Assembly: GCA_964594835.1 (NCBI GenBank)
Contig: CAZQNA010000005.1
Location: 85,419-149,418, forward strand
DNA from: an uncultured Nitrososphaerota archaeon
Lineage (GTDB): Archaea > Korarchaeota > Korarchaeia > Korarchaeales > Korarchaeaceae
Direction: 5' to 3'
DNA length: 64,000 bases
The position numbers and the translations under genes were made by a program. Below are positions 1 through 64,000 of the stretch, piece by piece; within the stretch, counting starts at the first letter, position 1; every line of letters begins with the position of its first letter. The notes under the pieces are model-generated. The model saw nothing but the letters and a program-made list of their open reading frames with translations, was not told the origin of the DNA and made no database searches.

Positions 1-555
1 GAGAAGGGCTACGTCTGGAAGACCTACCCGCTCCCGGCCCCGCAGAGGGGGTTCGCCGAGTGGTTCGACGGGACGGGCGCCGCCAACTCCAAGACCGTCA
101 CGGTGACCCTGGCCGACGGGTCTACTAGGCAGTGGACCGTCTACCCGGTCGACGGCGACACCATAAACGTCAACGGCACCAACTACAATGAGGGTGACGC
201 TATATCCGCCGGCGGCACCGACTTCCTGGTCTCGTGGGTCCAGGACACGCTCGGCACCGGCGCCGGGAAGGTGGTTGTGTCCGCCGAGGGGACCTACGAG
301 AACCTCAACATGGATGTCTTCAACCCGGTGGTCGTCCACTACTGCGTGATAGGCGAGGGCAACTACAACCTGACCGACATATTCGTGGTGGGAGTCGATC
401 CGAGGAACACCCTGGACGCCACCGCCGTGTTCATGCCCTCCGCGGGCGTGGAGCTGGGCGCCGCGACCTTCGAACAGTGGCTCGTCATCGCGGCCGCCGC
501 CATGGTGATAGCGGGGGTCCTCCTCGAGAGGAGGAGAAGGGCCCCCTCCCGGTGA
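1..555 (+). CDS. C-terminal part of a membrane-anchored cell-surface protein (5' end outside window)
   Basis: Frame 1 is open from base 1 (EKGYVWKTYPLPAP...). Beta-rich N/T/G/D sequence, YNLTDIFVVGVDP motif, C-terminal TM helix (WLVIAAAAMVIAGVLL) and basic tail ERRRR. Confidence 0.8.
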   Translation, partial: EKGYVWKTYPLPAPQRGFAEWFDGTGAANSKTVTVTLADGSTRQWTVYPVDGDTINVNGTNYNEGDAISAGGTDFLVSWVQDTLGTGAGKVVVSAEGTYENLNMDVFNPVVVHYCVIGEGNYNLTDIFVVGVDPRNTLDATAVFMPSAGVELGAATFEQWLVIAAAAMVIAGVLLERRRRAPSR

Positions 556-587
556 ACCTTTTTTCCGGCTGGGTGGGGCGTCGAAGT

Positions 588-1385
588 ATGCCCTCCCGTC
601 CCCTCTTTGCTTTTTTCGCGTCAGTGCTCCTGATCGCTCTCTCCGCGACGCTACCCCTAGTCGAGGCCGCCCAGGGGGAGTACAACCCGCTGGTGTACGA
701 AACCCTGGAGGTGAGTGCCCGGGTCTCGGGTGGGGGCTCCGTGACCGTAACGATTAGGGCGACCCTCAGGAACGACGGAAGGGTGCCGGTGGTCCCGGGG
801 TATGGGAAGCTCCCCGTGGGCGGCGTCAGGCAGAGGACAGCGGGGGGACTTCCGCTGCCCGGTGAGAAGAGGGTGAACCTGTCCGTGAAGGTGCTCTCCG
901 CCAGGGACCTCACGAGGGGGCTGGACATGGAGGTCGTACCCCTCTGGGAGAACGGGTCCCTGGTGCTCCGCTACTCCCTCTGGCAGCCGCTCAAGCCAGG
1001 GGAGGCCGAGTCCTTCGAGCTCACGCTCAGGATAGACGACGGGGTTGCCAGCGGAGTCCTCTTCGACGAGTTCGCCTTCGGCGTCGGACCGGTCTCTAGC
1101 AGGGTCGAGAGCGGGAGGGTCGTCGTGGTCCCGCCCGACGGGCGGACGATCACATACGCCTCCCCCCGCCCCGACGCCAGGGGAGGGGAGGGCTCCGTGG
1201 AGTGGGACCTGTCCGGACTCCCGTCTGGCGGGAGGGTCAGGGTCTGGGTGGAGTTTAGCCCCCTGCCGCTGCCTCTTCTCCCCGTGAGGGGGTACCTCCT
1301 CCTCTGGGGAGTCGTAATAGCGGCGGCCGGCTCCGCCATACTCCTCCGGGCGATCAGGGGGTCCGCCCAGAGAGGGCCCCCTTGA
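588..1385 (+). CDS. Exported membrane-anchored protein (signal peptide, beta-sandwich domains, C-terminal TM)
   Basis: ATG588 precedes a signal peptide (PLFAFFASVLLIALSATLPLVEA); C-terminal TM YLLLWGVVIAAAGSAILL. The upstream part of track ORF 234..1385 is a shadow of the previous gene. Confidence 0.75.
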   Translation: MPSRPLFAFFASVLLIALSATLPLVEAAQGEYNPLVYETLEVSARVSGGGSVTVTIRATLRNDGRVPVVPGYGKLPVGGVRQRTAGGLPLPGEKRVNLSVKVLSARDLTRGLDMEVVPLWENGSLVLRYSLWQPLKPGEAESFELTLRIDDGVASGVLFDEFAFGVGPVSSRVESGRVVVVPPDGRTITYASPRPDARGGEGSVEWDLSGLPSGGRVRVWVEFSPLPLPLLPVRGYLLLWGVVIAAAGSAILLRAIRGSAQRGPP

Positions 1386-4300
1386 GGGGGAGGATCGTAG
1401 TGAGATCTATGGCCGGGCTGGCGGGTCTCCTGCTTCTCCTATCCGCAGCGGCGATCTCGCCGCCCGGGCCCCTGCCAGCCTCGGTCTCAGGCCCAGGTCA
1501 GGCCGCGGCGGGGGACCAGAACGCCTCGGTCCCCCCGGAGATCGTCCTTGTGAGGCCCCACCTGAATCCCTGGGACAACCTGACCGCGATCATCAGGTCC
1601 CCGCAGGGGGTCGAGCCGTCGGCGGACATATTGACCCCGGACAACCGGTCAGTCAACGCCTCCTCCTACTTGCGCCCCAGAGGGGGGAGAACCTGGGCCC
1701 TGGAGTTCCCCCTCCCCTCGATATCCCCGGTGCCCCTGGGGACCTATCGCCTCCGGGTGCACTCGGGCGGGGCGGCCTCAGAGGCCAACTTCACGGTCGA
1801 CTCCCTCAGTGTGAGCGCTGTAGGCCGATGCTGGTCGGACTCCTGCAGGCTGGAGATCCGGGTGGAGAGCGCCCTCGCAGGGGGGCCGGTGGAGGCCAAC
1901 GCCACAGTCGCGATATCTGGCCCGGACAACGCGACCCTCTTGGCCAGGGACATACCCGTCGCTGGGGAGGCCAACTTCACCTTCTCGCCGTGGATGCCCG
2001 GGGAGTACCTGGCCAGGATATCCGCGGAGGACGCCAGGGGGATCCGGGGGGAGGGGGCGGCCCTCCTCAGGGCCCCCGCGCCAGGGATCGAGCTTACGCT
2101 CGTGCCCTCCAAGACACGGTACTCGCCTGGGGAGACTATCTCGGCGCTGATCAAGGCAAACGTGACCCTCGACTGGGTCAACGCGTCCCTCAGAACCCCG
2201 GGAGGGCGGGTCCTCCCCCTCTCCGCCCTAAGGGTGAACGAGACCTCCTGGCTGGTGGAGTACCCTCTCGTAAGCCTCGTGGAGCTGGGCGAGTACGGGC
2301 TCTCCGCCGTTGGCTGGGTTGGAGAGGACACGGGAACGGACGAGATCTCGATCTGGATCGACGTGCTCGAGGTGGAGGCAGAGGCAGACGTCGAAACCGG
2401 TCTGATCCTAGTCAGGGTGTCAGGGGCGGCCGCGGGGGAGGTCTCTGGGGCGAACGTGACTGTTGGGCTCTCCGGCCCCCTGAACCTCTCGACCTGGGGG
2501 GTCACGGAGGGCGGCCTGGCTGAGCTCCCACTCCCGGATCTCCCCCCGGGGAACTACTCCTACTCCGTGGAGGCCATTTGGGGGGACCTGTCGGCTGAGG
2601 CGCGGGGAGCCCTGCAGATTTCAGGGGCTCAGCTCCAGGCCCCACGGCTGCTCGTGCCCAGGGAGCTCAGGTTCAGGGTTGGGGAGGGCGTCTCGGTCTC
2701 GGGAGGGATCACCCCGGGGACGGCCCTTGTCGGCAACATCACGGTGTCCTACACACTCACCGGACCGGACGGCCGCGTGCTCTCCGAGGGGGAGCTGGTC
2801 GTCAATGCCCCGGGGAACTTCACGCTCCATCTAGGAGATCTCAGCCCCGGCAACTACACCCTGAGCGTCGTCGCGAGGCTGGGAAGGCTGACGGCCAGGG
2901 GAACCACTTCCATTGCGGTTCTGGGAGTCGCAGGGCCTTGCGCACCCGCGGGGGAGGCGTCTGGGGTTCCCGTATCCGTCGACGGTGCCTGCATAGAAGA
3001 GGTCCTACCGGCCGAGCTCCCAGAGGGGGCTTGGCTCTTCGCCGGTCGGAAGGTCGTGGCCCTCTCCGTCAGCCTCAGGGGGAATCCAGGCTTTGAGGCA
3101 GAGCTGGAAATCGGGAGAGGCAGTCTCTTGGCGGTTGTGGGACCCGACTGGAACCCTCTGAGGCCGCAGGTTGCAGAGGGCGGTCGCAGGATAAGCCTCC
3201 TCGACGGGGGATGGTCGGACCCCGACGGGTCAGCCGACGGGAGGGCCTCGGTCGTCTTGTTGGTCGAGCTGGCCCCGGCCCTATCGGGTCTGCCGGCCGG
3301 TGGGCCGGTTGAAGTCGCCGGTCGGACCCTTCCCCCGGCCGAGAGGCGGGGAGCCCGTGAAAAGTTGGTCAGGCCCGCCCTCGTCAAGGTCCTGGACGAG
3401 TTTGAGGCCAGAGGCCGGGACGGCACGTGGCGGGTTCAGTGGCTCGAGGTCCTGCGACCCGGGGCCTACCGACTCGACCCCAAGCTCGGTGGGGCGCGCG
3501 CCGTCGCCCGCCTGAGGGGGGTCAGCCTGGAGGCCCGGGAGGGCCAGTTCCTCTTTGACTCCCCCGGCAGGGTCCTGGTGGAGGTCTTAATTGACGAGGC
3601 TCCGGCGGCCCCTCCCGCGAGGCAGGCGATCGTCTCGCCGGGCAAGCTCCTGGTGGAGCTCCCGGACAAGCGGGAGGGTGAGTGGAGGAGGGTTACAGTA
3701 GAACTCCCGCCCGGAGCCTTGGTCAGGAGGGTGCTGGCCCTCGGCAACGTGACGAGAGATGTGGAGACCTGGTATCAGTCGGGGACCAGGCTGGTCTTCT
3801 ACGACGACCCCAACAGGTACTACTACATCCTGTACGACGTCCCCGAGTGGTGGGATCCTGACGGGCCTAATTCGGGGGAGGACTGGCACTACAGGGTGCC
3901 CATCTCGGTTCCTGCCGGAGATCAACACCAGATGGTCATCGTTGATGTCAACTTCACGGATCTCCTGCTGTCCCTCGACGTTACGGGCACGCTCGACAAC
4001 AACTCCGTCAGGGTGGTGGATCCGAGCGGGAACCTAGTTCCAAGGCAGGAGTACATCCCCACGGGCCCGGGGGTGGGCACGATCAAGTTCCTGCTGCCGA
4101 GCGACCTCTCGAGCCAGGAGACCTTCTACGTCTACTTCGACGTGCTGGAGAACGGGGCGAAGTCCCCCCTCAACACACTGAACACCGGAGTAGACAGGGG
4201 TGACCTGGCGTACTGGCTGCACGGCAAGTCCCCGGGATGGATCTCGTCCGTGATAGGAGCCAGCCCTAGGGGGCCCTACACCATCGACGGTGGCACAACG

Positions 4301-7300
4301 GGGTTCCCACCCCCGAACCCCCGGATCATAGTGGACGACGGCCTACCGGCCGTGGGAGAATATTCTCTAGTCCTCGGGTACAGGGTGAACGAGTCTGAGG
4401 ACAGAACGCCCAACGGAGAGAACACCTGGGCCGCCTATGAGATCACGGTCCCCAGCGGCGGGGGCAGCCTGACCTTCTGGTTCAGGGTGGAGTCCTGGGA
4501 CTCCCAGTACTTCGACTACCTCATCGTAACCATAAGGGACACGGGCGGAAACACGCTGGACACGGTCCTGGTCTACAACCCGAACCCCGGCACGTCGTAC
4601 GGGACCTTCGCCGACTCCGGGTGGTGGATAGCTACCGGTTACGACCTCACCCCCTACGCCGGGCAGACCATCCGCGTCAACTTCACCGTTCACACGTACT
4701 GGGACGACTGGTACAAGACCTGGGCCTACGTGGACAACCTGATATGGTGCAACCTCTCGGCCACCGTCTTGGCGGACATGGCGGAGGGGTTCGGGGTCAA
4801 CCTGACCGAGCCCTCCGGCCCGCAGACGTTCGGCCCCCTGAGGATCGTCGCACGCGTCGACGCGTCTCCCACAGGTGGGATCTTGGCCAGGGTCTACGGC
4901 CCCTCGGGCGACCTCATCGCCTCAGGTCCGCTGTACGACGACGGGACCCACGGAGACGCCGTGGCCGGAGACGGGGTCTTCACCAACGACGACATCTACA
5001 CGATATCCCCGGGGGACCCCCTCGGCGGCTGGAGGGTGGTCGTGCTCGCCAACGACTCGTCCGCGTCCACGCACTCTCCGTCGTACGACGGCCTGATCCA
5101 CATCCCGGGGAGGCCGTACGAGGTGAACTACACCGACTTCTTTAACGTGGACGAAGCCTCCTTCGAGGTCAGGGCGAACCTCACGGGGATCGTCCACGAG
5201 GACCGCTGGCCCCTGGCCGCCGGATACTCTCTGGGGGTGGACCTCCCGGTCCCGAGCGCATCGGTTGGTCTCTTCCTGGACGACGGGGACGGCGAGTTCG
5301 ACCCGTACTCCGACCCACTCGTCCGGGTGGTCCAGACGAACTCCGCTGGTGGGTACAGCTTCCTAGCCAGGAACGGCACGTACTGGATCGTGGTGGACTC
5401 CAAGACGGTCACCTCTCCCAGGGGTCTCAACGCCGGGAGCGACTGGGGCGAGACCTGGGCCGAGGGGACGTACGTGGTGAGCTGGGACGGCTCCGCCCAC
5501 AGGGGCTCCCCCGACTTCGGGGGCAGGGACCCAGAGGTGAGCGACGCCTGCAGCCTGGACGTCATCTTCTACGACGGCCTTGAGACGTGGACTGGCTGGA
5601 CGGACTACGGGGCCGGGACTGTCTACCAGTCGGGGGAGCAGTCCTACGAGGGCTCGTTCAGCCTGAAGAAGGACTCGAACAACGACCCCAACGGCGGGTA
5701 CAGGCCGCTGAGCGAGACGGTCGGCAGGGGGATCGTGCTCCAGGGGTACGCCTACAGGCCCGCCCCGTGGTCCGGCGGGTCGATAGACAGGGTCGGCGTG
5801 GAGGACTCGTCCTTCAACGGCTACTCCTTCGCCGTGAATCACAACACAAACAGGATCTGGATAGACAGGAGGGACGGAGGGACGCCAGTCAGGATCTCGG
5901 CCCGCGTCCCCTGGGACCCCCCCGAGAACGGGTGGTACCTCTGGAGGCTGACCCTCTTCGAGAACGGGACCATCGCCTTCGGGGTGTACGACCTGAACGG
6001 GACTCCCCTGGCCGAGGTGAGGGCCACGGACTCGACCTACTCCTCCTTCGACAGGGTGGTCGTCCACGGTGGGTACGAGTACTACGTCGACGAGCTGACG
6101 CTGTGGAGGCCGGGAGGAAGGTGCGAGCACGTCTCTCTAGTCTCGGTGGGAGATTACCTCGGCGAGAGTCTCGACTTCGGCTTCAGCTTCGACGTGGTCG
6201 TGAACTCCCTGGACGAGGATCACGATCCAGCGAACCCAAGGGCGGCGCAGGGGACGCTGAGGCAGTTCATCCTGAATGCCAACGCCATATCTGGCGGCGA
6301 CAGGAGCTGGTTCGTGTTCGCCGTCCCGCCGAACGTGCAGGCGGATCCTTCCCACGCCTGGTGGAGGATAGACGTGAACGACACGCTGGGACAGCTTCCG
6401 GCCATCCGGGACGGGGGCACCGAGATAAACGGCACCGTGTTCGATCAGGACCTCTCCCCGAAGGACGCCAACCCTGGCGCTCTGGGGATCGGGGGGCGCG
6501 TGGGCACCGGACCCGACGGGGTGCCCGGCTCTGGAGACGAGCCCTCCCTCCCCGCCTACAGCCTCCCCGAGGTGGCGATATACGGCCAGGGGCACGACTT
6601 CGACGGCCTCGCGGTGAGCGGGGCCTCCGACGTGAAGATCGCAAACGTGTCCGTCTACGGGTTCTACTCGAGATACGGCCCGGGGGCCGCTGTGCACGTC
6701 GAGTCTGGCTCGGCGCGGGCAGAGGTGTACGGGTGCTTCGTCGGCCTGAGGCCCGACGGCCTGGACCCCGGCGCCGCGGGTGAGGCCAGGAACTCCCAGC
6801 TCGGCGTGCTGGTGGAGGGGGACTCAGCCAGGGTGGTGGACTCGGTCGTCGCGTACAACTGGGGGACGGGAGCCCACTTCTCCGGGTCCGACGTCAAGTC
6901 CGGACTCGTCCAGGGATGCGCGATATTCTCGAACGGCCTCAAGCAGGTCTACGATCCCTCCTCCTCCGGCGGCCCCGACGGCATGTCCGCCGAGGGTCTG
7001 GCGTCCGGGGTCGTCGTCAGGGAGAACCTCATCTCCAACAACACGTGCTACGGGATTGACAGCTGGTTCGCGCCCGGCGGCCTGAGGGTAGCGGAGAACA
7101 ACATCACCCTGAACGGCTGGGCGCCCTACGAGGGTGAGGCGGGGGGCGTGAGGATCTTCGGAAACGGGAGCGTGGTCGAGCTAAACTCGATACACTCTAA
7201 CCACGGGGTCGGCGTCGTGATCGCCAGGACCGCCCCGCCCCCCGGCTGGGGGGCCCCTGGGAACGCCCTCGACAACAACCTCTCCAGGAACTCGATATTC

Positions 7301-10300
7301 AACAACACGGCCCTGGGGGTGGACATAGACAACACCACCCTCGCCGGGGTCGGAAACCCAACCGGTGACGGCGTCACGGTCAACGACGGGGTCCTCAGCC
7401 CCGGAGCCCCGAACCTGAAGGTGGACTACCCCGTGATATCCCACTCCGAGTTCAACGGGACCCACGTGTACGTAGAGGGCTTCATAAACTCAGAGGACAC
7501 AGGATCGGGCTCGCCCGAGTTCGCGGGCGCCCTGGTCGAGGTCTTCATGGTGAACAACTCGCGGCTTGGAGACGATCTGGAGGGCAACCTCCACGGGGAT
7601 AGGTACTACGGGGAGGGCGCCGTATACCTGGGGTCCCTCACAGCCGACGCCGACGGAGAGTTCTCGGGCTGGATTCGGGTGTCAGACCTCCCTGACGGGA
7701 TGAGGCCCGAGGAGGGGAGCCTCCTCACCGCCACGGCCACGATCTCCGGGGCTGGAACCTCCGAGTTCGGCCCCGACGCGAGGGTGCAGGGGGTGAGGAT
7801 CAACGTGTCGGTCCGGAAGTCCCTCTCCCCGTCGACCCCGTGCTACTACGGGGTGACGCTGAACGTCACGAACTGGAGCCCGACCCCCGCCCCGTCCGTC
7901 CGGGTGTACGATGTGATCCCGGCCAACATGGTCCTCGAGTCCCCATCTCCTCCGTACTCGGGGAGTTCCGGGAACGTGTACTGGTGGACGGTCAGCCTCT
8001 CTGAGTCCGGATCCCCGGGATCAAGCCAGCTGATCTCCTACACGCTGAGGGCGGCCGCATGCGGGGCCGTGGAGTACAACCTCTCAGACGCCTTCACGGT
8101 GGGAGTGGATCCCCCGGACGGCTACCTGAACATCTCCGCCTCGGAGTTCATCGACCTGATTCTCTATCCAGACTCGACCTACGAGGTCAGGAGGGTCTGG
8201 GGGTTCCTCACGGTCTCCAACCCAACGGCAGACGTGATCTCCGACGTTTGGCTCTGGATCGACTCCACGGGAATGAGGTTCTATCCCGACTACCCCTACC
8301 CGAGCGGGCTGGAGGTCAGTCCACCGCTCCACATCCCAGAGCTGAGGCCGGGGGACTACTGGAGGTGGAGGTATGAGGTGGATCCGGCCCTGGTTACCCC
8401 TCCAGTCACGGCCGCCGAGACGGCCGCGCCCACCTCCCTGGCCTGTGGGAGGGCGGAGAACCTGTCCCTCTCGATAGCGCTGACCTTCACGGACGACCTG
8501 AGAGACGTCAGCCTCGTGAAGCGGATCCCGGCATGGTTCGACCTTAGGTCGGCGCACGCCAGCGGTGGGACGGTCCGGGTCAGTGGCGACTCCGTCAGGT
8601 GGGACATCGGAGACGTCGTCCGGGGGAGTACTTACGTGCTGAACCTGCTCGGCGCGGCCAGGATGTCCAGTGGGGGCAGCCTTCCGCCTGCCTCCCTCAC
8701 CTTCAAGAGGGACGACGCCATGATACTGGACAGGATAAGGGAGGTTCACTCGGTTGGGGCGGCCTCCATCCAGGTGGAGAAGAATCTCTCGGCCGTTGGC
8801 ATGTCGGTCCGCGCCCGATTCACTAATCTGGCCTCGGACCTCACCTACAACCTGACCAGGGTCTGCGTGTGGGAGGGATCCCCCCCACCTGACGGCAGGC
8901 TTGTCTTCTGCGAGACCCCCCTTGAGTCTATCTCCCCGGGCGACACGTGGGTCGGCCCCTGGAGGCTGGACGCCGGCGCCTCGGGCGTCGTGAAGTACTA
9001 CCCCAGGGCCAACTTCACCGTCGTCCCGGTTGTGGGAGGGGTCCAGGTCCCCCTCTCGGAGGCGGTGAACGGGACCTACTTGGTGAGGGCCTCGCTCATC
9101 GAGCCCAACGTCTCCTGCAGGGGTGCCCCCGCTCCGAGTCCTCCGGAGCTGACCTTCTCCAAGACGGTCGGGCCCAGCGTGGCGTCGATCGGGGACGTGG
9201 TGACCTTCAAGATCAGGGTGTCCAACGTTGGCGGCTCCGAGAGCGGCCTTATAGTCCTGGAGGACGAGCTCCCCGCGGAGCTCTCCTACGTCCAGGGATC
9301 CTCCAGCGTCAACGGCATCCCCGTCGAGCCCGAGCGCTCCGGGGGGCGCCTCAGGTGGGTGCTTCCGCCCCTCTCGCCGGATGGCGGGTGGGAGGTCACC
9401 TTCTCGGCCACAGTGGTCTCGTCGCCTGTCGGAACGGATAGGGTCTACAACGCGGTGATATACGGGGGAGAGGAGGTTGCAAGGGCTCCGCTCGTCATAA
9501 TAAGGCCTTCGGGACCTGCCCCGCCGGTGACCCCTCCCGCGGGGGCGGCCGCACCCAGGCTCTGGCTCTCTAAGGAGTGCTCGCCGGCTGTGGCGTCGGT
9601 CGGCGACGTGATATCCTGCAGGATAGTCCTCACGAACGTGGGCAACGCGACGGCCTCGAACCTCACGGTGATCGATTTCCTGCCGCGGGGGCTGGTCCCC
9701 GTGGAGGGCTCGGAGAGCCCCCCCTCCGCGAGCCTCTCCGCGGGGATGATCGAGTGGAGGGTGCGGGAGCTGCCGCCCGGCGGGGCCTTCGCGGCCCTCT
9801 TCCACGCCGTCGTCACCGGGGAGGCCGGGGGGTCTCTAATCAACGTGGCCCGGGCGCAGAACCTCACGGCCACCTTCAGGATAAACGTCAGGCCTCCGAC
9901 GCCGTTGAGGCCGGTCATCGGCAAGGTCGGAACCTACCTGGGCAATCAGACCGTTCTTTACACGGTGTCGGTTTACTTTCCGGGAGAAGTGAGCGAGGTC
10001 ACGGTGGTCGACAGGCTGCCGGGAGGCGCATCCCTGGTCCCGGGTGGGGTCCGGGTGGCGGGGGCCGAGTACGCCGTCAGGGCCCCCACCGATCGCGTCC
10101 TGAGGATCGTGCTCCGCCCCTCGGGCGTCGGCACGCCGGCCACCGTGACCTACCTCGTGAGACTCCCATCGGGGCTGGCTGGGGACGTGGTGAACGTCGC
10201 CGAGCTCAGGGAGTATGGACTGGCGGCCTCCAGCGTCGTCAGGGTCCCGGCGACCCTTATCACGGCCGCCATGGGGGGAGCGTCGGCGATTCCGGCCATA

Positions 10301-10744
10301 CTCTTCCTCCTCCTTCCCATCGGTGTGGCCAGGCGGAGGGTGACCCTCTACGACGCGGGGGCCATGAGGTTCGCGATCCTAGCCGGATGGCCCGGCGGCA
10401 TCACCGGCGTCAGGGAGAGGGTCCTCCTCACCCGCCCGGCTGTCGACGACCTGATGGACGATCCCGCGACCGGGCCCGCGCTGGTCAACCTCATAAGGAG
10501 GGGGATCGTGGAGGTCCGCGAGGTGGATGAGGGTTCGGTCGTCCAGGCCCTCATGCTGGCGAGGACCACGGGCATGAGCATGGGGTCCGCCGCGAACCTC
10601 ATAGCGGCGGTCGTGGGAGGGGCGACATCCGTCGTTCTCTCAGACATGCTGGCCCTGTCTGTGGCCCGAAGCCTCGGGCTGGAGGCCGTTCTGGTGGCCC
10701 CGACCTTCGGGGCGCGGGAGGGTGAGAGCGTATGGGCGCCGTGA
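1382..10744 (+). CDS. Giant (3120 aa) multidomain surface protein/adhesin with C-terminal TM and cytoplasmic PIN-like domain
   Basis: Signal peptide; Ig/MG2-like repeats; WWD..WHYRVPI (DUF2341-like); LYDDGTHGDAVAGDGVFTN (choice-of-anchor X-like); SdrD-B-like segment; GTLRQFILNANA followed by a parallel beta-helix ending GTSEFG; several DUF11-like repeats; many NxS/T sequons; TM near 10285-10330, then a PIN-like tail. Confidence 0.85.
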   Translation: MRGRIVVRSMAGLAGLLLLLSAAAISPPGPLPASVSGPGQAAAGDQNASVPPEIVLVRPHLNPWDNLTAIIRSPQGVEPSADILTPDNRSVNASSYLRPRGGRTWALEFPLPSISPVPLGTYRLRVHSGGAASEANFTVDSLSVSAVGRCWSDSCRLEIRVESALAGGPVEANATVAISGPDNATLLARDIPVAGEANFTFSPWMPGEYLARISAEDARGIRGEGAALLRAPAPGIELTLVPSKTRYSPGETISALIKANVTLDWVNASLRTPGGRVLPLSALRVNETSWLVEYPLVSLVELGEYGLSAVGWVGEDTGTDEISIWIDVLEVEAEADVETGLILVRVSGAAAGEVSGANVTVGLSGPLNLSTWGVTEGGLAELPLPDLPPGNYSYSVEAIWGDLSAEARGALQISGAQLQAPRLLVPRELRFRVGEGVSVSGGITPGTALVGNITVSYTLTGPDGRVLSEGELVVNAPGNFTLHLGDLSPGNYTLSVVARLGRLTARGTTSIAVLGVAGPCAPAGEASGVPVSVDGACIEEVLPAELPEGAWLFAGRKVVALSVSLRGNPGFEAELEIGRGSLLAVVGPDWNPLRPQVAEGGRRISLLDGGWSDPDGSADGRASVVLLVELAPALSGLPAGGPVEVAGRTLPPAERRGAREKLVRPALVKVLDEFEARGRDGTWRVQWLEVLRPGAYRLDPKLGGARAVARLRGVSLEAREGQFLFDSPGRVLVEVLIDEAPAAPPARQAIVSPGKLLVELPDKREGEWRRVTVELPPGALVRRVLALGNVTRDVETWYQSGTRLVFYDDPNRYYYILYDVPEWWDPDGPNSGEDWHYRVPISVPAGDQHQMVIVDVNFTDLLLSLDVTGTLDNNSVRVVDPSGNLVPRQEYIPTGPGVGTIKFLLPSDLSSQETFYVYFDVLENGAKSPLNTLNTGVDRGDLAYWLHGKSPGWISSVIGASPRGPYTIDGGTTGFPPPNPRIIVDDGLPAVGEYSLVLGYRVNESEDRTPNGENTWAAYEITVPSGGGSLTFWFRVESWDSQYFDYLIVTIRDTGGNTLDTVLVYNPNPGTSYGTFADSGWWIATGYDLTPYAGQTIRVNFTVHTYWDDWYKTWAYVDNLIWCNLSATVLADMAEGFGVNLTEPSGPQTFGPLRIVARVDASPTGGILARVYGPSGDLIASGPLYDDGTHGDAVAGDGVFTNDDIYTISPGDPLGGWRVVVLANDSSASTHSPSYDGLIHIPGRPYEVNYTDFFNVDEASFEVRANLTGIVHEDRWPLAAGYSLGVDLPVPSASVGLFLDDGDGEFDPYSDPLVRVVQTNSAGGYSFLARNGTYWIVVDSKTVTSPRGLNAGSDWGETWAEGTYVVSWDGSAHRGSPDFGGRDPEVSDACSLDVIFYDGLETWTGWTDYGAGTVYQSGEQSYEGSFSLKKDSNNDPNGGYRPLSETVGRGIVLQGYAYRPAPWSGGSIDRVGVEDSSFNGYSFAVNHNTNRIWIDRRDGGTPVRISARVPWDPPENGWYLWRLTLFENGTIAFGVYDLNGTPLAEVRATDSTYSSFDRVVVHGGYEYYVDELTLWRPGGRCEHVSLVSVGDYLGESLDFGFSFDVVVNSLDEDHDPANPRAAQGTLRQFILNANAISGGDRSWFVFAVPPNVQADPSHAWWRIDVNDTLGQLPAIRDGGTEINGTVFDQDLSPKDANPGALGIGGRVGTGPDGVPGSGDEPSLPAYSLPEVAIYGQGHDFDGLAVSGASDVKIANVSVYGFYSRYGPGAAVHVESGSARAEVYGCFVGLRPDGLDPGAAGEARNSQLGVLVEGDSARVVDSVVAYNWGTGAHFSGSDVKSGLVQGCAIFSNGLKQVYDPSSSGGPDGMSAEGLASGVVVRENLISNNTCYGIDSWFAPGGLRVAENNITLNGWAPYEGEAGGVRIFGNGSVVELNSIHSNHGVGVVIARTAPPPGWGAPGNALDNNLSRNSIFNNTALGVDIDNTTLAGVGNPTGDGVTVNDGVLSPGAPNLKVDYPVISHSEFNGTHVYVEGFINSEDTGSGSPEFAGALVEVFMVNNSRLGDDLEGNLHGDRYYGEGAVYLGSLTADADGEFSGWIRVSDLPDGMRPEEGSLLTATATISGAGTSEFGPDARVQGVRINVSVRKSLSPSTPCYYGVTLNVTNWSPTPAPSVRVYDVIPANMVLESPSPPYSGSSGNVYWWTVSLSESGSPGSSQLISYTLRAAACGAVEYNLSDAFTVGVDPPDGYLNISASEFIDLILYPDSTYEVRRVWGFLTVSNPTADVISDVWLWIDSTGMRFYPDYPYPSGLEVSPPLHIPELRPGDYWRWRYEVDPALVTPPVTAAETAAPTSLACGRAENLSLSIALTFTDDLRDVSLVKRIPAWFDLRSAHASGGTVRVSGDSVRWDIGDVVRGSTYVLNLLGAARMSSGGSLPPASLTFKRDDAMILDRIREVHSVGAASIQVEKNLSAVGMSVRARFTNLASDLTYNLTRVCVWEGSPPPDGRLVFCETPLESISPGDTWVGPWRLDAGASGVVKYYPRANFTVVPVVGGVQVPLSEAVNGTYLVRASLIEPNVSCRGAPAPSPPELTFSKTVGPSVASIGDVVTFKIRVSNVGGSESGLIVLEDELPAELSYVQGSSSVNGIPVEPERSGGRLRWVLPPLSPDGGWEVTFSATVVSSPVGTDRVYNAVIYGGEEVARAPLVIIRPSGPAPPVTPPAGAAAPRLWLSKECSPAVASVGDVISCRIVLTNVGNATASNLTVIDFLPRGLVPVEGSESPPSASLSAGMIEWRVRELPPGGAFAALFHAVVTGEAGGSLINVARAQNLTATFRINVRPPTPLRPVIGKVGTYLGNQTVLYTVSVYFPGEVSEVTVVDRLPGGASLVPGGVRVAGAEYAVRAPTDRVLRIVLRPSGVGTPATVTYLVRLPSGLAGDVVNVAELREYGLAASSVVRVPATLITAAMGGASAIPAILFLLLPIGVARRRVTLYDAGAMRFAILAGWPGGITGVRERVLLTRPAVDDLMDDPATGPALVNLIRRGIVEVREVDEGSVVQALMLARTTGMSMGSAANLIAAVVGGATSVVLSDMLALSVARSLGLEAVLVAPTFGAREGESVWAP

Positions 10745-11184
10745 TCGGGCTGGAGGAAGCTCTCGACAGGAGGAAGAGGAGGAGGACCATGGCTGCCGTC
10801 GAGCTGGGGCTGGCAATAACGGTGGTGTCCCTGCTGGTGGTCACCGTGCTCTCTCCAATTCTGTCCCCCATGCAGGAGGCGCTGGCGGCCTCGCTCGCGG
10901 TCGTGGCCGGGGCCCTGACGTCCCTCTCCTACTACCACTCGGAGGTCCTCCCACCCATGCCCTCGAGGTACAGGCTGATGGTAGAGGTCCTGCCCGAGGC
11001 CGTCGAGTCAACGGGTCTCTCGGAGCTGGAGCGCAGGCTTCTGGCCTATCTGGCGGAGAGGGGCGCACTTCGACCGGCCGAACTCGCCGAGGAGTGGGAG
11101 GTAACGCCGTTCGCAATAACCTCTGCCCTTCTGAGGCTGGAGAGGGCCGGATATGTGCGGATAAGGGGTCTGACGTGGGAGTGA
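10732..11184 (+). CDS. Two-TM membrane protein with C-terminal winged HTH (membrane-anchored regulator)
   Basis: Two hydrophobic helices, then LSELERRLLAYLAERGALRPAELAEEW..ITSALLRLERAGYV; overlaps the giant gene stop. Confidence 0.7.
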   Translation: MGAVIGLEEALDRRKRRRTMAAVELGLAITVVSLLVVTVLSPILSPMQEALAASLAVVAGALTSLSYYHSEVLPPMPSRYRLMVEVLPEAVESTGLSELERRLLAYLAERGALRPAELAEEWEVTPFAITSALLRLERAGYVRIRGLTWE

Positions 11185-11248
11185 TCGGGCGTCCCAGTGG
11201 GATGAAGGTCCGCGCGCCCCGTCGAGCCCGCAGGTTCGAGGTTCTCCC

Positions 11249-11261
11249 AAAAAAGGTATAA
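11249..11261 (+). promoter_or_regulatory. BRE/TATA box
   Basis: AAAAAAGGTATAA about 30 nt upstream of ATG11292. Confidence 0.6.
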
Positions 11262-11291
11262 CAAACCACTCGCAGCTTCTCCCGGTGTCAG

Positions 11292-12500
11292 ATGAGGCCC
11301 CCTCCCGCGCCTCCCCGGGGCGGCGTCAGGGCCCGGGCGTCCCTGCTGCTCATCCTCTCCCTCACGATCCCCCCGTTAATCTCGTCGTGCCTGGGGGAGG
11401 GTGAGCTCATCGTCGCCGTGGGAGCTGGGGAGGAGGCTCTGGAGAGTCTCTCAAGGGTGAACGGGACCGAGGGGGTCCTGCTGGTCTCCACCGAGCAGGT
11501 GGCCCTGGAGGTCGACGCGCTGGTACTCCTGGAGTGGCCGGGCAGGGGCACCCTCCAACGCGTCAGGAACACGCCCGTCTTCGTCGGGGTAGAGTCTCTG
11601 AGCCTGCTCCCCGACCTCCCGATCTACCTCAGGGGTTCCTACAGGGTCAACTCGAGCGGAAGGCTCCTCCCGGTGAGGATGGATGGAGGCCTTTCTCCTC
11701 GGGAGTTTCCTCCGGGAGTGGAGAGGGGCATAATCTCCGCCGCAGGGGTCGACGTGCTATACTCTTTCGAGGACGGGGTTCCAGCCGTTTTGAAGATCGG
11801 AGAGGACCCGCCGATCGTTCTGGTCTGCGCAAACCTGACCGAGTGGGCGGTCAGGGATCCAGAATCACTTCTGAGGGTCTTGGCCGAGATCGTGAGGTGG
11901 CTGGAGCCCCCAACCCTCCTCCCCTCCACGTTCGCGGCCGTGGCGGTCGGAGGGGCGGCGGCACTGCTCTCGGCCAGAGTGCTCCTTCAGAGGAGGAGGC
12001 ACCCCTCCCCCTCCCGCCTCGGCATCGAGGGGCCGAGGGTCGGGGCCCTGGAGCACCCCGTAAGGGCTGTCCTTCTGTCTCTGCTGCAGGACGTGGGCGC
12101 GGCGAGCGCCTCTGAGCTGAGCGACGAACTCCAGATCCCCCGGAGCACACTCTCCCACCACCTGGGGGTCATGCAGAGGGAGGGTCTCATCAGCTCGGAG
12201 GAGATACTGGGCGAGAGGCTCTATTACCTCCCTGGGAGGAGGAGGGACGCTCTGGTCCACGCGGCCCTCAAGAATCCGACCCGCAGGAGCATTTTGGCCA
12301 TCATCGAGAGGGGAGGTCCGCGGACGATAAGGTCCCTGTCGGATGAGCTCGGCGTCTCGACGGAGACGATCAAGCGGAACGTGGACATACTCGAGAGGCT
12401 CGGCCTCGTGACGACCAGGAGGGTCAAGGGGAAGAGGTTGATCTCCCTGAGCGGATCGTCCATTTATCACGTCTCGACGTCAGAGGTAGAGAGGAGCTAG
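11292..12500 (+). CDS. Membrane-anchored transcription regulator: extracellular domain, TM, tandem ArsR-like winged HTH
   Basis: N-terminal hydrophobic leader ending LISSC; TM FAAVAVGGAAALLSARVLL; two HTH units (HPVRAVLL..RSTLSHHL and NPTRRSIL..ETIKRNVDILERLGLV). Confidence 0.75.
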   Translation: MRPPPAPPRGGVRARASLLLILSLTIPPLISSCLGEGELIVAVGAGEEALESLSRVNGTEGVLLVSTEQVALEVDALVLLEWPGRGTLQRVRNTPVFVGVESLSLLPDLPIYLRGSYRVNSSGRLLPVRMDGGLSPREFPPGVERGIISAAGVDVLYSFEDGVPAVLKIGEDPPIVLVCANLTEWAVRDPESLLRVLAEIVRWLEPPTLLPSTFAAVAVGGAAALLSARVLLQRRRHPSPSRLGIEGPRVGALEHPVRAVLLSLLQDVGAASASELSDELQIPRSTLSHHLGVMQREGLISSEEILGERLYYLPGRRRDALVHAALKNPTRRSILAIIERGGPRTIRSLSDELGVSTETIKRNVDILERLGLVTTRRVKGKRLISLSGSSIYHVSTSEVERS

Positions 12501-14372
12501 ATGGCCCGATTCAAGTACTTCCCATACAGGCCGAGGGAGAGACAGGCCGAGCTGATCGAGTTCATAGCAGCCAACCTCAGGAGAGGCGCGAACATATGCA
12601 TCCACGCGCCCACGGGGTTCGGGAAAACCCCAGTGGTGCTGGCGGCCCTCCTCGAGGAGATCGAGGGGTCGGACCTCAGGATTATCTGGGCCGTTAGGAC
12701 CGGGAACGAGACTGACAGACCTGTTGAGGAGCTCATGACTGTTTGGAGGAGCTGGGGAGAGGGCCCCTTCGGGATGTCCCTCAGGGGAAAGAGGGACATG
12801 TGTCTGCTGGCTAGGGAGAAGGGGATCAGGGACTACAGGACGGTGGAGAACCTCTGCAGACTGAAGAAGGACACCTGCCCCTACTACAGGAGGGTCCGCC
12901 CCTTTCCCGGCCTGACCGAGAGGCCCCTGACCTTCTCCGAGCTGATGAGTATGGCCTCCGAGAGGGGGATGTGCCCCTACTACCTCCAGTTCCTGGCCCT
13001 GAGGGACGCCAAGCTGGTGGCCCTGAGCTACAACTACATCTTGGGGCCCGCTGGTTGGGCCGTGAGGAGGGTCGTCCCCTTCGGGAAGTCTATCCTGGTG
13101 GTCGACGAGGCCCACAACGTGGAGGGGGCGGCCATGTCCGTGAACTCGGAGAAGATCACCACCACGACCGTCGAGAGGGCGATAGAGGAGGTGAGGGAGT
13201 ACTTCCCAGAGGAGACCGACCTAATAGAATCGCTCGAGTCCGTACTAGCTGAGATGCGGAGGGTCGGCCGAGGCATCGAGGAGGACGGCGTGTTCTACCC
13301 ACTGGACCTCTTGGCGGCGGGAGGCCTGGAGGAGGTGGACATAGAGACCCTGACGAGGCTGGGAGGGCGGGTTCAGAGGCTGAGGGCCTCCGAGGGCAGG
13401 GCGCCGAGGTCCTCCCTGCACCGCCTGGGGGAGTTCCTGGACAAGTGTCTCAGGCTCTCAGGAGAGGAGGGCGTGGCATTCATAGTCTCCAGGGCGAGGG
13501 GGGGCCGACTGGAGTTTGAGGTCTGGGACATGCGGGCGAGGGAGTTCCTCTCCGGGATCTGGCCCAGGTTCTACGCCAGGATCTTCATGTCCGGGACTCT
13601 GGCCCCGATCGACGCCTTCTCAGAGGCGGTCGGCCTGGGCTCCTGTCAGTCAGCCAGCGTACCCTCGGAGGTGGACCCGGAGAGGGTGGAGTCCCTAATC
13701 ACGAGGGACCTGACCACCAGGGGCGAGTCCCTCCCCCCGGAGATGGCAAGGGCCTACGTGGACTCCATATCGGACTTCTTGGAGGGAATCCCCGCCAACG
13801 TAGCCGTGTTCACGGCGAGCTACAGGATACAGTCGGAGATAGCGGAGGGGGTCTCTGAGACGTGCCAGAGGCTTGGCAGACCCCTCTTCGTCGAGCGGGA
13901 GGGAATGAGCGGCGACGAGGCCAGGAAGATGCTGGAGGACTTCAAGGCCTCCGCCCACGGGGGGACCCCCGCCGTCCTGATGGGACCCATGGGCGGGAGG
14001 TTCAGCGAGGGGGCAGACTTCCCCGGGAGGGAGCTCGTTGGGGTGTACCTGGTCGGGATTCCGTTCGACAGGATGACCGTGAGGACGCGCCTCCTGCTGG
14101 AGTTCAGGGAGAGGGAGCACGGGAGGGAGAGGGGGAGGTACCTCGCCTACGTCGTTCCGGCCATGAGGAGGGCGTCTCAGGCGCTGGGGAGGGTCATAAG
14201 GTCACGCGAGGACCCCGGCATGTTCGTTCTGGGGGACAGCAGATACGCCAGACATGAGTACTTCTCCCTCCTACCGGACTTCATAAGGGAGACGGCCGTG
14301 GTGGTGTACCACGACGATCTGCCCCACTACCTGGGGAGGTGGGCGTCCCGAAACCTCCGGTCCCTCTCCTGA
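12501..14372 (+). CDS. xpd: XPD/Rad3-family Fe-S DNA helicase
   Basis: Q-motif RERQ, Walker A APTGFGKT, four Fe-S Cys, DEAH, MSGTL, QALGRVIRS. Confidence 0.92.
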   Translation: MARFKYFPYRPRERQAELIEFIAANLRRGANICIHAPTGFGKTPVVLAALLEEIEGSDLRIIWAVRTGNETDRPVEELMTVWRSWGEGPFGMSLRGKRDMCLLAREKGIRDYRTVENLCRLKKDTCPYYRRVRPFPGLTERPLTFSELMSMASERGMCPYYLQFLALRDAKLVALSYNYILGPAGWAVRRVVPFGKSILVVDEAHNVEGAAMSVNSEKITTTTVERAIEEVREYFPEETDLIESLESVLAEMRRVGRGIEEDGVFYPLDLLAAGGLEEVDIETLTRLGGRVQRLRASEGRAPRSSLHRLGEFLDKCLRLSGEEGVAFIVSRARGGRLEFEVWDMRAREFLSGIWPRFYARIFMSGTLAPIDAFSEAVGLGSCQSASVPSEVDPERVESLITRDLTTRGESLPPEMARAYVDSISDFLEGIPANVAVFTASYRIQSEIAEGVSETCQRLGRPLFVEREGMSGDEARKMLEDFKASAHGGTPAVLMGPMGGRFSEGADFPGRELVGVYLVGIPFDRMTVRTRLLLEFREREHGRERGRYLAYVVPAMRRASQALGRVIRSREDPGMFVLGDSRYARHEYFSLLPDFIRETAVVVYHDDLPHYLGRWASRNLRSLS

Positions 14373-14373
14373 C

Positions 14374-15252
14374 TCAGCGGGAGAGCATCTCCCTGATGAA
14401 GTTGGGGAGCTGGGCGAGCCCCAGGTGAACACCCGGGTTGTAGAACCTCGTCTTGCCCCGGAGACCCCTCTCCTCGTACCGGCGATCCAGGGTCTCCCTG
14501 TCGACCTCCAGCGGGGAGTCGGACCCCTCCAAGAACCCCCACATTCCGCTCTGGTAGGTGGGCGCGAAGGACAGGTAGGGCCTCACGTGCTTGAACACGG
14601 ACCTGAACACGCCGTGGAGCTCCCTCGTTATCTGCGGATAGAGGAAGGGGGTCTCCGCCTGGGCCACGGCTATGCCGCCATCGGCCAGGACGGCCTTGAC
14701 CCGCAGATAGAAGTCCCGGGTGAACAGCTTCCTGGCCTCGCCAACGGGGTCGGTGCTGTCCACTATCACTACGTCGAACCTCTCGCCGGTGCTCTCCATG
14801 AACTCGTATCCATCGGCGATCACTAGCTCGTGCCTCGGGTCGGCGAAGGAGGAGGCCAGCTCGGGGAAGAACCTCTTGGACACCTCCACGACCCTCTCGT
14901 CCAGCTCGGCCTGGACGACACTCCTGACGGTGGGGTGCTTGAGGACCTCTCTCGCCGCCCCCCCGTCCCCACCTCCGACGATCAGGACCCTCTCCGGATG
15001 GGGGTGAGTCATCATGGCCGGATGGACGAGCATCTCGTGGTAGATGAACTCGTCCCGCTCCGTGAGCTGTATCAGCCCGTCGAGGACCAGTATCCTCCCG
15101 TACTCATACGTCTCCATGACGTCTATCCTCTGGTACCTGCTCGTCTCCGACCACAGGAACGCCTTCACGCGGAACGAGAGCCTGAGATTCTCGGTGTGGT
15201 GGTCTGTGAACCACACGTTAGCCTTCTCTCTCTCAGCCGTGGGTGTGGCCAA
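14374..15252 (-). CDS. speE: Spermidine synthase / polyamine aminopropyltransferase
   Basis: LDGLIQLTERDEFIYHEM, VGGGDGG, DVVIVDSTDP; TTG start after GGAGGAGG. Confidence 0.93.
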   Translation of the reverse strand: MATPTAEREKANVWFTDHHTENLRLSFRVKAFLWSETSRYQRIDVMETYEYGRILVLDGLIQLTERDEFIYHEMLVHPAMMTHPHPERVLIVGGGDGGAAREVLKHPTVRSVVQAELDERVVEVSKRFFPELASSFADPRHELVIADGYEFMESTGERFDVVIVDSTDPVGEARKLFTRDFYLRVKAVLADGGIAVAQAETPFLYPQITRELHGVFRSVFKHVRPYLSFAPTYQSGMWGFLEGSDSPLEVDRETLDRRYEERGLRGKTRFYNPGVHLGLAQLPNFIREMLSR

Positions 15253-15694
15253 CCTCCTCCCCCCCGACGGGGAAGACAGACGCCCTGATCGCCTCGACCC
15301 CTCGGACGGAGTGCAGGGTCTTAACGAGTTCTCTGGCCTTGGAGACGGGCCCGGCCAGGATCGTCACCTCGAGGCACCTGCCGACGCTCAGGTGAACGTG
15401 CGAGGTCGACCTGATTATGTCTATGAACCTGTGCTGGATCTCGGTTATGCTCTCCGACGCCTCGTCGTGGCGGTACATCAGGGTGATCGACCCGACCACC
15501 TGGTAGTCCTCTCCACCCTCTAGGAGCCACGCCCGGTCGCCGATGTACTGGGCTATGGCCTCGCTGATGGCCTTGGACCTGCTGGGCACGTCCAACTCCT
15601 CCACGATCCTGTCCAGCTCCTTGAGCAGTCCGCTCGGGATGGATACCCCGATCCGCGTTATCTCGGTCAGACCAGACCCTCCCATCGTGCGCAC
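15233..15694 (-). CDS. nikR: Nickel-responsive regulator NikR
   Basis: RHH N-terminus (RIGVSIP..SRSKAISEAI) plus ACT-like domain with QH, HVH and CLE ligands. Confidence 0.88.
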   Translation of the reverse strand: MRTMGGSGLTEITRIGVSIPSGLLKELDRIVEELDVPSRSKAISEAIAQYIGDRAWLLEGGEDYQVVGSITLMYRHDEASESITEIQHRFIDIIRSTSHVHLSVGRCLEVTILAGPVSKARELVKTLHSVRGVEAIRASVFPVGGEEVGHTHG

Positions 15695-15727
15695 CCGCGG
15701 GAATAATTATTGAGGTTCCGGGCCCCT

Positions 15728-17140
15728 TCAGGGTCCGCCCCTCTCGGCCGCCGGCAGGATCGCCTCCTTTGGGGCCCTCTCAAACGGCTCCAGGTATGGC
15801 CGGAGGACCTTCGGGACCTCTACCGAGCCGTCAGGGCGCTGGTAGTTCTCGATTATGGCCGTTATCGCCCTGGTCGTGGCTATCGCCGTGCTGTTGAGGG
15901 TGTGGACGTATCCTCGGCTTCCGTCCCCCCTTATGTACCTTATCCCTAGCCTGAAGGCCTGCCAGTCCAGGCAGTTGCTGCAGCTGACCATCTCCCGATA
16001 CCTCCCCTGGGCTGGCATCCAGGCCTCCAGGTCGAACTTCCTAGCCGCCTGGGGGCCCAGCTCCTGGGCGCATATGTCTACCACGCGGTACGGGATCTCC
16101 AGTGCCCGCCAGAGTTCTTCTGCATTCTGGATGAGCCTCTCGTGCCAGTCCCAGCTCTCATCCGGCATGCAGAAGACGACCTGCTCGACCTTGTGGAACT
16201 GGTGAACCCTGAACACGCCCTTGGTGTCCCTCCCGTGGGCGCCGGCCTCCCTCCTGAAGCAGGGGCTGACGCCGGCATAGAGCAGCGGGAGGTTGGAGTC
16301 CTGAATCTCCTCTCTGGCGTGCATGGAGACCAGCGGGTGCTCGGAGGTGGATATGAGGAAGAGGTCCTCCCCGTCGATCTTGTAGATGGCGTCCATGAAG
16401 TCCTCCAGCGGGGTCACGCCCCTGTAGACCTCGCCCTTGAGCATGTAGGGTGGGATCACGAGCCTGAACCCCTTCCTGGTCAGGCGGTCCATCGCGAACA
16501 TCATCAGGGCGAGATCCAGCCAGACCAGGTCCTCGAGCATGTAGAAGAACCGAGAGCCGGCCACCTTGCCGGCCCGCCTGGTGTCCACGAGACCCAGAAC
16601 AAGCTCAGACTCGTCCGCGTGGCCCCGGGGCCTCCAGTCCACCACCTCGTGGTCGACCCTGAACCCCCACCTCTCCGTCTGCCGCCTGAACTCCTCTAGG
16701 TGACCCTCCCAGACCCTAGGCTTACCCCAGAACCTGATTGGGACTGCCTCCTCACCTTCTGGACAGGATGGGACGTCAGGATGAATTGGGACCGCTGGAA
16801 GGGTCCACAGGGCAGATGTCCGCTCCTCGGAAAGCGTGGAGAACTCCGACTCCAGCCTCTTTACCTGATCCGACACCTTCTTGGCTTCCTCTATGAGAGA
16901 CCTCCTCTCCTCTCCGGAGGCCCGAGCTATCCTCCCGGTCAGCTCGTTGCGATACCTCCGGAGCTCGTCGAGCCTGAACTTGGTCTCCCTCCACCTCTCG
17001 TCCAGGGCGCGCGCCCGATCCACGATGGACTCGTCCATCCCCCTCTTCCTGAGTTCTGCCTTCAGAGCCTCCGGATCGCCTCTCAAGATCTCCAGCGCGC
17101 TCCACAACTCGGGTCGTCGCCCCCTCCGCGTGAGCGCCAT
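15728..17140 (-). CDS. serS: Seryl-tRNA synthetase
   Basis: Coiled-coil arm, TSEHP, CFRREAG, FRVHQFHKVE, EMVSCSN, HTLNSTAIA. Confidence 0.96.
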   Translation of the reverse strand: MALTRRGRRPELWSALEILRGDPEALKAELRKRGMDESIVDRARALDERWRETKFRLDELRRYRNELTGRIARASGEERRSLIEEAKKVSDQVKRLESEFSTLSEERTSALWTLPAVPIHPDVPSCPEGEEAVPIRFWGKPRVWEGHLEEFRRQTERWGFRVDHEVVDWRPRGHADESELVLGLVDTRRAGKVAGSRFFYMLEDLVWLDLALMMFAMDRLTRKGFRLVIPPYMLKGEVYRGVTPLEDFMDAIYKIDGEDLFLISTSEHPLVSMHAREEIQDSNLPLLYAGVSPCFRREAGAHGRDTKGVFRVHQFHKVEQVVFCMPDESWDWHERLIQNAEELWRALEIPYRVVDICAQELGPQAARKFDLEAWMPAQGRYREMVSCSNCLDWQAFRLGIRYIRGDGSRGYVHTLNSTAIATTRAITAIIENYQRPDGSVEVPKVLRPYLEPFERAPKEAILPAAERGGP

Positions 17141-17152
17141 TAAAGGTTTGGC

Positions 17153-17214
17153 GGCGCCTCGGTCCGCCCATCAATCCTCACTCCTCAGGTGAAGGAATTG
17201 ACCTCATCGGCGCC
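17153..17214 (-). ncRNA. Box C/D 2'-O-methylation guide sRNA
   Basis: Minus strand: terminal GGCGCC stem, box C CGATGA, guide GGTCAATTCCTTCAC, D' CTGA, C' GTGAGGA, guide TTGATGGGCGGA, D CCGA; TATA-like TTTAAAT about 20 nt upstream. Confidence 0.8.
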
Positions 17215-17237
17215 GGAGAATCCGGCGCGAGGGGGAT

Positions 17238-17762
17238 TTAAACCTCCAGCTCCACCCTCTCCGCCAGGCCAGCGGATGAGAGCACGGCCGCCGCGAAGGC
17301 GCCTATCGCCCCCGAGCCGTCTCCCCCCAGCTCCCACAGCTCGACTCCGTGCGACTCCGCGACCCGGCGAACCTCCTCCAGAGAGACCGGCTCCCTGGTA
17401 ATCCTCTCCGCCAGGGCGACCAGCCGGTCCGCGGGGGGAGAGTCCAGGACCAGGGCCAGACCGGGGCCGCTTCCCGGGCCGCTCATCTCTGCCACTAACT
17501 CACCCAGCTCCTCCAGGAGATCCCAGGGATCGCCCCGGGCCTCCAGCGCCCAGGCCACGTTCTCCTCCCCCCTGCCGACCAGAGACGGGGGGGCCAGCCT
17601 GACCGCGTAGACTGCTATGCCGCCGGCCCCGGCGCTGATGAGCCTGGAGACGGCCTCTCGACAAACTTCGCCCGTCCCAACCCCATCTGGGCCCTCCACT
17701 CCGTCGAGCCCTATGTAGGCCGTCGGGACCCCGCCGACGGCCGCGCGACCCACCCCTCTCAA
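17238..17762 (-). CDS. Stand-alone TiaS N-terminal-like (DUF1743-like) protein
   Basis: YIGLDGVEGPDGVGT resembles TiaS IGIDDTD; SGPGLAL and C-terminal GAIGAFAA motifs; no OB or Zn-ribbon domains. Confidence 0.55.
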   Translation of the reverse strand: MRGVGRAAVGGVPTAYIGLDGVEGPDGVGTGEVCREAVSRLISAGAGGIAVYAVRLAPPSLVGRGEENVAWALEARGDPWDLLEELGELVAEMSGPGSGPGLALVLDSPPADRLVALAERITREPVSLEEVRRVAESHGVELWELGGDGSGAIGAFAAAVLSSAGLAERVELEV

Positions 17763-18199
17763 CCGCCCCCGCCCTCCAGCTCCCTGATGAGCAGGGAGAG
17801 CACCAGCTCATCCACCCCCTCGGCCCACCTCCTCTTCGCCACGATCTCGTTCCTGAAGAGCACTATCGAGGCGACGACCACCCCGGGGCCGACGTAGACC
17901 TTCGGCTTGCTGCTGACCAGCTCTACGAAGCCCCTCCTACGCAGCCTCTCCACGAAGGCGCTCACCCTCGGGTGCCCGGGAAAGACGAATGCCATCTCTC
18001 CGTCGAAGGCTATGGTCTTCCTGCCCACGACCACGGTTCCCTTCCTTCCCCTGAGCCTGTTCGAAGCCCTCCTGATGGACCTCTGTATCATCCCCGCCTC
18101 CGCGACCGTCAGGGAGATCCTTGAACTTTTCCTCCTGAGGGTCCTGACGAGCCTTCGCAGCTTGGTTTCTTCTTCCGCGTCTCGGTCCGGTGCGTCCAA
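17759..18199 (-). CDS. Hypothetical basic protein
   Basis: Plausible codon and amino-acid usage; 4-nt overlap with the downstream gene. Confidence 0.55.
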   Translation of the reverse strand: MDAPDRDAEEETKLRRLVRTLRRKSSRISLTVAEAGMIQRSIRRASNRLRGRKGTVVVGRKTIAFDGEMAFVFPGHPRVSAFVERLRRRGFVELVSSKPKVYVGPGVVVASIVLFRNEIVAKRRWAEGVDELVLSLLIRELEGGGG

Positions 18200-18308
18200 G
18201 AGGGATCCCCTCGAACCAGCGGGTTTTCGCGCCCGTTTTTGCGCCTCATAGATAAAAAGATGAGACGTGAGCGCCCTCTAGTGGACACAAAGGGAGGCGT
18301 CGCGCCCC

Positions 18309-19928
18309 CTAGACCGACCGGAGCCCGCTCCTCTTCCTGCCCCCTCCCGTCCTCCTCTTCCTTGGTCTGCGGGACCTCTGCCCCCCAATCCCCCGTCTGC
18401 TCTTCCTCGGCCCTCCCCTGGACTTCAGGAGGTAGGCGGCTCCCCCGACCGCGGCCAGGGAGGCGCCGACCCCCGCTGCCAGCCTCCAGCTCACCGCCCC
18501 CTCGGGGCCCTCCTCGAGGCCACCGGGCTGCGAGGCCTCCACGGTGTACTGACTCCCGTTGACGTCCACGAGGTAGATCCCCGCCTCCCACGTCGGGAAG
18601 GACAGGGTGACGTTTCTCGTCCCGCCCCCTGGAACCCTCACGACCTCGGTGGTCCTCATAGTCTCGTTCACGGTCAGCTGGACGGCGCAGGTCGCGTCGA
18701 GGTCTCCGGGGTTGGTCAAGGTGGCCGTCAGATTCACCAGGTCGCCTGGGGCGACTGTCCCGTTGGGGATGGTCACCCCTTGGAGCAGGCACTCGCCTGG
18801 TGAGAGGACCCTCACCTCGAGCGGGCCGAGGTTCCCGACCTTCACCTTGTGCACGCCGGGCTCGTTGAGCGTGACCTCGAACTGAATGTCCTTGGACGAC
18901 ATCGGATCGACCACCAGGCTCCTGCTGGCAGCAGCCTCACCGTCCACCGTCAGGGTGAGTCTTATGTCCCTCTCCATCTCTCCCTCGTTGTAGACCGTCA
19001 CGTAGACCTTCAGCTTCTCTCCAGGCTTCAGCTCGGACGCGCTGGCCCTAAGGTTCCTGACCTTCAGGTCTCCGGGCTCGAGGACGTGAATCTGAGCTGA
19101 GAAGACCCCTCCCACGTCTATCCAGTGGTCTCCCGGCTGGGTGAGCTCCACCTCCCAGCTCAGGTCCTTGCTCTGACCCGCCGCCAGGACGCCCGTCTTC
19201 GTCTGAAGGTGGGACCCGTCCAGCTGGGCCTCGATCTCATACGTCCCCTCCCCGGTCCCCACGTTGTTCACCCTGACGCCGAACCTCACGGTCTCTCCCG
19301 GGGCCACCTGGTAGCTGCTCACCCAGAAGTTGGAGTACGTGATCCTGGGCCTGGCGACCACCTCTATCCGGGCGTGAGGCGGCCCGCAGTTGGGGAGGTC
19401 CCAGGGGCCCTTGCCCGTCAGGTTCGAAGTCTCCCTCCATATCCTGAAGAGGTTCTCCACCGGGTCGGCCGATGGATCCTGCGGGGGCGGCACGTACAGG
19501 ACCCACAGGCTGTAGTTTCCGGGGGACCTTGGGGCGTTCATCGTGGCTCTCAGGCGGTAGATCGACCCGCTAGAGCTGGGAATCCCCTCGTATATCTTCA
19601 CGTACGCCCTCCGGTCCGGTGGCCAGTCCTTCGACCACGACCCAATCACGAGGAGCGCCATCGGCGCCCGGGAGGAGGTCTTCTTGAGCCACATCTCAAC
19701 GTATATCTCGAACTGCCCGCCCACCTCGACCCTCGTGACCCTCTGACTCCCCGTGAGGGTGGTGTTCAGGTCCACGTAGCGAACCTTGACGTAGCTGGAT
19801 ATCGGACAGAAGAGGGTGCAGGCGCCCGTGGGCAGACTGGCCAGCCCCCCTCCGGCGGCGCCGACCTCTCCGGTTATCGCGAGCGTGAGGATCAGCAGGA
19901 ACAGCAAGGCCTGGTTGAGCCCCCTCAA
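18309..19928 (-). CDS. CARDB-domain surface protein with C-terminal TM anchor
   Basis: Signal peptide; three repeats of the form V.PGE.V..V.V.N.G; TM LAAGVGASLAAVGGAAYLL with basic tail. Confidence 0.8.
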   Translation of the reverse strand: MRGLNQALLFLLILTLAITGEVGAAGGGLASLPTGACTLFCPISSYVKVRYVDLNTTLTGSQRVTRVEVGGQFEIYVEMWLKKTSSRAPMALLVIGSWSKDWPPDRRAYVKIYEGIPSSSGSIYRLRATMNAPRSPGNYSLWVLYVPPPQDPSADPVENLFRIWRETSNLTGKGPWDLPNCGPPHARIEVVARPRITYSNFWVSSYQVAPGETVRFGVRVNNVGTGEGTYEIEAQLDGSHLQTKTGVLAAGQSKDLSWEVELTQPGDHWIDVGGVFSAQIHVLEPGDLKVRNLRASASELKPGEKLKVYVTVYNEGEMERDIRLTLTVDGEAAASRSLVVDPMSSKDIQFEVTLNEPGVHKVKVGNLGPLEVRVLSPGECLLQGVTIPNGTVAPGDLVNLTATLTNPGDLDATCAVQLTVNETMRTTEVVRVPGGGTRNVTLSFPTWEAGIYLVDVNGSQYTVEASQPGGLEEGPEGAVSWRLAAGVGASLAAVGGAAYLLKSRGGPRKSRRGIGGQRSRRPRKRRTGGGRKRSGLRSV

Positions 19929-20099
19929 GCCACCCTCCTCCCCAACACCTTTGGGGGTATAGATAGGTATTTCGACGCCTGCGGGCTCGACCGATCCCGC
20001 GGCTCGCCTGTCGATTAGCGCGCGTGGGCTCGGCCGGTCGACTCTGCGTCAACTTTACTACTTTGGCCGGAGGGGCCAACAAGGCGGGTGCGGCTGGAC

Positions 20100-20594
20100 A
20101 TGTGCGAGGGGGTGAAGCTCGAGGTAGTGGACCTGTCCCCTCCCGAGGGGGCCAATGTGATAGTGGCCCAGTCTCACTTCATCAAGACTGTCGAGGACGT
20201 CTACGAGGCCCTCGTTGAGTCGTGCCCCTCGATAAAGTTTGGAGTGGCGTTCTGCGAGTCTTCCGGGAAGAGGCTGATAAGGCACGTCGGGAACGACCCG
20301 GAGCTCGAGAGGGAGGCCATAGAGCGGGCCAAGAGGCTGGCCGCCGGTCACACCCTCGTGATCCTGATTCGGGACGCCTGGCCCATCAACGTCCTGAACA
20401 GGCTCAAGTCCGTCAGCGAGATAGTGACCGTCTTCGCCGCGACCGCCAATCCACTGCAGGCCATCGTGGCGGAGACGGACCAGGGAAGGGGCCTGCTCGG
20501 GGTCATAGACGGCCAGACCCCCGTCGGCGTGGAGGGAGACGAGGACATCCGGGAGAGGAAGGAACTCCTGAGGAGGTTCGGCTACAAGCTTTGA
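20100..20594 (+). CDS. DUF355 / adenosine-specific kinase family protein
   Basis: [44 protein letters not shown]. Confidence 0.9.
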
Positions 20595-20766
20595 GGGACC
20601 ACGCGACCGTTTCAAAACGTTGTCAAAAGTCCCTGGACGGTCCTAGTCGAAATCCATAAAGCCTTGGGCCCCCCGTTTGCGCGGGCCACCCTCCAAGGGG
20701 TCCCGGCCCCCAGCGGGTCGGGCCCCCTCAGACTAACCTTTTTTCCGTGGGCGACGGGTCCGGCCT

Positions 20767-21762
20767 GTGCTGACCGGAAAGCTGCCGCCTGAGAGGCTGA
20801 GCGCATTCTTGAGGAAGATATACAGGCCCAGGGGGGATGTCCTCCTCGGGCCCGGAGTCGGGGAGGACTACGCCGCCCTGCTCGCTGACGGCGTCGCCGT
20901 GGTAGTCCACTCCGATCCCATAACCGGAGCCGGAGAGAACGCCGGCTGGCTGGCCGTCCATGTGGCCTGCAACGACGTCGCGACGTCGGGCGCCGATCCG
21001 AGGTGGCTCCTGGTGACCCTCCTGGCCAGCGGCGGCTCGACCTTCGAGAGGCTGGAGAAGCTAGCCGATCAGATCAGGTCGGCGGCGGACGAGGTGGGCG
21101 CCAGCGTGGTCGGAGGCCACACGGAGGTGACCCCCTGGCTCCAGAGGGACATCGTGGTCACGACCGCAATAGGCTACACCAGGCCAGATCGGCTGATAAG
21201 GAGTTCGGGCGCCAGGCCGGGCGACCTCGCCATAGTCACGAAGGCCGCGGCCCTGGAGGGCACGGCTATACTCGCCACGGACCTGAGGGAGAGGCTGATC
21301 GACAGTGTCGACGAGGGGACCCTCAGGAGGGCCTCAGAATTCATAAGGGAGATAAGCGTCGTGAGAGACGCCAGAATAGCCGCCGACCTCGGCGCCCACG
21401 CCCTTCACGATCCCACCGAGGGGGGAGTGGCCGCGGGTATCCAGGAGGTCGCGATGGCCTCGGGGGTCGGCGTGATCGTCCGGGAGGAGGACATCCCAGT
21501 CAGGCGCGAGACCCTAGAGATATGCGGGGCCCTCGGCGTCGATCCCATGCGGCTGGTGAGTTCCGGGTCCCTCCTCATAGCGGCCCCCAGGGAATCTGCC
21601 AGCGACATCGTAAGAGAGCTGAGGGCGGAGGGCGTCGAGGCAGCCGTGGTCGGCGAGTTCGTGGAAGACCCGTCCGTCCGGGTGATGATCCGGAGGGACG
21701 GATCCAGGCTTGACCTGAACGAGCCCGTGTCGGAGGAGCTGTGGAGGGTAGTCCCCGGCTGA
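20767..21762 (+). CDS. AIR synthase-related (HypE/PurM-like) protein
   Basis: GKLP, GPGVGEDYA, DPITGA, NDVATSGA, GGHTE, HDPTEGG, SSGSLL. Confidence 0.88.
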   Translation: MLTGKLPPERLSAFLRKIYRPRGDVLLGPGVGEDYAALLADGVAVVVHSDPITGAGENAGWLAVHVACNDVATSGADPRWLLVTLLASGGSTFERLEKLADQIRSAADEVGASVVGGHTEVTPWLQRDIVVTTAIGYTRPDRLIRSSGARPGDLAIVTKAAALEGTAILATDLRERLIDSVDEGTLRRASEFIREISVVRDARIAADLGAHALHDPTEGGVAAGIQEVAMASGVGVIVREEDIPVRRETLEICGALGVDPMRLVSSGSLLIAAPRESASDIVRELRAEGVEAAVVGEFVEDPSVRVMIRRDGSRLDLNEPVSEELWRVVPG

Positions 21763-21779
21763 GCGGCGGGGCGGGCCGC

Positions 21780-22661
21780 TCAGCCGTACCTCGATATCCT
21801 CCCGACGAAGATCTCCTGCCTCACGGCGTCCACGAAGACGTCGACGCCCATCACCGTCGGGAGCCTCCTCACCACATCCCTCTCCGTGACTATGCCGACG
21901 TTGGCCTCCCCCTCCCTGACCAGCAGGCTCCCGACTCCGAGCGACCTCATCAGCCTGAGCGCCTCGCTCACGTCGGTCTTTGAGTCGATCCACGCCACGG
22001 CCCTCCTCCAGGTGGGGTCAAGTGGGGTCCCGGATATCTCCTCGCCCCCTCCGCTCTGAAGGACTTCCCAGGTCTTCCAAGACCCAAGGACTGAGATCAC
22101 GTCCTTCAGAGTGATGATTCCAACTATCTCGCCGGAGTCGTCGGAGAAGGGGACTCTCCTGATGTTGAACTCGATCATCTTGGCCACGGCGTCGAAGAGC
22201 GAGTCCCTCCGGCTGGCCGCTATGAGCGGGGAGCTAGCTATCTCCCCCACCCGAACGTAAGTCGCGTGCCCTGAGAGGGCGTCCACGATGTGCCTCTCGG
22301 ATACTATCCCCACGACCCTGCCCCTGGCCCCCACCACGGGAATGGCCCCGAAGTCGTGGTCCAAGAACCTCCGAACCAGCCTGGCGAATCCCTCCTGAAG
22401 TTCGACGGTCACGACTTCCCTGGTCATGACGTCCCCGGCGGTCCCCTCCCTGAGCCGGATGAGCCCCCTGTCTCCGGCCCTGACGAGGTGGCGGAGGATG
22501 TCCTTTGCCGAGACAATCCCGACGAGCTTCTCTCCGTCCTGAACCAGGGCGTGACGCACGGCCCTGTTCCGCATCCCCCTGAGCACGCCGAAGAGGGGCG
22601 CTTCGGGCTCCACGACTACCGGGGGAGGGTACCTCCCTATCAGACCTATCAGCACGCCCAA
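21780..22661 (-). CDS. Tandem CBS-domain protein (4 CBS)
   Basis: Repeated GIVS/GIIT..D motifs; TTG22661 after GGAGGT. Confidence 0.85.
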   Translation of the reverse strand: MGVLIGLIGRYPPPVVVEPEAPLFGVLRGMRNRAVRHALVQDGEKLVGIVSAKDILRHLVRAGDRGLIRLREGTAGDVMTREVVTVELQEGFARLVRRFLDHDFGAIPVVGARGRVVGIVSERHIVDALSGHATYVRVGEIASSPLIAASRRDSLFDAVAKMIEFNIRRVPFSDDSGEIVGIITLKDVISVLGSWKTWEVLQSGGGEEISGTPLDPTWRRAVAWIDSKTDVSEALRLMRSLGVGSLLVREGEANVGIVTERDVVRRLPTVMGVDVFVDAVRQEIFVGRISRYG

Positions 22662-22749
22662 GCCGAGACCTCCCTGGCGGAAAAATGCGCTCGGCTGGGC
22701 CGCCAGTGGGACATTAAAAATAGCCGTGGGTGGTCGGGGGAGTAGGCAG

Positions 22750-23172
22750 ATGATGGTCAGCGTCAGGACCACGAGCATATCGGCCGAGCGCCTCTGGGAC
22801 GTTGAGGCTCCGCTCCCTGCGCCCGTTCAGATCCAGCTCAACGTCACGGTCCACAAGCTTGAGCCCTCCGGCAAGGGGAAGGCCAAGGGGTCCTTCGTCG
22901 TCTCGGCCACGTACAACCCGGCGGTCGCCCAGATAACCATAAGGGGGATCGTACTCGTCCAGGGCAGCGAGAAGGAGGTGAAGGAGGCCGTCGACAGGTC
23001 GGGCTCCGGCAAGCCCCCGGACGCCGTGGTCCAGGCGGTCTTCTCGTCCGCGATGGCGGACGCCGTCGTCGCCAGCCGCTCGATAGGAGTGCCCCCGCCC
23101 CTGCCCGCGCCCATGATCTCCAGGCAGCAGAGAACGCAGCAGGGCTCGGGCTCCATGGAGTACGCGATCTGA
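22750..23172 (+). CDS. Conserved archaeal hypothetical protein (possibly SecB-like fold)
   Basis: Beta-rich N-terminal half, helix, then GVPPPLP; TATA-like ATTAAAAA upstream. The fold call is inference. Confidence 0.6.
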   Translation: MMVSVRTTSISAERLWDVEAPLPAPVQIQLNVTVHKLEPSGKGKAKGSFVVSATYNPAVAQITIRGIVLVQGSEKEVKEAVDRSGSGKPPDAVVQAVFSSAMADAVVASRSIGVPPPLPAPMISRQQRTQQGSGSMEYAI

Positions 23173-23251
23173 CGGGTCATAGGCCGCCTGCCAGTCCCCT
23201 CGAGCTCGTCGGGTCGGGATTAAATCGTAGGATCTCAGGGCCCGCGAGAGG

Positions 23252-23806
23252 ATGCTCCTGAGTGATAGGTCCATAAGGGCCCTGTTGAAGTCCGGCGAGC
23301 TCGTCATAGACCCCCTGTGTTCGGACACGGTGAGAGAGAACGGGGTTGACCTCAGGATAGGTGGACAGGTCGCGTTCCCCGTTGAGAGGGGAGGGACGAT
23401 CGACCTCGCGGGGGCGGAGCCGGAGGAACAGTTCGTCAGGGTCGACATCCCCAGAGAGGGCCTCCTGATTCCCGGGAACTCCAGCGTCCTACTGGTCACG
23501 GAGGAGAGGGTCAGGCTGCCGTCGAATCTGGCCGGCCTCTGCGGGCTCAGGAGCACCCTGGCGAGGTGGGGATTTCTCTCGGCTCCGACCCTCATCGACG
23601 CCGGGTTCGAGGGGCAGCTGACTATCGAGGTCTTCTGGACGAGGCCCTCTCCGGTCAGGATCTACCGCGGACTGCGGTTCCTTCACGTGGTCTTCTTCAG
23701 GCTGGACGAGAACTCCACCAGGCCCTACTCCGGCTTCTACCAGGGCCAGAGCGGGGTCAGCCTCCCGAAGAGCCTGGGTGATGAGGTTGAGGATCTCGAG
23801 GGTTGA
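23252..23806 (+). CDS. dcd: dCTP deaminase
   Basis: LLSD, GVDLRIG, RSTLAR, IDAGFEGQLTIE, YQGQ. Confidence 0.9.
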   Translation: MLLSDRSIRALLKSGELVIDPLCSDTVRENGVDLRIGGQVAFPVERGGTIDLAGAEPEEQFVRVDIPREGLLIPGNSSVLLVTEERVRLPSNLAGLCGLRSTLARWGFLSAPTLIDAGFEGQLTIEVFWTRPSPVRIYRGLRFLHVVFFRLDENSTRPYSGFYQGQSGVSLPKSLGDEVEDLEG

Positions 23807-24692
23807 GGCGGCCGGAGGTGACTGGCTCCTCTACGTGGGGGCCAGGGTGTCCAGGAGCTCCAAGCCCCTCGAGGACATGATCAGGGAGGCCACGCCGAGG
23901 AGGATGGAGAGTCTGTTCAGAAAGCTCCTCGGTTGGGGGCACCTCTCGGTCTTCGAGCACAGTCTGATCCGGGTCTGGGTGGAGGGAAGCCGCGACGAGG
24001 TCAAGTCGAGGCTCTTCCACTGGAAGTTCGTCGAGTACTCGGAGGACGAGGGGGTGCTGTCCCTGAACCCCAGGGTCGCCATAGAGATGCTCGAGCGGGG
24101 CGGGCCCGAGCTGAGGGAGCTTGCCAGAAGTGTCCTCTCCCCATTCCCCGTGCTGTCCAGGTGCCTGGGACTGGGGTCTGGCGGGGGGCCATCTGGAGGG
24201 TCCAGCCCGACGCGTCCGACGAGCGCCCAAGAGGAGGGAATCTGGGTCCACATGCTGTCTTCCTCCCCCTGGCCCGATCCGAGGCACGGCTTCCACGCCT
24301 TCCTCGTGGAGGGGATATCCAGGGTGTGCAGCCACCAGCTGGTGAGGCACAGGGCCCTCAGCTTCACTCAGCAGAGTCAGAGGGTGTCTCAGGTGGTGGG
24401 CTACTACCTCCCGGGCCACCTGGACGAGGATCTCAAGGCCAGCATGGGGAGGGAGATAGAGAGGGCCCTCAGAATATACTATGGCCTCTTGGATGCCGGA
24501 GTCGAGATGGAGGACGCCAGGTACCTCCTCCCGCAGGCGTGCACCACCAGGATCCTAGTCAGCGGGAGGGACTCCGCGTGGCTCCACTTCATAAGGCTGA
24601 GGGCCGCGAAGGAGGCCCAGAGGGAGATCAGGCTCGTGGCTCAGATGGTTAGGCGCCTGTCCGGTCTGGAGCCGACCTACCCCCGGGGTTGA
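23778..24692 (+). CDS. thyX: FAD-dependent thymidylate synthase
   Basis: GHLSVFEH, SRVCSHQLVRHRALSFTQQSQR, EDARYLLP, AQREIR. Confidence 0.9.
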   Translation: MMRLRISRVEAAGGDWLLYVGARVSRSSKPLEDMIREATPRRMESLFRKLLGWGHLSVFEHSLIRVWVEGSRDEVKSRLFHWKFVEYSEDEGVLSLNPRVAIEMLERGGPELRELARSVLSPFPVLSRCLGLGSGGGPSGGSSPTRPTSAQEEGIWVHMLSSSPWPDPRHGFHAFLVEGISRVCSHQLVRHRALSFTQQSQRVSQVVGYYLPGHLDEDLKASMGREIERALRIYYGLLDAGVEMEDARYLLPQACTTRILVSGRDSAWLHFIRLRAAKEAQREIRLVAQMVRRLSGLEPTYPRG

Positions 24693-24712
24693 CCGCCGCG
24701 CTACCTCGGGGG

Positions 24713-25747
24713 TCAGGAGGGCGGGGCGAAGAAGAGGGCCCCGCCACCTGGTTCTCGCTCCCCCTCAGCGCCGATGTCCACGTGCTTCCAGTCGGAGATA
24801 GCCCTGACCTCCCTCCCCCTCCTCCTCAGCAGGTATCCGTAGGCGGAGAGGGCGGCCGTCGCGCCCATCCCCGCCGATATGACGGCCTGCTTGTAGGGGA
24901 TGTCAGCGACGTCGCCGGCCGCGAAGACCCCGTCCAAGGAGGTCCTGCAGAGCTTGTCCACGATTATCTCGCCATTCTCATTGAGGTCCACCAGCCCCCT
25001 GACGATCCCAGTCTCGGGCACGTACCCCATCTCCACGAAGACCCCGTCGACCTGAAGCTCCCTCCTCCCCTCCGGGGTCTCCACCACGACCCCGCTCACC
25101 CTCCCCTCTCCCCTGATCTCCACTATCCTCGACCTGGCCAGGACGTTGACGTTGGGCCTGGATGCGACGGATCTGAAGACCTCCTCCTCCCCTCCCGGGC
25201 TCTCTCCCGGAAACACCCAGTGAAGCTCGCTGACCAGGTCCGAGAGCATGCCAGCGGCCTCTACCCCGTGCGGTCCGACGCCCGCCAGGACCACCCTCTT
25301 GCCCCTGAAGAGAGGCGCGTCGCACGTCGCGCAGTAGCTCACCCCCTTCCCCTTGAACTCCTGCTCGCCCGGCACCCCAAGCTCTCTAGGCTTCTTACCG
25401 AAGGCTAGAACGATCGCGTCGGCCCTTAACTCTCCCCCCGTAACGGTCCTGACCGTGAATGAGTCCCCCTCCTTTGAGACGCCGGTAACCTCGTCGTACC
25501 GGAACTCCGCGCCGTAGAGCTTTGCCTGCTCCTCGACCTTCTTGGAGAGGCCGAATCCGTCGATGGAGGTGAAGCCTGGGTAGTTCTGTATCTCGGTCGC
25601 CAGAAGAAGCTGTCCCCCAACGTCCATCGTGACGACGAGCACTCTCAGATCCTGCCTTGCCAGGTAGAGTGCCGCGGTCAGACCGGCTATCCCGCCGCCG
25701 ACAACGATCACGTCATACCTCTCGCCCTGATCCGACCTCTCCGCCAT
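24713..25747 (-). CDS. trxB: Thioredoxin-disulfide reductase
   Basis: GGGIAG, NYPGF, GVSYCATCD, FAAGDV, QAVISAGMG. Confidence 0.9.
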   Translation of the reverse strand: MAERSDQGERYDVIVVGGGIAGLTAALYLARQDLRVLVVTMDVGGQLLLATEIQNYPGFTSIDGFGLSKKVEEQAKLYGAEFRYDEVTGVSKEGDSFTVRTVTGGELRADAIVLAFGKKPRELGVPGEQEFKGKGVSYCATCDAPLFRGKRVVLAGVGPHGVEAAGMLSDLVSELHWVFPGESPGGEEEVFRSVASRPNVNVLARSRIVEIRGEGRVSGVVVETPEGRRELQVDGVFVEMGYVPETGIVRGLVDLNENGEIIVDKLCRTSLDGVFAAGDVADIPYKQAVISAGMGATAALSAYGYLLRRRGREVRAISDWKHVDIGAEGEREPGGGALFFAPPS

Positions 25748-25808
25748 CTTCACGGTTCTCCCAGCGCGGCTGCCGACGGGGTTAATTAACCCTCACGGGG
25801 CAGGAGGC

Positions 25809-26699
25809 TCACCTGCGCCTTATCTCCTTCCTCACCCACGGGCGCCTCTCCATCTCCTCGAATCCCGCGGCCGAGAAGGAGGGCATGAACTTCTCCCAGA
25901 GCTGGGCCCTCACCCTCCCGAAGCCCGCCTCGGAGGCTATCCTGAGGCTCACCTCGACGGCGTCGAACACCTGACCCACGCCGACCCTTGGCTCTCCCCA
26001 GAGCATCGCGGACGCCTTTGGCCCGTCCCTAGACGGGATCGCGTAGAGGAGCAGCGCGAAGTTCCAGGACCCCACCCTCACCCTGAACGCCTTGGGCGAC
26101 GGGAGACCCAGCCCTACCTCCGCCTGGCCCCAGAGGAGTTCCCAGCTCAGCCTCCCGGGCCGGACGTGGCCAGCCAGAAGGCAGAGGTTGCTCGGAAAGT
26201 CACCCGGCCCCAGCGACACCATTCCCGCCAGTCCGGGGGTGGGCCTGCTGTCCGCCTCGGCCACAACCTGCCTGGCCACCCTTGAGAACCCCGTGGCCGA
26301 GAAGAATCGCTCGCTGCCGGGTATCGGGATCGTGTCGATGACCCTGAAGCCCCACCCCCTCGCTATCTCGAGGCACCTGTCCAGGAGCGCCTTCCCAACC
26401 CCCCTCCCCCTGTACTTCGGGTGAGTCCAGAGGCTGAGGAGGAAGGCGTGCTCCCCCACGAGGCTCGGCCCCCTGTCGGGGGCTATCTCCGCCTCTCCCA
26501 CGATCTTGTCCTCCTCAACGGCCACTACCGAGATTCCCCCCGTCCTCCTCAGGGACTTCAGGTACCAGGCGAGGGCCTCCTCGTCCCCCCACCACCCGAA
26601 CCTCCTGACCCTCTCCAGGCGGTCGTCCACGCACTCTCCGTACGTGTAGACCGCGACGATCTCGCCGACGTCGCCCTCATCCGCCTCTCGCAGTATCAT
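25809..26699 (-). CDS. GNAT acetyltransferase
   Basis: HPKYRGRGVGKALL acetyl-CoA motif A. Confidence 0.8.
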   Translation of the reverse strand: MILREADEGDVGEIVAVYTYGECVDDRLERVRRFGWWGDEEALAWYLKSLRRTGGISVVAVEEDKIVGEAEIAPDRGPSLVGEHAFLLSLWTHPKYRGRGVGKALLDRCLEIARGWGFRVIDTIPIPGSERFFSATGFSRVARQVVAEADSRPTPGLAGMVSLGPGDFPSNLCLLAGHVRPGRLSWELLWGQAEVGLGLPSPKAFRVRVGSWNFALLLYAIPSRDGPKASAMLWGEPRVGVGQVFDAVEVSLRIASEAGFGRVRAQLWEKFMPSFSAAGFEEMERRPWVRKEIRRR

Positions 26700-26750
26700 G
26701 ACGGACAGCCTCTAACCGAGCCCCGCGGGCCAATCAAAAAAGTGCCGTCC

Positions 26751-28213
26751 TCACTTCTGCCTCCGCGGGGGAGGACCGACAGGCCGGAGTCTCACGTAGG
26801 TAGAGTTGAAGGTGCTTCCCTCACCTATCGCCTGCTTCTCCCTGCTCATTAGGTCGTTGACGAATCTCCCTGCGAGCCTGCCGGATCTCCTGACCCAGGC
26901 CACACCGGGGGAGAGGGACGCATCCACCCTCACGCGGCCCACTGCCCTCCCCCCGGCCGAGGACTCAATCACGGCCAGATCCCCATCCCTCAGCCCCCAA
27001 TCGGGTCGCGTCCTCGGGGCTCAAGTGGACGGCATCCTCGGCTGGCTCGTACTCGTCCTGGGTTCCGGTCGCGGACGGGATTGAGCTGGAGATCAGCCTC
27101 AGCGGGAATCCCCCTGGGGGTTCCTCCCGGCAATCGACGGGAAGTGGAGACATGCCCAGTCGTTCTGCGGCCGAACTCCAGAACTCAACCTTCCCGGAGG
27201 TGGTCTGATAACGATCCTTTGGCGGATAGACCAGCCTCACGATCCCCTCCTCCTTCAGAGAGTCCAGCCCACCCGGCAGCATCAGGCTCGACCCCAAGGC
27301 CCTTCTGAGAGCCTCCTAGGGACTTTCGCGGACCCACGGGGCTTCGATTCCCAACTCCTCAGCTATCCTGGCGGCGACCCACCAGTTCGGCCTGCTCTCC
27401 CCCGCGGGCCCTACGGCGGGCTCGCTCAGGCCTACGTAGGGGTGCCACCAGCTCGCCACCACGTCGAGGTGCTCGAACATGCTGGTTACGGGGAGCACGA
27501 TGTCTGCGAGCCCCGCGGTCTCCGTCCAGAACACTCCGTGGATCACGACGAACAGGTCGTCCCTCAGGAGCCCCCTCCTGAAGAGGTCCGACCTGGGCGC
27601 CGTCCTCGCCGGGTTGGAGCCGTACACGTAGAGGAACTTGAACCGGCCCGACGCCAGGAGAGGCCCCACGTCGAGCAGGTTCACGGTGCCCGAGGGCCTG
27701 CCCAGCCCCTCCCTCTAGGTAGGCCGTGTCGAAGTCCCTCGTGGAGTTGCAGAAGAAGAACCCCCTGTGGACGCCCACCAGGGCGGGTATCAGGGACACG
27801 GCCCTGACGGCCTCGGCCCCGCACCTGGTCTTCTGCATACCCACCCCGATGTAGGTCACGCTCGGCCTCCTCTCGAGGTAGTCCGCCGCCATCTCCATCT
27901 GAACGCGGGCGGGAACCCCCGTGATGGACTCCACCCTCTCCGGCGGGTACCGTGAGATCAGGTCGGCGTACCTCTCGAAACCCGAGGTGAACCTCTCGAT
28001 GAACTCCCAGTCCGGCCCCAGCTCGTTCACGATGACCCAGGATATCCCGAGGGCGAGGGGGACGTCGGTCCTCGGCCGGGGCCTGACGTGCCTCCCCAGC
28101 AATGCGGTCGGCGTCCTCCTCGGGTCCACGACCCTGTCCCCCTCCACCCTCGCCAAGAGGCCACATCCGTCGGGGCAGTCTCTCTGACAGATCACTCTCC
28201 GCCAGTCTTCCAT
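26751..28213 (-). pseudogene. Disrupted molybdopterin (bis-MGD) oxidoreductase
   Basis: Four collinear fragments: CQRDCPDGC, VDPRRT, GSNPA..TETAGLADIVLP, TTSGKVEF and the molydop-binding tail. Large in-frame deletion, two frameshifts and an in-frame TAG at 27316-27318. Confidence 0.85.
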
Positions 28214-28268
28214 TCAGCCGGCCCAGGAGCGAACCTCTTAATAATGTAAGGAGGCTCGAAGGCCCGCT

Positions 28269-29141
28269 GTGACCGAAGGCCCGTCGAGGCTCGACCCCAG
28301 GGCGGCGCTGGCCGTGGCCGTCCCAGCGGTCTCCTCGGCCAGCGTCCTCATTAAGCTGAGCGAGGCCCCTGCCCTGGCGATAGCTGCGAACAGGCTGCTG
28401 ATCGCGGCGGCGGTCATGCTGGTGGCCTCAGCCCCCTCGCTGGGTCCCTCCCTGGGCGACATGAGGAGGCTGGCCTTCCCTCTGCTGGCCTCGGGGGCGG
28501 CTCTCGCGGTACACTTCGCAGCCTGGGTGACCTCCCTCAAGTATACGTCTGTAGCCGTGAGCATAGTCCTCGTGGACTCCGCGCCGATGTTCGCCGCCGT
28601 CCTTGGGTGGAGCCTCCTGGGAGACAGGTTGACGGCTCGGGAGGCTGTCGGGATCGGGTTGGGGATCCTGGGCGCCGCCGCCATAGTTGGGGAGGCCAGA
28701 AGGCTCACGCAGAGGGACCTGATCGGCGCGGCCATGGCGCTGGCCGGCGCCGTCGCCCTGGCCGTGTACCTGGTGGCCGGCAGGTCCGTCAGGAGGAGCC
28801 TGGGCACCCTCCCATACGCCGCCTCCGTCTACGCCGTCTCCGGGCTCGCACTCGGGGGTGCCGCGGCGCTCGCCGGGCAGCCGCTGGCGGGGTACCCGGC
28901 GAGGGAGTACGCCATATTCCTCGCCCTGGCCCTGGGCCCCTCGTGCGTCGGACACACGCTCTACAACTACGCCCTGAGGTACGTCAAGGCCCACGTGGTC
29001 TCCCTGGCGATACTCATGGAGCCAGTGGGGGCCACCCTCATGGCCTGGGCGGTGCTGGGCGAGGTTCCCTCTCTCAGGGTGGTCGCGGGCGGGGCCCTCC
29101 TGCTGACCGGGGTTGCGATGGCCACCGCGGAGTCGAGTTGA
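28269..29141 (+). CDS. EamA/DMT family permease
   Basis: About 10 TM helices; HFAAWVTSLKYTSVA, GHTLYNYAL, MEPVGA. Confidence 0.88.
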   Translation: MTEGPSRLDPRAALAVAVPAVSSASVLIKLSEAPALAIAANRLLIAAAVMLVASAPSLGPSLGDMRRLAFPLLASGAALAVHFAAWVTSLKYTSVAVSIVLVDSAPMFAAVLGWSLLGDRLTAREAVGIGLGILGAAAIVGEARRLTQRDLIGAAMALAGAVALAVYLVAGRSVRRSLGTLPYAASVYAVSGLALGGAAALAGQPLAGYPAREYAIFLALALGPSCVGHTLYNYALRYVKAHVVSLAILMEPVGATLMAWAVLGEVPSLRVVAGGALLLTGVAMATAESS

Positions 29142-29154
29142 CCTCGGCGGTGCC

Positions 29155-29565
29155 TCACTTGCCCAGCGCCTTCCTGACGGCCTCGACGTAGTTCTCGATG
29201 CTCCCCCACTGCTTGAGGAAGGAGTCCATTATGTCGTAGCCGTACCTCCTCTTGAACTCCTCCCTACCCTCCTCGGTCATGTCGGCCGGCGTCCAGGGCG
29301 GGAAGTCCTCGTATACGAGCTCAACCTCTCCCTCGCCGCCGACCACGGCCTCAACGGCCCTCTTGATCAGGGAGGAGAGCATCTGGGCGAGCGGACAGCC
29401 GGGGGCCGTGAGGGTGTACCTGACCCTGACGACGGTCGATCCGTCCCGCTCCTCGACCGAGACCTCCCTTATCAGGCCCAGATCCACGATGTTTATCGGT
29501 ATCTCGGGGTCGTAGACACCCCTGAGGGCGGTTAAGACCTTGAGCCTCATCTCCTCGGCGCTCAA
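29155..29565 (-). CDS. DUF59/SufT metal-sulfur cluster assembly factor
   Basis: VYDPEIPINIVDLGLI, TLTAPGCP, PPWTP. Confidence 0.9.
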   Translation of the reverse strand: MSAEEMRLKVLTALRGVYDPEIPINIVDLGLIREVSVEERDGSTVVRVRYTLTAPGCPLAQMLSSLIKRAVEAVVGGEGEVELVYEDFPPWTPADMTEEGREEFKRRYGYDIMDSFLKQWGSIENYVEAVRKALGK

Positions 29566-29613
29566 GAGATCACCCGAGCCCGGTTGGCACCACCCGCTAA
29601 TTAACGCGACCGC

Positions 29614-30981
29614 TCACTCCACCGTCGACAGCAGTAGCCTCCCCCTGGCGGTTATCGAGTACATCACCCTCGACCTCCCGCTCTTGGACACTGTCTGGAC
29701 CCTCGCTATGGCCCCCATCTCCTCCAGCGCCTTCAGGTGCTGGTAGACTGCTGGCAGGGAGATCTCCACGCCGGCATCCCTGAGCCTCCTCCAGATCTCG
29801 TACCCGTGAAGCCTACCCGACGTGAGCATCCTCAGTATGGCGGTCTTGGTCCTGCCGAGCGGCCGCCCCGGCCCCTCCCCCCTCACGTAGGCGTCGGCCA
29901 GGTGGAGCCTCTCCAGCTCCCTCACGGCTGCGGTCGGGTCCTTGAGGCCAGAGCCCGTCACCACCAGGACGACGGTGTCTGAGGGCGACAGCTCCCCCTC
30001 CACCCTGAGCCTCTCGGCGGCGGCGAGGGTGGAGGCGGCCGCGGGCTCGGCGAATATCCCCTCCGCCCGCGCCAGCTTCCTGGATGCCTCCAGCATCTCC
30101 TCGTCCCCCACGGTGATCAGGTCGCCCCCGCTCTCTCTAACCGCCCTCTTGGCCTGGCTCAGCCGATCCGGCTCAGGAAAGTGCAGGTCTAGGGCCACGG
30201 CGCTCTCCTCGGTGGGTCTCACTCCGTAGAGGCGCACTCCCTCCCTCTTGGTGAGTCCCAGCTCCCTCGCCTCCCCTATGCCCTTCCAGACGGCCGTCAT
30301 CAGGGAGCCGCTCCCGACCGGCAGTATCATGGCGTCTGGCTCGGACCACCCCAGCGACTCCAAGACCTCAAGGGACAGGGTCTTCTCACCCTCAACCAGG
30401 AGGGGATCCGAGTTCATGGCGGAGTAGTAGCGGGCGGGCGTTTCGAGGCGACCGTTGGGTGGGGAGACCGCCGCCCCGTAGGCGATCATCTGGTAGAGCT
30501 TCGCAGGATCGGTCGGCCCATCCACCCTGATGGCGCAGCCTATCCCGGCCCTGGCCGCGTAGGCGGCGAGGGAGGCGCCGAGGTTCCCCTTCACCTTCCC
30601 GCTCACCCCATCGTATCCCTCCTGGACGACCCTCGTGACGAGGACAGTGGAGCCCCTGTCTATGAAGCACCCCGTGGGGTTCTTCGTCTCGTCCTTCACC
30701 AGCAGCCCCTCCAGGCCCACCTCCCCTCCAAGCCTCCGACAGGCGTGGAGCCTCGTTCCCCCCTCCCCGAGCGTAATCGGGTCTCTGGACACAGGGAGCA
30801 GCTCTCTGTACCTCCACACTCCCGCGACCCTGCTGGCCAGGATCTCCGGGGTCAGCTCTCCACTCATCTCGTGGAGATCGGGAACCAGAATCAGGGGCTC
30901 ACCGCACCTCGGACAGGCGGGCTGGACCCTCTCCACCTCCCTCTCCGCCCCGCACCTGGGGCAGCGGGCCACCCATCTCAT
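29614..30981 (-). CDS. Threonine synthase-like protein (PLP lysine absent) fused to a PadR-like wHTH
   Basis: Zn-ribbon CPRC..CPRC, WRYRELLP, TLGEGGT, NPTGCFIDRG, PVGSG, AEPAAA, TGSGLKD, then HGYEIWRRL..AVYQHLKALEEMG..YSITARG. Confidence 0.85.
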   Translation of the reverse strand: MRWVARCPRCGAEREVERVQPACPRCGEPLILVPDLHEMSGELTPEILASRVAGVWRYRELLPVSRDPITLGEGGTRLHACRRLGGEVGLEGLLVKDETKNPTGCFIDRGSTVLVTRVVQEGYDGVSGKVKGNLGASLAAYAARAGIGCAIRVDGPTDPAKLYQMIAYGAAVSPPNGRLETPARYYSAMNSDPLLVEGEKTLSLEVLESLGWSEPDAMILPVGSGSLMTAVWKGIGEARELGLTKREGVRLYGVRPTEESAVALDLHFPEPDRLSQAKRAVRESGGDLITVGDEEMLEASRKLARAEGIFAEPAAASTLAAAERLRVEGELSPSDTVVLVVTGSGLKDPTAAVRELERLHLADAYVRGEGPGRPLGRTKTAILRMLTSGRLHGYEIWRRLRDAGVEISLPAVYQHLKALEEMGAIARVQTVSKSGRSRVMYSITARGRLLLSTVE

Positions 30982-31039
30982 CTCAGTTCGATACATAAGC
31001 TTACGGACTCAAATATAAGAATGCCGACTTATACATCAT

Positions 31040-31549
31040 GTGGTGTTTGGTGTGACCGGGCCGAGGAGCACGTCCGTCTGGGCAGCCTTCGCCGGGGTGG
31101 GGGCCGCGCTCGTGGCTGCCTCGACGCTGGTCGTTCAGATCCCAGTCCCGGCGACTCAGGGGTACATAAACCTCGGGGACACGATGGTGATAGCGATGGC
31201 CCTGGCCTTGGGCCCGACCATCGGCGCCTTCTGCGGCGGGGTGGGCTCGGCCCTCGCCGACCTGATATCCGGATTCGCCCACTACGCCCCCTACACACTG
31301 CTCATCAAGGGTGTCGAGGGGGCCCTCGCGGGCCTGGTCTCTGGGAGGGGCAGATGGATGGAGATTGCGGGGGCGGGGGTGGCCGTGGGCGAGATGGTCC
31401 TGGGCTACTTCACGGTCGAGGCGCTGCTCTTCGGCCCAGGGGCGGCTGTCTCAGAGCTGCCGGGCAACATAGTCCAGGCTGCCGCAGGTCTCCTCGTGGG
31501 GGTTCCGCTGTCGAGGGTAGTCAGGAGGGCCCTTGAGAGGGTGGGTTAG
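31040..31549 (+). CDS. ECF transporter S component
   Basis: IPVPATQGYINLGD, GGVGSALADL, APYTLLIKG, PGNIVQ. Confidence 0.88.
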   Translation: MVFGVTGPRSTSVWAAFAGVGAALVAASTLVVQIPVPATQGYINLGDTMVIAMALALGPTIGAFCGGVGSALADLISGFAHYAPYTLLIKGVEGALAGLVSGRGRWMEIAGAGVAVGEMVLGYFTVEALLFGPGAAVSELPGNIVQAAAGLLVGVPLSRVVRRALERVG

Positions 31550-32697
31550 CTCACCTCTCTGAGGGCCTCCTTCACCGCCCCCACGACGTACCGAACGTCC
31601 TCGTCCCCCATGCCCGGGTGAATCGGAAGAAGGACGATCCTCCTGACGAGGTCCTCCGCATTCGGGCACTCCAGCTTCCGGAAGCCTTGCCCCCTCCTGA
31701 TGAACCATAGGGGATCGAACTCCCTCCTCCCGAGCCTGCCCATCACGGGCTGCTCGTACACCGGCATCGGATAGCTGGGCCTGGCGTCGACCCCCCTGGC
31801 CTGAAGGGCCTCCACGAGTCTGTCCCTCCTCTGAACGTCGACCTTCACGGCGAACAGGTGCCACGCGTGCCTGGCCCAGGGGCGCTCGACTGGCATCTCA
31901 ATGCCCTCTAATCCCCCCAGCTCGTCCATGTAGAGCCTGGCTATCTCCCTCCTCCTCTCGTTCATCCGGTCTAGCTTCTTGAGCTGAACTATCCCGATCG
32001 CGGCCTGCAGGTCCGTCATCCTGTAGTTCATCCCGAGCGAGACGTGCAGGTACTTCGACTCCTGGCCGTGGTCCCTCAGGAGCCTGCACCTCTCGGCCAG
32101 GCCGTCGTCGCTCGTCGTCACCATCCCTCCCTCGGCCGTGGTCATGTTCTTCGTGGGGTAGAAGCTGAAGGCCGCGGCGTCTCCCAGCGAACCGATCCTT
32201 CTCCCGCGGTACTCGGCCCCGTGGGCCTGGGCTGCATCCTCCAGCACGAGCAGGTCCCGTTCACGGGCCAACTTGATGATCGGATCCATGTCGGTCGGGT
32301 GCCCGAAGAGGTGGACTGGCACTATGGCCCTCGTCGCGTCTGAGAGGCCCTCCTCGACCCTGGAGGGGTCTAGGTTGAAGGTCTCTGGGTCCACATCGAC
32401 GAAGACGGGCGTGGCTCCCGTCATGAGTATGGTTGAGGCCGTGGCGAAGAAGGTAAGCGGGGTCGTTATGACCTCGTCTCCGGGTCCGACGCCCATGGCC
32501 TGGAGGGCCACCAGCAGTGCCACGGTCCCGTTGGAGACCGCCACGCCGTGCTTGGCCCCGACGTAGGCGGTGAACCCCCTCTCCAGCTCTCTGACCCTCT
32601 CTCCCTGGGCGAGCATTCCGCTCTCTATGACCCGCTCGACCTCCCGGATCTCCTCCTCGCCGAGGGCGGGCCTCGATATGGGGATCCTCCTGGTCAT
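31546..32697 (-). CDS. DegT/DnrJ/EryC1/StrS sugar aminotransferase
   Basis: SNGTVAL, TFFAT, PVHLFG, EDAAQAHG, SFYPTKNM, EGG; start at ATG32697. Confidence 0.92.
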   Translation of the reverse strand: MTRRIPISRPALGEEEIREVERVIESGMLAQGERVRELERGFTAYVGAKHGVAVSNGTVALLVALQAMGVGPGDEVITTPLTFFATASTILMTGATPVFVDVDPETFNLDPSRVEEGLSDATRAIVPVHLFGHPTDMDPIIKLARERDLLVLEDAAQAHGAEYRGRRIGSLGDAAAFSFYPTKNMTTAEGGMVTTSDDGLAERCRLLRDHGQESKYLHVSLGMNYRMTDLQAAIGIVQLKKLDRMNERRREIARLYMDELGGLEGIEMPVERPWARHAWHLFAVKVDVQRRDRLVEALQARGVDARPSYPMPVYEQPVMGRLGRREFDPLWFIRRGQGFRKLECPNAEDLVRRIVLLPIHPGMGDEDVRYVVGAVKEALREVS

Positions 32698-32779
32698 CGC
32701 CGAGTGGGTGGCGGGGCAATAATTAAGGGCCTGACAGTCTGGAACGGGTGGATCTGTCGACGAGAGAGGGACAGGGTAG

Positions 32780-34540
32780 ATGTTCGAGCCCCACGGGGAG
32801 ATCAGGAGGCAGGTCTTCTGGAGGAGGGTCGCCGGTCTAACCAGGCGGTACGGCAAGCTTGAGCTCTCGTCGGTGGCGATAGGGGTCATGGCGGGCCTCT
32901 CCGCCGTGGCCCTGGATAAGTCCATAGAGGCGTTCCGACAGCTCCTGGAACTCATTGAGGGTCGGTGGTCCACTGGCTTCCTCGACCTCGGGTTAATCCT
33001 GGCCCCGGCGGTTGGCGGACTGATCTCAGGGGTGATCGCCTGGAGGATAGCCCCGGACGTGAGGGGGCACGGGATCCCCAACGTCCTGGAGGCCTTCCTG
33101 TTCAGGGGGGGCAGGATACCCCTAAGGGTCCCGATAGCGAGGATACTCGCCTCTGGAGCCCTGATAGGGCTCGGAGGCAGCGCGGGCAGGGAGGGGCCCA
33201 TAGGTCAGGTCGGGGCCGGACTGGGCTCCTTCGCCGGCCATGTGCTGAAGGTCCCGGCCAGGCCGAGGAAGCTCCTCCTCATAGCTGGACTCTCGGCTGG
33301 GATATCCGCGGCCTTCGACGCGCCCCTCGGGGGGGTGCTGTTCGGACTCGAGATCCTCCTGGGAGCGGTCTACTCGGTCGAGCTCATTCCCGCATTCATC
33401 GCCTCGATATCCGCGGTCTCCGTGTCCTGGACCCTCAGGAGGGCCATGCCCGTCATCCTGATCCCCGCGCACATACCCTTCCCCCACCCGGTCGAGGTGG
33501 TCGCCCTCCTCGCCGTGGGCGCCCTGGCGGCGGCCGTGGCCAGGGCCTGGGTGGACACCCTCTACGCCGTCGAGGGGAGGTTCGAGGGATGGGCCGTCCC
33601 GCCTTGGGTGAAGCCCGCCGTCGGCGGGCTGCTAAACGGCCTACTGGCCTTCTGGAGCCTCGGTTGGGGAATAATGGGGCCGGGCTTCGACGGACTCAAC
33701 AGGGTACTGGCTGGGGAGGGGTCCCTCCAACTCCTCCTAGTCCTGACGGCGATCAAGATACTCTCGACCTCCTTCTCGGTGGGATCGGGAGGGTCGGGGG
33801 GGATATTCACCCCGACCCTGTTCATCGGGGCCACCTCCGGCGCGCTGGTGGGGAAGATCCTCAACGCCGTCGCCCCCACGGTGTTCCGCACCCCTGAGAT
33901 GTTCGCCCTGGCGGGGATGGCGGCCACATTCGCCGCCGCCGTGAGGGCCCCCCTCACGGCGGTGGTGATAATAACCGAGCTGGGGAGGAACTACAGGCTG
34001 ATTCCATCCCTACTGGCGTCCTGCTCGACGGCATACTTCCTCTCGCTCATACTGATGGAGAGCACCATCTACACGAGGCGGATTGAGGAGAGCGGGAAGA
34101 AGGTCCCCGTGGTAGGCTTGGAGGTGCTCGACAGGCTCAAGGTATCCGACGCGATGGTCAGGGAGGTGGTGACGGTGGGTCCTGACCTCTCGCTCAAGGA
34201 GCTCCACGAAGTCATGCTCAGGACCCACCACATGGGGTTCCCGGTCGTCGACCGCCAGGGCAGGCTCGTGGGGATGATCGCCTTCGCCGACCTGAGGAGG
34301 GTTCACCCGAGCCACTGGGACCGGGTCAGGGTCCGAGACGTGATGAACAGGCGTCCCGTAACGGCTTCTCCAGAGGAATCGGTTCACGACGCCCTGCTCA
34401 AGATGCTGAGGTGCGACGTGGGCAGGCTCCCAGTCGTCGAGGGGGGCAGGCTCGTCGGGATACTCACCAGGACCGACGTGGTGAAGGCGTACGAGAGGGC
34501 GGTCCTGATGAAGGACCTGGAGGAGGCCGCCAGGATGTAG
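32780..34540 (+). CDS. CLC chloride channel/antiporter with CBS pair
   Basis: GHGIP, GREGP, GGIFTP, plus two CBS domains. Confidence 0.92.
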   Translation: MFEPHGEIRRQVFWRRVAGLTRRYGKLELSSVAIGVMAGLSAVALDKSIEAFRQLLELIEGRWSTGFLDLGLILAPAVGGLISGVIAWRIAPDVRGHGIPNVLEAFLFRGGRIPLRVPIARILASGALIGLGGSAGREGPIGQVGAGLGSFAGHVLKVPARPRKLLLIAGLSAGISAAFDAPLGGVLFGLEILLGAVYSVELIPAFIASISAVSVSWTLRRAMPVILIPAHIPFPHPVEVVALLAVGALAAAVARAWVDTLYAVEGRFEGWAVPPWVKPAVGGLLNGLLAFWSLGWGIMGPGFDGLNRVLAGEGSLQLLLVLTAIKILSTSFSVGSGGSGGIFTPTLFIGATSGALVGKILNAVAPTVFRTPEMFALAGMAATFAAAVRAPLTAVVIITELGRNYRLIPSLLASCSTAYFLSLILMESTIYTRRIEESGKKVPVVGLEVLDRLKVSDAMVREVVTVGPDLSLKELHEVMLRTHHMGFPVVDRQGRLVGMIAFADLRRVHPSHWDRVRVRDVMNRRPVTASPEESVHDALLKMLRCDVGRLPVVEGGRLVGILTRTDVVKAYERAVLMKDLEEAARM

Positions 34541-34558
34541 CGGAGGGCAGGGGTCCAG

Positions 34559-35731
34559 TTGAGGGTGCGCCTGCTCTCTGTTACCCTCCCGGGGCTGGAG
34601 GATCTCATGGGAGAGGAGATACAGGAGATCACTGGAGAGGAGGTCAAGGGAGAGCTGCTAGGCAAGGTTTCTCTCTCGTGCGACCAAGAGGCCGCAGTAG
34701 AGCTGATCTACCTGGTCAGGTCCTCGAACAGGATACTCCTGCTCGTGGGCGAAGGCATGGTTGATCCGGGAGACCTAAGCTCAGTTGGAAAGGTGGCCAG
34801 GGAGGTGGACTGGTCAAGCTACTTCAGTCCGAGCCTCACCTTCGCCGTCAGGGCGGAGCGAACCGGAGTCCACTCCTACAGGAGTCCCCAGATAGCAGCC
34901 GAGGTTGGGGCGGCCGTCGTGGACCACTTCCTCTCCGAGCGCGGCGTAAGGATCAGGGCGAACCTGAGGGACCCGGACGTGACCGTCAGGGCCTACGTCT
35001 CGGGAGAAAGGATGCTCCTTGGAGTGGACCTCGTGGGCGAGAGCCTCCACAGGAGGGGGTACAGGGTGTACCAGCACCCGGCCTCCCTCAGCCCCGTCGT
35101 CGCGTACTCGCTGGTGAGACTCACGGGGTGGCTCTCAGAGGTCGAGAGGGACCCCTCGTCCCCCCTCGTGGACCCCATGTGCGGGGGAGGGACCATCCCC
35201 ATCGAGGCGGCCCTGGCGGCCAAGAGGATACCGCCGGGGAGGTGGAGGAGGCGACGGGGCTGGCCCTTCACCCTCCTCGCGCCCTTCAAGGGGATCGACG
35301 TAGAAGACCTCCTGGATCGGATCGACGAGAGGGCGAGGCCCGACCTCAGGGTGCATGTTATCGCCTCTGACGTGAGCCCAAAGCACGTTGCGGGTGCCGC
35401 GAGGAACGCCCTGTCCGCGGGAGTGCAGGACTCGATATCCTTCTCCGTCTTCAACGCCCGGGAGCTGCCGGAGAGGGTGAGGAGGATCGGCGCCCTGGCC
35501 ACGAACCCGCCCTACGAGCTGAGGACGGGCAGGAGGAGGGACCTAGAGGAGGCCTTCGCCGGGGTGGCCAGGGCGCTCTCAGGGGCCCTGGAGCTCAGGG
35601 CCTCCGCCATACTGGGGGGACCGGCGCTGCCCAAGTTTGAGAGGGCCATGGGGACCCTCCGCCTGGTCGAGAGGAGGAAGGTCAGGTACGGAGGGGTGCC
35701 GGTCGCAATACTGGTCTACTCCAGGCCCTGA
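34559..35731 (+). CDS. trm14: THUMP-domain RNA m2G methyltransferase (Trm14/RlmL family)
   Basis: THUMP domain, SLHRRGYRV, DPMCGGGTIPIEAA, NPPY. Confidence 0.8.
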   Translation: MRVRLLSVTLPGLEDLMGEEIQEITGEEVKGELLGKVSLSCDQEAAVELIYLVRSSNRILLLVGEGMVDPGDLSSVGKVAREVDWSSYFSPSLTFAVRAERTGVHSYRSPQIAAEVGAAVVDHFLSERGVRIRANLRDPDVTVRAYVSGERMLLGVDLVGESLHRRGYRVYQHPASLSPVVAYSLVRLTGWLSEVERDPSSPLVDPMCGGGTIPIEAALAAKRIPPGRWRRRRGWPFTLLAPFKGIDVEDLLDRIDERARPDLRVHVIASDVSPKHVAGAARNALSAGVQDSISFSVFNARELPERVRRIGALATNPPYELRTGRRRDLEEAFAGVARALSGALELRASAILGGPALPKFERAMGTLRLVERRKVRYGGVPVAILVYSRP

Positions 35732-35736
35732 ACTCG

Positions 35737-36093
35737 TCACTTGCCCGGCGGAACTGCGTGGGCCGGTATCAGGCATATGAACACCAGGTCCTCCTCCCCG
35801 TCGTTTCGGAAGGTGTGTTTAACCCCTCCTGGAATGAACAGGAACGTTCCCGGCTGGAGATCGTGCTCCTCCCCGTCTAGCGTCGCCCTCCCCCTCCCCG
35901 AGAGTATGAACACCTCGTGCTCCCACTCGTGAGAGTGAGGTGGAGCCTCGCCCCCGGGGACCATTCGGAACACCCTCATGGCGAAGTTCGGGGCCCCGTC
36001 GCCGGGGGTTATGAGCCACCTCCTGTAGAGTCCCCTGGCGGACGTGACCTCCTCCTCCGGCACCTTTCGCCAGTCTCCGACCTTTGGTCTCAC
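35737..36093 (-). CDS. Cupin_2 protein
   Basis: APNFAMRVF, PHSHEWEHE, IPGGVKH. Confidence 0.85.
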   Translation of the reverse strand: MRPKVGDWRKVPEEEVTSARGLYRRWLITPGDGAPNFAMRVFRMVPGGEAPPHSHEWEHEVFILSGRGRATLDGEEHDLQPGTFLFIPGGVKHTFRNDGEEDLVFICLIPAHAVPPGK

Positions 36094-36096
36094 GGA

Positions 36097-36549
36097 TCAC
36101 GCCCCCACGTAATCCAGCTCGAATTCGATTTCGACGCACCCCCTCAGAGTCCGGGTGAGGTGGCAGTACCTCTCGGCCAGGTCGGCCAGCCTCTCGGCCT
36201 TCTCTCTGGGAGGTCCTGCCACCCTCATGGTCACCCAGATCCGCGTTATCCTGAACCCTCCCCCCACCAGCTCGGTCCTCGTCTTCACCCTCACCGCCAG
36301 CTCCCTCAGCGGGAGCTCCATCTTCTTGGCGAACCAGATAGCGGTCGTGAGGATGCACCCGCTCATGCTGGCGGCGAAGAGATCGTCCGGGGACGGGGCC
36401 TCGTCCAGCCCGCCGAAGTCCTTTGCCATGTCTATCTCGAACCTGTCTCCCCGGGGGAGGGTGACTACGCCTCCCATCCGGCCGTTCCAGACGGCCTCAG
36501 CCTCGTACTCCATTGGACCCTCAGGCTTCTTTATCGACAGGGCTACCAC
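36097..36549 (-). CDS. OsmC/Ohr family protein
   Basis: DFGG..PSPDDLFAASMSGC, AERYCHL. Confidence 0.85.
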   Translation of the reverse strand: MVALSIKKPEGPMEYEAEAVWNGRMGGVVTLPRGDRFEIDMAKDFGGLDEAPSPDDLFAASMSGCILTTAIWFAKKMELPLRELAVRVKTRTELVGGGFRITRIWVTMRVAGPPREKAERLADLAERYCHLTRTLRGCVEIEFELDYVGA

Positions 36550-36611
36550 CCACCGGCTCCCCCTCTCCAGAAACTTAAAGAGTGTGCATGCCCTTTAGGG
36601 CGATCGCATCC

Positions 36612-37091
36612 ATGTCGTCCATGGAGATCCTCGTGGTTCTGGATGCTGACTGCTCCTCCTCGGAGGAGGTAATACGTCTGCTGGGGAAGATGCTGGAGGA
36701 GAGAGGTTACGTCAAGAGCACGTTCGTCGGGGCAACCCTGGAGAGGGAGAAGAGCGTTCCCACCGGACTCGAACTAGCCGGGGGAGTCAACGCGGCACTC
36801 CCTCACGCCGGGGTTGAGCACGTCAACCGGCCGGCCCTGGCCGTGGCCAGGCTGAGGAGGTCCGTGACCTTCCGCAGGATGGACGATCCGGAGTCCGAGG
36901 TCTCCGTCAGGCTCGTGTTCATGCCGGCCATCAAGGAACCGAGCTCCTACATCAAGACCCTGATGAGGCTAGTCGACGTCTTCAAGGACCCGGAGGTGAT
37001 GTCGGCCCTGATGAGGGCCCGCACCGAACAGGAAGTCGTTGAGATCCTGAGGGAGAGGCTCTCGGCCCCTGAGGGCTCGGGGGAGCCTTAG
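36612..37091 (+). CDS. gatA: PTS enzyme IIA (Fru/Mtl/Gat-type)
   Basis: REKSVPTGL, ALPHA (phospho-His), FRRMDDP. Confidence 0.88.
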   Translation: MSSMEILVVLDADCSSSEEVIRLLGKMLEERGYVKSTFVGATLEREKSVPTGLELAGGVNAALPHAGVEHVNRPALAVARLRRSVTFRRMDDPESEVSVRLVFMPAIKEPSSYIKTLMRLVDVFKDPEVMSALMRARTEQEVVEILRERLSAPEGSGEP

Positions 37092-37104
37092 AAAGGTTAT
37101 TAAG
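37091..37104 (+). promoter_or_regulatory. BRE/TATA box upstream of IIB
   Basis: GAAAGGTTATTAAG about 35 nt before ATG37139. Confidence 0.6.
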
Positions 37105-37138
37105 TATGATAGTCTGTTGGTGGGAGCTGGGGGAGCCC

Positions 37139-37465
37139 ATGACCGCGAAGCCCCGTGACGTCAAGATCCTGGTCGCCTGCGGGACCGCTATTGCGACCGC
37201 CACGGTCGTGGCGGGCAAGATCAAGCAGGCCTTCGAGAAGCTGAAGATCCCGGTCACGATAGTGCAGTGCAAGGCGTCGGAGGTCCAGGGCAAGATAGAG
37301 GTCTTCGACCCGGACGTCATAGTCGCCAACACACCGATCTCTGAGAAGGCGGCCAGGGGCAAGCCCGTGATCAACGGGGTACCCTTCCTCACCGGGATAG
37401 GGGAGAAGGAGGCTCTGAAGAAGATATTCGAGGCCGTGGGGATAGCCCCTCCGGCCGACCTGTGA
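37139..37465 (+). CDS. gatB: PTS enzyme IIB (galactitol family)
   Basis: ILVACGTAIATAT (phospho-Cys loop), PVINGVPFLTGIG. Confidence 0.9.
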   Translation: MTAKPRDVKILVACGTAIATATVVAGKIKQAFEKLKIPVTIVQCKASEVQGKIEVFDPDVIVANTPISEKAARGKPVINGVPFLTGIGEKEALKKIFEAVGIAPPADL

Positions 37466-37638
37466 AATTTTTTACGAAATTAGAGCGACCCTTGAGGCCA
37501 GCCCGCTTCTTTTCGGCTTCAGAGCGGACAGTTGGCTCAGGAGGCTCCTTTTCTCTGGAGTAACAATCGCTAACTTTATTAGTAAGAGTCGAAGTCGTGG
37601 TAGTCAGCCGTCGAGCGCAGACGGCTGGTGAGTGGAAG

Positions 37639-38907
37639 ATGGACATCGTTGGAGCAGTCCAGTGGTTTCTGGGGCTGGGTGCCACGGTAGCCATACCAAT
37701 AATCCTGTTCATAGTGGGCTTGGCCTTCAAGATACCCGCAAGTAAGGCGTTCAGGGCGGCGCTGACGATCGCCTGCGGCTTCGTGGGCATAAACCTGGTG
37801 ATAGGCCTGCTGTGGGGGACCATGAGCGACGTGGCCCAGGCGATGGTGCAGAGGACCGGGATCGAGCTGACCGTCATCGACGTGGGCTGGCCGGCCGCGG
37901 CCGCTATCGCCTGGGGCACGATCGTGGGCGCCCTCACGATCCCGATAGACTTCATCATCAACATCATCATGCTGGCCCTTGGCCTCACGAAGACCATGGA
38001 CATCGACTTCTGGAACTACTGGCACTTCGCGTTCACAGGGTCCCTGGTCACTATGGCAACCGATAGCGTTCCCCTCGGGCTGATCGCATCCGCAATCAAC
38101 GCGATAATAGTGTTCAAGCTCGGAGACTGGACGGCAGAGGGAGTGCAGGAGATGCTCGGGATCCCGGGCATATCGCTGCCACACGGCTTCTCCGCTGCGT
38201 ACGTCCCCATAGGCATCCCGATCAAGAAGGCGATCGACGCCATACCACCCCTGCGGGATGTCAGGGCTGATCCAGAGGCCATCCGGGAGAGGCTGGGCGT
38301 CCTGGGGGAGCCGATGGTCATAGGCTTCATAATAGGCATCCTCCTGGCCATCGCGGCCGGGCAGGACATCGCGGGCATCCTGAACACGGGCGTGACCCTG
38401 GCCGGCGTCATGTACCTCATGCCAAAGGTTGTAGCCATACTGATGGAGGGGCTGGTCCCGATATCGGAGGCTGGCAAGAAGATCCTGGAGGAGAAGTACG
38501 GCGGGAGAGAGATGTACATCGGTCTGGACTCTGCGATCGCCATCGGTCACCCGACCGCCATAGCCGCGGCCCTGATACTGGTCCCGATAACGATAGGCCT
38601 CGCGTTCGTGCTGCCGGGCAACAAGTTCCTGCCCCTCGCCGACCTGGCCGTCCTGCCCTTCATGGTCTGCATGCTCGTGCCGATCGTGAAGGGCAACGTG
38701 GTCCACACGGTCATCATAGGGGCGATCGTGCTCATCCCGGCCATGTACATAGGCACCTTCCTGGCGCCGTACGTCACGCAGGCCGCCATAACCGCGGGCT
38801 TCGAGGCCCCTGAGGGGGCTACCCTGATCTCCAGCATCTGCGATGGTACCAACCCGCTGACCTTCGTCCTCTTCCTGCCGTTCTACCTCCTGTTCGGGAA
38901 GAAGTGA
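37639..38907 (+). CDS. gatC: PTS enzyme IIC (galactitol family permease)
   Basis: GFVGINL, IDVGWP, DIDFWNYWHFAFTG, LMEGLVPISE, IGLDSAIAIGHP, LPGNKFLPLADL. Confidence 0.93.
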   Translation: MDIVGAVQWFLGLGATVAIPIILFIVGLAFKIPASKAFRAALTIACGFVGINLVIGLLWGTMSDVAQAMVQRTGIELTVIDVGWPAAAAIAWGTIVGALTIPIDFIINIIMLALGLTKTMDIDFWNYWHFAFTGSLVTMATDSVPLGLIASAINAIIVFKLGDWTAEGVQEMLGIPGISLPHGFSAAYVPIGIPIKKAIDAIPPLRDVRADPEAIRERLGVLGEPMVIGFIIGILLAIAAGQDIAGILNTGVTLAGVMYLMPKVVAILMEGLVPISEAGKKILEEKYGGREMYIGLDSAIAIGHPTAIAAALILVPITIGLAFVLPGNKFLPLADLAVLPFMVCMLVPIVKGNVVHTVIIGAIVLIPAMYIGTFLAPYVTQAAITAGFEAPEGATLISSICDGTNPLTFVLFLPFYLLFGKK

Positions 38908-38923
38908 GAGCGGGCCACCCCAG

Positions 38924-38942
38924 CCCTCTTCCCCTCTTTTTA
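38924..38942 (+). terminator. Pyrimidine/oligo-T terminator after gatC
   Basis: CCCTCTTCCCCTCTTTTTA 16 nt after the stop codon. Confidence 0.45.
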
Positions 38943-38991
38943 TTGCGGGCCGGCTTTCTCCCAGGGTCTGGTCGGAAGGAGGGACTCCACG

Positions 38992-39480
38992 TTGGACGAG
39001 TCGAATGGAGGCAGGGCCGTCCTCCTCTCTTACAAGAGGGAGATCGCGGTAACCTTGGTAGTTCTGGTGCTGGCTGTCATGTGGCTCCACTCGGCCTTCA
39101 GCGTTCACTCAAACCTTAGGCTCGTGTACGCCCAGCCCTACGTCAGCGGAAACTTCACCGGCCTCGCGCTGAACTTCACGCTGAAGAACGACGGATTCTA
39201 CCCGCTCTTCGTCTCCGCGGGAATGAGCCTGAGAGACCCGGAGACGGGGGAGGTGATCGAGAACTTCTCCGCTTCACTGGGACTGGTCAAGGGTCGCAGC
39301 GACGGCTACAGGGTTCTGCTGCTCCCGCTGCCGCCCCAAACGATCGAGCAACTCCCTCCGAGGCTCGAGGTCGACATGGTTGGCTACTACGAGGCCAAGC
39401 TGTTCTGGCTGCCGGGCATTCGCGTGCCTCTCCACAAGGAACTCGTCGCTCCCGTGCTGAACGAGACGTGGAAGGGGTGA
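38992..39480 (+). CDS. Hypothetical single-TM exported protein
   Basis: N-terminal TM followed by a beta-rich domain with NFT/NFS sequons. Confidence 0.6.
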   Translation: MDESNGGRAVLLSYKREIAVTLVVLVLAVMWLHSAFSVHSNLRLVYAQPYVSGNFTGLALNFTLKNDGFYPLFVSAGMSLRDPETGEVIENFSASLGLVKGRSDGYRVLLLPLPPQTIEQLPPRLEVDMVGYYEAKLFWLPGIRVPLHKELVAPVLNETWKG

Positions 39481-39527
39481 CAGAACATCTTCCAGATAGA
39501 AACGCCAAAAAGACTCGGGGGAGGAGC

Positions 39528-40670
39528 TTAAGCCAGCTCCTCCGGGTTCTCCAAGAGTTCAACCACCCGCCTCAGGAACCTGGCGGCGGGTACGCCGTCC
39601 ACGACCCTGTGGTCGAAGACCAGGCAGAGGGCCATAAGGGGCCTGACCTCGATCTCCCCCTCGGCTGCGACCGGAGTCTTGGTGATCGCGCCCACGCCGA
39701 GTATGGCGGACTGCGGCGGATTGATGATCGGCGTGAAGATCTCCACCCCCTCGGAGCCCAGGTTCGAGACCGTGAAGGTGCTCCCGGAGACGTCCCTGGG
39801 GCTTAGCCCCTCCTCGCTCCGAGCCTTGCTCGCCAGCTCCTCTATCTCCCTGGTTATCTGCATCAGGTCCTTCTTGTCGGCGTCTCGGACGACGGGCACC
39901 ACGAGCCCGTCGGGGATGCTCACCGCGACGCCCACGTTGATCTCGTCGTAAACGACTATCTTGTCCCCTACAACGCTCGAGTTGAGTTCCCTATGCTCCT
40001 CGAGGGCCTTGGCTACCGCCTTCACCACGAGGGCCGTTATTGAGAACTTCCTCCCCTCGGCAGCTTCGCGCCTCCTGAGCTCCAGGGCCCTGGACATGTC
40101 CGCCCTCATGACTATCGTGACGCTCGGTATCTCCCTGTGGCTCTCCGTCAGCCTCCTGGCTATCGTTCCCCTCTTTCCAGTCAGCTCGATCTCCCTCAGG
40201 ACTCTAGGCCCCTCCTCGCCAAGCTCGGCCCTGGGGCCGGCGGATTCCACGTACCTGAGGACGTCCTCCCTGGTTATCCTCCCGCCGGGGCCCGTGCCCC
40301 GCACCTCCCTGAGGTCGACGCCGTACTCCCTGGCCAGTCGCCTGGCGGCCGGGCTGGCCCTAACCTCGACCGTCCCGCTGGGGGCCTCCCGCCTGTACTC
40401 CTCCTCCGCCGAGATCTGCTCCCCGGGGGCCGCGACGACCGCCAAGACTGTCAGCACGGGAACCTCCTCGCCCTCCTGAACGAGGATCTTGGCGAGCACT
40501 CCGTCGGCCGGCGACTCGATCGGGAAGGTGGTCTTCTCCCCCTCTGCGGTGGCTATCTCCTCGCCCTTCTTGACCGGCTCGCCCTCCCTCTTCAGCCACT
40601 TGATCAGCTTGCCCGTCTTCATTCCGGGGTCGAGGCGGGGCATCACGACCTTCCACGGCATCGCTATCAT
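39528..40670 (-). CDS. Dihydrolipoamide acyltransferase (E2)
   Basis: Lipoyl domain (EGEKTT), PSBD ASPAARRLA..GTGPGGRITREDV, TFTVSNLG, DHRVVDG. Confidence 0.93.
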   Translation of the reverse strand: MIAMPWKVVMPRLDPGMKTGKLIKWLKREGEPVKKGEEIATAEGEKTTFPIESPADGVLAKILVQEGEEVPVLTVLAVVAAPGEQISAEEEYRREAPSGTVEVRASPAARRLAREYGVDLREVRGTGPGGRITREDVLRYVESAGPRAELGEEGPRVLREIELTGKRGTIARRLTESHREIPSVTIVMRADMSRALELRRREAAEGRKFSITALVVKAVAKALEEHRELNSSVVGDKIVVYDEINVGVAVSIPDGLVVPVVRDADKKDLMQITREIEELASKARSEEGLSPRDVSGSTFTVSNLGSEGVEIFTPIINPPQSAILGVGAITKTPVAAEGEIEVRPLMALCLVFDHRVVDGVPAARFLRRVVELLENPEELA

Positions 40671-40679
40671 CCCGACTGG

Positions 40680-41687
40680 CTACACTATGCCCTCCACCGC
40701 CTCGACTATGTCCTTTGCCCAGCGCATGTACCGCTTCTCGAGCGAGGGGGAGAACGGGATGGGCATGTCGGGCGACGCCACCCTCACGATCGGGGCGTCC
40801 AGGTAGTCGAAGGCCCCCTCGACGATGGTGGCCGCCAGCTCGGCGGTGACGCCGCCGGTCTTGCAGTCGTCCGCCGCCACGACGGCCCTCCCCGTCTTCT
40901 TCACGGATTCCACTATCGTCTTCCTGTCCAGGGGGTTGAGGGTCCTTGGATCGATCACCTCCGCGCTTATCCCCTTCTTCTCGAGCTCCTCGGCGGCCTT
41001 CAGGGCCTCGTGAACCATCCTGGACACCGCCACGATGGTGACGTCGCTTCCCTCCCTCTTCACGTCCGCCACGCCCAGGGGGACCTCGTAGGGCTCCTCC
41101 GGCACGGGGCCCTTCACCCCGTAGTAGAGAACTGCGCACTCGATGAACAGCACGGGGTTGTCGTCCCTTATCGAGCTGATGATGAGCCCCTTCGCGTCGT
41201 AGGGTGTCGAGGGGGTCACCACCTTCAGCCCGGGGACGTTCATGTACCAGGCCGGGAAGAAGTTTGAGTGCTGGGCCGCGTGCGCCCTCCCCAGGCTGTA
41301 CTGGGTCCTCACCACCATCGGCACCTTGAGCTTGCCGCCCGATGAGAACCTCATCTTGGCCGCCTGGATGACCAGCTGCTCGGTCGCTATCGGCAGGAAG
41401 TCCATGTACATGATCTCGGCCACGGGCCTCAGCCCCATTATCGCCGCCCCTATGGCCGCCCCCACGATGGCGATCTCGGATATGGGGGTGTCCCTCACCC
41501 TCTCCGGGCCGAACTCCTCCAGGAGCCCCTTGGTTACCTTGAACGCCCCGCCGTACGCTCCTATGTCCTCGCCCAGGAGGACGACGCTCTCGTCCCTCTG
41601 CATCTCCTGCCTGAGTCCCTCCCTTATGGCCTCCGCGTAGGTGAGAACTCGCTCCTCGCCGCCGCTCAAGCGTAGATCACCTCCCAC
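40680..41687 (-). CDS. 2-oxoacid/acetoin dehydrogenase-like E1 beta subunit
   Basis: LGEDIG, DTPISE, GLRPVAEIMY.DF, AQHS, AEVIDPRTL, LDAPI. Confidence 0.93.
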   Translation of the reverse strand: MGGDLRLSGGEERVLTYAEAIREGLRQEMQRDESVVLLGEDIGAYGGAFKVTKGLLEEFGPERVRDTPISEIAIVGAAIGAAIMGLRPVAEIMYMDFLPIATEQLVIQAAKMRFSSGGKLKVPMVVRTQYSLGRAHAAQHSNFFPAWYMNVPGLKVVTPSTPYDAKGLIISSIRDDNPVLFIECAVLYYGVKGPVPEEPYEVPLGVADVKREGSDVTIVAVSRMVHEALKAAEELEKKGISAEVIDPRTLNPLDRKTIVESVKKTGRAVVAADDCKTGGVTAELAATIVEGAFDYLDAPIVRVASPDMPIPFSPSLEKRYMRWAKDIVEAVEGIV

Positions 41688-42694
41688 AGCCTCTCAAATT
41701 CCAGGACCTCGCTCTCATCGGCGAACCTAACGGCCTCCTCGATCTCCCTGGCCACCTCCTCCCTGATTCCCCTTAGAACCTCCTCAGTGGCGATCCCTGC
41801 CTCCACGAGCTTCCTCTCGAACCTCGGCAGGGGGTCCCTCTTCTCCCACTCCTCGACCTCCTCCTTCGGCCTGTAGGTCGCCTTGTCGTACACCCCGTGC
41901 CCCTTGAGCCTGTACGTGATGAACTCGATCAGGGTAGGGCCGTCCCCCCGAAGCGCCCTGTCCGCGGCCTCTTTCGTGGCCTTGTAGACGCTCAGAACGT
42001 CGTTCCCGTCGACCACCACGCCCGGCATCCCGTAAGAGACGGCCCTCAGGGCGATTCTCCCGCACGTCACGGACCTGCTCGCCGGCATTGACATCCCCCA
42101 CTGGTTGTTCTCGCAGGCGAAGATCACCGGGAGCTTCCAGAAGGACGCGAGGTTCAGCCCCTCGTGGAACGCGCCGGTGTTCGCGGCCCCGTCGCTGAAG
42201 AACCCGACGACCACCTTCCCCTCTCCCCTGTACTTGATGGCCAGCGCCGCCCCGGCCGCTATGGGGATGCCGCTGCCGACTATGGCGGAGGCCCAGAGCC
42301 CACCCCTCTCGGGGTCTATGGCGACGTGCATGGAACCGCCGAGCCCCCTGACGACGCCGGTCTTCTTCCCGAACAGCTCCGCCATCACCTCCCTGGCCGG
42401 AATCCCGATCGCGAGGGCGTGGCCGTGTCCCCTGTGGTGGCTCACTACGTACCCGAAGCCCTCTATGGCCCGGGCCACGCCCACCGCGATCGCCTCCTCT
42501 CCAGTGTAGAGGTGAGCCGTCCCCTGAATCCTCGCCTCGTAGAGATAGAGCTGCTCAACTCGTCCCTCAAAGAAACGAAGCTCCACTAGTTTTCTGTACA
42601 TCTCAAGGAGGTCTTCCCTCGTCAATCCGAGGGAGAGGGCCTCTTGGACGGAGACCCCCCTGACCTCCTCCACCTCCACCTCCAGCTTCCCCAA
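41666..42694 (-). CDS. 2-oxoacid/acetoin dehydrogenase-like E1 alpha subunit
   Basis: HLYTGEEA, HHRGHGH, GGSMH, SDGAANTG..ENN TPP motif, TYRLKGH. Confidence 0.93.
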   Translation of the reverse strand: MGKLEVEVEEVRGVSVQEALSLGLTREDLLEMYRKLVELRFFEGRVEQLYLYEARIQGTAHLYTGEEAIAVGVARAIEGFGYVVSHHRGHGHALAIGIPAREVMAELFGKKTGVVRGLGGSMHVAIDPERGGLWASAIVGSGIPIAAGAALAIKYRGEGKVVVGFFSDGAANTGAFHEGLNLASFWKLPVIFACENNQWGMSMPASRSVTCGRIALRAVSYGMPGVVVDGNDVLSVYKATKEAADRALRGDGPTLIEFITYRLKGHGVYDKATYRPKEEVEEWEKRDPLPRFERKLVEAGIATEEVLRGIREEVAREIEEAVRFADESEVLEFERLWEVIYA

Positions 42695-42727
42695 TGTCGA
42701 AGCACCGCTGAAAGGGATAGGACAATC

Positions 42728-43411
42728 TTATAGTTTTTGATGATGGTGGTGACCCGCCTCCGCGCACCTTCTCAGCTCTCTCGCCGAGTTCGCGGGATCT
42801 CCCCGGCCGAAGATGGCCGAGCCGGCTATTATGACGCTCGCACCCGCCTCGATGACTCTCTCAATGGTGCCGCAGTTTATCCCCCCGTCAACGGCTATCG
42901 GGATGTCCAGGCCCCTCTCCCTCAGCACCTCTCTCAGCCGCGAGATCTTTCCCAGCGTGCCCTCTAGGAACCTCTGCCCACCGAACCCCGGCTCGACCGT
43001 CATCACAAGGACGATGTCCACCTCGCCAAGCACCTCCTCAAGCGAGGTCAGCGGCGTCCCCGGGTTTATTGCCAGGCCGACCTCGACCCCCGAGGACCTC
43101 AGCGAGCCACAGAGGGAGAAAGGCCTCTTGGATGCCTCCACGTGGAAGTAGATCACGTCGGAGCCCGCCTCCGCGAACCTCTCCGCGTACCTCTCCGGGG
43201 CATCTATCATGAGGTGGGCCTCGATTGGAAGGTCCGTGGCCCTCCTCAGGGCCCTGACCACGGGGAGCCCGAACGAGAGATTCGGAACGAAGTGACCGTC
43301 CATCACATCAACGTGGATCGAGTCGACGCCCCCTTCCCTGGCGCGGACAACCTCCTCACCGAGCCTGGAGAGGTCTGCCGAGAGTATGGAGGCCGAGAGG
43401 CGGATCGTCAT
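42728..43411 (-). CDS. rpe: Ribulose-phosphate 3-epimerase family
   Basis: SILSAD, HVDVMDGHFVPN, AHLMI, MTVEPGFGGQ, VDGGI, AGSAIF. Confidence 0.93.
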   Translation of the reverse strand: MTIRLSASILSADLSRLGEEVVRAREGGVDSIHVDVMDGHFVPNLSFGLPVVRALRRATDLPIEAHLMIDAPERYAERFAEAGSDVIYFHVEASKRPFSLCGSLRSSGVEVGLAINPGTPLTSLEEVLGEVDIVLVMTVEPGFGGQRFLEGTLGKISRLREVLRERGLDIPIAVDGGINCGTIERVIEAGASVIIAGSAIFGRGDPANSARELRRCAEAGHHHHQKL

Positions 43412-43435
43412 CCGCCCATCTAGGCTTTAGACAAG

Positions 43436-43443
43436 TATTTAAG
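43436..43443. promoter_or_regulatory. TATA box in the divergent rpe/ptsH promoter
   Basis: TATTTAAG, the main AT-rich element in the short gap between the divergent genes. Confidence 0.55.
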
Positions 43444-43479
43444 GATCCTATCCCTTTGGAGCGGCTTCGGATGAGTTCA

Positions 43480-43755
43480 ATGGCCCACGCGGAGGCGAGG
43501 GTTCAGCTGAGGAACAGAGTGGGACTCCACGCCCGACCAGCGTCTCTCTTCGTGCAGACGGCAAGGAGATTCAGCTCCAAGATTGTCGTTAGAAAGGATG
43601 ATAAGGAAGCCGACGCCAAAAGCATCCTCGGAGTGCTCTCCCTGGGCGCCGAGTGCGGCCACTGGATAACGATCGTGGCCGAGGGAGACGACGCCGAGGA
43701 GGCCGTCCAGACGCTGGCGTCCCTCGTCGAGAGCCGATTTGGGGAGGCTGAGTGA
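43480..43755 (+). CDS. ptsH: Phosphocarrier HPr
   Basis: GLHARPA (His15), ADAKSILGVLSL (Ser46). Confidence 0.95.
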   Translation: MAHAEARVQLRNRVGLHARPASLFVQTARRFSSKIVVRKDDKEADAKSILGVLSLGAECGHWITIVAEGDDAEEAVQTLASLVESRFGEAE

Positions 43756-45502
43756 CTTGCGGGCCGGCCCCCGGGAGTTCAGGGGCATACCCGCCTCACC
43801 GGGAGTCGCTGTCGGGAGGGCTTACCTGTACGTTCGGGGCTACGTAGAGGTCGAGAAGAGGAAGCTTAGCGAGGACGAGGTCGAAGGAGAGATACTGAGA
43901 TTTGAGAGCGCCGTCACGCTCTCTAAGGGATACCTGAAGAGGCTGTATGAGAGGGTAAAGGCGGAGGTGGGCGAGGAGGAGGCGAAGATCTACGAGGCGC
44001 ACCTGATGATCCTGGAAGACGAGGCCTCCTTCCTGAAGCCCGTGGAGGTCATGATAAGGGAGCAGATGGTCAACGCCGAGTACGCCGTCGAGACCGTGCT
44101 CGAGAGGGTCGCCAAGCTCTTCGAGGAGATGGAGAGCCAGTACATGAGGGAGAGGGCGGCCGACGTGAGGGACGTGAAGAGGCTTGTCCTGACGGCCCTC
44201 AAGGGGAAGATAAACGAGATCTCGGCGCCTCCGGAGGAGTCGGTCATAGTGGCCCACGAGCTGCTGCCGAGCGACGTCGCCACCCTCGACAAGTCCAAGG
44301 TCCTGGGCTTTGCCACGGACACGGGAGGCCCCACATCCCACGTCGCGATAGTTGCGAGGACCCTCGGCATACCGGCGGTGGTGGGGCTCAAGGACCTCTC
44401 GGTCCACGTGAGGACCGGAGATCAGGTCGTGGTGGACGGGGACCAGGGGCTCGTGATAGTCAGGCCAGACAGGGAGACCCTCAAGACCTACAGGATCAGG
44501 ATGTCCGAGCAGATCCGAGAGAAGATGGCCCTCATGAAGTACGCGACCCTGCCAGCCGAGACGAGGGACGGCTTCAGGATAGGCGTGTTCGCCAACGTCG
44601 GGGGAGTGGAGGACCTGGAGCAAGCCCTCACGATGGGGGCCGAGGGTATAGGCCTGCTGAGGACGGAGTTCATGTACGTCAACTCCCCGAGGTTCCCCAC
44701 GGAGGATGAGCTCTACTCGAGCCTCAGGAGGTTCGTGGAGAGGATGGGGGAGAGGCCGGTGATAGTCAGGACCCTCGACATGGGCGCCGACAAGCCGCTC
44801 CCCTACTTTTCCATGCCCCCTGAGCCCAACCCCATGCTCGGCTGGAGGGGGGTGAGGGTCACCCTAGACAGGCCGGAGATCCTCATGACTCAGGTGAAGG
44901 CCGCCCTGAGGGCGGCTGTCCACGGGAACCTGTGGATAATGTTCCCGATGATCTCCACTGTCGAGGAGGTCAGGAGGGCGAGGGAGCTGATTCACGACGC
45001 CGCCTCCCAGCTGAGGAAGGAGGGGAAGGAGCACAGGGATGAGGTGAAGGTGGGGGTGATGATTGAGACCCCCTCCGCCGTGTTCCTGGCCAGAGACCTG
45101 GCCAGGGAGGTTGACTTCTTCAGTATAGGGACCAACGACCTCACCCAGTACGTCATGGCGGCCGACAGGACGAACGAGCTCGTGGCCGACCTCTACAACC
45201 ACCTCCAGCCCTCCGTGATCAGGGCCGTCAGCCGGGTTGTGCAGGCCGCGAGGGAGGTGGAGATCCACGTGGGAATGTGCGGGGAGATGGGCGGGGACGA
45301 GCTTGCCATCCCCCTGCTAGTCGGAATGGGACTGGACGAGATCAGCATGGCCCCGGCCTCAATCCCCAGGGCCAAAAGGTTGGTGAGATCGATAACTAGG
45401 GAGTCGGCCGAGACCCTCTTGGAGGAGGTCCTGAGGGCGAGCACGCTCGGCGAGGTTAGGGAGATCCTGGAGTCGTACGCGAGGTCAATCTCATACGACT
45501 AG
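43739..45502 (+). CDS. ptsI: PTS enzyme I (PEP-protein phosphotransferase)
   Basis: GIPASPG, GGPTSHVAI (phospho-His), GIGLLRTEF, RTLDMGADK, MIETP, FSIGTNDLTQY, MCGE; the start may be TTG43757. Confidence 0.95.
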   Translation: MGRLSDLRAGPREFRGIPASPGVAVGRAYLYVRGYVEVEKRKLSEDEVEGEILRFESAVTLSKGYLKRLYERVKAEVGEEEAKIYEAHLMILEDEASFLKPVEVMIREQMVNAEYAVETVLERVAKLFEEMESQYMRERAADVRDVKRLVLTALKGKINEISAPPEESVIVAHELLPSDVATLDKSKVLGFATDTGGPTSHVAIVARTLGIPAVVGLKDLSVHVRTGDQVVVDGDQGLVIVRPDRETLKTYRIRMSEQIREKMALMKYATLPAETRDGFRIGVFANVGGVEDLEQALTMGAEGIGLLRTEFMYVNSPRFPTEDELYSSLRRFVERMGERPVIVRTLDMGADKPLPYFSMPPEPNPMLGWRGVRVTLDRPEILMTQVKAALRAAVHGNLWIMFPMISTVEEVRRARELIHDAASQLRKEGKEHRDEVKVGVMIETPSAVFLARDLAREVDFFSIGTNDLTQYVMAADRTNELVADLYNHLQPSVIRAVSRVVQAAREVEIHVGMCGEMGGDELAIPLLVGMGLDEISMAPASIPRAKRLVRSITRESAETLLEEVLRASTLGEVREILESYARSISYD

Positions 45503-45576
45503 CCCCCGGGCTATGCCAGCCCCTCTCTCACTGAGCTTTATTTAGGAGAGCCGTCGGTCCCTTGCCCTGATCCCCG

Positions 45577-46785
45577 ATGGCCAGGGTAGTCGTCGAGAGA
45601 TCGGCCCGCGTCCCCATGGACGACCAGCCAATCGAGATCGTCGAGAGGAAGGGGATAGGACACCCGGACACGATGTCGGATGCGATAATGGAGAGGGTCT
45701 CGCTGGAGCTCAATCGAGAGTACCTCCGGAGGTTCGGCGGGATCCTGCACTACAACGCGGACAAGTCCCTCCTTGCGGCGGGCGTCACGGAGCCCGCCTT
45801 CGGCGGCGGAAGGGTCGTGAAGCCCATGCTCATAGTGTTCGGGGACAGGGCCACCAACGTCTTCGCTGGCGAGGAGATACCGATAGAGGAGATCGTGGTC
45901 AGGGCCGCCAAGAGCTGGATAAGGGAGAACTTGAGGTTCGTCGATCCGGAGGAGCACGTGAAGTATCAGGTTGAGCTCAAGCCCGGGAGCGCCGAGCTCA
46001 CCGACATCTTCCGGAGGGGGGAGTCGAACCTGGGGGCCAATGACACCTCGGCCGCGGTGGGATACGCGCCCCTATCCAAGACTGAGAGGGCGGTCTTGGA
46101 GATAGAGAAGTTCCTTAACTCCCCGGAGTTCAAGAAGAGCCACCCTGAGACGGGCGAGGACATCAAGGTGATGGGCTACAGGGTTGAGGACAGGCTGGAC
46201 ATCACGGTGGCCCTCGCCTTCGTGGACAGGTTCGTCTCGAGCGAGTCTGAGTACTTCCGGATGAAGGAGGAGGTGTTGGAGGAGCTCAGGGCATTCGTGA
46301 ACGAGAGGTGGGACTTCCGGGAGATAAACATAGCGATTAACACCCTCGACCAGCCGGGGAGGGGGGTGGACGGGGTCTACCTGACCGTCCTGGGGACCAG
46401 CGCCGAGGGCGGCGACTCCGGCCAGGTTGGCAGGGGGAACGGCGTCAACGGGGTCATCCCGCTGATGAGGCCCAGGAGCAGCGAGGCCGCGGCTGGCAAG
46501 AACCCCGTCAGCCACGTGGGGAAGATCTACAACGTCCTCACTCACCACATCGCCCGCAGAATACACCAGGAGGTCTCGGGCGTCAGGGAGGCGTACGTGT
46601 GGCTCCTCAGCAAGATAGGATACCCGATAAGCGACCCCGAGCTGGCGGCGGCGGAGGTGACCGTGGAGCCGGGGCTCTCCCTCGACGACGTCAGGCCGTC
46701 GATTGAGGAGGTCATGAGGAGGGAGCTGGAGGACATCTCCAGCTTCGTGGACAGGCTGATAGAGGGCGAGATCCCCACCTACTGA
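45577..46785 (+). CDS. mat: Archaeal S-adenosylmethionine synthetase
   Basis: EIVERKGIGHPDT, HYNADK, ANDTS, GEDIKVMG, GDSGQVGRGN, GKNPVSHVGKIYN. Confidence 0.95.
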   Translation: MARVVVERSARVPMDDQPIEIVERKGIGHPDTMSDAIMERVSLELNREYLRRFGGILHYNADKSLLAAGVTEPAFGGGRVVKPMLIVFGDRATNVFAGEEIPIEEIVVRAAKSWIRENLRFVDPEEHVKYQVELKPGSAELTDIFRRGESNLGANDTSAAVGYAPLSKTERAVLEIEKFLNSPEFKKSHPETGEDIKVMGYRVEDRLDITVALAFVDRFVSSESEYFRMKEEVLEELRAFVNERWDFREINIAINTLDQPGRGVDGVYLTVLGTSAEGGDSGQVGRGNGVNGVIPLMRPRSSEAAAGKNPVSHVGKIYNVLTHHIARRIHQEVSGVREAYVWLLSKIGYPISDPELAAAEVTVEPGLSLDDVRPSIEEVMRRELEDISSFVDRLIEGEIPTY

Positions 46786-46790
46786 GGGGA

Positions 46791-47837
46791 TCAGGCCCTC
46801 GCCTCCACCCTCACCTCGTCGGGGTCGACGGCCCCGTTTCCGTTCTTGTCCCTCCAGTACACGATGGTGACGTTTGCCGAGAGGGCCGCCTGGAAGTTCG
46901 AGGTCGCCCACATCAGGCCGGCCCTCGTTCCGTACCTCGTTACCCCGCCGATGAACAGGGAGATGTCCCCCCCCTCCATCACCGGCACCACGGCGGCGTA
47001 GTCCTTGTACCCGTACTCCGACCTCAGGGTGACTCCCACGTACTTCAGGCCCACGTAGTAATCTCCAGCCCTGACGAACTCAGCGACGGACAGCGGCCAG
47101 TCAGGGTTCACCAGCGGGCCGCCCAGAATCACCTCCATACCCCCCGACCTGTCCGCGGAGTGTCTCTGGAAGTAGGCCGCGATCAGGTCTGAGCTCATGT
47201 CGGCGTCGACCTCGCTCCTCGCGACGAGCCGGAAGGCCTCGATGCTGGGATAGGGAGTCTCCTCGAGCTTGGCCGTGACGCTGCCCGACTGCGTGGGCTC
47301 CGAGTCTGGGTCGTCGGAGTCGCTGTACGAGACCGTGACCTCTATGATGTCACCGGGCTTGAGGACCGGGTCGGCCGGATCGCCCGTCTCGAGCGGGTAA
47401 ACGAGCTCGACGATGGTCCCGGAGGGGCCCTCCTTCCCCGCGGCCGCCAGGACGTTGAAGCTGTCAAGGTCGCCTGGAGGGACCCCATCCATGACCTTCC
47501 TGTCCTCGATGTGAAGCTGGCCCGAGGACACCCAGGCAACGATCAGGTTTGCCCACCCTCCCTCTCCCGCCTTCCTCCAGGATATGGCCACGTACCCCTT
47601 TCCGGGGCTGGACAGGCCAATGTAGAGCCTCTGACCGTCGTGCATCCAGTGGACGGTCACCCCGCCAGCTGAGAAGGAGGTAGGATACTCTTCAGGCCCG
47701 ATGGCACCCATTAGGGTCAGGTACTTCGGGTAAGGCACGCACGGGACCAGGACGTAGCCCTGGGCGGTCGTCAGAGAGGGTGCAGAGATCGGAGTCAGGA
47801 TCAGCGCCAGAGAGATCATTGCGGCAGATCTGAGCAT
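46791..47837 (-). CDS. Exported DOMON-like protein with S-layer-like C-terminal domain
   Basis: Signal peptide; LYIGLSSPGKGYVAISW..NLIVAWV; C-terminal LGGPLVN..GVTRYGT..WRDKNGNG. Confidence 0.7.
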   Translation of the reverse strand: MLRSAAMISLALILTPISAPSLTTAQGYVLVPCVPYPKYLTLMGAIGPEEYPTSFSAGGVTVHWMHDGQRLYIGLSSPGKGYVAISWRKAGEGGWANLIVAWVSSGQLHIEDRKVMDGVPPGDLDSFNVLAAAGKEGPSGTIVELVYPLETGDPADPVLKPGDIIEVTVSYSDSDDPDSEPTQSGSVTAKLEETPYPSIEAFRLVARSEVDADMSSDLIAAYFQRHSADRSGGMEVILGGPLVNPDWPLSVAEFVRAGDYYVGLKYVGVTLRSEYGYKDYAAVVPVMEGGDISLFIGGVTRYGTRAGLMWATSNFQAALSANVTIVYWRDKNGNGAVDPDEVRVEARA

Positions 47838-47946
47838 ACCCCTGAGCCTTCACCCGAGCTTAATTCACTTTGCATCGTCGCTGAACGAGGTCGGGTTCTC
47901 ACTTCGTGCCACATGTTTATTTCCCCGGGCTCCTCCTGCAGGGCAG

Positions 47947-48927
47947 ATGCCTCGCAAGGTTGAGGTGAAGGTCCCGGAGGACGCCGGGGGTGGGCTCTCG
48001 AAGTTCCTCGGGATCATCCTGCTCCTGGCCATCGTCGCGATATCGGCCCACAGGGTCGTGTTCAGGGTTGACCTGGGATACGCCGGGGTCGTCGTGGACC
48101 CCATCACCGGCTACATCTCGTCGGATCCCGTGATAGGCCCGAGGATCGGCTTCAAGGCTCCATGGAGGATCGTGAAGGACGTCTACGTTGCCACCGACGC
48201 CGTCCACATGTGGACGGAGTACCAGCAGGCGCTCGTCGGGAAGGGGGAGCTGATCGGCGACTACCCCGCCATAGAGACGCTGACGAAGGACGGCCTGCAG
48301 GCGTGGATAGACCTGACGGTCAGGTGGCGCATAAGGCCGGAGTACGCGCCCGCGATAGTGAGGTCCTACCCCAACCTGGACTACGAGGACAAGTTCCTGA
48401 TTCCGGAGATCAGGAAGGTGGCGAGGGACGTGGTGGCGCAGTACGAGGCCGCCATGATATCGGAGGTCCGCCAGAGGATCGGGCTGGAGATAATGGAGCG
48501 CCTGCAGAGGAACCTGGACGCGGACGAGAAGGTCGGAGGGGCCTTCGTGATAGACGAGGTCTACGTGAGGAACATAAGGCTGCCCGACGAGTTCATGAAC
48601 GCGATTCAGGAGAAGCTGGCGGCCCAGCAGAGGATGATAGCCGCCCAGTACGAGAGGAACAGGACCCTCATCCTGGCCAACGCGTCGGCTCAGGCTAAGA
48701 TAATGGAGGCCCAGGGGGAGGCGCAGGCGAGGGTGATTCAGGCCAAGGCTCTGTCCGACGCCATAGAGCTGATAGCCCAGGCCGGTGGTAATCGAGAGGC
48801 CGTGGCCCAGCTCTACGTCCTACTCCAGAACCTGGCGCAGCTCCAGGCCAACGGCACCAGGTTCATCGTGGTCCTGTCGCCCGAGGGGGCCCAGCTGCCG
48901 ATCCTCTACCCGGTGGGTGAGGGCTGA
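47947..48927 (+). CDS. SPFH/prohibitin (band 7) protein
   Basis: N-terminal TM, TKDG, VRNIRLP, AIQEKLAAQQ, AQGEAQA. Confidence 0.88.
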   Translation: MPRKVEVKVPEDAGGGLSKFLGIILLLAIVAISAHRVVFRVDLGYAGVVVDPITGYISSDPVIGPRIGFKAPWRIVKDVYVATDAVHMWTEYQQALVGKGELIGDYPAIETLTKDGLQAWIDLTVRWRIRPEYAPAIVRSYPNLDYEDKFLIPEIRKVARDVVAQYEAAMISEVRQRIGLEIMERLQRNLDADEKVGGAFVIDEVYVRNIRLPDEFMNAIQEKLAAQQRMIAAQYERNRTLILANASAQAKIMEAQGEAQARVIQAKALSDAIELIAQAGGNREAVAQLYVLLQNLAQLQANGTRFIVVLSPEGAQLPILYPVGEG

Positions 48928-49343
48928 TGAGGGCGAACCTGAGGGCCGTCCACGTTCTCAGGCTTGATCCGGGGGAGGAGGTCGTCTCCACACTCACCGA
49001 CAGGCTCGGGGACCTGGGCGTGAAGGGCGCGGCGGTGCTCGGGATAGGCGGGGTGAGGGAGGCGAGGGTCGGAGTCTACGATCCCTCGGCGGGGGTCTAC
49101 AGGGAGAGGTCCGTCAAGGGGTTCCACGAGGTGGTCTCCCTGCTGGGCAACGTCTCCGTCAGGGAGGGCGGGAGTCTCTTCACGCACCTCCACATCTCGC
49201 TGGCCGGAGAGTCAGGGATCCTGGCCGGGCACCTCCTGGAGGCGGTGGTGGAGCCGACACTAGAGGTCTTCGTCTTCGAGCTGGACTCGCAGATCATGAG
49301 GACTCTCAAGACCCCCTACGGCTTCGTGGCCCTGGACGTGTGA
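48927..49343 (+). CDS. PPC/DUF296 domain protein
   Basis: RLDPGEE, GIGG, EVVSLLGNV, HLH, AGHL, TLEV. Confidence 0.9.
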   Translation: MRANLRAVHVLRLDPGEEVVSTLTDRLGDLGVKGAAVLGIGGVREARVGVYDPSAGVYRERSVKGFHEVVSLLGNVSVREGGSLFTHLHISLAGESGILAGHLLEAVVEPTLEVFVFELDSQIMRTLKTPYGFVALDV

Positions 49344-49354
49344 TATCCGTCCGC

Positions 49355-49720
49355 CTACCTGTCCGGGGGGACTCCCTTGAGGGGGATCAGGCACAGGAAC
49401 TCCAGGTCCCCCTCCCCCGTGTTCTCGTAGTAGTGCTCCACGTTGGGGGGTATGTAGAGGAAGGTCCCCTCGCCCACCCGGTACTCCTCCCCGCCGATCC
49501 TGACCATCCCGCTGCCCCTGAGGACGAAGATCTCGTGCTCCCAGTCGTGGGAGTGGGTCGGGATCGAACCTCCAGGACCAACCCTGAATACCCTCATGGC
49601 GAAGTTCGGGGCCCCGTCCCTCCTGGAGATCAGCCACCTGATGGTCGTGTTGACGGCCACGTCGACGGGCTCCTCAGGGACGTCCAGGTAGCTGCCCACC
49701 TTCGGCCTCAAGGCGGTCAC
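49355..49720 (-). CDS. Cupin_2 protein (paralog of 35737-36093)
   Basis: APNFAMRVF, HSHDWEHE, IPPNVEH. Confidence 0.85.
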   Translation of the reverse strand: MTALRPKVGSYLDVPEEPVDVAVNTTIRWLISRRDGAPNFAMRVFRVGPGGSIPTHSHDWEHEIFVLRGSGMVRIGGEEYRVGEGTFLYIPPNVEHYYENTGEGDLEFLCLIPLKGVPPDR

Positions 49721-49738
49721 CGGGGTCCGGCGCGCCGA

Positions 49739-50656
49739 CTATGACTTAACCTCTCCCCCGCGCCTGGGCACCCTCACCTTAGCGACCTCTCCCAGGAACG
49801 ACTTGAGGTGCCTGACGAGATCTTGGAGCCTCTTGCTCGCCTCCGAGGCCCTCTTCTTCATGAGCTCGCAGTCCCTGTCCCCGAACTTCAGGGGGAAGGT
49901 GGCCTGGAGCCTTATGGGCGTGATGGAGATCGCCCTCTCCACCATGAGCGCGTACAGGTCGGTCCCCCTCTCCCTCTCCCCCACGCTCAGGGGGTTCGAG
50001 CCGATCCAGTAGTAGGGCTTGCCCCGGGGGTCGAGCCTCTCCAAGATGTAGTTCTCGAACTTCGTCCACCCCAGCCTGGTCAGCCTCACCGGGGTGTCGT
50101 CTGAGATTCGGAACGGGAAGTTCACGTTCAGTAGATCCACCCCCTCCGGGAGGCCGTTCTCGAGGACCCACGCCGCGATCTCGGCGGCGACCCTGCCGTG
50201 GGTGGAGAACGCCTCGGGGGTGGTGGGCCTGTGGGCCTCGGGTATCTCGGCGGAGAAGGCCACGGCGGGGATCCCGTTGAGGACGCCCTGGATGGCCCCG
50301 GCTATCGTCCCGCTGGTGAACAGGTTGTCCACGGTTATGTTGTCCCCCATGTTTATCCCGCTGAGGACAAGGTCGGGGCGGTCGGCCATGATCTCCCCCA
50401 GGGCTATCATCACGCAGTCGCCGGGCGTCCCGCTGACCAGGTAGGCCTTCCCGTATCTCCCCCTCCCCAGCTTGGCGTAGATCTCCCTGACCCTGAGGGG
50501 CTTGTGCAGGGTCACCCCCTTCCCGGCGGCGCTCATCTCCCTCTCTGGAACGACGCAGGTGACCTCTCCGACCTCCCTGTCCAGCAGCGCCCGCCACATC
50601 GCCCGTAGGGCCGGGGAGTTGACGCCGTCGTCGTTGGTGACGAGAATGGAGGGCAT
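49739..50656 (-). CDS. surE: 5'/3'-nucleotidase SurE
   Basis: ILVTNDDG, SGTPGDC, LSGINMGDN, SGTIAGA, NVNFP, ISITP. Confidence 0.93.
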   Translation of the reverse strand: MPSILVTNDDGVNSPALRAMWRALLDREVGEVTCVVPEREMSAAGKGVTLHKPLRVREIYAKLGRGRYGKAYLVSGTPGDCVMIALGEIMADRPDLVLSGINMGDNITVDNLFTSGTIAGAIQGVLNGIPAVAFSAEIPEAHRPTTPEAFSTHGRVAAEIAAWVLENGLPEGVDLLNVNFPFRISDDTPVRLTRLGWTKFENYILERLDPRGKPYYWIGSNPLSVGERERGTDLYALMVERAISITPIRLQATFPLKFGDRDCELMKKRASEASKRLQDLVRHLKSFLGEVAKVRVPRRGGEVKS

Positions 50657-50660
50657 CCTC

Positions 50661-51377
50661 TCACTCCCCGCCCAGCGCCGACATGACCACGTCGACGGCG
50701 AACTTCTCCTCCGGCTGGACCCCCACCAGCCTGCCCTTCGCCACCCACTCCCCGTCCTCGAGGACGTAAACGACCGTGTCTGGGACGGCGCTCACCCCCA
50801 GCGAGTCCGCCAGGTCCGGGTTCTCCCAGGCCTCCACGGTCTCGGACTCTATGGTCTTCGGGACCGCTATGGCGAACTTGTTGGCCAGGAGCACCTGGTG
50901 GGGGCAGTAGGGACAGGTCGGCGTCACGTAGACCTGGAGCCTGACTCGCTTACCGAGCTCTGCGAGCTTCCTGAGCGCCCCCACAGTGCCCTGAGAGAGC
51001 CCGCTCTCGCCCTTGGAGGTGAGTATTATGGTCTCTAGGAAGGCCCACGCCTCGTAGCCCGAGGGGGCGCCCGTGTACCTGATCGCCACCCTGTCGGGTC
51101 CTATCAGGACGGTGGGCGTCCTCCTGGGGTCGACCCCGAGTTCCTCCGCCTCTTCCCTACCGTTGTTCACGTCGACTATCCTGGGAACCACCTTCTCGCT
51201 CAGCTCGGCTATCTCCCTTATGAGCTGGGCCGTCCACTGGGAGTACTCGGCGTTGTGACTCCCCACCACCGTGACGACCTCTACCGGGTCCCCCATCTCG
51301 GCCTCGAGCCTGGCCTTGAGTTCGGAAGCCGTCTTTTCGTCAATTATTCTATCGTGAACGTGCTCGTGCTGTCCCAA
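50661..51377 (-). CDS. Protein disulfide oxidoreductase (two thioredoxin folds, single CxxC)
   Basis: IRYTGAPSGYE..FL, TPTCPYC, VSAVP; the first active site reads AEYS. Confidence 0.85.
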   Translation of the reverse strand: MGQHEHVHDRIIDEKTASELKARLEAEMGDPVEVVTVVGSHNAEYSQWTAQLIREIAELSEKVVPRIVDVNNGREEAEELGVDPRRTPTVLIGPDRVAIRYTGAPSGYEAWAFLETIILTSKGESGLSQGTVGALRKLAELGKRVRLQVYVTPTCPYCPHQVLLANKFAIAVPKTIESETVEAWENPDLADSLGVSAVPDTVVYVLEDGEWVAKGRLVGVQPEEKFAVDVVMSALGGE

Positions 51378-51594
51378 TAGATCACCTCGCGGTCCCTCGC
51401 CGACACGAGGGTATTTAAGTTATTCTCAGCCCTGCAGGGGCCTCGGGGGGCCCTCAGCACCATCCGAACGGTTCAGATCCCAGTTCAGCCTGATCCGGGT
51501 GGGTTGGGGGGCCCGTCGGGGGAGGAGATTAGTCCCCGCTCTACTGTGTCAACGTTTTTTACGTCCCGGGGGCGGGTCGCGGGGGTGTCCCCGA

Positions 51595-52176
51595 ATGCTC
51601 GAAATCAGGTGGCACGGCCGGGGGGGCCAGGGCGTCTGGAGCGCCTCTGCGGTCCTGGCCTCTGCGGCCATAGGCACGGGGAAGTACGCGCAGTCCTTCC
51701 CACAGTTCGGACCGGAGAGGACCGGCGCGCCCGTCTTGGCCTTCAACAGAATCGACGAAAGGCCCATAGTCGTCCACTCCATGATCTACGAGCCAGACGT
51801 TGTTGTCGTCATAGACAGGACCCTCCTCTCAGACAGGGACGCGATCTTGGGTGGCCTCAGGCCCGGGGGGCACCTCATCGCGGACACAGACGAGTCCCCT
51901 GAGGCCCTGAGGTCCAGGCTCAACGTTCCCGACAGCATCCACGTGTGGACCATGGATGCCGTGTCCCTCGCCCTCGACGAGATAGGCAGGGCCGTGACCA
52001 ACACCCCGATGCTCGGGGCCGTGATCAAGGCCACGGGGGTCGTACCTCTGGAGGCGGTCGAGGGGTCGATCCGGGAGAGGTGGAAGGGAGAGATAGGGGA
52101 GAAGAACGTCAAGGCTGTGAGGAGGGCGTTCAGCGAGGTGGCCCACTCCCCGGCTAAGGCGGAGGTGACCGCTTGA
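51595..52176 (+). CDS. porG: Pyruvate/2-oxoacid:ferredoxin oxidoreductase gamma subunit
   Basis: EIRWHGRGGQG, SFPQFGPERTGAP, NTPMLGA. Confidence 0.92.
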   Translation: MLEIRWHGRGGQGVWSASAVLASAAIGTGKYAQSFPQFGPERTGAPVLAFNRIDERPIVVHSMIYEPDVVVVIDRTLLSDRDAILGGLRPGGHLIADTDESPEALRSRLNVPDSIHVWTMDAVSLALDEIGRAVTNTPMLGAVIKATGVVPLEAVEGSIRERWKGEIGEKNVKAVRRAFSEVAHSPAKAEVTA

Positions 52177-52448
52177 TGTCTGCTCTGAAGGGTTGGAGGG
52201 AGATTCCCATAGGAGGGGTTCCGTTCGAGCCGGCGGCCAAGTACAAGACCGGCGACTGGAGGGTCTTCAAGCCCGTCATCGACAACGAGAAGTGCATCAA
52301 GTGCGGCCTGTGCTGGGTGTTCTGCCCGGACAGCTCCATAGTCTGGGACGGAGACGGCTTCCCCACGGTTGACTACGAGCACTGCAAGGGCTGCGGGATC
52401 TGCGCGCACGAGTGCCCGACCAAGGCCATCGAGATGGTTAGGGGATGA
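52173..52448 (+). CDS. porD: POR delta subunit (2x 4Fe-4S)
   Basis: KTGDWR, CIKCGLCWVFCP, CKGCGICAHECP. Confidence 0.93.
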   Translation: MMSALKGWREIPIGGVPFEPAAKYKTGDWRVFKPVIDNEKCIKCGLCWVFCPDSSIVWDGDGFPTVDYEHCKGCGICAHECPTKAIEMVRG

Positions 52449-53704
52449 TCGTCGGGGTGAGCGAGATGGCCAAGTCCATCCAGCAGAGGATGATGTCCCT
52501 CAATGGGGATGAGGCGGTTGCCTGGGCGGCTAGGCAGAGCAACGTCGACGTCGTGGCCGCCTTCCCGATAACCCCCCAGACGATAATCATGGAGAGGATA
52601 GCCGAGTTCATCCACGACGGTCTGATGGACTCCGAGATAATCAGGGTCGAGAGCGAGCACAGCGCCCTGAGCGCCTCCTGGGGCGCCTCGGTCGCCGGGG
52701 CGAGGGCATTCACGGCCACGGCCGCCAACGGCCTGGCCCTCATGTGGGAGATCCTCTACATCGTCGCGTCCAGCAGGGCCCCGGTGGTGATGGCAGTCGT
52801 CAACAGGGCACTGAGCGCCCCCATCAACATCCACTGTGACCACAGCGACTCTATGGGAGCCAGGGACTCTGGCTGGATCCAGATCTACAGTGAGGACGCC
52901 CAGGAGGCTTACGACAACACGATCCAGGCCTTCAGGATAGCGGAGCACGAGGACGTCCAGCTCCCGGTCATGGTAATGCTGGACGGCTTCCTGATCTCCC
53001 ACACTATGCAGAACGTCCAGATCCTGCCTGAAGACGTGGTGTCGGACTTTGTGGGTTACAGGAAGCCCTCAAAGATAAGGCTGCCCGAGTTCTACGGCGA
53101 GAAGGACATCCCGTTCATGCTGAACCCCAGGTACCCGATCTCAATAGGCCCGCTGGACCTCTACGACTACTACTTCGAGCACAAGATGCAGCAGATCGAG
53201 GCCATGGGCAGGGCCCCGGAGGTGATCAAGCAGATTCACAGGGAGTTCGCCGAGATCAGCGGGAGGTCCTACGGCGACGGCCTGCTCGATCCCTACAGGG
53301 CAGACGACGCGGACGTCCTCATAATCGGGATCGGGAGCACGATGGGCACCATGAAGGCGGTCGTCGACGAGCTGAGGGAGGAGGGCAAGAGGGTCGGCTC
53401 CGTCAGGGTCAGGACCTTCAGGCCCTTCCCGGCCGACGAGATCAGGAGGTTCGCCTCGGGGGTCTCCTCCGTCGGGGTGCTGGACAGGAGCGCGAGCTTC
53501 GGCGCAGAGGGCGGCCCGCTGTTCCTGGAGGTGAGGTCGGCCCTCTACGCTCTCAGGGACAGGCCTCCGGTCCTGGGATACATCTACGGGCTTGGAGGAA
53601 GGGACATGCCGCCCAAGCTGCTGAAGAAGATCGCTGAGGAGGTCCTGAGCGCCAGAGAGGAGCCTGAGAGGCCCAGGATAACCTTCCCGGGGGTGAGGGA
53701 GTAG
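52445..53704 (+). CDS. porA: POR alpha subunit
   Basis: AAFPITPQT, VESEHSA, NRALSAPINIHCDH, GLGGRD. Confidence 0.93.
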   Translation: MIVGVSEMAKSIQQRMMSLNGDEAVAWAARQSNVDVVAAFPITPQTIIMERIAEFIHDGLMDSEIIRVESEHSALSASWGASVAGARAFTATAANGLALMWEILYIVASSRAPVVMAVVNRALSAPINIHCDHSDSMGARDSGWIQIYSEDAQEAYDNTIQAFRIAEHEDVQLPVMVMLDGFLISHTMQNVQILPEDVVSDFVGYRKPSKIRLPEFYGEKDIPFMLNPRYPISIGPLDLYDYYFEHKMQQIEAMGRAPEVIKQIHREFAEISGRSYGDGLLDPYRADDADVLIIGIGSTMGTMKAVVDELREEGKRVGSVRVRTFRPFPADEIRRFASGVSSVGVLDRSASFGAEGGPLFLEVRSALYALRDRPPVLGYIYGLGGRDMPPKLLKKIAEEVLSAREEPERPRITFPGVRE

Positions 53705-53707
53705 GGG

Positions 53708-54718
53708 GTGGTTGATGTGGCCGAGACGAAGTGGGTTCCGAACCTCAGGCAGATCGCGAAGGAGATGCACGAGAGGGGCTTCACGGGAATAACCCCCGGT
53801 CACAGGCTATGCGCTGGCTGCGTCGCTGGAACCATAGTCAGGCAGGTCATGATGGCGGCCAGGAAGCCGGTCGTGGTGCTGAACGCCACCGGGTGCCTGG
53901 AGGTGGCCACCACGATATTCCCGTACACCGCCTGGCAGGTCCCCTGGGCGCACAACGCCTTCGAGAACGCGGCAGCCGTGGCATCTGGGGTTGAGAGGGC
54001 CCAGAAGAAGCTCCTCAGGGACCGGAGGTTCGAGGGAGATCCGGACATCGAGCTGGACTACGACATTGTCGTCTTCGGCGGGGACGGAGGCACCTACGAC
54101 ATAGGCCTCCAGGCGCTCTCCGGAGCGCTGGAGAGGGGCCACAAGTTCATGTACGTGCTCTACGACAACGAGGCCTACATGAACACGGGCATTCAGAGGT
54201 CCGGGAGCACTCCCTACGGCGCCTGGACCACCACGACGCCCGCCGGCAGGGTGATCCCGGGCAAGCCCGTGGGGAAGAAGCCCCTCGTCGACATAATCGC
54301 GGCCCACAGGATACCCTACGTCGCGACGGTCTCACCCTACTACTGGAACGACGCGCTGGTCAAGTTCAGGAGGGGGTTCGAGACCGACGGCCCGGTGTTC
54401 ATCAGGGCGTTCTCCACCTGCAACAGGGGGTGGTACAACGCCCCGGAGGAGTCCATAGCCATCTCCAGGCTGGCCGTGGAGACGTGCGTCTTCCCGCTCT
54501 ACGAGGTGATAGACGGCGTGGAGTGGAGGATCTCGCCGCCGAGCCTGGCCATAGCCAAGAACCCAGACCGGAAGAAGCCCGTCGAGGAGTACCTGAAGAC
54601 CCAGCGCAGGTTCAGGCACATGTTCGAGCCCGAGAACAGGTGGATGATCAAGCGCTTCCAGGAGATGGTCGACTACGAGTGGGAACTCCTCCTCGAGCGC
54701 GCGGGTCTGAAGGGCTGA
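53708..54718 (+). CDS. porB: POR beta subunit
   Basis: GHRLCAGC, ATGC, GGDGGTYDIG..DNEAYMNTGIQRS. Confidence 0.93.
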   Translation: MVDVAETKWVPNLRQIAKEMHERGFTGITPGHRLCAGCVAGTIVRQVMMAARKPVVVLNATGCLEVATTIFPYTAWQVPWAHNAFENAAAVASGVERAQKKLLRDRRFEGDPDIELDYDIVVFGGDGGTYDIGLQALSGALERGHKFMYVLYDNEAYMNTGIQRSGSTPYGAWTTTTPAGRVIPGKPVGKKPLVDIIAAHRIPYVATVSPYYWNDALVKFRRGFETDGPVFIRAFSTCNRGWYNAPEESIAISRLAVETCVFPLYEVIDGVEWRISPPSLAIAKNPDRKKPVEEYLKTQRRFRHMFEPENRWMIKRFQEMVDYEWELLLERAGLKG

Positions 54719-54806
54719 GGGCCCTCGGCCCCCATCCCTCCCATTTTTCTCCCCCCGGGCCGGGAAATCTTTTTGGGATGGTGGAGGACCCCCGGAGGGA
54801 TTTGAA

Positions 54807-55085
54807 GTGGCCGAGAGGAGGGTTCACATCAGGATCAGCGGGATAGTTCAGGGGGTCGGTTTCAGGGCGTTCGTCTGGAGGAACGCGCGGTCCCTCGGCC
54901 TGAGGGGCTACGTGAAGAACCTACCCGACGGAACGGTGGAGGTGGTGGCCGAGGGCGAGGAAGAGGCGCTCAGGAAGCTCGTTGAATTGTGCTGGAGGGG
55001 CCCGGCGTTCGCCAGGGTTGACTCGGTGGAGGAGCGCTGGGAGGACCCGAGGGGAGAGTACACGGACTTCTCCATAGCCTGGTGA
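54807..55085 (+). CDS. acyP: Acylphosphatase
   Basis: GIVQGVGFR, GYVKNLPDGTVE. Confidence 0.93.
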   Translation: MAERRVHIRISGIVQGVGFRAFVWRNARSLGLRGYVKNLPDGTVEVVAEGEEEALRKLVELCWRGPAFARVDSVEERWEDPRGEYTDFSIAW

Positions 55086-55102
55086 GATCTCCTCTCAGGC
55101 CG

Positions 55103-55360
55103 TCACTCCTCCTCCCAGAAGTCCTCCTCCGCCAGACCCCAGTCCTCCTCCTCTTCCTCCTCCGTCTCCCAGAGGTCCTCGTCTTCCAGCCAGCTCTCCT
55201 CTTCGAAGCCCTCCTCTATGAGGTCGACCTCCTCAACGACTCCCTCGGAGATGATCACGTGCAGGAGGGCCTTGCAGGATGGACAGGTGACCTCCCCCTC
55301 GTAGTCCATCTCCTCAATCTTGAAGTGGGCCCCGCAGGAGGGGCAGACTATCTCGGGCAT
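55103..55360 (-). CDS. LysW-like Zn-ribbon protein with extended acidic/Trp tail
   Basis: CPSC..GEVTCPSC..LHV; tail contains EDWG internally and ends DFWEEE. Confidence 0.65.
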   Translation of the reverse strand: MPEIVCPSCGAHFKIEEMDYEGEVTCPSCKALLHVIISEGVVEEVDLIEEGFEEESWLEDEDLWETEEEEEEDWGLAEEDFWEEE

Positions 55361-55401
55361 GGCTCACGCCGCGGCGGGCCCCGGCCGTCCGATTCATAAA
55401 C

Positions 55402-56088
55402 TTATCGCGCCTCCCCGCCCTCCCTCCGCGAGGGGCACGCGTCTGCCACCGGGCACCTATCGCAGAGCGGGCGCGCCCTGCAAACCCTCCTGCCGAAGTC
55501 TATGAGGGCGAAGTGGGCCCGCATCCTCTCCCCCGGAGGGAAGACCTCCTCGAGCGCGCGCCTGATCTCGGAGTATCCCGCCCCCTCCCGGACCAGCCCG
55601 AGCCTCCTGGCGACCCTCCCCACGTGAACGTCCACCGGCAGGACGGGGTGCCCCAGGGCCATTAGGATGACGTCGGCCACCTTGTCTCCGATCCCGGGCA
55701 GGGACGTCAGCTCACTCCTGGCCTCCTCAAGGTCGCGATCCGCCAGGGAGGCGATCCCCGGCCCCCTCAGCTCCCACTCGGCCAGGGCCCTGACCGCCCG
55801 GGCCTTGGACCTGTACATCCCGGAGACCCGTATGGCGTCCTCAATCTCCTCCAGCGGGGCCTCGGCTATGTCCCGGGCCCCGCCGGGGAACCTCTCCATC
55901 AGCCTCTTCGCGGCCTCCCTCTCGAGCTTGGCCGTGGTCCTCGGCGAGACCGCTATGGTGACCGCGACCCAGAAGGGGGATAGCCCCTCCCTCCTCCACC
56001 AGGGCTCCCTCCCCGAGAAGAGCCTCACGATCTTCCGCAGGGCCTCGGCCGCCCTCGACCTCCACCCCGGCTCCCCGCGACGCGTCAC
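55402..56088 (-). CDS. nth: Endonuclease III / HhH-GPD glycosylase
   Basis: SGMYRSKA, LPGIGDKVA, PVDVHV.RV, CRARPLCDRCPVADAC; GTG start after GGAG. Confidence 0.88.
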   Translation of the reverse strand: MTRRGEPGWRSRAAEALRKIVRLFSGREPWWRREGLSPFWVAVTIAVSPRTTAKLEREAAKRLMERFPGGARDIAEAPLEEIEDAIRVSGMYRSKARAVRALAEWELRGPGIASLADRDLEEARSELTSLPGIGDKVADVILMALGHPVLPVDVHVGRVARRLGLVREGAGYSEIRRALEEVFPPGERMRAHFALIDFGRRVCRARPLCDRCPVADACPSRREGGEAR

Positions 56089-56140
56089 CTCCCGGCGGAG
56101 AGGGGGTAAGGAATTAACGCTTTCCGCGCCCGCCGCCGCG

Positions 56141-56872
56141 GTGCCCGGGCCGGGAGGCAGGGAGATCGTCATCGCGGCGACGGGGGACGTCCACTCCCCG
56201 CGGTACCTCTCCCAGTTCGTGGAGGCGGTGGAGAGGTTCCAGGGGCGCGCCGACCTGGTCCTCCTGGCCGGAGACATGGTCCTCCGGGGGGACGTGGGCG
56301 AGTTCGCCAGGGTGCTGGAACTCGTCGAGGGGCTCGGGTCCCCGATAGTGGCCGTGTTCGGGAACGAGGAGTTCGACGACTCCAAGGGGCCCCTGCTCGA
56401 GAGGTACGGGAACAGGGTCACGTGGCTGGACGATCAGGCGATCGAGCTGAGCGTCGCCGGGACGAGGCTGTGGATCGTCGGGAGCAGGGGCTCTCTGAGA
56501 AGGCCGACCTCCTGGCAGAGGAGAAACGTGCCCGGAATCGAGGAGATCTACAGGAGGAGGGTGGAGCTGATTGACGAGCTCCTGGCCAGGGCTGGAGACA
56601 GGCCCTCCATACTCCTGACCCACTACTCACCGACCTTCAAGACGCTGGTCGGTGAGGACAGGAGGATATGGCCCATGCTTGGCAACCCGTCTCTTGAGAG
56701 GGTCATTCGGAGGAGGAGGCCGTCCCTCGTGATACACGGTCACGCCCACCACGGGGCGAGGAGAGCCCAGGTCGACGGGATACCCGTGTACAACGTCTCT
56801 CTGCCCGTGTGGGGCGAGATCGTCAGGATCGGGCTGATCCCCGGGCCGAGGGGGCTCGAGCAATTTCTCTAG
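56141..56872 (+). CDS. Calcineurin-like metallophosphoesterase
   Basis: GDVH, AGD, FGNEE, THYSP, HGHAH. Confidence 0.88.
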   Translation: MPGPGGREIVIAATGDVHSPRYLSQFVEAVERFQGRADLVLLAGDMVLRGDVGEFARVLELVEGLGSPIVAVFGNEEFDDSKGPLLERYGNRVTWLDDQAIELSVAGTRLWIVGSRGSLRRPTSWQRRNVPGIEEIYRRRVELIDELLARAGDRPSILLTHYSPTFKTLVGEDRRIWPMLGNPSLERVIRRRRPSLVIHGHAHHGARRAQVDGIPVYNVSLPVWGEIVRIGLIPGPRGLEQFL

Positions 56873-57243
56873 CCGGGGGGCCATCTCCTGAGGGCCGACG
56901 ATACCACCCTCCTCGCGAGCTCGCACCACGACCTGAACTCCCCGGGATCGACCGTGTCGGCCGCGGGGCAGAAGTCGTCGAGGAGACACTCGCCGGTGTC
57001 CGCGTCTATCACGACGGGGTACGCCCTGCAGCCCGTCGGGCGACTCTCGTACACCCGACACCTCCCCCGCTCGTCCAGAAACACGCACCTGCCCCCGACG
57101 TTCCTCAGCCTGAGGGCGCCTCCCCTGAACTCGGCGAACTCCTCCACGTCGTACCCCAGGCTCGCCAGCCTGATCACGTCGTCCTCAGTGAGCGGCATCT
57201 CCGTCTCCAGGCAGCAGAGGTGGCATCCCGGGAGGCAGCGCAC
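56869..57243 (-). CDS. YkgJ family Cys-cluster protein
   Basis: C..GC..CC, CVFLD..CRVYESRPTGCRAYP. Confidence 0.85.
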   Translation of the reverse strand: MRCLPGCHLCCLETEMPLTEDDVIRLASLGYDVEEFAEFRGGALRLRNVGGRCVFLDERGRCRVYESRPTGCRAYPVVIDADTGECLLDDFCPAADTVDPGEFRSWCELARRVVSSALRRWPPG

Positions 57244-57302
57244 CTCCTCGGGGGCCCGACCTGAATTTATAACGCCGCCCGCCCCTCTAACCAGGTCAAC
57301 CC

Positions 57303-57932
57303 ATGCCCGACAGGGACGGGAGGCACAGGTTCCTGGCGTTCAACTTCGGATACAGCTCGACGCTCCTGCTCGCCATACTCTCCATACTCGGGGAGAGCCT
57401 GGGATCCTCCGACGAGGAGCTCACAGAGTACGTGCTCGACCACCTGTCGGTGGTCTCGGCCTCCTTCAGGGCCTTCGGAATGGACCTGCTGGGGGGTTGG
57501 GAGGCGGACTTCGTCGACGAGTTCAGGAAGAGGCTGGTGGCCGGGGAGGGTGACTGGATGGAGGGCCGCCTCGAGGCGCTGGATCGGACCATTCGAACCA
57601 CCAGGTGGGTCCTGTACCTCGAGATGGACCCGGAGGAGAGGGCCCTCTTCACGCTGGGGTCCAGCGTGGCCAAGGCCTCCCTAGCGTTCATGGCCGGGCT
57701 GACCGATGAGGCGGACGAGATGCTCCGAGACACCGCCGAGGAGCTCGTGGAGTCCGCCCGCAGGGTGAACCTCCCGGAGGAGGCCCTCAGGGACGTCGAG
57801 CGGCTGGCCCACATGCTGACCGTGGCCCCCTCCGAGGGGGGAGAGGACCCCGGAGACCTCACTGGGGCGGCCGCCAGGGTGTTCGGGGAGATCTTCGCCT
57901 GGCTGAGCAGGGCTCAGCCGGAGTGCGGGTGA
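57303..57932 (+). CDS. Hypothetical helical protein
   Basis: TTTATAA box about 30 nt upstream; coding-like composition. Confidence 0.6.
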   Translation: MPDRDGRHRFLAFNFGYSSTLLLAILSILGESLGSSDEELTEYVLDHLSVVSASFRAFGMDLLGGWEADFVDEFRKRLVAGEGDWMEGRLEALDRTIRTTRWVLYLEMDPEERALFTLGSSVAKASLAFMAGLTDEADEMLRDTAEELVESARRVNLPEEALRDVERLAHMLTVAPSEGGEDPGDLTGAAARVFGEIFAWLSRAQPECG

Positions 57933-57972
57933 TCTGCCGGGGGGTGTAGGCCTGAGCCTGGCCATCCTGTCT

Positions 57973-58329
57973 TTGTTCGAGGCCGTCAGGACTCTGGAGC
58001 TCGCGGGGGACAAGATCGACAGGAATGCCCTCCGCAGGGCTATAGAGGCCGCCTCTGAGGTCTACTGGTCCGGCGTCCCGCCTGAGGTCAGGGAGGGCAT
58101 GAGGGCGAGCTTCGAGGTGCTGGCGAGGGCCATAACCTCGCGGGAGATAACCATGGAGGAAGAGGAGGTGGCCATATTCGCGGCGAGAGAGCTTCTTGAG
58201 GCTGAGAGGGCCTTTGGAATAAGCAGGCCGGCGGTGATCAGGGCGATAGAGCGGGAGCTCAGGTCGTCTGGGCTGGACGGGCTGGCCGACCTCACCCTCG
58301 TCCTCCTCTCGGCCAAGCTCAGGACGTGA
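57973..58329 (+). CDS. Hypothetical protein
   Basis: Coding-like; operon position with 4-nt overlap downstream; the start may be an upstream CTG. Confidence 0.55.
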   Translation: MFEAVRTLELAGDKIDRNALRRAIEAASEVYWSGVPPEVREGMRASFEVLARAITSREITMEEEEVAIFAARELLEAERAFGISRPAVIRAIERELRSSGLDGLADLTLVLLSAKLRT

Positions 58330-59441
58330 CCCGCAACTTTTTTCTCTCATCCCGGAACCGGCTGGGAGGGCCGGATATAGAGGTCCAAGTCAGGGGGAGG
58401 TCAGTAGACCTAAGGTCGCTGGCGGATCAGCACGGGGTTGACATGGACTCCCCGATCAGGGATCGCTCAATCGAGCCGCCGGGGTTCAGGGTATACAGGC
58501 TGCGACTCCACGCTGACGGGGGGGTGGAGGTCTACCTCCTAGACAGCGCCGAGGCCCGCGAGATCGCCGCGTGGCCTCACGTTGTCCTGGGAGAACTCGA
58601 CAGGAGGTGCCTGTCCGTCGCTCGCGGGGGGGTCGAGCTCATCTCAAGGGTCGGGGTCCTCGAGGGCCAGCCGCTCATCCTCCACGTCTTGAGGGCTGGC
58701 CCCGGCTATCGGGTGGCTGACGCGTTTAGGGGGGCGGGCCTGACCCTCCGCGAGGCTTACGTCCGTCCGGAGTACGTCGTCACGTCTGAGAGGGACCACA
58801 CCGGTCAGTCCGTCAGGGAGGTGAGGGTCACGTTCTCGGAGTTCTCCGAGGTCCCCGAGGGCGCGGAGGTGACCCTGATCAAGCCTGACACGGAGGCCAC
58901 AGGCAGGACGGGGATCGTCTCTCTGGAGAGGGCCATGGAGGAGATTGAGGGGAGGTCCTCCCGCGTCAAGAACCTCGTACTCTACGGCTTCATAACAGAG
59001 GTCGGCCTGCGGAGGATTGCGGAGTTCGCCCTCTCCAGGGGGGTGGAGAGGATCGTGGCGGTCGCCCTCGTCGACCTCGCCGCCCTGGCCTCCAACGACT
59101 ACGACATGGTCCTCTACGGGCCGGACCTGCACGCGTGGGGGACGAGGCGGGAGCCGACGCTGCTGGGCGGAGTCGTGGGTCGCGAGACCTTCGCCGACAT
59201 GGTGGGGATGTACGTTCCCGGGCTCGATCAGCCCGGAGACTTCTCGGAGAGGCAGTCGGCGCTCTTTGACGGGGTGAGCTGGGCGCCTGGGAATGTCAGG
59301 GGTCACCTGAGGTCCGCCGAGGAAGCCATAAGGACCCTCCTCACCTTCCCGGGGCTCGAGGACTGGCAGAGGGAGATCGCCGAGGAGGAACTCGCCAGGA
59401 TCAGGGAGGTCGAGGTCAGGCTCTCGGGGCAAACCGTTTAA
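58326..59441 (+). CDS. Divergent type I phosphoribosyltransferase (UPRT-like)
   Basis: HVLRAG, LIKPDTEATGRT (PRPP-loop-like) and YVPGL..PGDFSER parallel the UPRT motifs. Confidence 0.6.
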   Translation: MTRNFFLSSRNRLGGPDIEVQVRGRSVDLRSLADQHGVDMDSPIRDRSIEPPGFRVYRLRLHADGGVEVYLLDSAEAREIAAWPHVVLGELDRRCLSVARGGVELISRVGVLEGQPLILHVLRAGPGYRVADAFRGAGLTLREAYVRPEYVVTSERDHTGQSVREVRVTFSEFSEVPEGAEVTLIKPDTEATGRTGIVSLERAMEEIEGRSSRVKNLVLYGFITEVGLRRIAEFALSRGVERIVAVALVDLAALASNDYDMVLYGPDLHAWGTRREPTLLGGVVGRETFADMVGMYVPGLDQPGDFSERQSALFDGVSWAPGNVRGHLRSAEEAIRTLLTFPGLEDWQREIAEEELARIREVEVRLSGQTV

Positions 59442-59472
59442 TTGCCGGTGGGTCAAGCGCTGAGGGTCTGAG

Positions 59473-60039
59473 CTGATACTGTCCGACTTGGAGATAAGAG
59501 AGGCCATGAGGTCAGGAGACATAAGGATAGAGCCCTTCGATCCGGACAGCGTCGGCCCCTGCTCCGTGGACCTCAGGCTGGACAGCCTGTTCAAGGTCTT
59601 CAGGGGAGACGGGGAGGTGGACCCCGCCAGGCTGGAGACCGTGGACAGGGGTGCCGAGCTGGTCGACACGGGCGGCGGGCCGTTCACGCTTCAACCAGGT
59701 CAGTTCGTCCTGGCGAGGACTGTGGAGAGAATAGCGCTCTCGAAGGGCCTCGCCGCCTTCCTAGAGGGGAGGAGCAGCGTGGCGAGGATGGGGGTCATAG
59801 TGCACGCTGCGGGCCTGGTGAACCCTGGGACCGGCCTGATCAAGCCCGTTCCGGTGGTCCTGGAGATATTCAACGAGAACGTCGTCCCCGTGAGGCTCTA
59901 CCCGGGGATGAGGATTGTCCAGATAATCTTCATCAGGCTCGGCAGGCCGGCATCCGCCGGGTACGACGAGAGGCCCTCGTCCAGGTTCGTCAACCAGGAG
60001 GAGCCGAGCCTCCTCTCTGGAAGGGGTGATCCGAACTGA
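59473..60039 (+). CDS. dcd: Second dCTP deaminase-family protein
   Basis: ILSD, SVDLRL, EGRSSVAR, AGLVNPG, LEI, GMRIVQ; probable CTG start. Confidence 0.8.
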   Translation: MILSDLEIREAMRSGDIRIEPFDPDSVGPCSVDLRLDSLFKVFRGDGEVDPARLETVDRGAELVDTGGGPFTLQPGQFVLARTVERIALSKGLAAFLEGRSSVARMGVIVHAAGLVNPGTGLIKPVPVVLEIFNENVVPVRLYPGMRIVQIIFIRLGRPASAGYDERPSSRFVNQEEPSLLSGRGDPN

Positions 60040-61088
60040 GGAAGCTGGAGCTGACCCTGCTGGCCTGCCTGTCCGCGATCGACCTGGCTACGGTGTTCGG
60101 GTACAGGCTTGGGTGGATCCACGTCAGCCCGCTGGCCCTGTTCGTCGCGTCCCTGGTGATCCTGGGGTGGCTCATCGCCAGGTCCTCCGAGGCCGCCGTC
60201 GTGTCGCTGGGGAAGTTCTCCGCCGCCGCGGGTGCTCCCCCCTACCTGACGGGAGTCCTCAGCTCCCTGGCGTCCAGCCTCCCTGAGATCGCGCTGACCC
60301 TCACGGCGATCATGTCGGGCGATCCGGAGGTCGTCGAGGTGGCCGTCCTCACGGTCATGATGAGCGTCGGGACCGCCACGGTGATAGTCTCCGCGACGGC
60401 CGCCGCGGCGTCCATAAAGTCCGGGAGGGGGATGGTGGAGGTTCCAAAGGAGGCCATGAGCGACGAGCTGAACGCCATAGCCTTCACCCTCACCGCGTAC
60501 CTGGCCCTCTCAATAGTCTCCATGGCCAGGCTCTTCTCCGGGCACTCCGACCACCTTCCGAGGAGCGTGGGCCCGATCCTCCTGACGGCCTACCTGTCCT
60601 ACGTGGTCATGCTGGCCTCCAGGTCGGGTGGGCGGCGGGAGGGGACCGGAGGCTCGGCCAGGCACCTGGCGGCCGCGCTGGCCGCGATGCTCCCCGTCTT
60701 CCTTTCGGCCGAGGTACTCGTCTACCTCGTCGAGGAGCTGACATCTCTGGGAGGGCTCGACGTGATCCACGCAGCGGCGGCCCTGGCGCTGGTGGGCACG
60801 GTCCCCGAGAACGGCGTCGCGATAATCTCCGCCGCCAAGGGAGACGTCGAGATAGGCCTAGGCAACGCCCTCAGCGGGGTGACCATACTCGCGCTGCTGG
60901 CGGTCGGCCTGGTGGCTACCGTGAGGCCCATACCCCTGGACGACTACGTAGTGGCCCAGATGGGCGTGACCACAGCCTCCGCCCTGATGCTCAAGTTCTC
61001 TGTCAGGGACGACGGCAAGATAGACCTCGGTGAGGCCATACTCATGGTCGCCCTGCAGGTCCTGGCCTTTGACCTGCTCCTGACCTGA
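60036..61088 (+). CDS. Ca2+/cation antiporter (CaCA family)
   Basis: Alpha-repeats SSLPE and GTVPEN..GNALSG; about 10 TM helices; probable CTG start overlapping the dcd stop. Confidence 0.85.
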   Translation: MRKLELTLLACLSAIDLATVFGYRLGWIHVSPLALFVASLVILGWLIARSSEAAVVSLGKFSAAAGAPPYLTGVLSSLASSLPEIALTLTAIMSGDPEVVEVAVLTVMMSVGTATVIVSATAAAASIKSGRGMVEVPKEAMSDELNAIAFTLTAYLALSIVSMARLFSGHSDHLPRSVGPILLTAYLSYVVMLASRSGGRREGTGGSARHLAAALAAMLPVFLSAEVLVYLVEELTSLGGLDVIHAAAALALVGTVPENGVAIISAAKGDVEIGLGNALSGVTILALLAVGLVATVRPIPLDDYVVAQMGVTTASALMLKFSVRDDGKIDLGEAILMVALQVLAFDLLLT

Positions 61089-61104
61089 AGGAAGACCCGA
61101 ACTC

Positions 61105-61797
61105 CTACCCGCGCCGCCCGAGCCCCAGCCTTAGCCTTACGACGGTGCTCAGGAAGCGGTATATGTCCCTGGCGGCCCTGATCTTGGACCTCTCCCCGGC
61201 GTATATCGTGCTGACGGGGACCTCGGCAAACCTCATCCCGGCCTCGGCCAGCCTCACCAGGGACTCCGTCTCCCCCTCGTACCCCGCCCCCTTCACCCGC
61301 AGCAGGACCTCGGCGGCCGCCCTCCCGTAGGCCCTGAACCCGCACTGCGAGTCCCTCACCCTGACCCCGAAGAGGGCCCTCAGGAGGCCCGTCGTGATCA
61401 GGTTCGAGAGCCTCCTGACTGCGGGCATCCCCTCCCGCGACCTGAACCCGAGGGCCACGTCCGCCCCCGATAGGGCCGCCAGGAGGTGGGGGATCTCCTC
61501 GGGGGGGTGCTGCCCGTCTGCGTCGAGGGTGACCACGACTTCGGCGCCCGCCCGGAGGGCCTCCTCGACGCCGTCCCGCAGCGCGGCCCACTTGCCCATG
61601 TTGACCGGGTGGACCAGGACCGAGGCCCCCGCCCCCCTGGCCTCTTGGGCCGTCCGGTCGGAGCTCCCGTCGTCTACCACTATCACGAGGTCGACGAAAT
61701 TCCTCGCCCTCGCGACGACGTCCCCGATCCTCCCCTCCTCGTTGTACGCCGGGATGACGGCCACGACCTTCCGGCGGACCTCCCGTTCGACGGACAA
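61105..61797 (-). CDS. GT2 glycosyltransferase (DPM synthase-like)
   Basis: VIPAYNEE, VDDGSSD, NMGKWAA, LDADGQH, DSQCGFRA. Confidence 0.9.
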   Translation of the reverse strand: MSVEREVRRKVVAVIPAYNEEGRIGDVVARARNFVDLVIVVDDGSSDRTAQEARGAGASVLVHPVNMGKWAALRDGVEEALRAGAEVVVTLDADGQHPPEEIPHLLAALSGADVALGFRSREGMPAVRRLSNLITTGLLRALFGVRVRDSQCGFRAYGRAAAEVLLRVKGAGYEGETESLVRLAEAGMRFAEVPVSTIYAGERSKIRAARDIYRFLSTVVRLRLGLGRRG

Positions 61798-61855
61798 GGG
61801 CCCCGGGCGCAGGGACCTCACCCGAAATATAATGTATGGGCGGGCCCGTCGCTGG

Positions 61856-62662
61856 ATGCCCACGCTCGCCGAGAGGTACGACGGATACCTGGTCGACCTC
61901 GACGGAGTCCTCTGGGCCGGGTCCAAGGTGTTCCCGGAGGCTGTCGGGGCGGTCAACAGGCTCCACTCGATGGGGAAGGCCGTGGTGTTCCTCACCAACA
62001 ACTCCACCAGGAGCAGGTCGCAGTACGTCCAGAGGCTCAGGTCCGTCGGCGTCGGGTGGGCGGAGGAGGGAGACGTGGTCAACAGTGGATACGCCACCTC
62101 CAGGTACCTCGTCGAGAGGTACGGGAGGCTGAGCGTCTTTCCGGTCGGGGACACCGGGCTGTGCGTGGAGCTGGTTCTTCAGGGCCACTCCCTGGTCTCC
62201 CAGGCCGACTGCTGGACCGCTGAGGTTGACGCGGTCGTCGTGGGCATGGACCCCTCGCTGACCTACTCCAAGCTGGGGGCCGCGGCCGAGGCGATAAGGA
62301 GGGGAGCCCTGTTCGTCGCCACAAACCCGGACAAGACCTTCCCCACCGAGAGGGGGCTGATGCCAGGGGCCGGAACCATGCTCGCGGCCCTGGAGGCCGC
62401 GTCCGGGAGGGAGCCCGAGATAAACGTGGGGAAGCCCCACAGGCCCATCTTCGAGGTCGCCCTTCAGGCCCTGGGCGTGGAGCCGGAGAGGGTGCTGGTG
62501 ATCGGAGACAGGCTCGACACAGACGTCGCGGGGGCCAGGGCCGTGGGGCTCGACTCAGCGCTGGTGCTCACCGGCGTCGCTGGCGAGGGAGACCTGAAGG
62601 GCGCCCGTGAGAGGCCGAATCACGTCCTGAGAACCCTAGGCGACCTGTTCTCTCTACCCTGA
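61856..62662 (+). CDS. HAD-IIA (NagD-like) phosphatase
   Basis: DLDGVL, LTNNS, ATNPD, GKP, GDRLDTD, VLTG. Confidence 0.92.
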   Translation: MPTLAERYDGYLVDLDGVLWAGSKVFPEAVGAVNRLHSMGKAVVFLTNNSTRSRSQYVQRLRSVGVGWAEEGDVVNSGYATSRYLVERYGRLSVFPVGDTGLCVELVLQGHSLVSQADCWTAEVDAVVVGMDPSLTYSKLGAAAEAIRRGALFVATNPDKTFPTERGLMPGAGTMLAALEAASGREPEINVGKPHRPIFEVALQALGVEPERVLVIGDRLDTDVAGARAVGLDSALVLTGVAGEGDLKGARERPNHVLRTLGDLFSLP

Positions 62663-62673
62663 CGTCGGTCTCC

Positions 62674-63669
62674 TCAGGGGGCGTGGAAGGTCCCGACGAC
62701 GGAGGCCTCGGAGGGCTGCACCGAGCCGTCGGAGTTCAAGTCCTCCCACAGGAGGACGATGCCGGTGTCCGGGCCCAGGCTGCCCACGTTCTCGCTCAGC
62801 CAGACCAGGGCGGCCCAGGTCCCGTACCTCGTGCATCCCATCGCCCCCGCCACGTACCTCATCCTCTCTCGATAGGTGAAGACGACCGCGTAGTCCCTCT
62901 TTGCCCAGTCAGAGCCCGAGACTGAGTAGGTCTGGTCCAGAGGCCTGACCTCCATCATTATCGTCCCGCCGGCCTTCGAGAAGTAGACCCCCATGTGCGA
63001 CGCTGCCGCCTTGGCGGGGTTTATCACGGCCTGCCCCGCGTGCGCGAAGGGACCACCGACGACCACGTACGAGGCCTTCTCTGGGAGGGATCTCACCACT
63101 GCCCCTCCCATCGACGCCGAGAACTGCTCCGCGCGCTGCTCGTCGACGTCGGACCCCACGAGGAGGTAGGGGTACCTCCCCGTCCCCCCGAGGACTCCCC
63201 CCAGCATGGAGCAGAGGGTCTCACCCCCGGGGCTGCCCTGCTGGGCCAGGACCACCTTGGAGGAGGAGTCCAGGACGAACCACGTCGGGGTCGCCCTCAG
63301 CTGGAAGGCCCCCACCAGCTCGCTGGTCCCGTCGGCGTACTTCCAGCCCTCCGCCCCCACGGAGAGGAACAGCTCGTAGTCGGCGTTGGGGTCTCCGCTG
63401 ACGCCCACGGCAACTACGACGTAGTTCAGGGGGGTCCTGCAGGCCTTGAGGGCCTGGGCCATCCTGGGAAGGTCGGTCCTGCAGTGGGGGCAGTTGTGCT
63501 GGAAGAAGACGAGGACGACGGCGTCCCACCCCAGGTCCTCCGATGATATGTGGGTCCCGTCCCTGGTCGTGAGCGAGAAGTCGACCTTCTGACCCACGCT
63601 AGGCAGGGCCGACAGGGCGGCGGCCTGGATGAGCACCAGCGCCACGAGCGCCGCGGCCGAGGATCGCAT
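62674..63669 (-). CDS. Exported TlpA/ResA-like thioredoxin with S-layer-like C-terminal domain
   Basis: Signal peptide, FFQHNCPHC, ATPT, then VGGPFAH..GCTRYGT..WEDLNSDG. Confidence 0.8.
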   Translation of the reverse strand: MRSSAAALVALVLIQAAALSALPSVGQKVDFSLTTRDGTHISSEDLGWDAVVLVFFQHNCPHCRTDLPRMAQALKACRTPLNYVVVAVGVSGDPNADYELFLSVGAEGWKYADGTSELVGAFQLRATPTWFVLDSSSKVVLAQQGSPGGETLCSMLGGVLGGTGRYPYLLVGSDVDEQRAEQFSASMGGAVVRSLPEKASYVVVGGPFAHAGQAVINPAKAAASHMGVYFSKAGGTIMMEVRPLDQTYSVSGSDWAKRDYAVVFTYRERMRYVAGAMGCTRYGTWAALVWLSENVGSLGPDTGIVLLWEDLNSDGSVQPSEASVVGTFHAP

Positions 63670-63750
63670 CGGGTCTGGCGGCTCCCCCCTGTATTTAACG
63701 TGTCGCGGTCTCCGGTCGAATCGGATCCCGGAGGAGGTGCGCGCCCCGAC

Positions 63751-64000
63751 TTGGACCCGAGCGGGCGGAGCGTAGTCGTGAGGCCGGTCTTCGCCAGGTC
63801 GGCCCTCACCCGCAGCAGGATAGAGGGGATAGACTACGCCGTCAATCCGTACTACGGCTGCCTGCACGGGTGCAGGTACTGCTACGCCGCGTGGATCACC
63901 AGGAGGAGGTTCCCCGATCACGTCTGGGGGCTCCACGTGCACCCGAAGGTCAACGTCCACCGACTCCTGGACAGGGAGCTCTCCTCGGCCAGGCCGGGGC
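63751..64000 (+). CDS. Radical SAM protein, spore photoproduct lyase-like (truncated by window end)
   Basis: TTG63751 frame reads ...DYAVNPYYGCLHGCRYCYA; not present in the ORF track. Confidence 0.85.
   Translation, partial: MDPSGRSVVVRPVFARSALTRSRIEGIDYAVNPYYGCLHGCRYCYAAWITRRRFPDHVWGLHVHPKVNVHRLLDRELSSARPG

Follow-up and report, generated by a model that had tools for sequence, protein, structure and literature searches.

Why should the genes of a ThDP- and lipoate-dependent E1-E2 enzyme, together with a ribulose-phosphate 3-epimerase, be nested inside a PTS? The question is raised by a window of 64,000 nucleotides, the whole stretch of DNA analysed here, from a hydrothermal-vent archaeon. 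Gene identities were taken from Pfam and NCBIfam profiles, each NCBIfam model being read with its own cut-off, and the gene calls delineate an accessory carbohydrate island of about 10 kb that holds a full PTS of bacterial type, an epimerase (Rpe), E1alpha-beta/E2, an OsmC and a cupin. The rpe, E1alpha, E1beta and E2 genes form a single compact run on the minus strand. Gat-type EIIA, EIIB and EIIC genes flank this run on one side and a divergent HPr-EI pair lies on the other, as a sequence-only reading had described and as the coordinates bear out.

On the plus strand, EIIA (36582..37091; PTS_EIIA_2, PF00359, 107.7 bits) has GatA as its top NCBIfam match, at 65.6 bits and below the cut-off of 139. 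It is followed by an EIIB of the Lac/Gat type in which the Cys motif is present (37106..37465, plus strand; PF02302, 43.2 bits) and by an EIIC of the galactitol (Gat) family, EIIC-GAT (37597..38907, plus strand; PF03611, 282.8 bits). The latter scores 456.5 bits against TIGR00827, under the cut-off of 542.2, and the EIIC of G004 is 98.6% identical to it. At the far end of the island, HPr (43456..43755, plus strand; PF00381, 107.2 bits; TIGR01003, 96.2 bits, cut-off 47.9) shows the His-15 context, and Enzyme I (43739..45502, plus strand) reaches 616.6 bits against TIGR01417, above the cut-off of 341.7. Additional island genes encode orf162, OsmC and the cupin. Orf162 (38992..39480, plus strand) is a small protein with an N-terminal membrane anchor and no assigned function; the Pfam search gave no match and its protein-atlas matches are archaeal hypotheticals only, while its conservation in the island is seen from copies in G001, G003, G004, G009 and G015 at 40-91% identity. 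The OsmC-family thiol peroxidase (36097..36549, minus strand, 150 aa; PF02566, 62.4 bits) is paired at the island edge with a Cupin_2 protein (35737..36093, minus strand, 118 aa; PF07883, 77.6 bits), and the cupin adjoins OsmC in G003, G004 and G009 as well.

The minus-strand run begins with Rpe (42728..43411), which passes TIGR01163 (259.7 bits, cut-off 212.6), has a plant chloroplast Rpe as best PDB match (202 bits) and is the sole copy in a genome-wide search. A gap of 33 bp separates it from E1alpha, the ThDP-binding subunit (41666..42694, minus strand; PF00676, 290.6 bits), which overlaps E1beta (40680..41687, minus strand; PF02779, Transket_pyr, and PF02780, Transketolase_C) by 22 bp; after another 9 bp comes the dihydrolipoyl acyltransferase E2 (39528..40670, minus strand; PF00198 269 bits, PF02817 69 bits, PF00364 50 bits). 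E2 consists of lipoyl, PSBD (E3_binding) and catalytic domains, the last with DHRxxDG, and the E1 and E2 motifs are intact. In the 44-bp spacer between rpe and the divergent ptsH (43412..43455), a single TATTTAA element, palindromic and rich in AT, lies some 26 bp away from where rpe starts and is read here as a putative TATA box of a putative shared archaeal promoter. Two further claims of the sequence-only reading were confirmed: the Pfam and NCBIfam gene calls place no dehydrogenase, kinase, aldolase or transketolase in the island interior, and a full POR (gamma, delta, alpha and beta subunits, 51499-54718) starts 6.0 kb past ptsI. Transketolase_N was not found in the window genome.

The E1alpha motifs had also been called atypical, which holds in part. 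Both FFSDGAANTG and GHGVYD are present, and SDG replacing GDG is the lineage-specific one of the two (12 of 121 sequences, namely the window protein and its 120 best database matches), whereas GHGVYD is common to 106 of the 121 and not specific to the locus. In a FastTree phylogeny, E1alpha falls into a GHG[VIGA]YD clade of 32 sequences (support 98) that is distinct from the GHSMSD (PDH-type), GHFEGD/GHHEGD (acetoin-type), GHSRxD and GHS[KR]SD clades. The E1alpha-beta/E2 of the window belongs to a clade that is uncharacterised and has acetoin and pyruvate dehydrogenases as its relatives.

Could the enzyme nevertheless be an ordinary 2-oxoacid (pyruvate) dehydrogenase that is co-regulated with the PTS and also oxidises the pyruvate released from PEP by EI, Rpe serving the Gat PTS in the manner of SgcE in E. 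coli? We regard this as unlikely, if a serious contender. The closest PDB relative of E1alpha is human PDH E1alpha (220 bits), E1beta passes the PDH subfamily model NF006667 (376.6 bits, cut-off 321), and the alpha2beta2 E1 PDH complex of mitochondria and alphaproteobacteria, the best solved relative, has the same three-domain E2. However, E1alpha and E2 stay under all PDH equivalog cut-offs (E1alpha 352 bits against 393.85 for TIGR03182; E2 313 bits against 445), E2 being below the cut-off of every NCBIfam equivalog, and the GHSMSD loop of the PDH complex is replaced in E1alpha, which lies outside that clade. Unlike that complex, the island is accessory rather than part of a core gene set, and no canonical E3 was found in its genome. 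Moreover, pyruvate oxidation is already covered by the four-subunit POR nearby. The E1_dh of the island is the only one in the window genome.

In the window genome (G000), matches to the E3 model TIGR01350 reach at most 94 bits (cut-off 409), and no CxxxxCxPxK motif occurs in its six-frame translation; none of five sibling genomes passes the cut-off, and a canonical E3 is absent from all six island genomes examined. An NAD-linked oxidative cleavage would therefore be without its final enzyme. An LplA-like ligase is present, and since the genome encodes glycine-cleavage P and H proteins, a non-canonical lipoamide reductase must exist anyway.

The lack of E3 gives room to an E3-independent antioxidant module, in which E1 would reduce the lipoyl-E2 at the cost of its substrate and OsmC, as a hydroperoxide reductase that depends on lipoyl groups, would reoxidise it, the two acting together as a substrate-driven peroxidase. 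OsmC has both catalytic Cys, and in G005 and G012 its gene comes immediately 3' of E2 in the same orientation; the island-type protein occurs in 5 of 5 g1 and 5 of 5 g2 genomes, with 2 weak matches among the other 26 genomes of the family. Ohr/OsmC proteins take electrons from the lipoyl groups that proteins of 2-oxoacid dehydrogenases carry (PMC5384416). A precedent is the AhpC/AhpD/DlaT peroxidase of M. tuberculosis, which the E1s HoaS or AceE can drive without Lpd and NADH (PMC8811941). Such a module is nonetheless quite improbable, because peroxide flux cannot sustain a catabolic route, the common phyletic pattern may stem from one acquisition, the other lipoamide oxidoreductase is required in any case, and outside the family OsmC adjoins E1-E2 in only 1 of 160 loci (L175). 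The antioxidant reading is compatible with either substrate model.

How the island is inherited was followed in a phyletic survey of 36 family genomes, made up of 5 g1, 5 g2 and 26 g3-g5 genomes. EI is found in 4 of 5 g1 genomes, the window genome included, and in 4 of 5 g2 genomes, and in no other genus of the family; EI and E1 were found in 0 of 26 genomes of g3-g5, which gave no strong Rpe match either, strong Rpe matches being confined to g1 and g2. Island order is conserved in G001, G003 and G004, of the same genus, and in G009, of the other one; in G015 the island is split over two contigs. The two genera differ in GC content (65% against 41%) and have unrelated flanks: no window flank gene was found beside the island of G009 (41% GC), whose Rpe and E1alpha are 55-64% identical to those of the window. 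E1beta is 80% identical to its counterpart in g2. An order conserved in this way is more than would be expected by chance. The survey supports the view that Rpe and E1-E2 are not housekeeping genes but arrived jointly with the PTS in a single accessory island. Against the cleavage route proposed below stand G036, from a neighbouring family, in which a Gat PTS occurs without E1-E2, and the fact that the islands of g1 and g2 may go back to one ancestral event.

It is this possible single event, along with the missing E3, that would speak for an adjacency frozen by accident after a single horizontal acquisition, in which no functional link exists and E1-E2 is idle for lack of E3. We hold such an accident to be highly improbable, as the E1alpha, E1beta and E2 frames are all intact at 56-93% identity between genera of very different GC, gene order is kept despite scrambled flanks, and the ligase of the LplA type is there. 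For the linkage in other genomes on which the sequence-only reading had made its idea depend, the outcome is divided: the rpe/PTS/E1 island recurs in two genera of the family, but none of the 160 loci from outside it has rpe next to an E1.

The nearest named relative of the island PTS is the cryptic sgcXBCQAER operon of E. coli K-12, which shares Gat-family EIIA, EIIB and EIIC and an Rpe-family epimerase (EIIC-SgcC 40%, EIIB-SgcB 36% and Rpe-SgcE 31% identity). The sgc products are all annotated as putative. The operon differs in having no E1-E2, OsmC or HPr-EI of its own; conversely, the window island has no SgcQ or SgcX, its genome carries BtpA on another contig, and its Rpe passes the Rpe equivalog yet fails the SgcE-type NF005944 (110 bits, cut-off 376). 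In G005, G012 and G018, a second Rpe and a second Gat EIIC are joined in an sgc-like operon apart from E1, and in G005 this second locus contains SgcX-like (38%) and SgcQ/BtpA-like (44%) genes, as in sgc. In G005 and G012 an intact E1a-E1b-E2-OsmC set adjoins HPr-EI without rpe or EIIBC, so that the Gat permease is the steadier partner of Rpe. E1-E2 is further accompanied there by BtpA, a pair of PfkB kinases, an orphan EIIA and a gene for a LarA-like racemase; the last, at 440.8 bits, stays just under the lactate-racemase cut-off (460) and would suit a 2-hydroxyacid/pyruvate setting just as well. These arrangements weaken the route of the sequence-only reading and, like an sgc operon that combines a Gat PTS and an epimerase without E1, speak for the pyruvate dehydrogenase. 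Against it, the relatives of the clade reside in sugar-kinase and polyol-dehydrogenase loci and not in central metabolism.

Those relatives come from unrelated phyla, and in both the GHGVYD clade and a neighbouring one they recur in sugar-kinase, polyol-dehydrogenase or PTS operons. For instance, XylB-type kinases occur near clade E1s in L122, which also has DhaK/DhaL and a class II aldolase, and in L123, which also has a sugar ABC transporter and a glycosidase. E3 is present in 4 of 5 genomes that hold clade members from outside the family. Pairs of MDR dehydrogenases follow E2 on its 3' side in the GHGVYD clade (L042, L125, L127, L128) and in the GHSRxD clade (L046, L047, L052, L076, and one of the pair in L130), and these loci we take to be similar to aco-plus-butanediol-dehydrogenase clusters. 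Together with the names pyruvate/acetoin dehydrogenase that related E1s often bear in their sources, they would suit an enzyme of the acetoin/2,3-butanediol type that acts on a small unphosphorylated acyloin, independently of the PTS cargo. The acetoin dehydrogenase system AcoABCL indeed has the same heterotetramer-type E1alpha-beta and a lipoyl E2 of the same superfamily. However, its context is a butanediol dehydrogenase and not a PTS with Rpe, the window island is without an MDR dehydrogenase, and E1alpha is not in the GHFEGD/GHHEGD clade of AcoABCL, whose E3 is adjacent in 5 loci, whereas no AcoL/E3 was found anywhere in the window genome. As the island is moreover inherited together with PTS and Rpe, this substrate is very doubtful.

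In Proteobacteria, Chloroflexota and Actinomycetota, another E1 clade is joined to a Gut-type PTS and to a reductase that is DXR-II-like. A DRL gene is present in 25 of the 160 loci, with PTS genes as well in 8. Such uncharacterised E1alpha-beta/AcoC operons (Alphaproteobacteria, Caldilineaceae, Rubrobacteraceae) share with the island a PTS with its own HPr-EI joined to Aco-like E1alpha-beta and a lipoyl acyltransferase, and their layout suggests that a phosphorylated substrate supplied by the PTS is cleaved. They differ in the E1 clade (GHS[KR]SD), in the glucitol PTS and in having a dehydrogenase instead of the epimerase, and the proteobacterial E2 is an AcoC of the alpha/beta-hydrolase type. 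The Lsr pathway for autoinducer-2 (LsrK kinase, LsrG, LsrF thiolase) offers a further parallel. LsrK-equivalog (AI-2-kinase) genes lie directly 5' of GHGVYD-clade E1s from outside the family in L042 and L122 (680 and 648 bits, cut-off 528), a likeness that may be drawn from the neighbourhood in distant E1 relatives only. Lsr ends in acetyl-CoA and triose phosphate, the very products to be expected if a 1-deoxy-pentulose phosphate were cleaved in the Aco-like manner. LsrF, a thiolase with an aldolase fold, is unlike the ThDP/lipoate enzyme of the island, and tblastn with four FGGY-kinase queries, two of them LsrK-like, gave no match in the window genome. EI and HPr are reported to interact with AI-2 uptake and LsrK (PMC8016206).

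The sequence-only reading had staked its idea on the E1 not behaving as an ordinary dehydrogenase devoid of such linkage, and since the E1 forms a separate clade with recurring sugar and PTS neighbours, the idea survives; its interpretation as a whole is partly supported. The best account of the island is, tentatively, a PTS-fed ThDP/lipoate cleavage of a sugar phosphate with participation of Rpe. Acetoin dehydrogenase performs ThDP cleavage beside a keto group, its E1 splitting the C-C bond of an alpha-ketol, with acyl transfer to CoA, and the chemistry proposed for the island is that reaction. In the proposed route, the PTS would take up and phosphorylate a ketose-like sugar at the expense of PEP, Rpe would invert C3 of the imported sugar phosphate, and E1 would cleave C2-C3 beside the keto group, so that a triose phosphate or an aldose phosphate is set free. 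The other two carbons would move as an acyl unit by way of the lipoyl-E2 to CoA, ADP-forming acyl-CoA-synthetase-like paralogues of the genome could convert the acyl-CoA to ATP, and OsmC may accept part of the dihydrolipoamide electrons. We infer both the identity of the PTS substrate and a sugar phosphate as E1 substrate. The DXR-II and AI-2-kinase-like genes beside related E1s point to methyl-ketone (1-deoxy) substrates that would yield acetyl-CoA, probably in preference to Xu5P with glycolyl-CoA, a product that is pure conjecture. Taken in this way, the island hints at an undescribed route of sugar-phosphate splitting.

The window belongs to a genome of 1.82 Mb in 24 contigs that is 97% complete, and the DNA runs containing the stretch carry the label hydrothermal vent metagenome. 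None of the runs listed is recorded as RNA. Genes for a CDP-archaeol synthase, a class V FBPase, an AdoMet synthetase of archaeal type and a POR of four subunits (gamma, delta, alpha and beta, 51499-54718) identify the host as an archaeon. The G+C content is about 65% and falls mildly over the island at 36-46 kb; positions 36001-46000 show 61-63% against 65-68% across most of the window, a deviation compatible with acquired DNA. Every gene named in the sequence-only reading was recovered with Pfam and NCBIfam models. The plus strand carries the PTS components EIIA (36582-37091; PF00359, 107.7 bits), EIIB (37106-37465; PF02302, 43.2 bits) and a Gat-family EIIC (37597-38907; PF03611, 282.8 bits). 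E2 (39528-40670), E1beta (40680-41687), E1alpha (41666-42694) and Rpe (42728-43411) follow on the minus strand, then HPr (43456-43755) and EI (43739-45502) on the plus strand. The run rpe-E1alpha-E1beta-E2 is compact: 33 bp separate rpe from E1alpha and 9 bp E1beta from E2, and E1alpha and E1beta overlap by 22 bp. Between the divergent rpe and ptsH lies a spacer of 44 bp with one AT-rich palindrome, a putative promoter, some 26 bp away from the start of rpe. The island also includes three more conserved genes: an OsmC peroxidase, a cupin and orf162, a membrane-anchored protein for which a Pfam search found no family and whose protein atlas matches are archaeal hypotheticals and a weak LEA_2 lead. 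Elsewhere in the window, a single reading frame that is 3120 codons long and has coding-type GC3 occupies 1382-10744 of the plus strand, and an unusual fusion of a PALP PLP-dependent enzyme to a C-terminal PadR-type DNA-binding domain lies at 29614-30996 of the minus strand.

The phosphotransferase system is complete. EI passes TIGR01417 (616.6 bits, cut-off 341.7), HPr passes TIGR01003 (96.2 bits, cut-off 47.9), and the PF03611 EIIC with its EIIB and EIIA partners places the permease in the Gat family. Since all galactitol-specific NCBIfam models score under their cut-offs, no substrate was assigned. Only a single archaeal PTS was known in 2008, according to an excerpt of PMC2405797; with this island, a small archaeal phylum that is not halophilic gains a complete one. 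Rpe passes TIGR01163 (259.7 bits, cut-off 212.6), matches the solved Rpe chain 1rpx over its full length with 202 bits, and fails both the AlsE model (174 against 271) and the SgcE-type model (110 against 376). The genome contains exactly one Rpe and one E1_dh; Transketolase_N (PF00456) has no match in this 97%-complete assembly, and transketolase models match E1alpha weakly, at about 40 bits.

The distribution of these genes follows the island. Among 36 family genomes, EI was found in 4/5 of the window's genus (the window genome included), in 4/5 of a second island-bearing genus and in none of the other 26; strong Rpe matches were restricted to these two genera, and island-type OsmC was present in all 10 of their genomes with 2 marginal matches in the remaining 26. 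The single Rpe and E1_dh, the lack of Transketolase_N and this phyletic pattern together indicate that Rpe and E1-E2 are island cargo rather than housekeeping genes. A housekeeping Rpe placed there by chance was accordingly rejected, this being the sole Rpe of a genome lacking Transketolase_N and no strong Rpe occurring in the 26 island-less genomes. A search over 61 genomes recovered E1alpha orthologues with 63-87% identity in three more genomes of the window's genus (G001, G003, G004) and three of the second (G005, G009, G012), and found none in the 21 genomes of another genus of the family, g3. The fetched flanks of G003, G004 and G009 show the full window gene order; G001 agrees as far as its 5-kb contig extends, and G015 agrees across two contigs. 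DNA of the second genus has 41-43% G+C, and the genes that flank the island in the window do not recur next to the island of G009, so the island order has outlasted large divergence and rearranged surroundings. The view that the island genes have no functional link trails and appears very improbable. The islands of both genera may stem from a single event, in which case the phyletic counts are not independent.

The E1-E2 proteins resemble pyruvate dehydrogenase to varying degrees. E1alpha scores 352 bits with the PDH E1alpha equivalog TIGR03182 (cut-off 393.85) and 257 bits with TIGR03181 (cut-off 411), and its closest solved relative is human PDH E1alpha (220 bits). E1beta passes the PDH subfamily model NF006667 with 376.6 bits against 321, and E2 stays under TIGR01349 (313 against 445 bits) and under all remaining E2 equivalogs. 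The motifs described as atypical, a GHGVYD loop and SDG in place of GDG, are both present; GHGVYD proved not to be specific to the locus, occurring in 106 of 121 E1alpha sequences (the window protein and its 120 best database matches), while SDG occurred in 12 of the same 121, the window lineage only. A quick, midpoint-rooted FastTree phylogeny was made of 172 E1alpha sequences, with clades named from loop motifs and gene context in place of characterised reference enzymes. In this tree the window family (7 sequences, support 100) is nested in a GHG[VIGA]YD clade of 32 sequences (support 98), apart from the GHSMSD (PDH-like), GHFEGD/GHHEGD (acetoin-like), GHSRxD (Bathyarchaeia) and GHS[KR]SD clades. 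In this tree, the expectation that this E1 would not group with ordinary PDH or AcoAB was borne out for E1alpha. The acetoin-like clade, with an adjacent E3 in five loci as in AcoABCL, does not contain the window E1alpha, and an acetoin-type dehydrogenase trails as a quite improbable reading. Several family genomes carry a further E1 in which alpha and beta are fused (about 590-690 aa) and whose N-terminal half is 47-49% identical to the window E1alpha; it was observed in G002:C88, G003:C30, G005:C35, G009:C6 and G012:C1 (loci L019 and L025-L028) and is absent from the window genome.

Linkage of rpe to E1 in other genomes had also been expected, and here the result was negative outside the family: rpe lay beside E1 in 0 of 160 loci, 80 from species genomes and 80 from metagenomes, gathered with a profile of 30 relatives. 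Sugar-related neighbours are nevertheless frequent at related E1 loci. In the GHGVYD clade, for instance, the kinase immediately preceding E1alpha-beta/E2 at L042:79-1731 (an Acidobacteriota MAG) and at L122:1450-3012 (a metagenome contig of 34% GC) passes the autoinducer-2 kinase (LsrK) equivalog with 680 and 648 bits against 528, close copies occur in loci L044 and L198, and no LsrF-type thiolase was found among the genes scanned at L042 and L122. L122 further holds an XylB-type kinase, DhaK/DhaL and a class II aldolase; another locus, L123, combines a sugar ABC transporter and a glycosidase with an MDR dehydrogenase and an XylB-type kinase, and an MDR dehydrogenase pair lies 3' of E2 in L042, L125, L127 and L128. 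In the GHS[KR]SD clade, a DXR-II-like reductase is directly upstream in 25 loci, and 8 of these 25 contain Gut-type EII genes, accompanied in some loci by an HPr-EI fusion (Proteobacteria, Caldilineaceae and Rubrobacteraceae). Taken together, these contexts favour, by association only, phosphorylated acetoin-like sugar substrates (methyl-ketone or ketose).

A conserved bacterial operon was also observed (L113:8612-20309, and likewise L057, L060, L083, L084, L103, L059 and L199), combining the DXR-II-like reductase, an AcoA/AcoB-like E1, a lipoyl acyltransferase (of the alpha/beta-hydrolase type in Proteobacteria), a SorC regulator, GutM, Gut-type EII genes and the HPr-EI fusion; no characterisation of it was found in the literature searched. 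A PTS-dependent dihydroxyacetone kinase was considered as an explanation for the HPr-EI found close to bacterial E1s and rejected, these loci having Gut-type EII and the DXR-II-like reductase and no DhaKLM. Gat EIIABC located 8 kb from E1 in Dorea (L066) was set aside because unrelated genes and a separate PRD regulator intervene.

A second form of the island sheds light on which partners stay together. In G005 and G012, E1alpha-E1beta-E2-OsmC adjoins HPr-EI, and rpe, EIIB and EIIC are absent there; the surrounding genes encode BtpA, two PfkB kinases, an orphan EIIA and a LarA-like nickel-pincer racemase (440.8 bits, lactate-racemase cut-off 460). A second, more distant Rpe adjoins a second Gat EIIC in G005, G012 and G018, and G036, from a neighbouring family, has a Gat PTS and an FGGY kinase without E1-E2. 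The second form therefore marks HPr-EI and OsmC as the steadiest partners of E1-E2, and together with these other loci it makes the Gat permease the steadier partner of Rpe. Such an arrangement agrees with E1-E2 being a pyruvate dehydrogenase whose only tie to the PTS, itself a source of pyruvate, is shared expression, as do the PDH-like scores, whereas the neighbours of the E1 clade and the POR already present disagree, leaving this explanation somewhat unlikely.

The second G005 locus comprises EIIA, EIIC, Rpe, an M42 peptidase, BtpA and EIIB, the gene set of the cryptic sgcXBCQAER of E. coli. This full sgc-type set (SgcQ/BtpA, SgcX/M42, Gat EIIABC and epimerase) spans L202:7198-12746 on G005 contig C3, with a RuBisCO large-subunit gene (15423-16709) 3 kb away. 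The window proteins are related to the same system (EIIC 40% identical to SgcC, EIIB 36% to SgcB, Rpe 31% to SgcE); however, SgcQ (BtpA) and SgcX (M42) are absent from the window island, BtpA being encoded on contig C3 of the window genome, so the island is not of the sgc type. The literature searched yielded nothing on the function of sgc.

No canonical E3 was found in the window genome: the best TIGR01350 match reaches 94 bits against a cut-off of 409, a regex for the E3 redox-centre motif found nothing in all six frames, and the five sibling genomes searched all fall short of the cut-off. The same search was positive in 4/5 archaeal and bacterial genomes carrying clade members from outside the family, and E3-lessness as a trait of the whole E1 clade was rejected on this ground. 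The genome encodes an LplA-like ligase, which was discarded as a specific marker of the island E2, the BPL_LplA_LipB family occurring in 28/36 family genomes and GcvH and GcvP in the window genome, where the glycine-cleavage H and two-subunit P proteins lie on contig C9 (36895-37317 and 42582-45578). With GcvH, both GcvP subunits and no canonical E3, the lineage must have a non-canonical enzyme that reoxidises dihydrolipoyl proteins or deals with them in some other way, and the missing E3 alone is no proof of unusual E1 chemistry. Candidates for a dihydrolipoamide:NAD(P)+ activity are a thioredoxin-reductase-like protein (window 24713-25753) and Nox/CoADR-like proteins on contigs C4, C1 and C8 of the window genome. 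OsmC passes PF02566 (62.4 bits, cut-off 27.5), has two conserved Cys and is, by analogy, a candidate partial electron outlet for dihydrolipoyl-E2. Lipoyl groups of 2-oxoacid dehydrogenase proteins reduce Ohr/OsmC enzymes, as stated in an excerpt of PMC5384416, and a passage of PMC8811941 describes a mycobacterial AhpC/AhpD/DlaT peroxidase that an E1 can drive without Lpd and NADH. An OsmC-coupled peroxidase as the island's role is improbable and would be compatible with either substrate model.

The best supported reading, held tentatively, is that the island forms one functional unit in which PTS cargo would be epimerised at C3 and cleaved by an Aco-like E1, the acyl unit passing to CoA. A more specific proposal, unlikely as it stands, is that E1alpha-beta/E2 of the GHGVYD clade is a CoA-linked 'ketolase' without canonical E3, converting a phosphorylated 1-deoxy- or normal pentulose to triose phosphate and acetyl- or glycolyl-CoA. 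The substrate might be DXP-like, phospho-AI-2-like or of the Xu5P type, and would be supplied by PTS and Rpe in transketolase-less vent archaea and by LsrK- or XylB-like kinases in Bathyarchaeia and Acidobacteriota. In the island family, electrons might pass to OsmC or to some lipoamide oxidoreductase other than canonical E3; alternatively, the reaction could be redox-neutral and phosphoketolase-like, with the lipoamide kept reduced. Onward routes are possible in the window genome, where a RuBisCO large-subunit gene adjoining FBPase, taken to be a putative form III, could receive pentulose phosphates and several ADP-forming acyl-CoA-synthetase-like genes could receive acyl-CoAs.

The pieces are all of known kinds; the novelty lies in how they are combined, in the E3-less state and in an E1 clade of its own that has sugar-operon contexts, and no description of the island or route was found in the literature searched. 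Should E1-E2 prove to be an ordinary pyruvate dehydrogenase, what remains is an unusual operon arrangement. Two lipoate-dependent systems (E1-E2 and glycine-cleavage P/H) without canonical E3 raise the question of what replaces E3 in this family. If E1-E2 acts on a PTS-delivered sugar phosphate, it would represent a third thiamine-based cleavage of ketose phosphates besides transketolase and phosphoketolase, in which the two-carbon unit is conserved as a CoA thioester. It would also explain what a widespread but unstudied clade of 'pyruvate/acetoin dehydrogenases' does in the sugar operons of Bathyarchaeia, Acidobacteriota and other groups.
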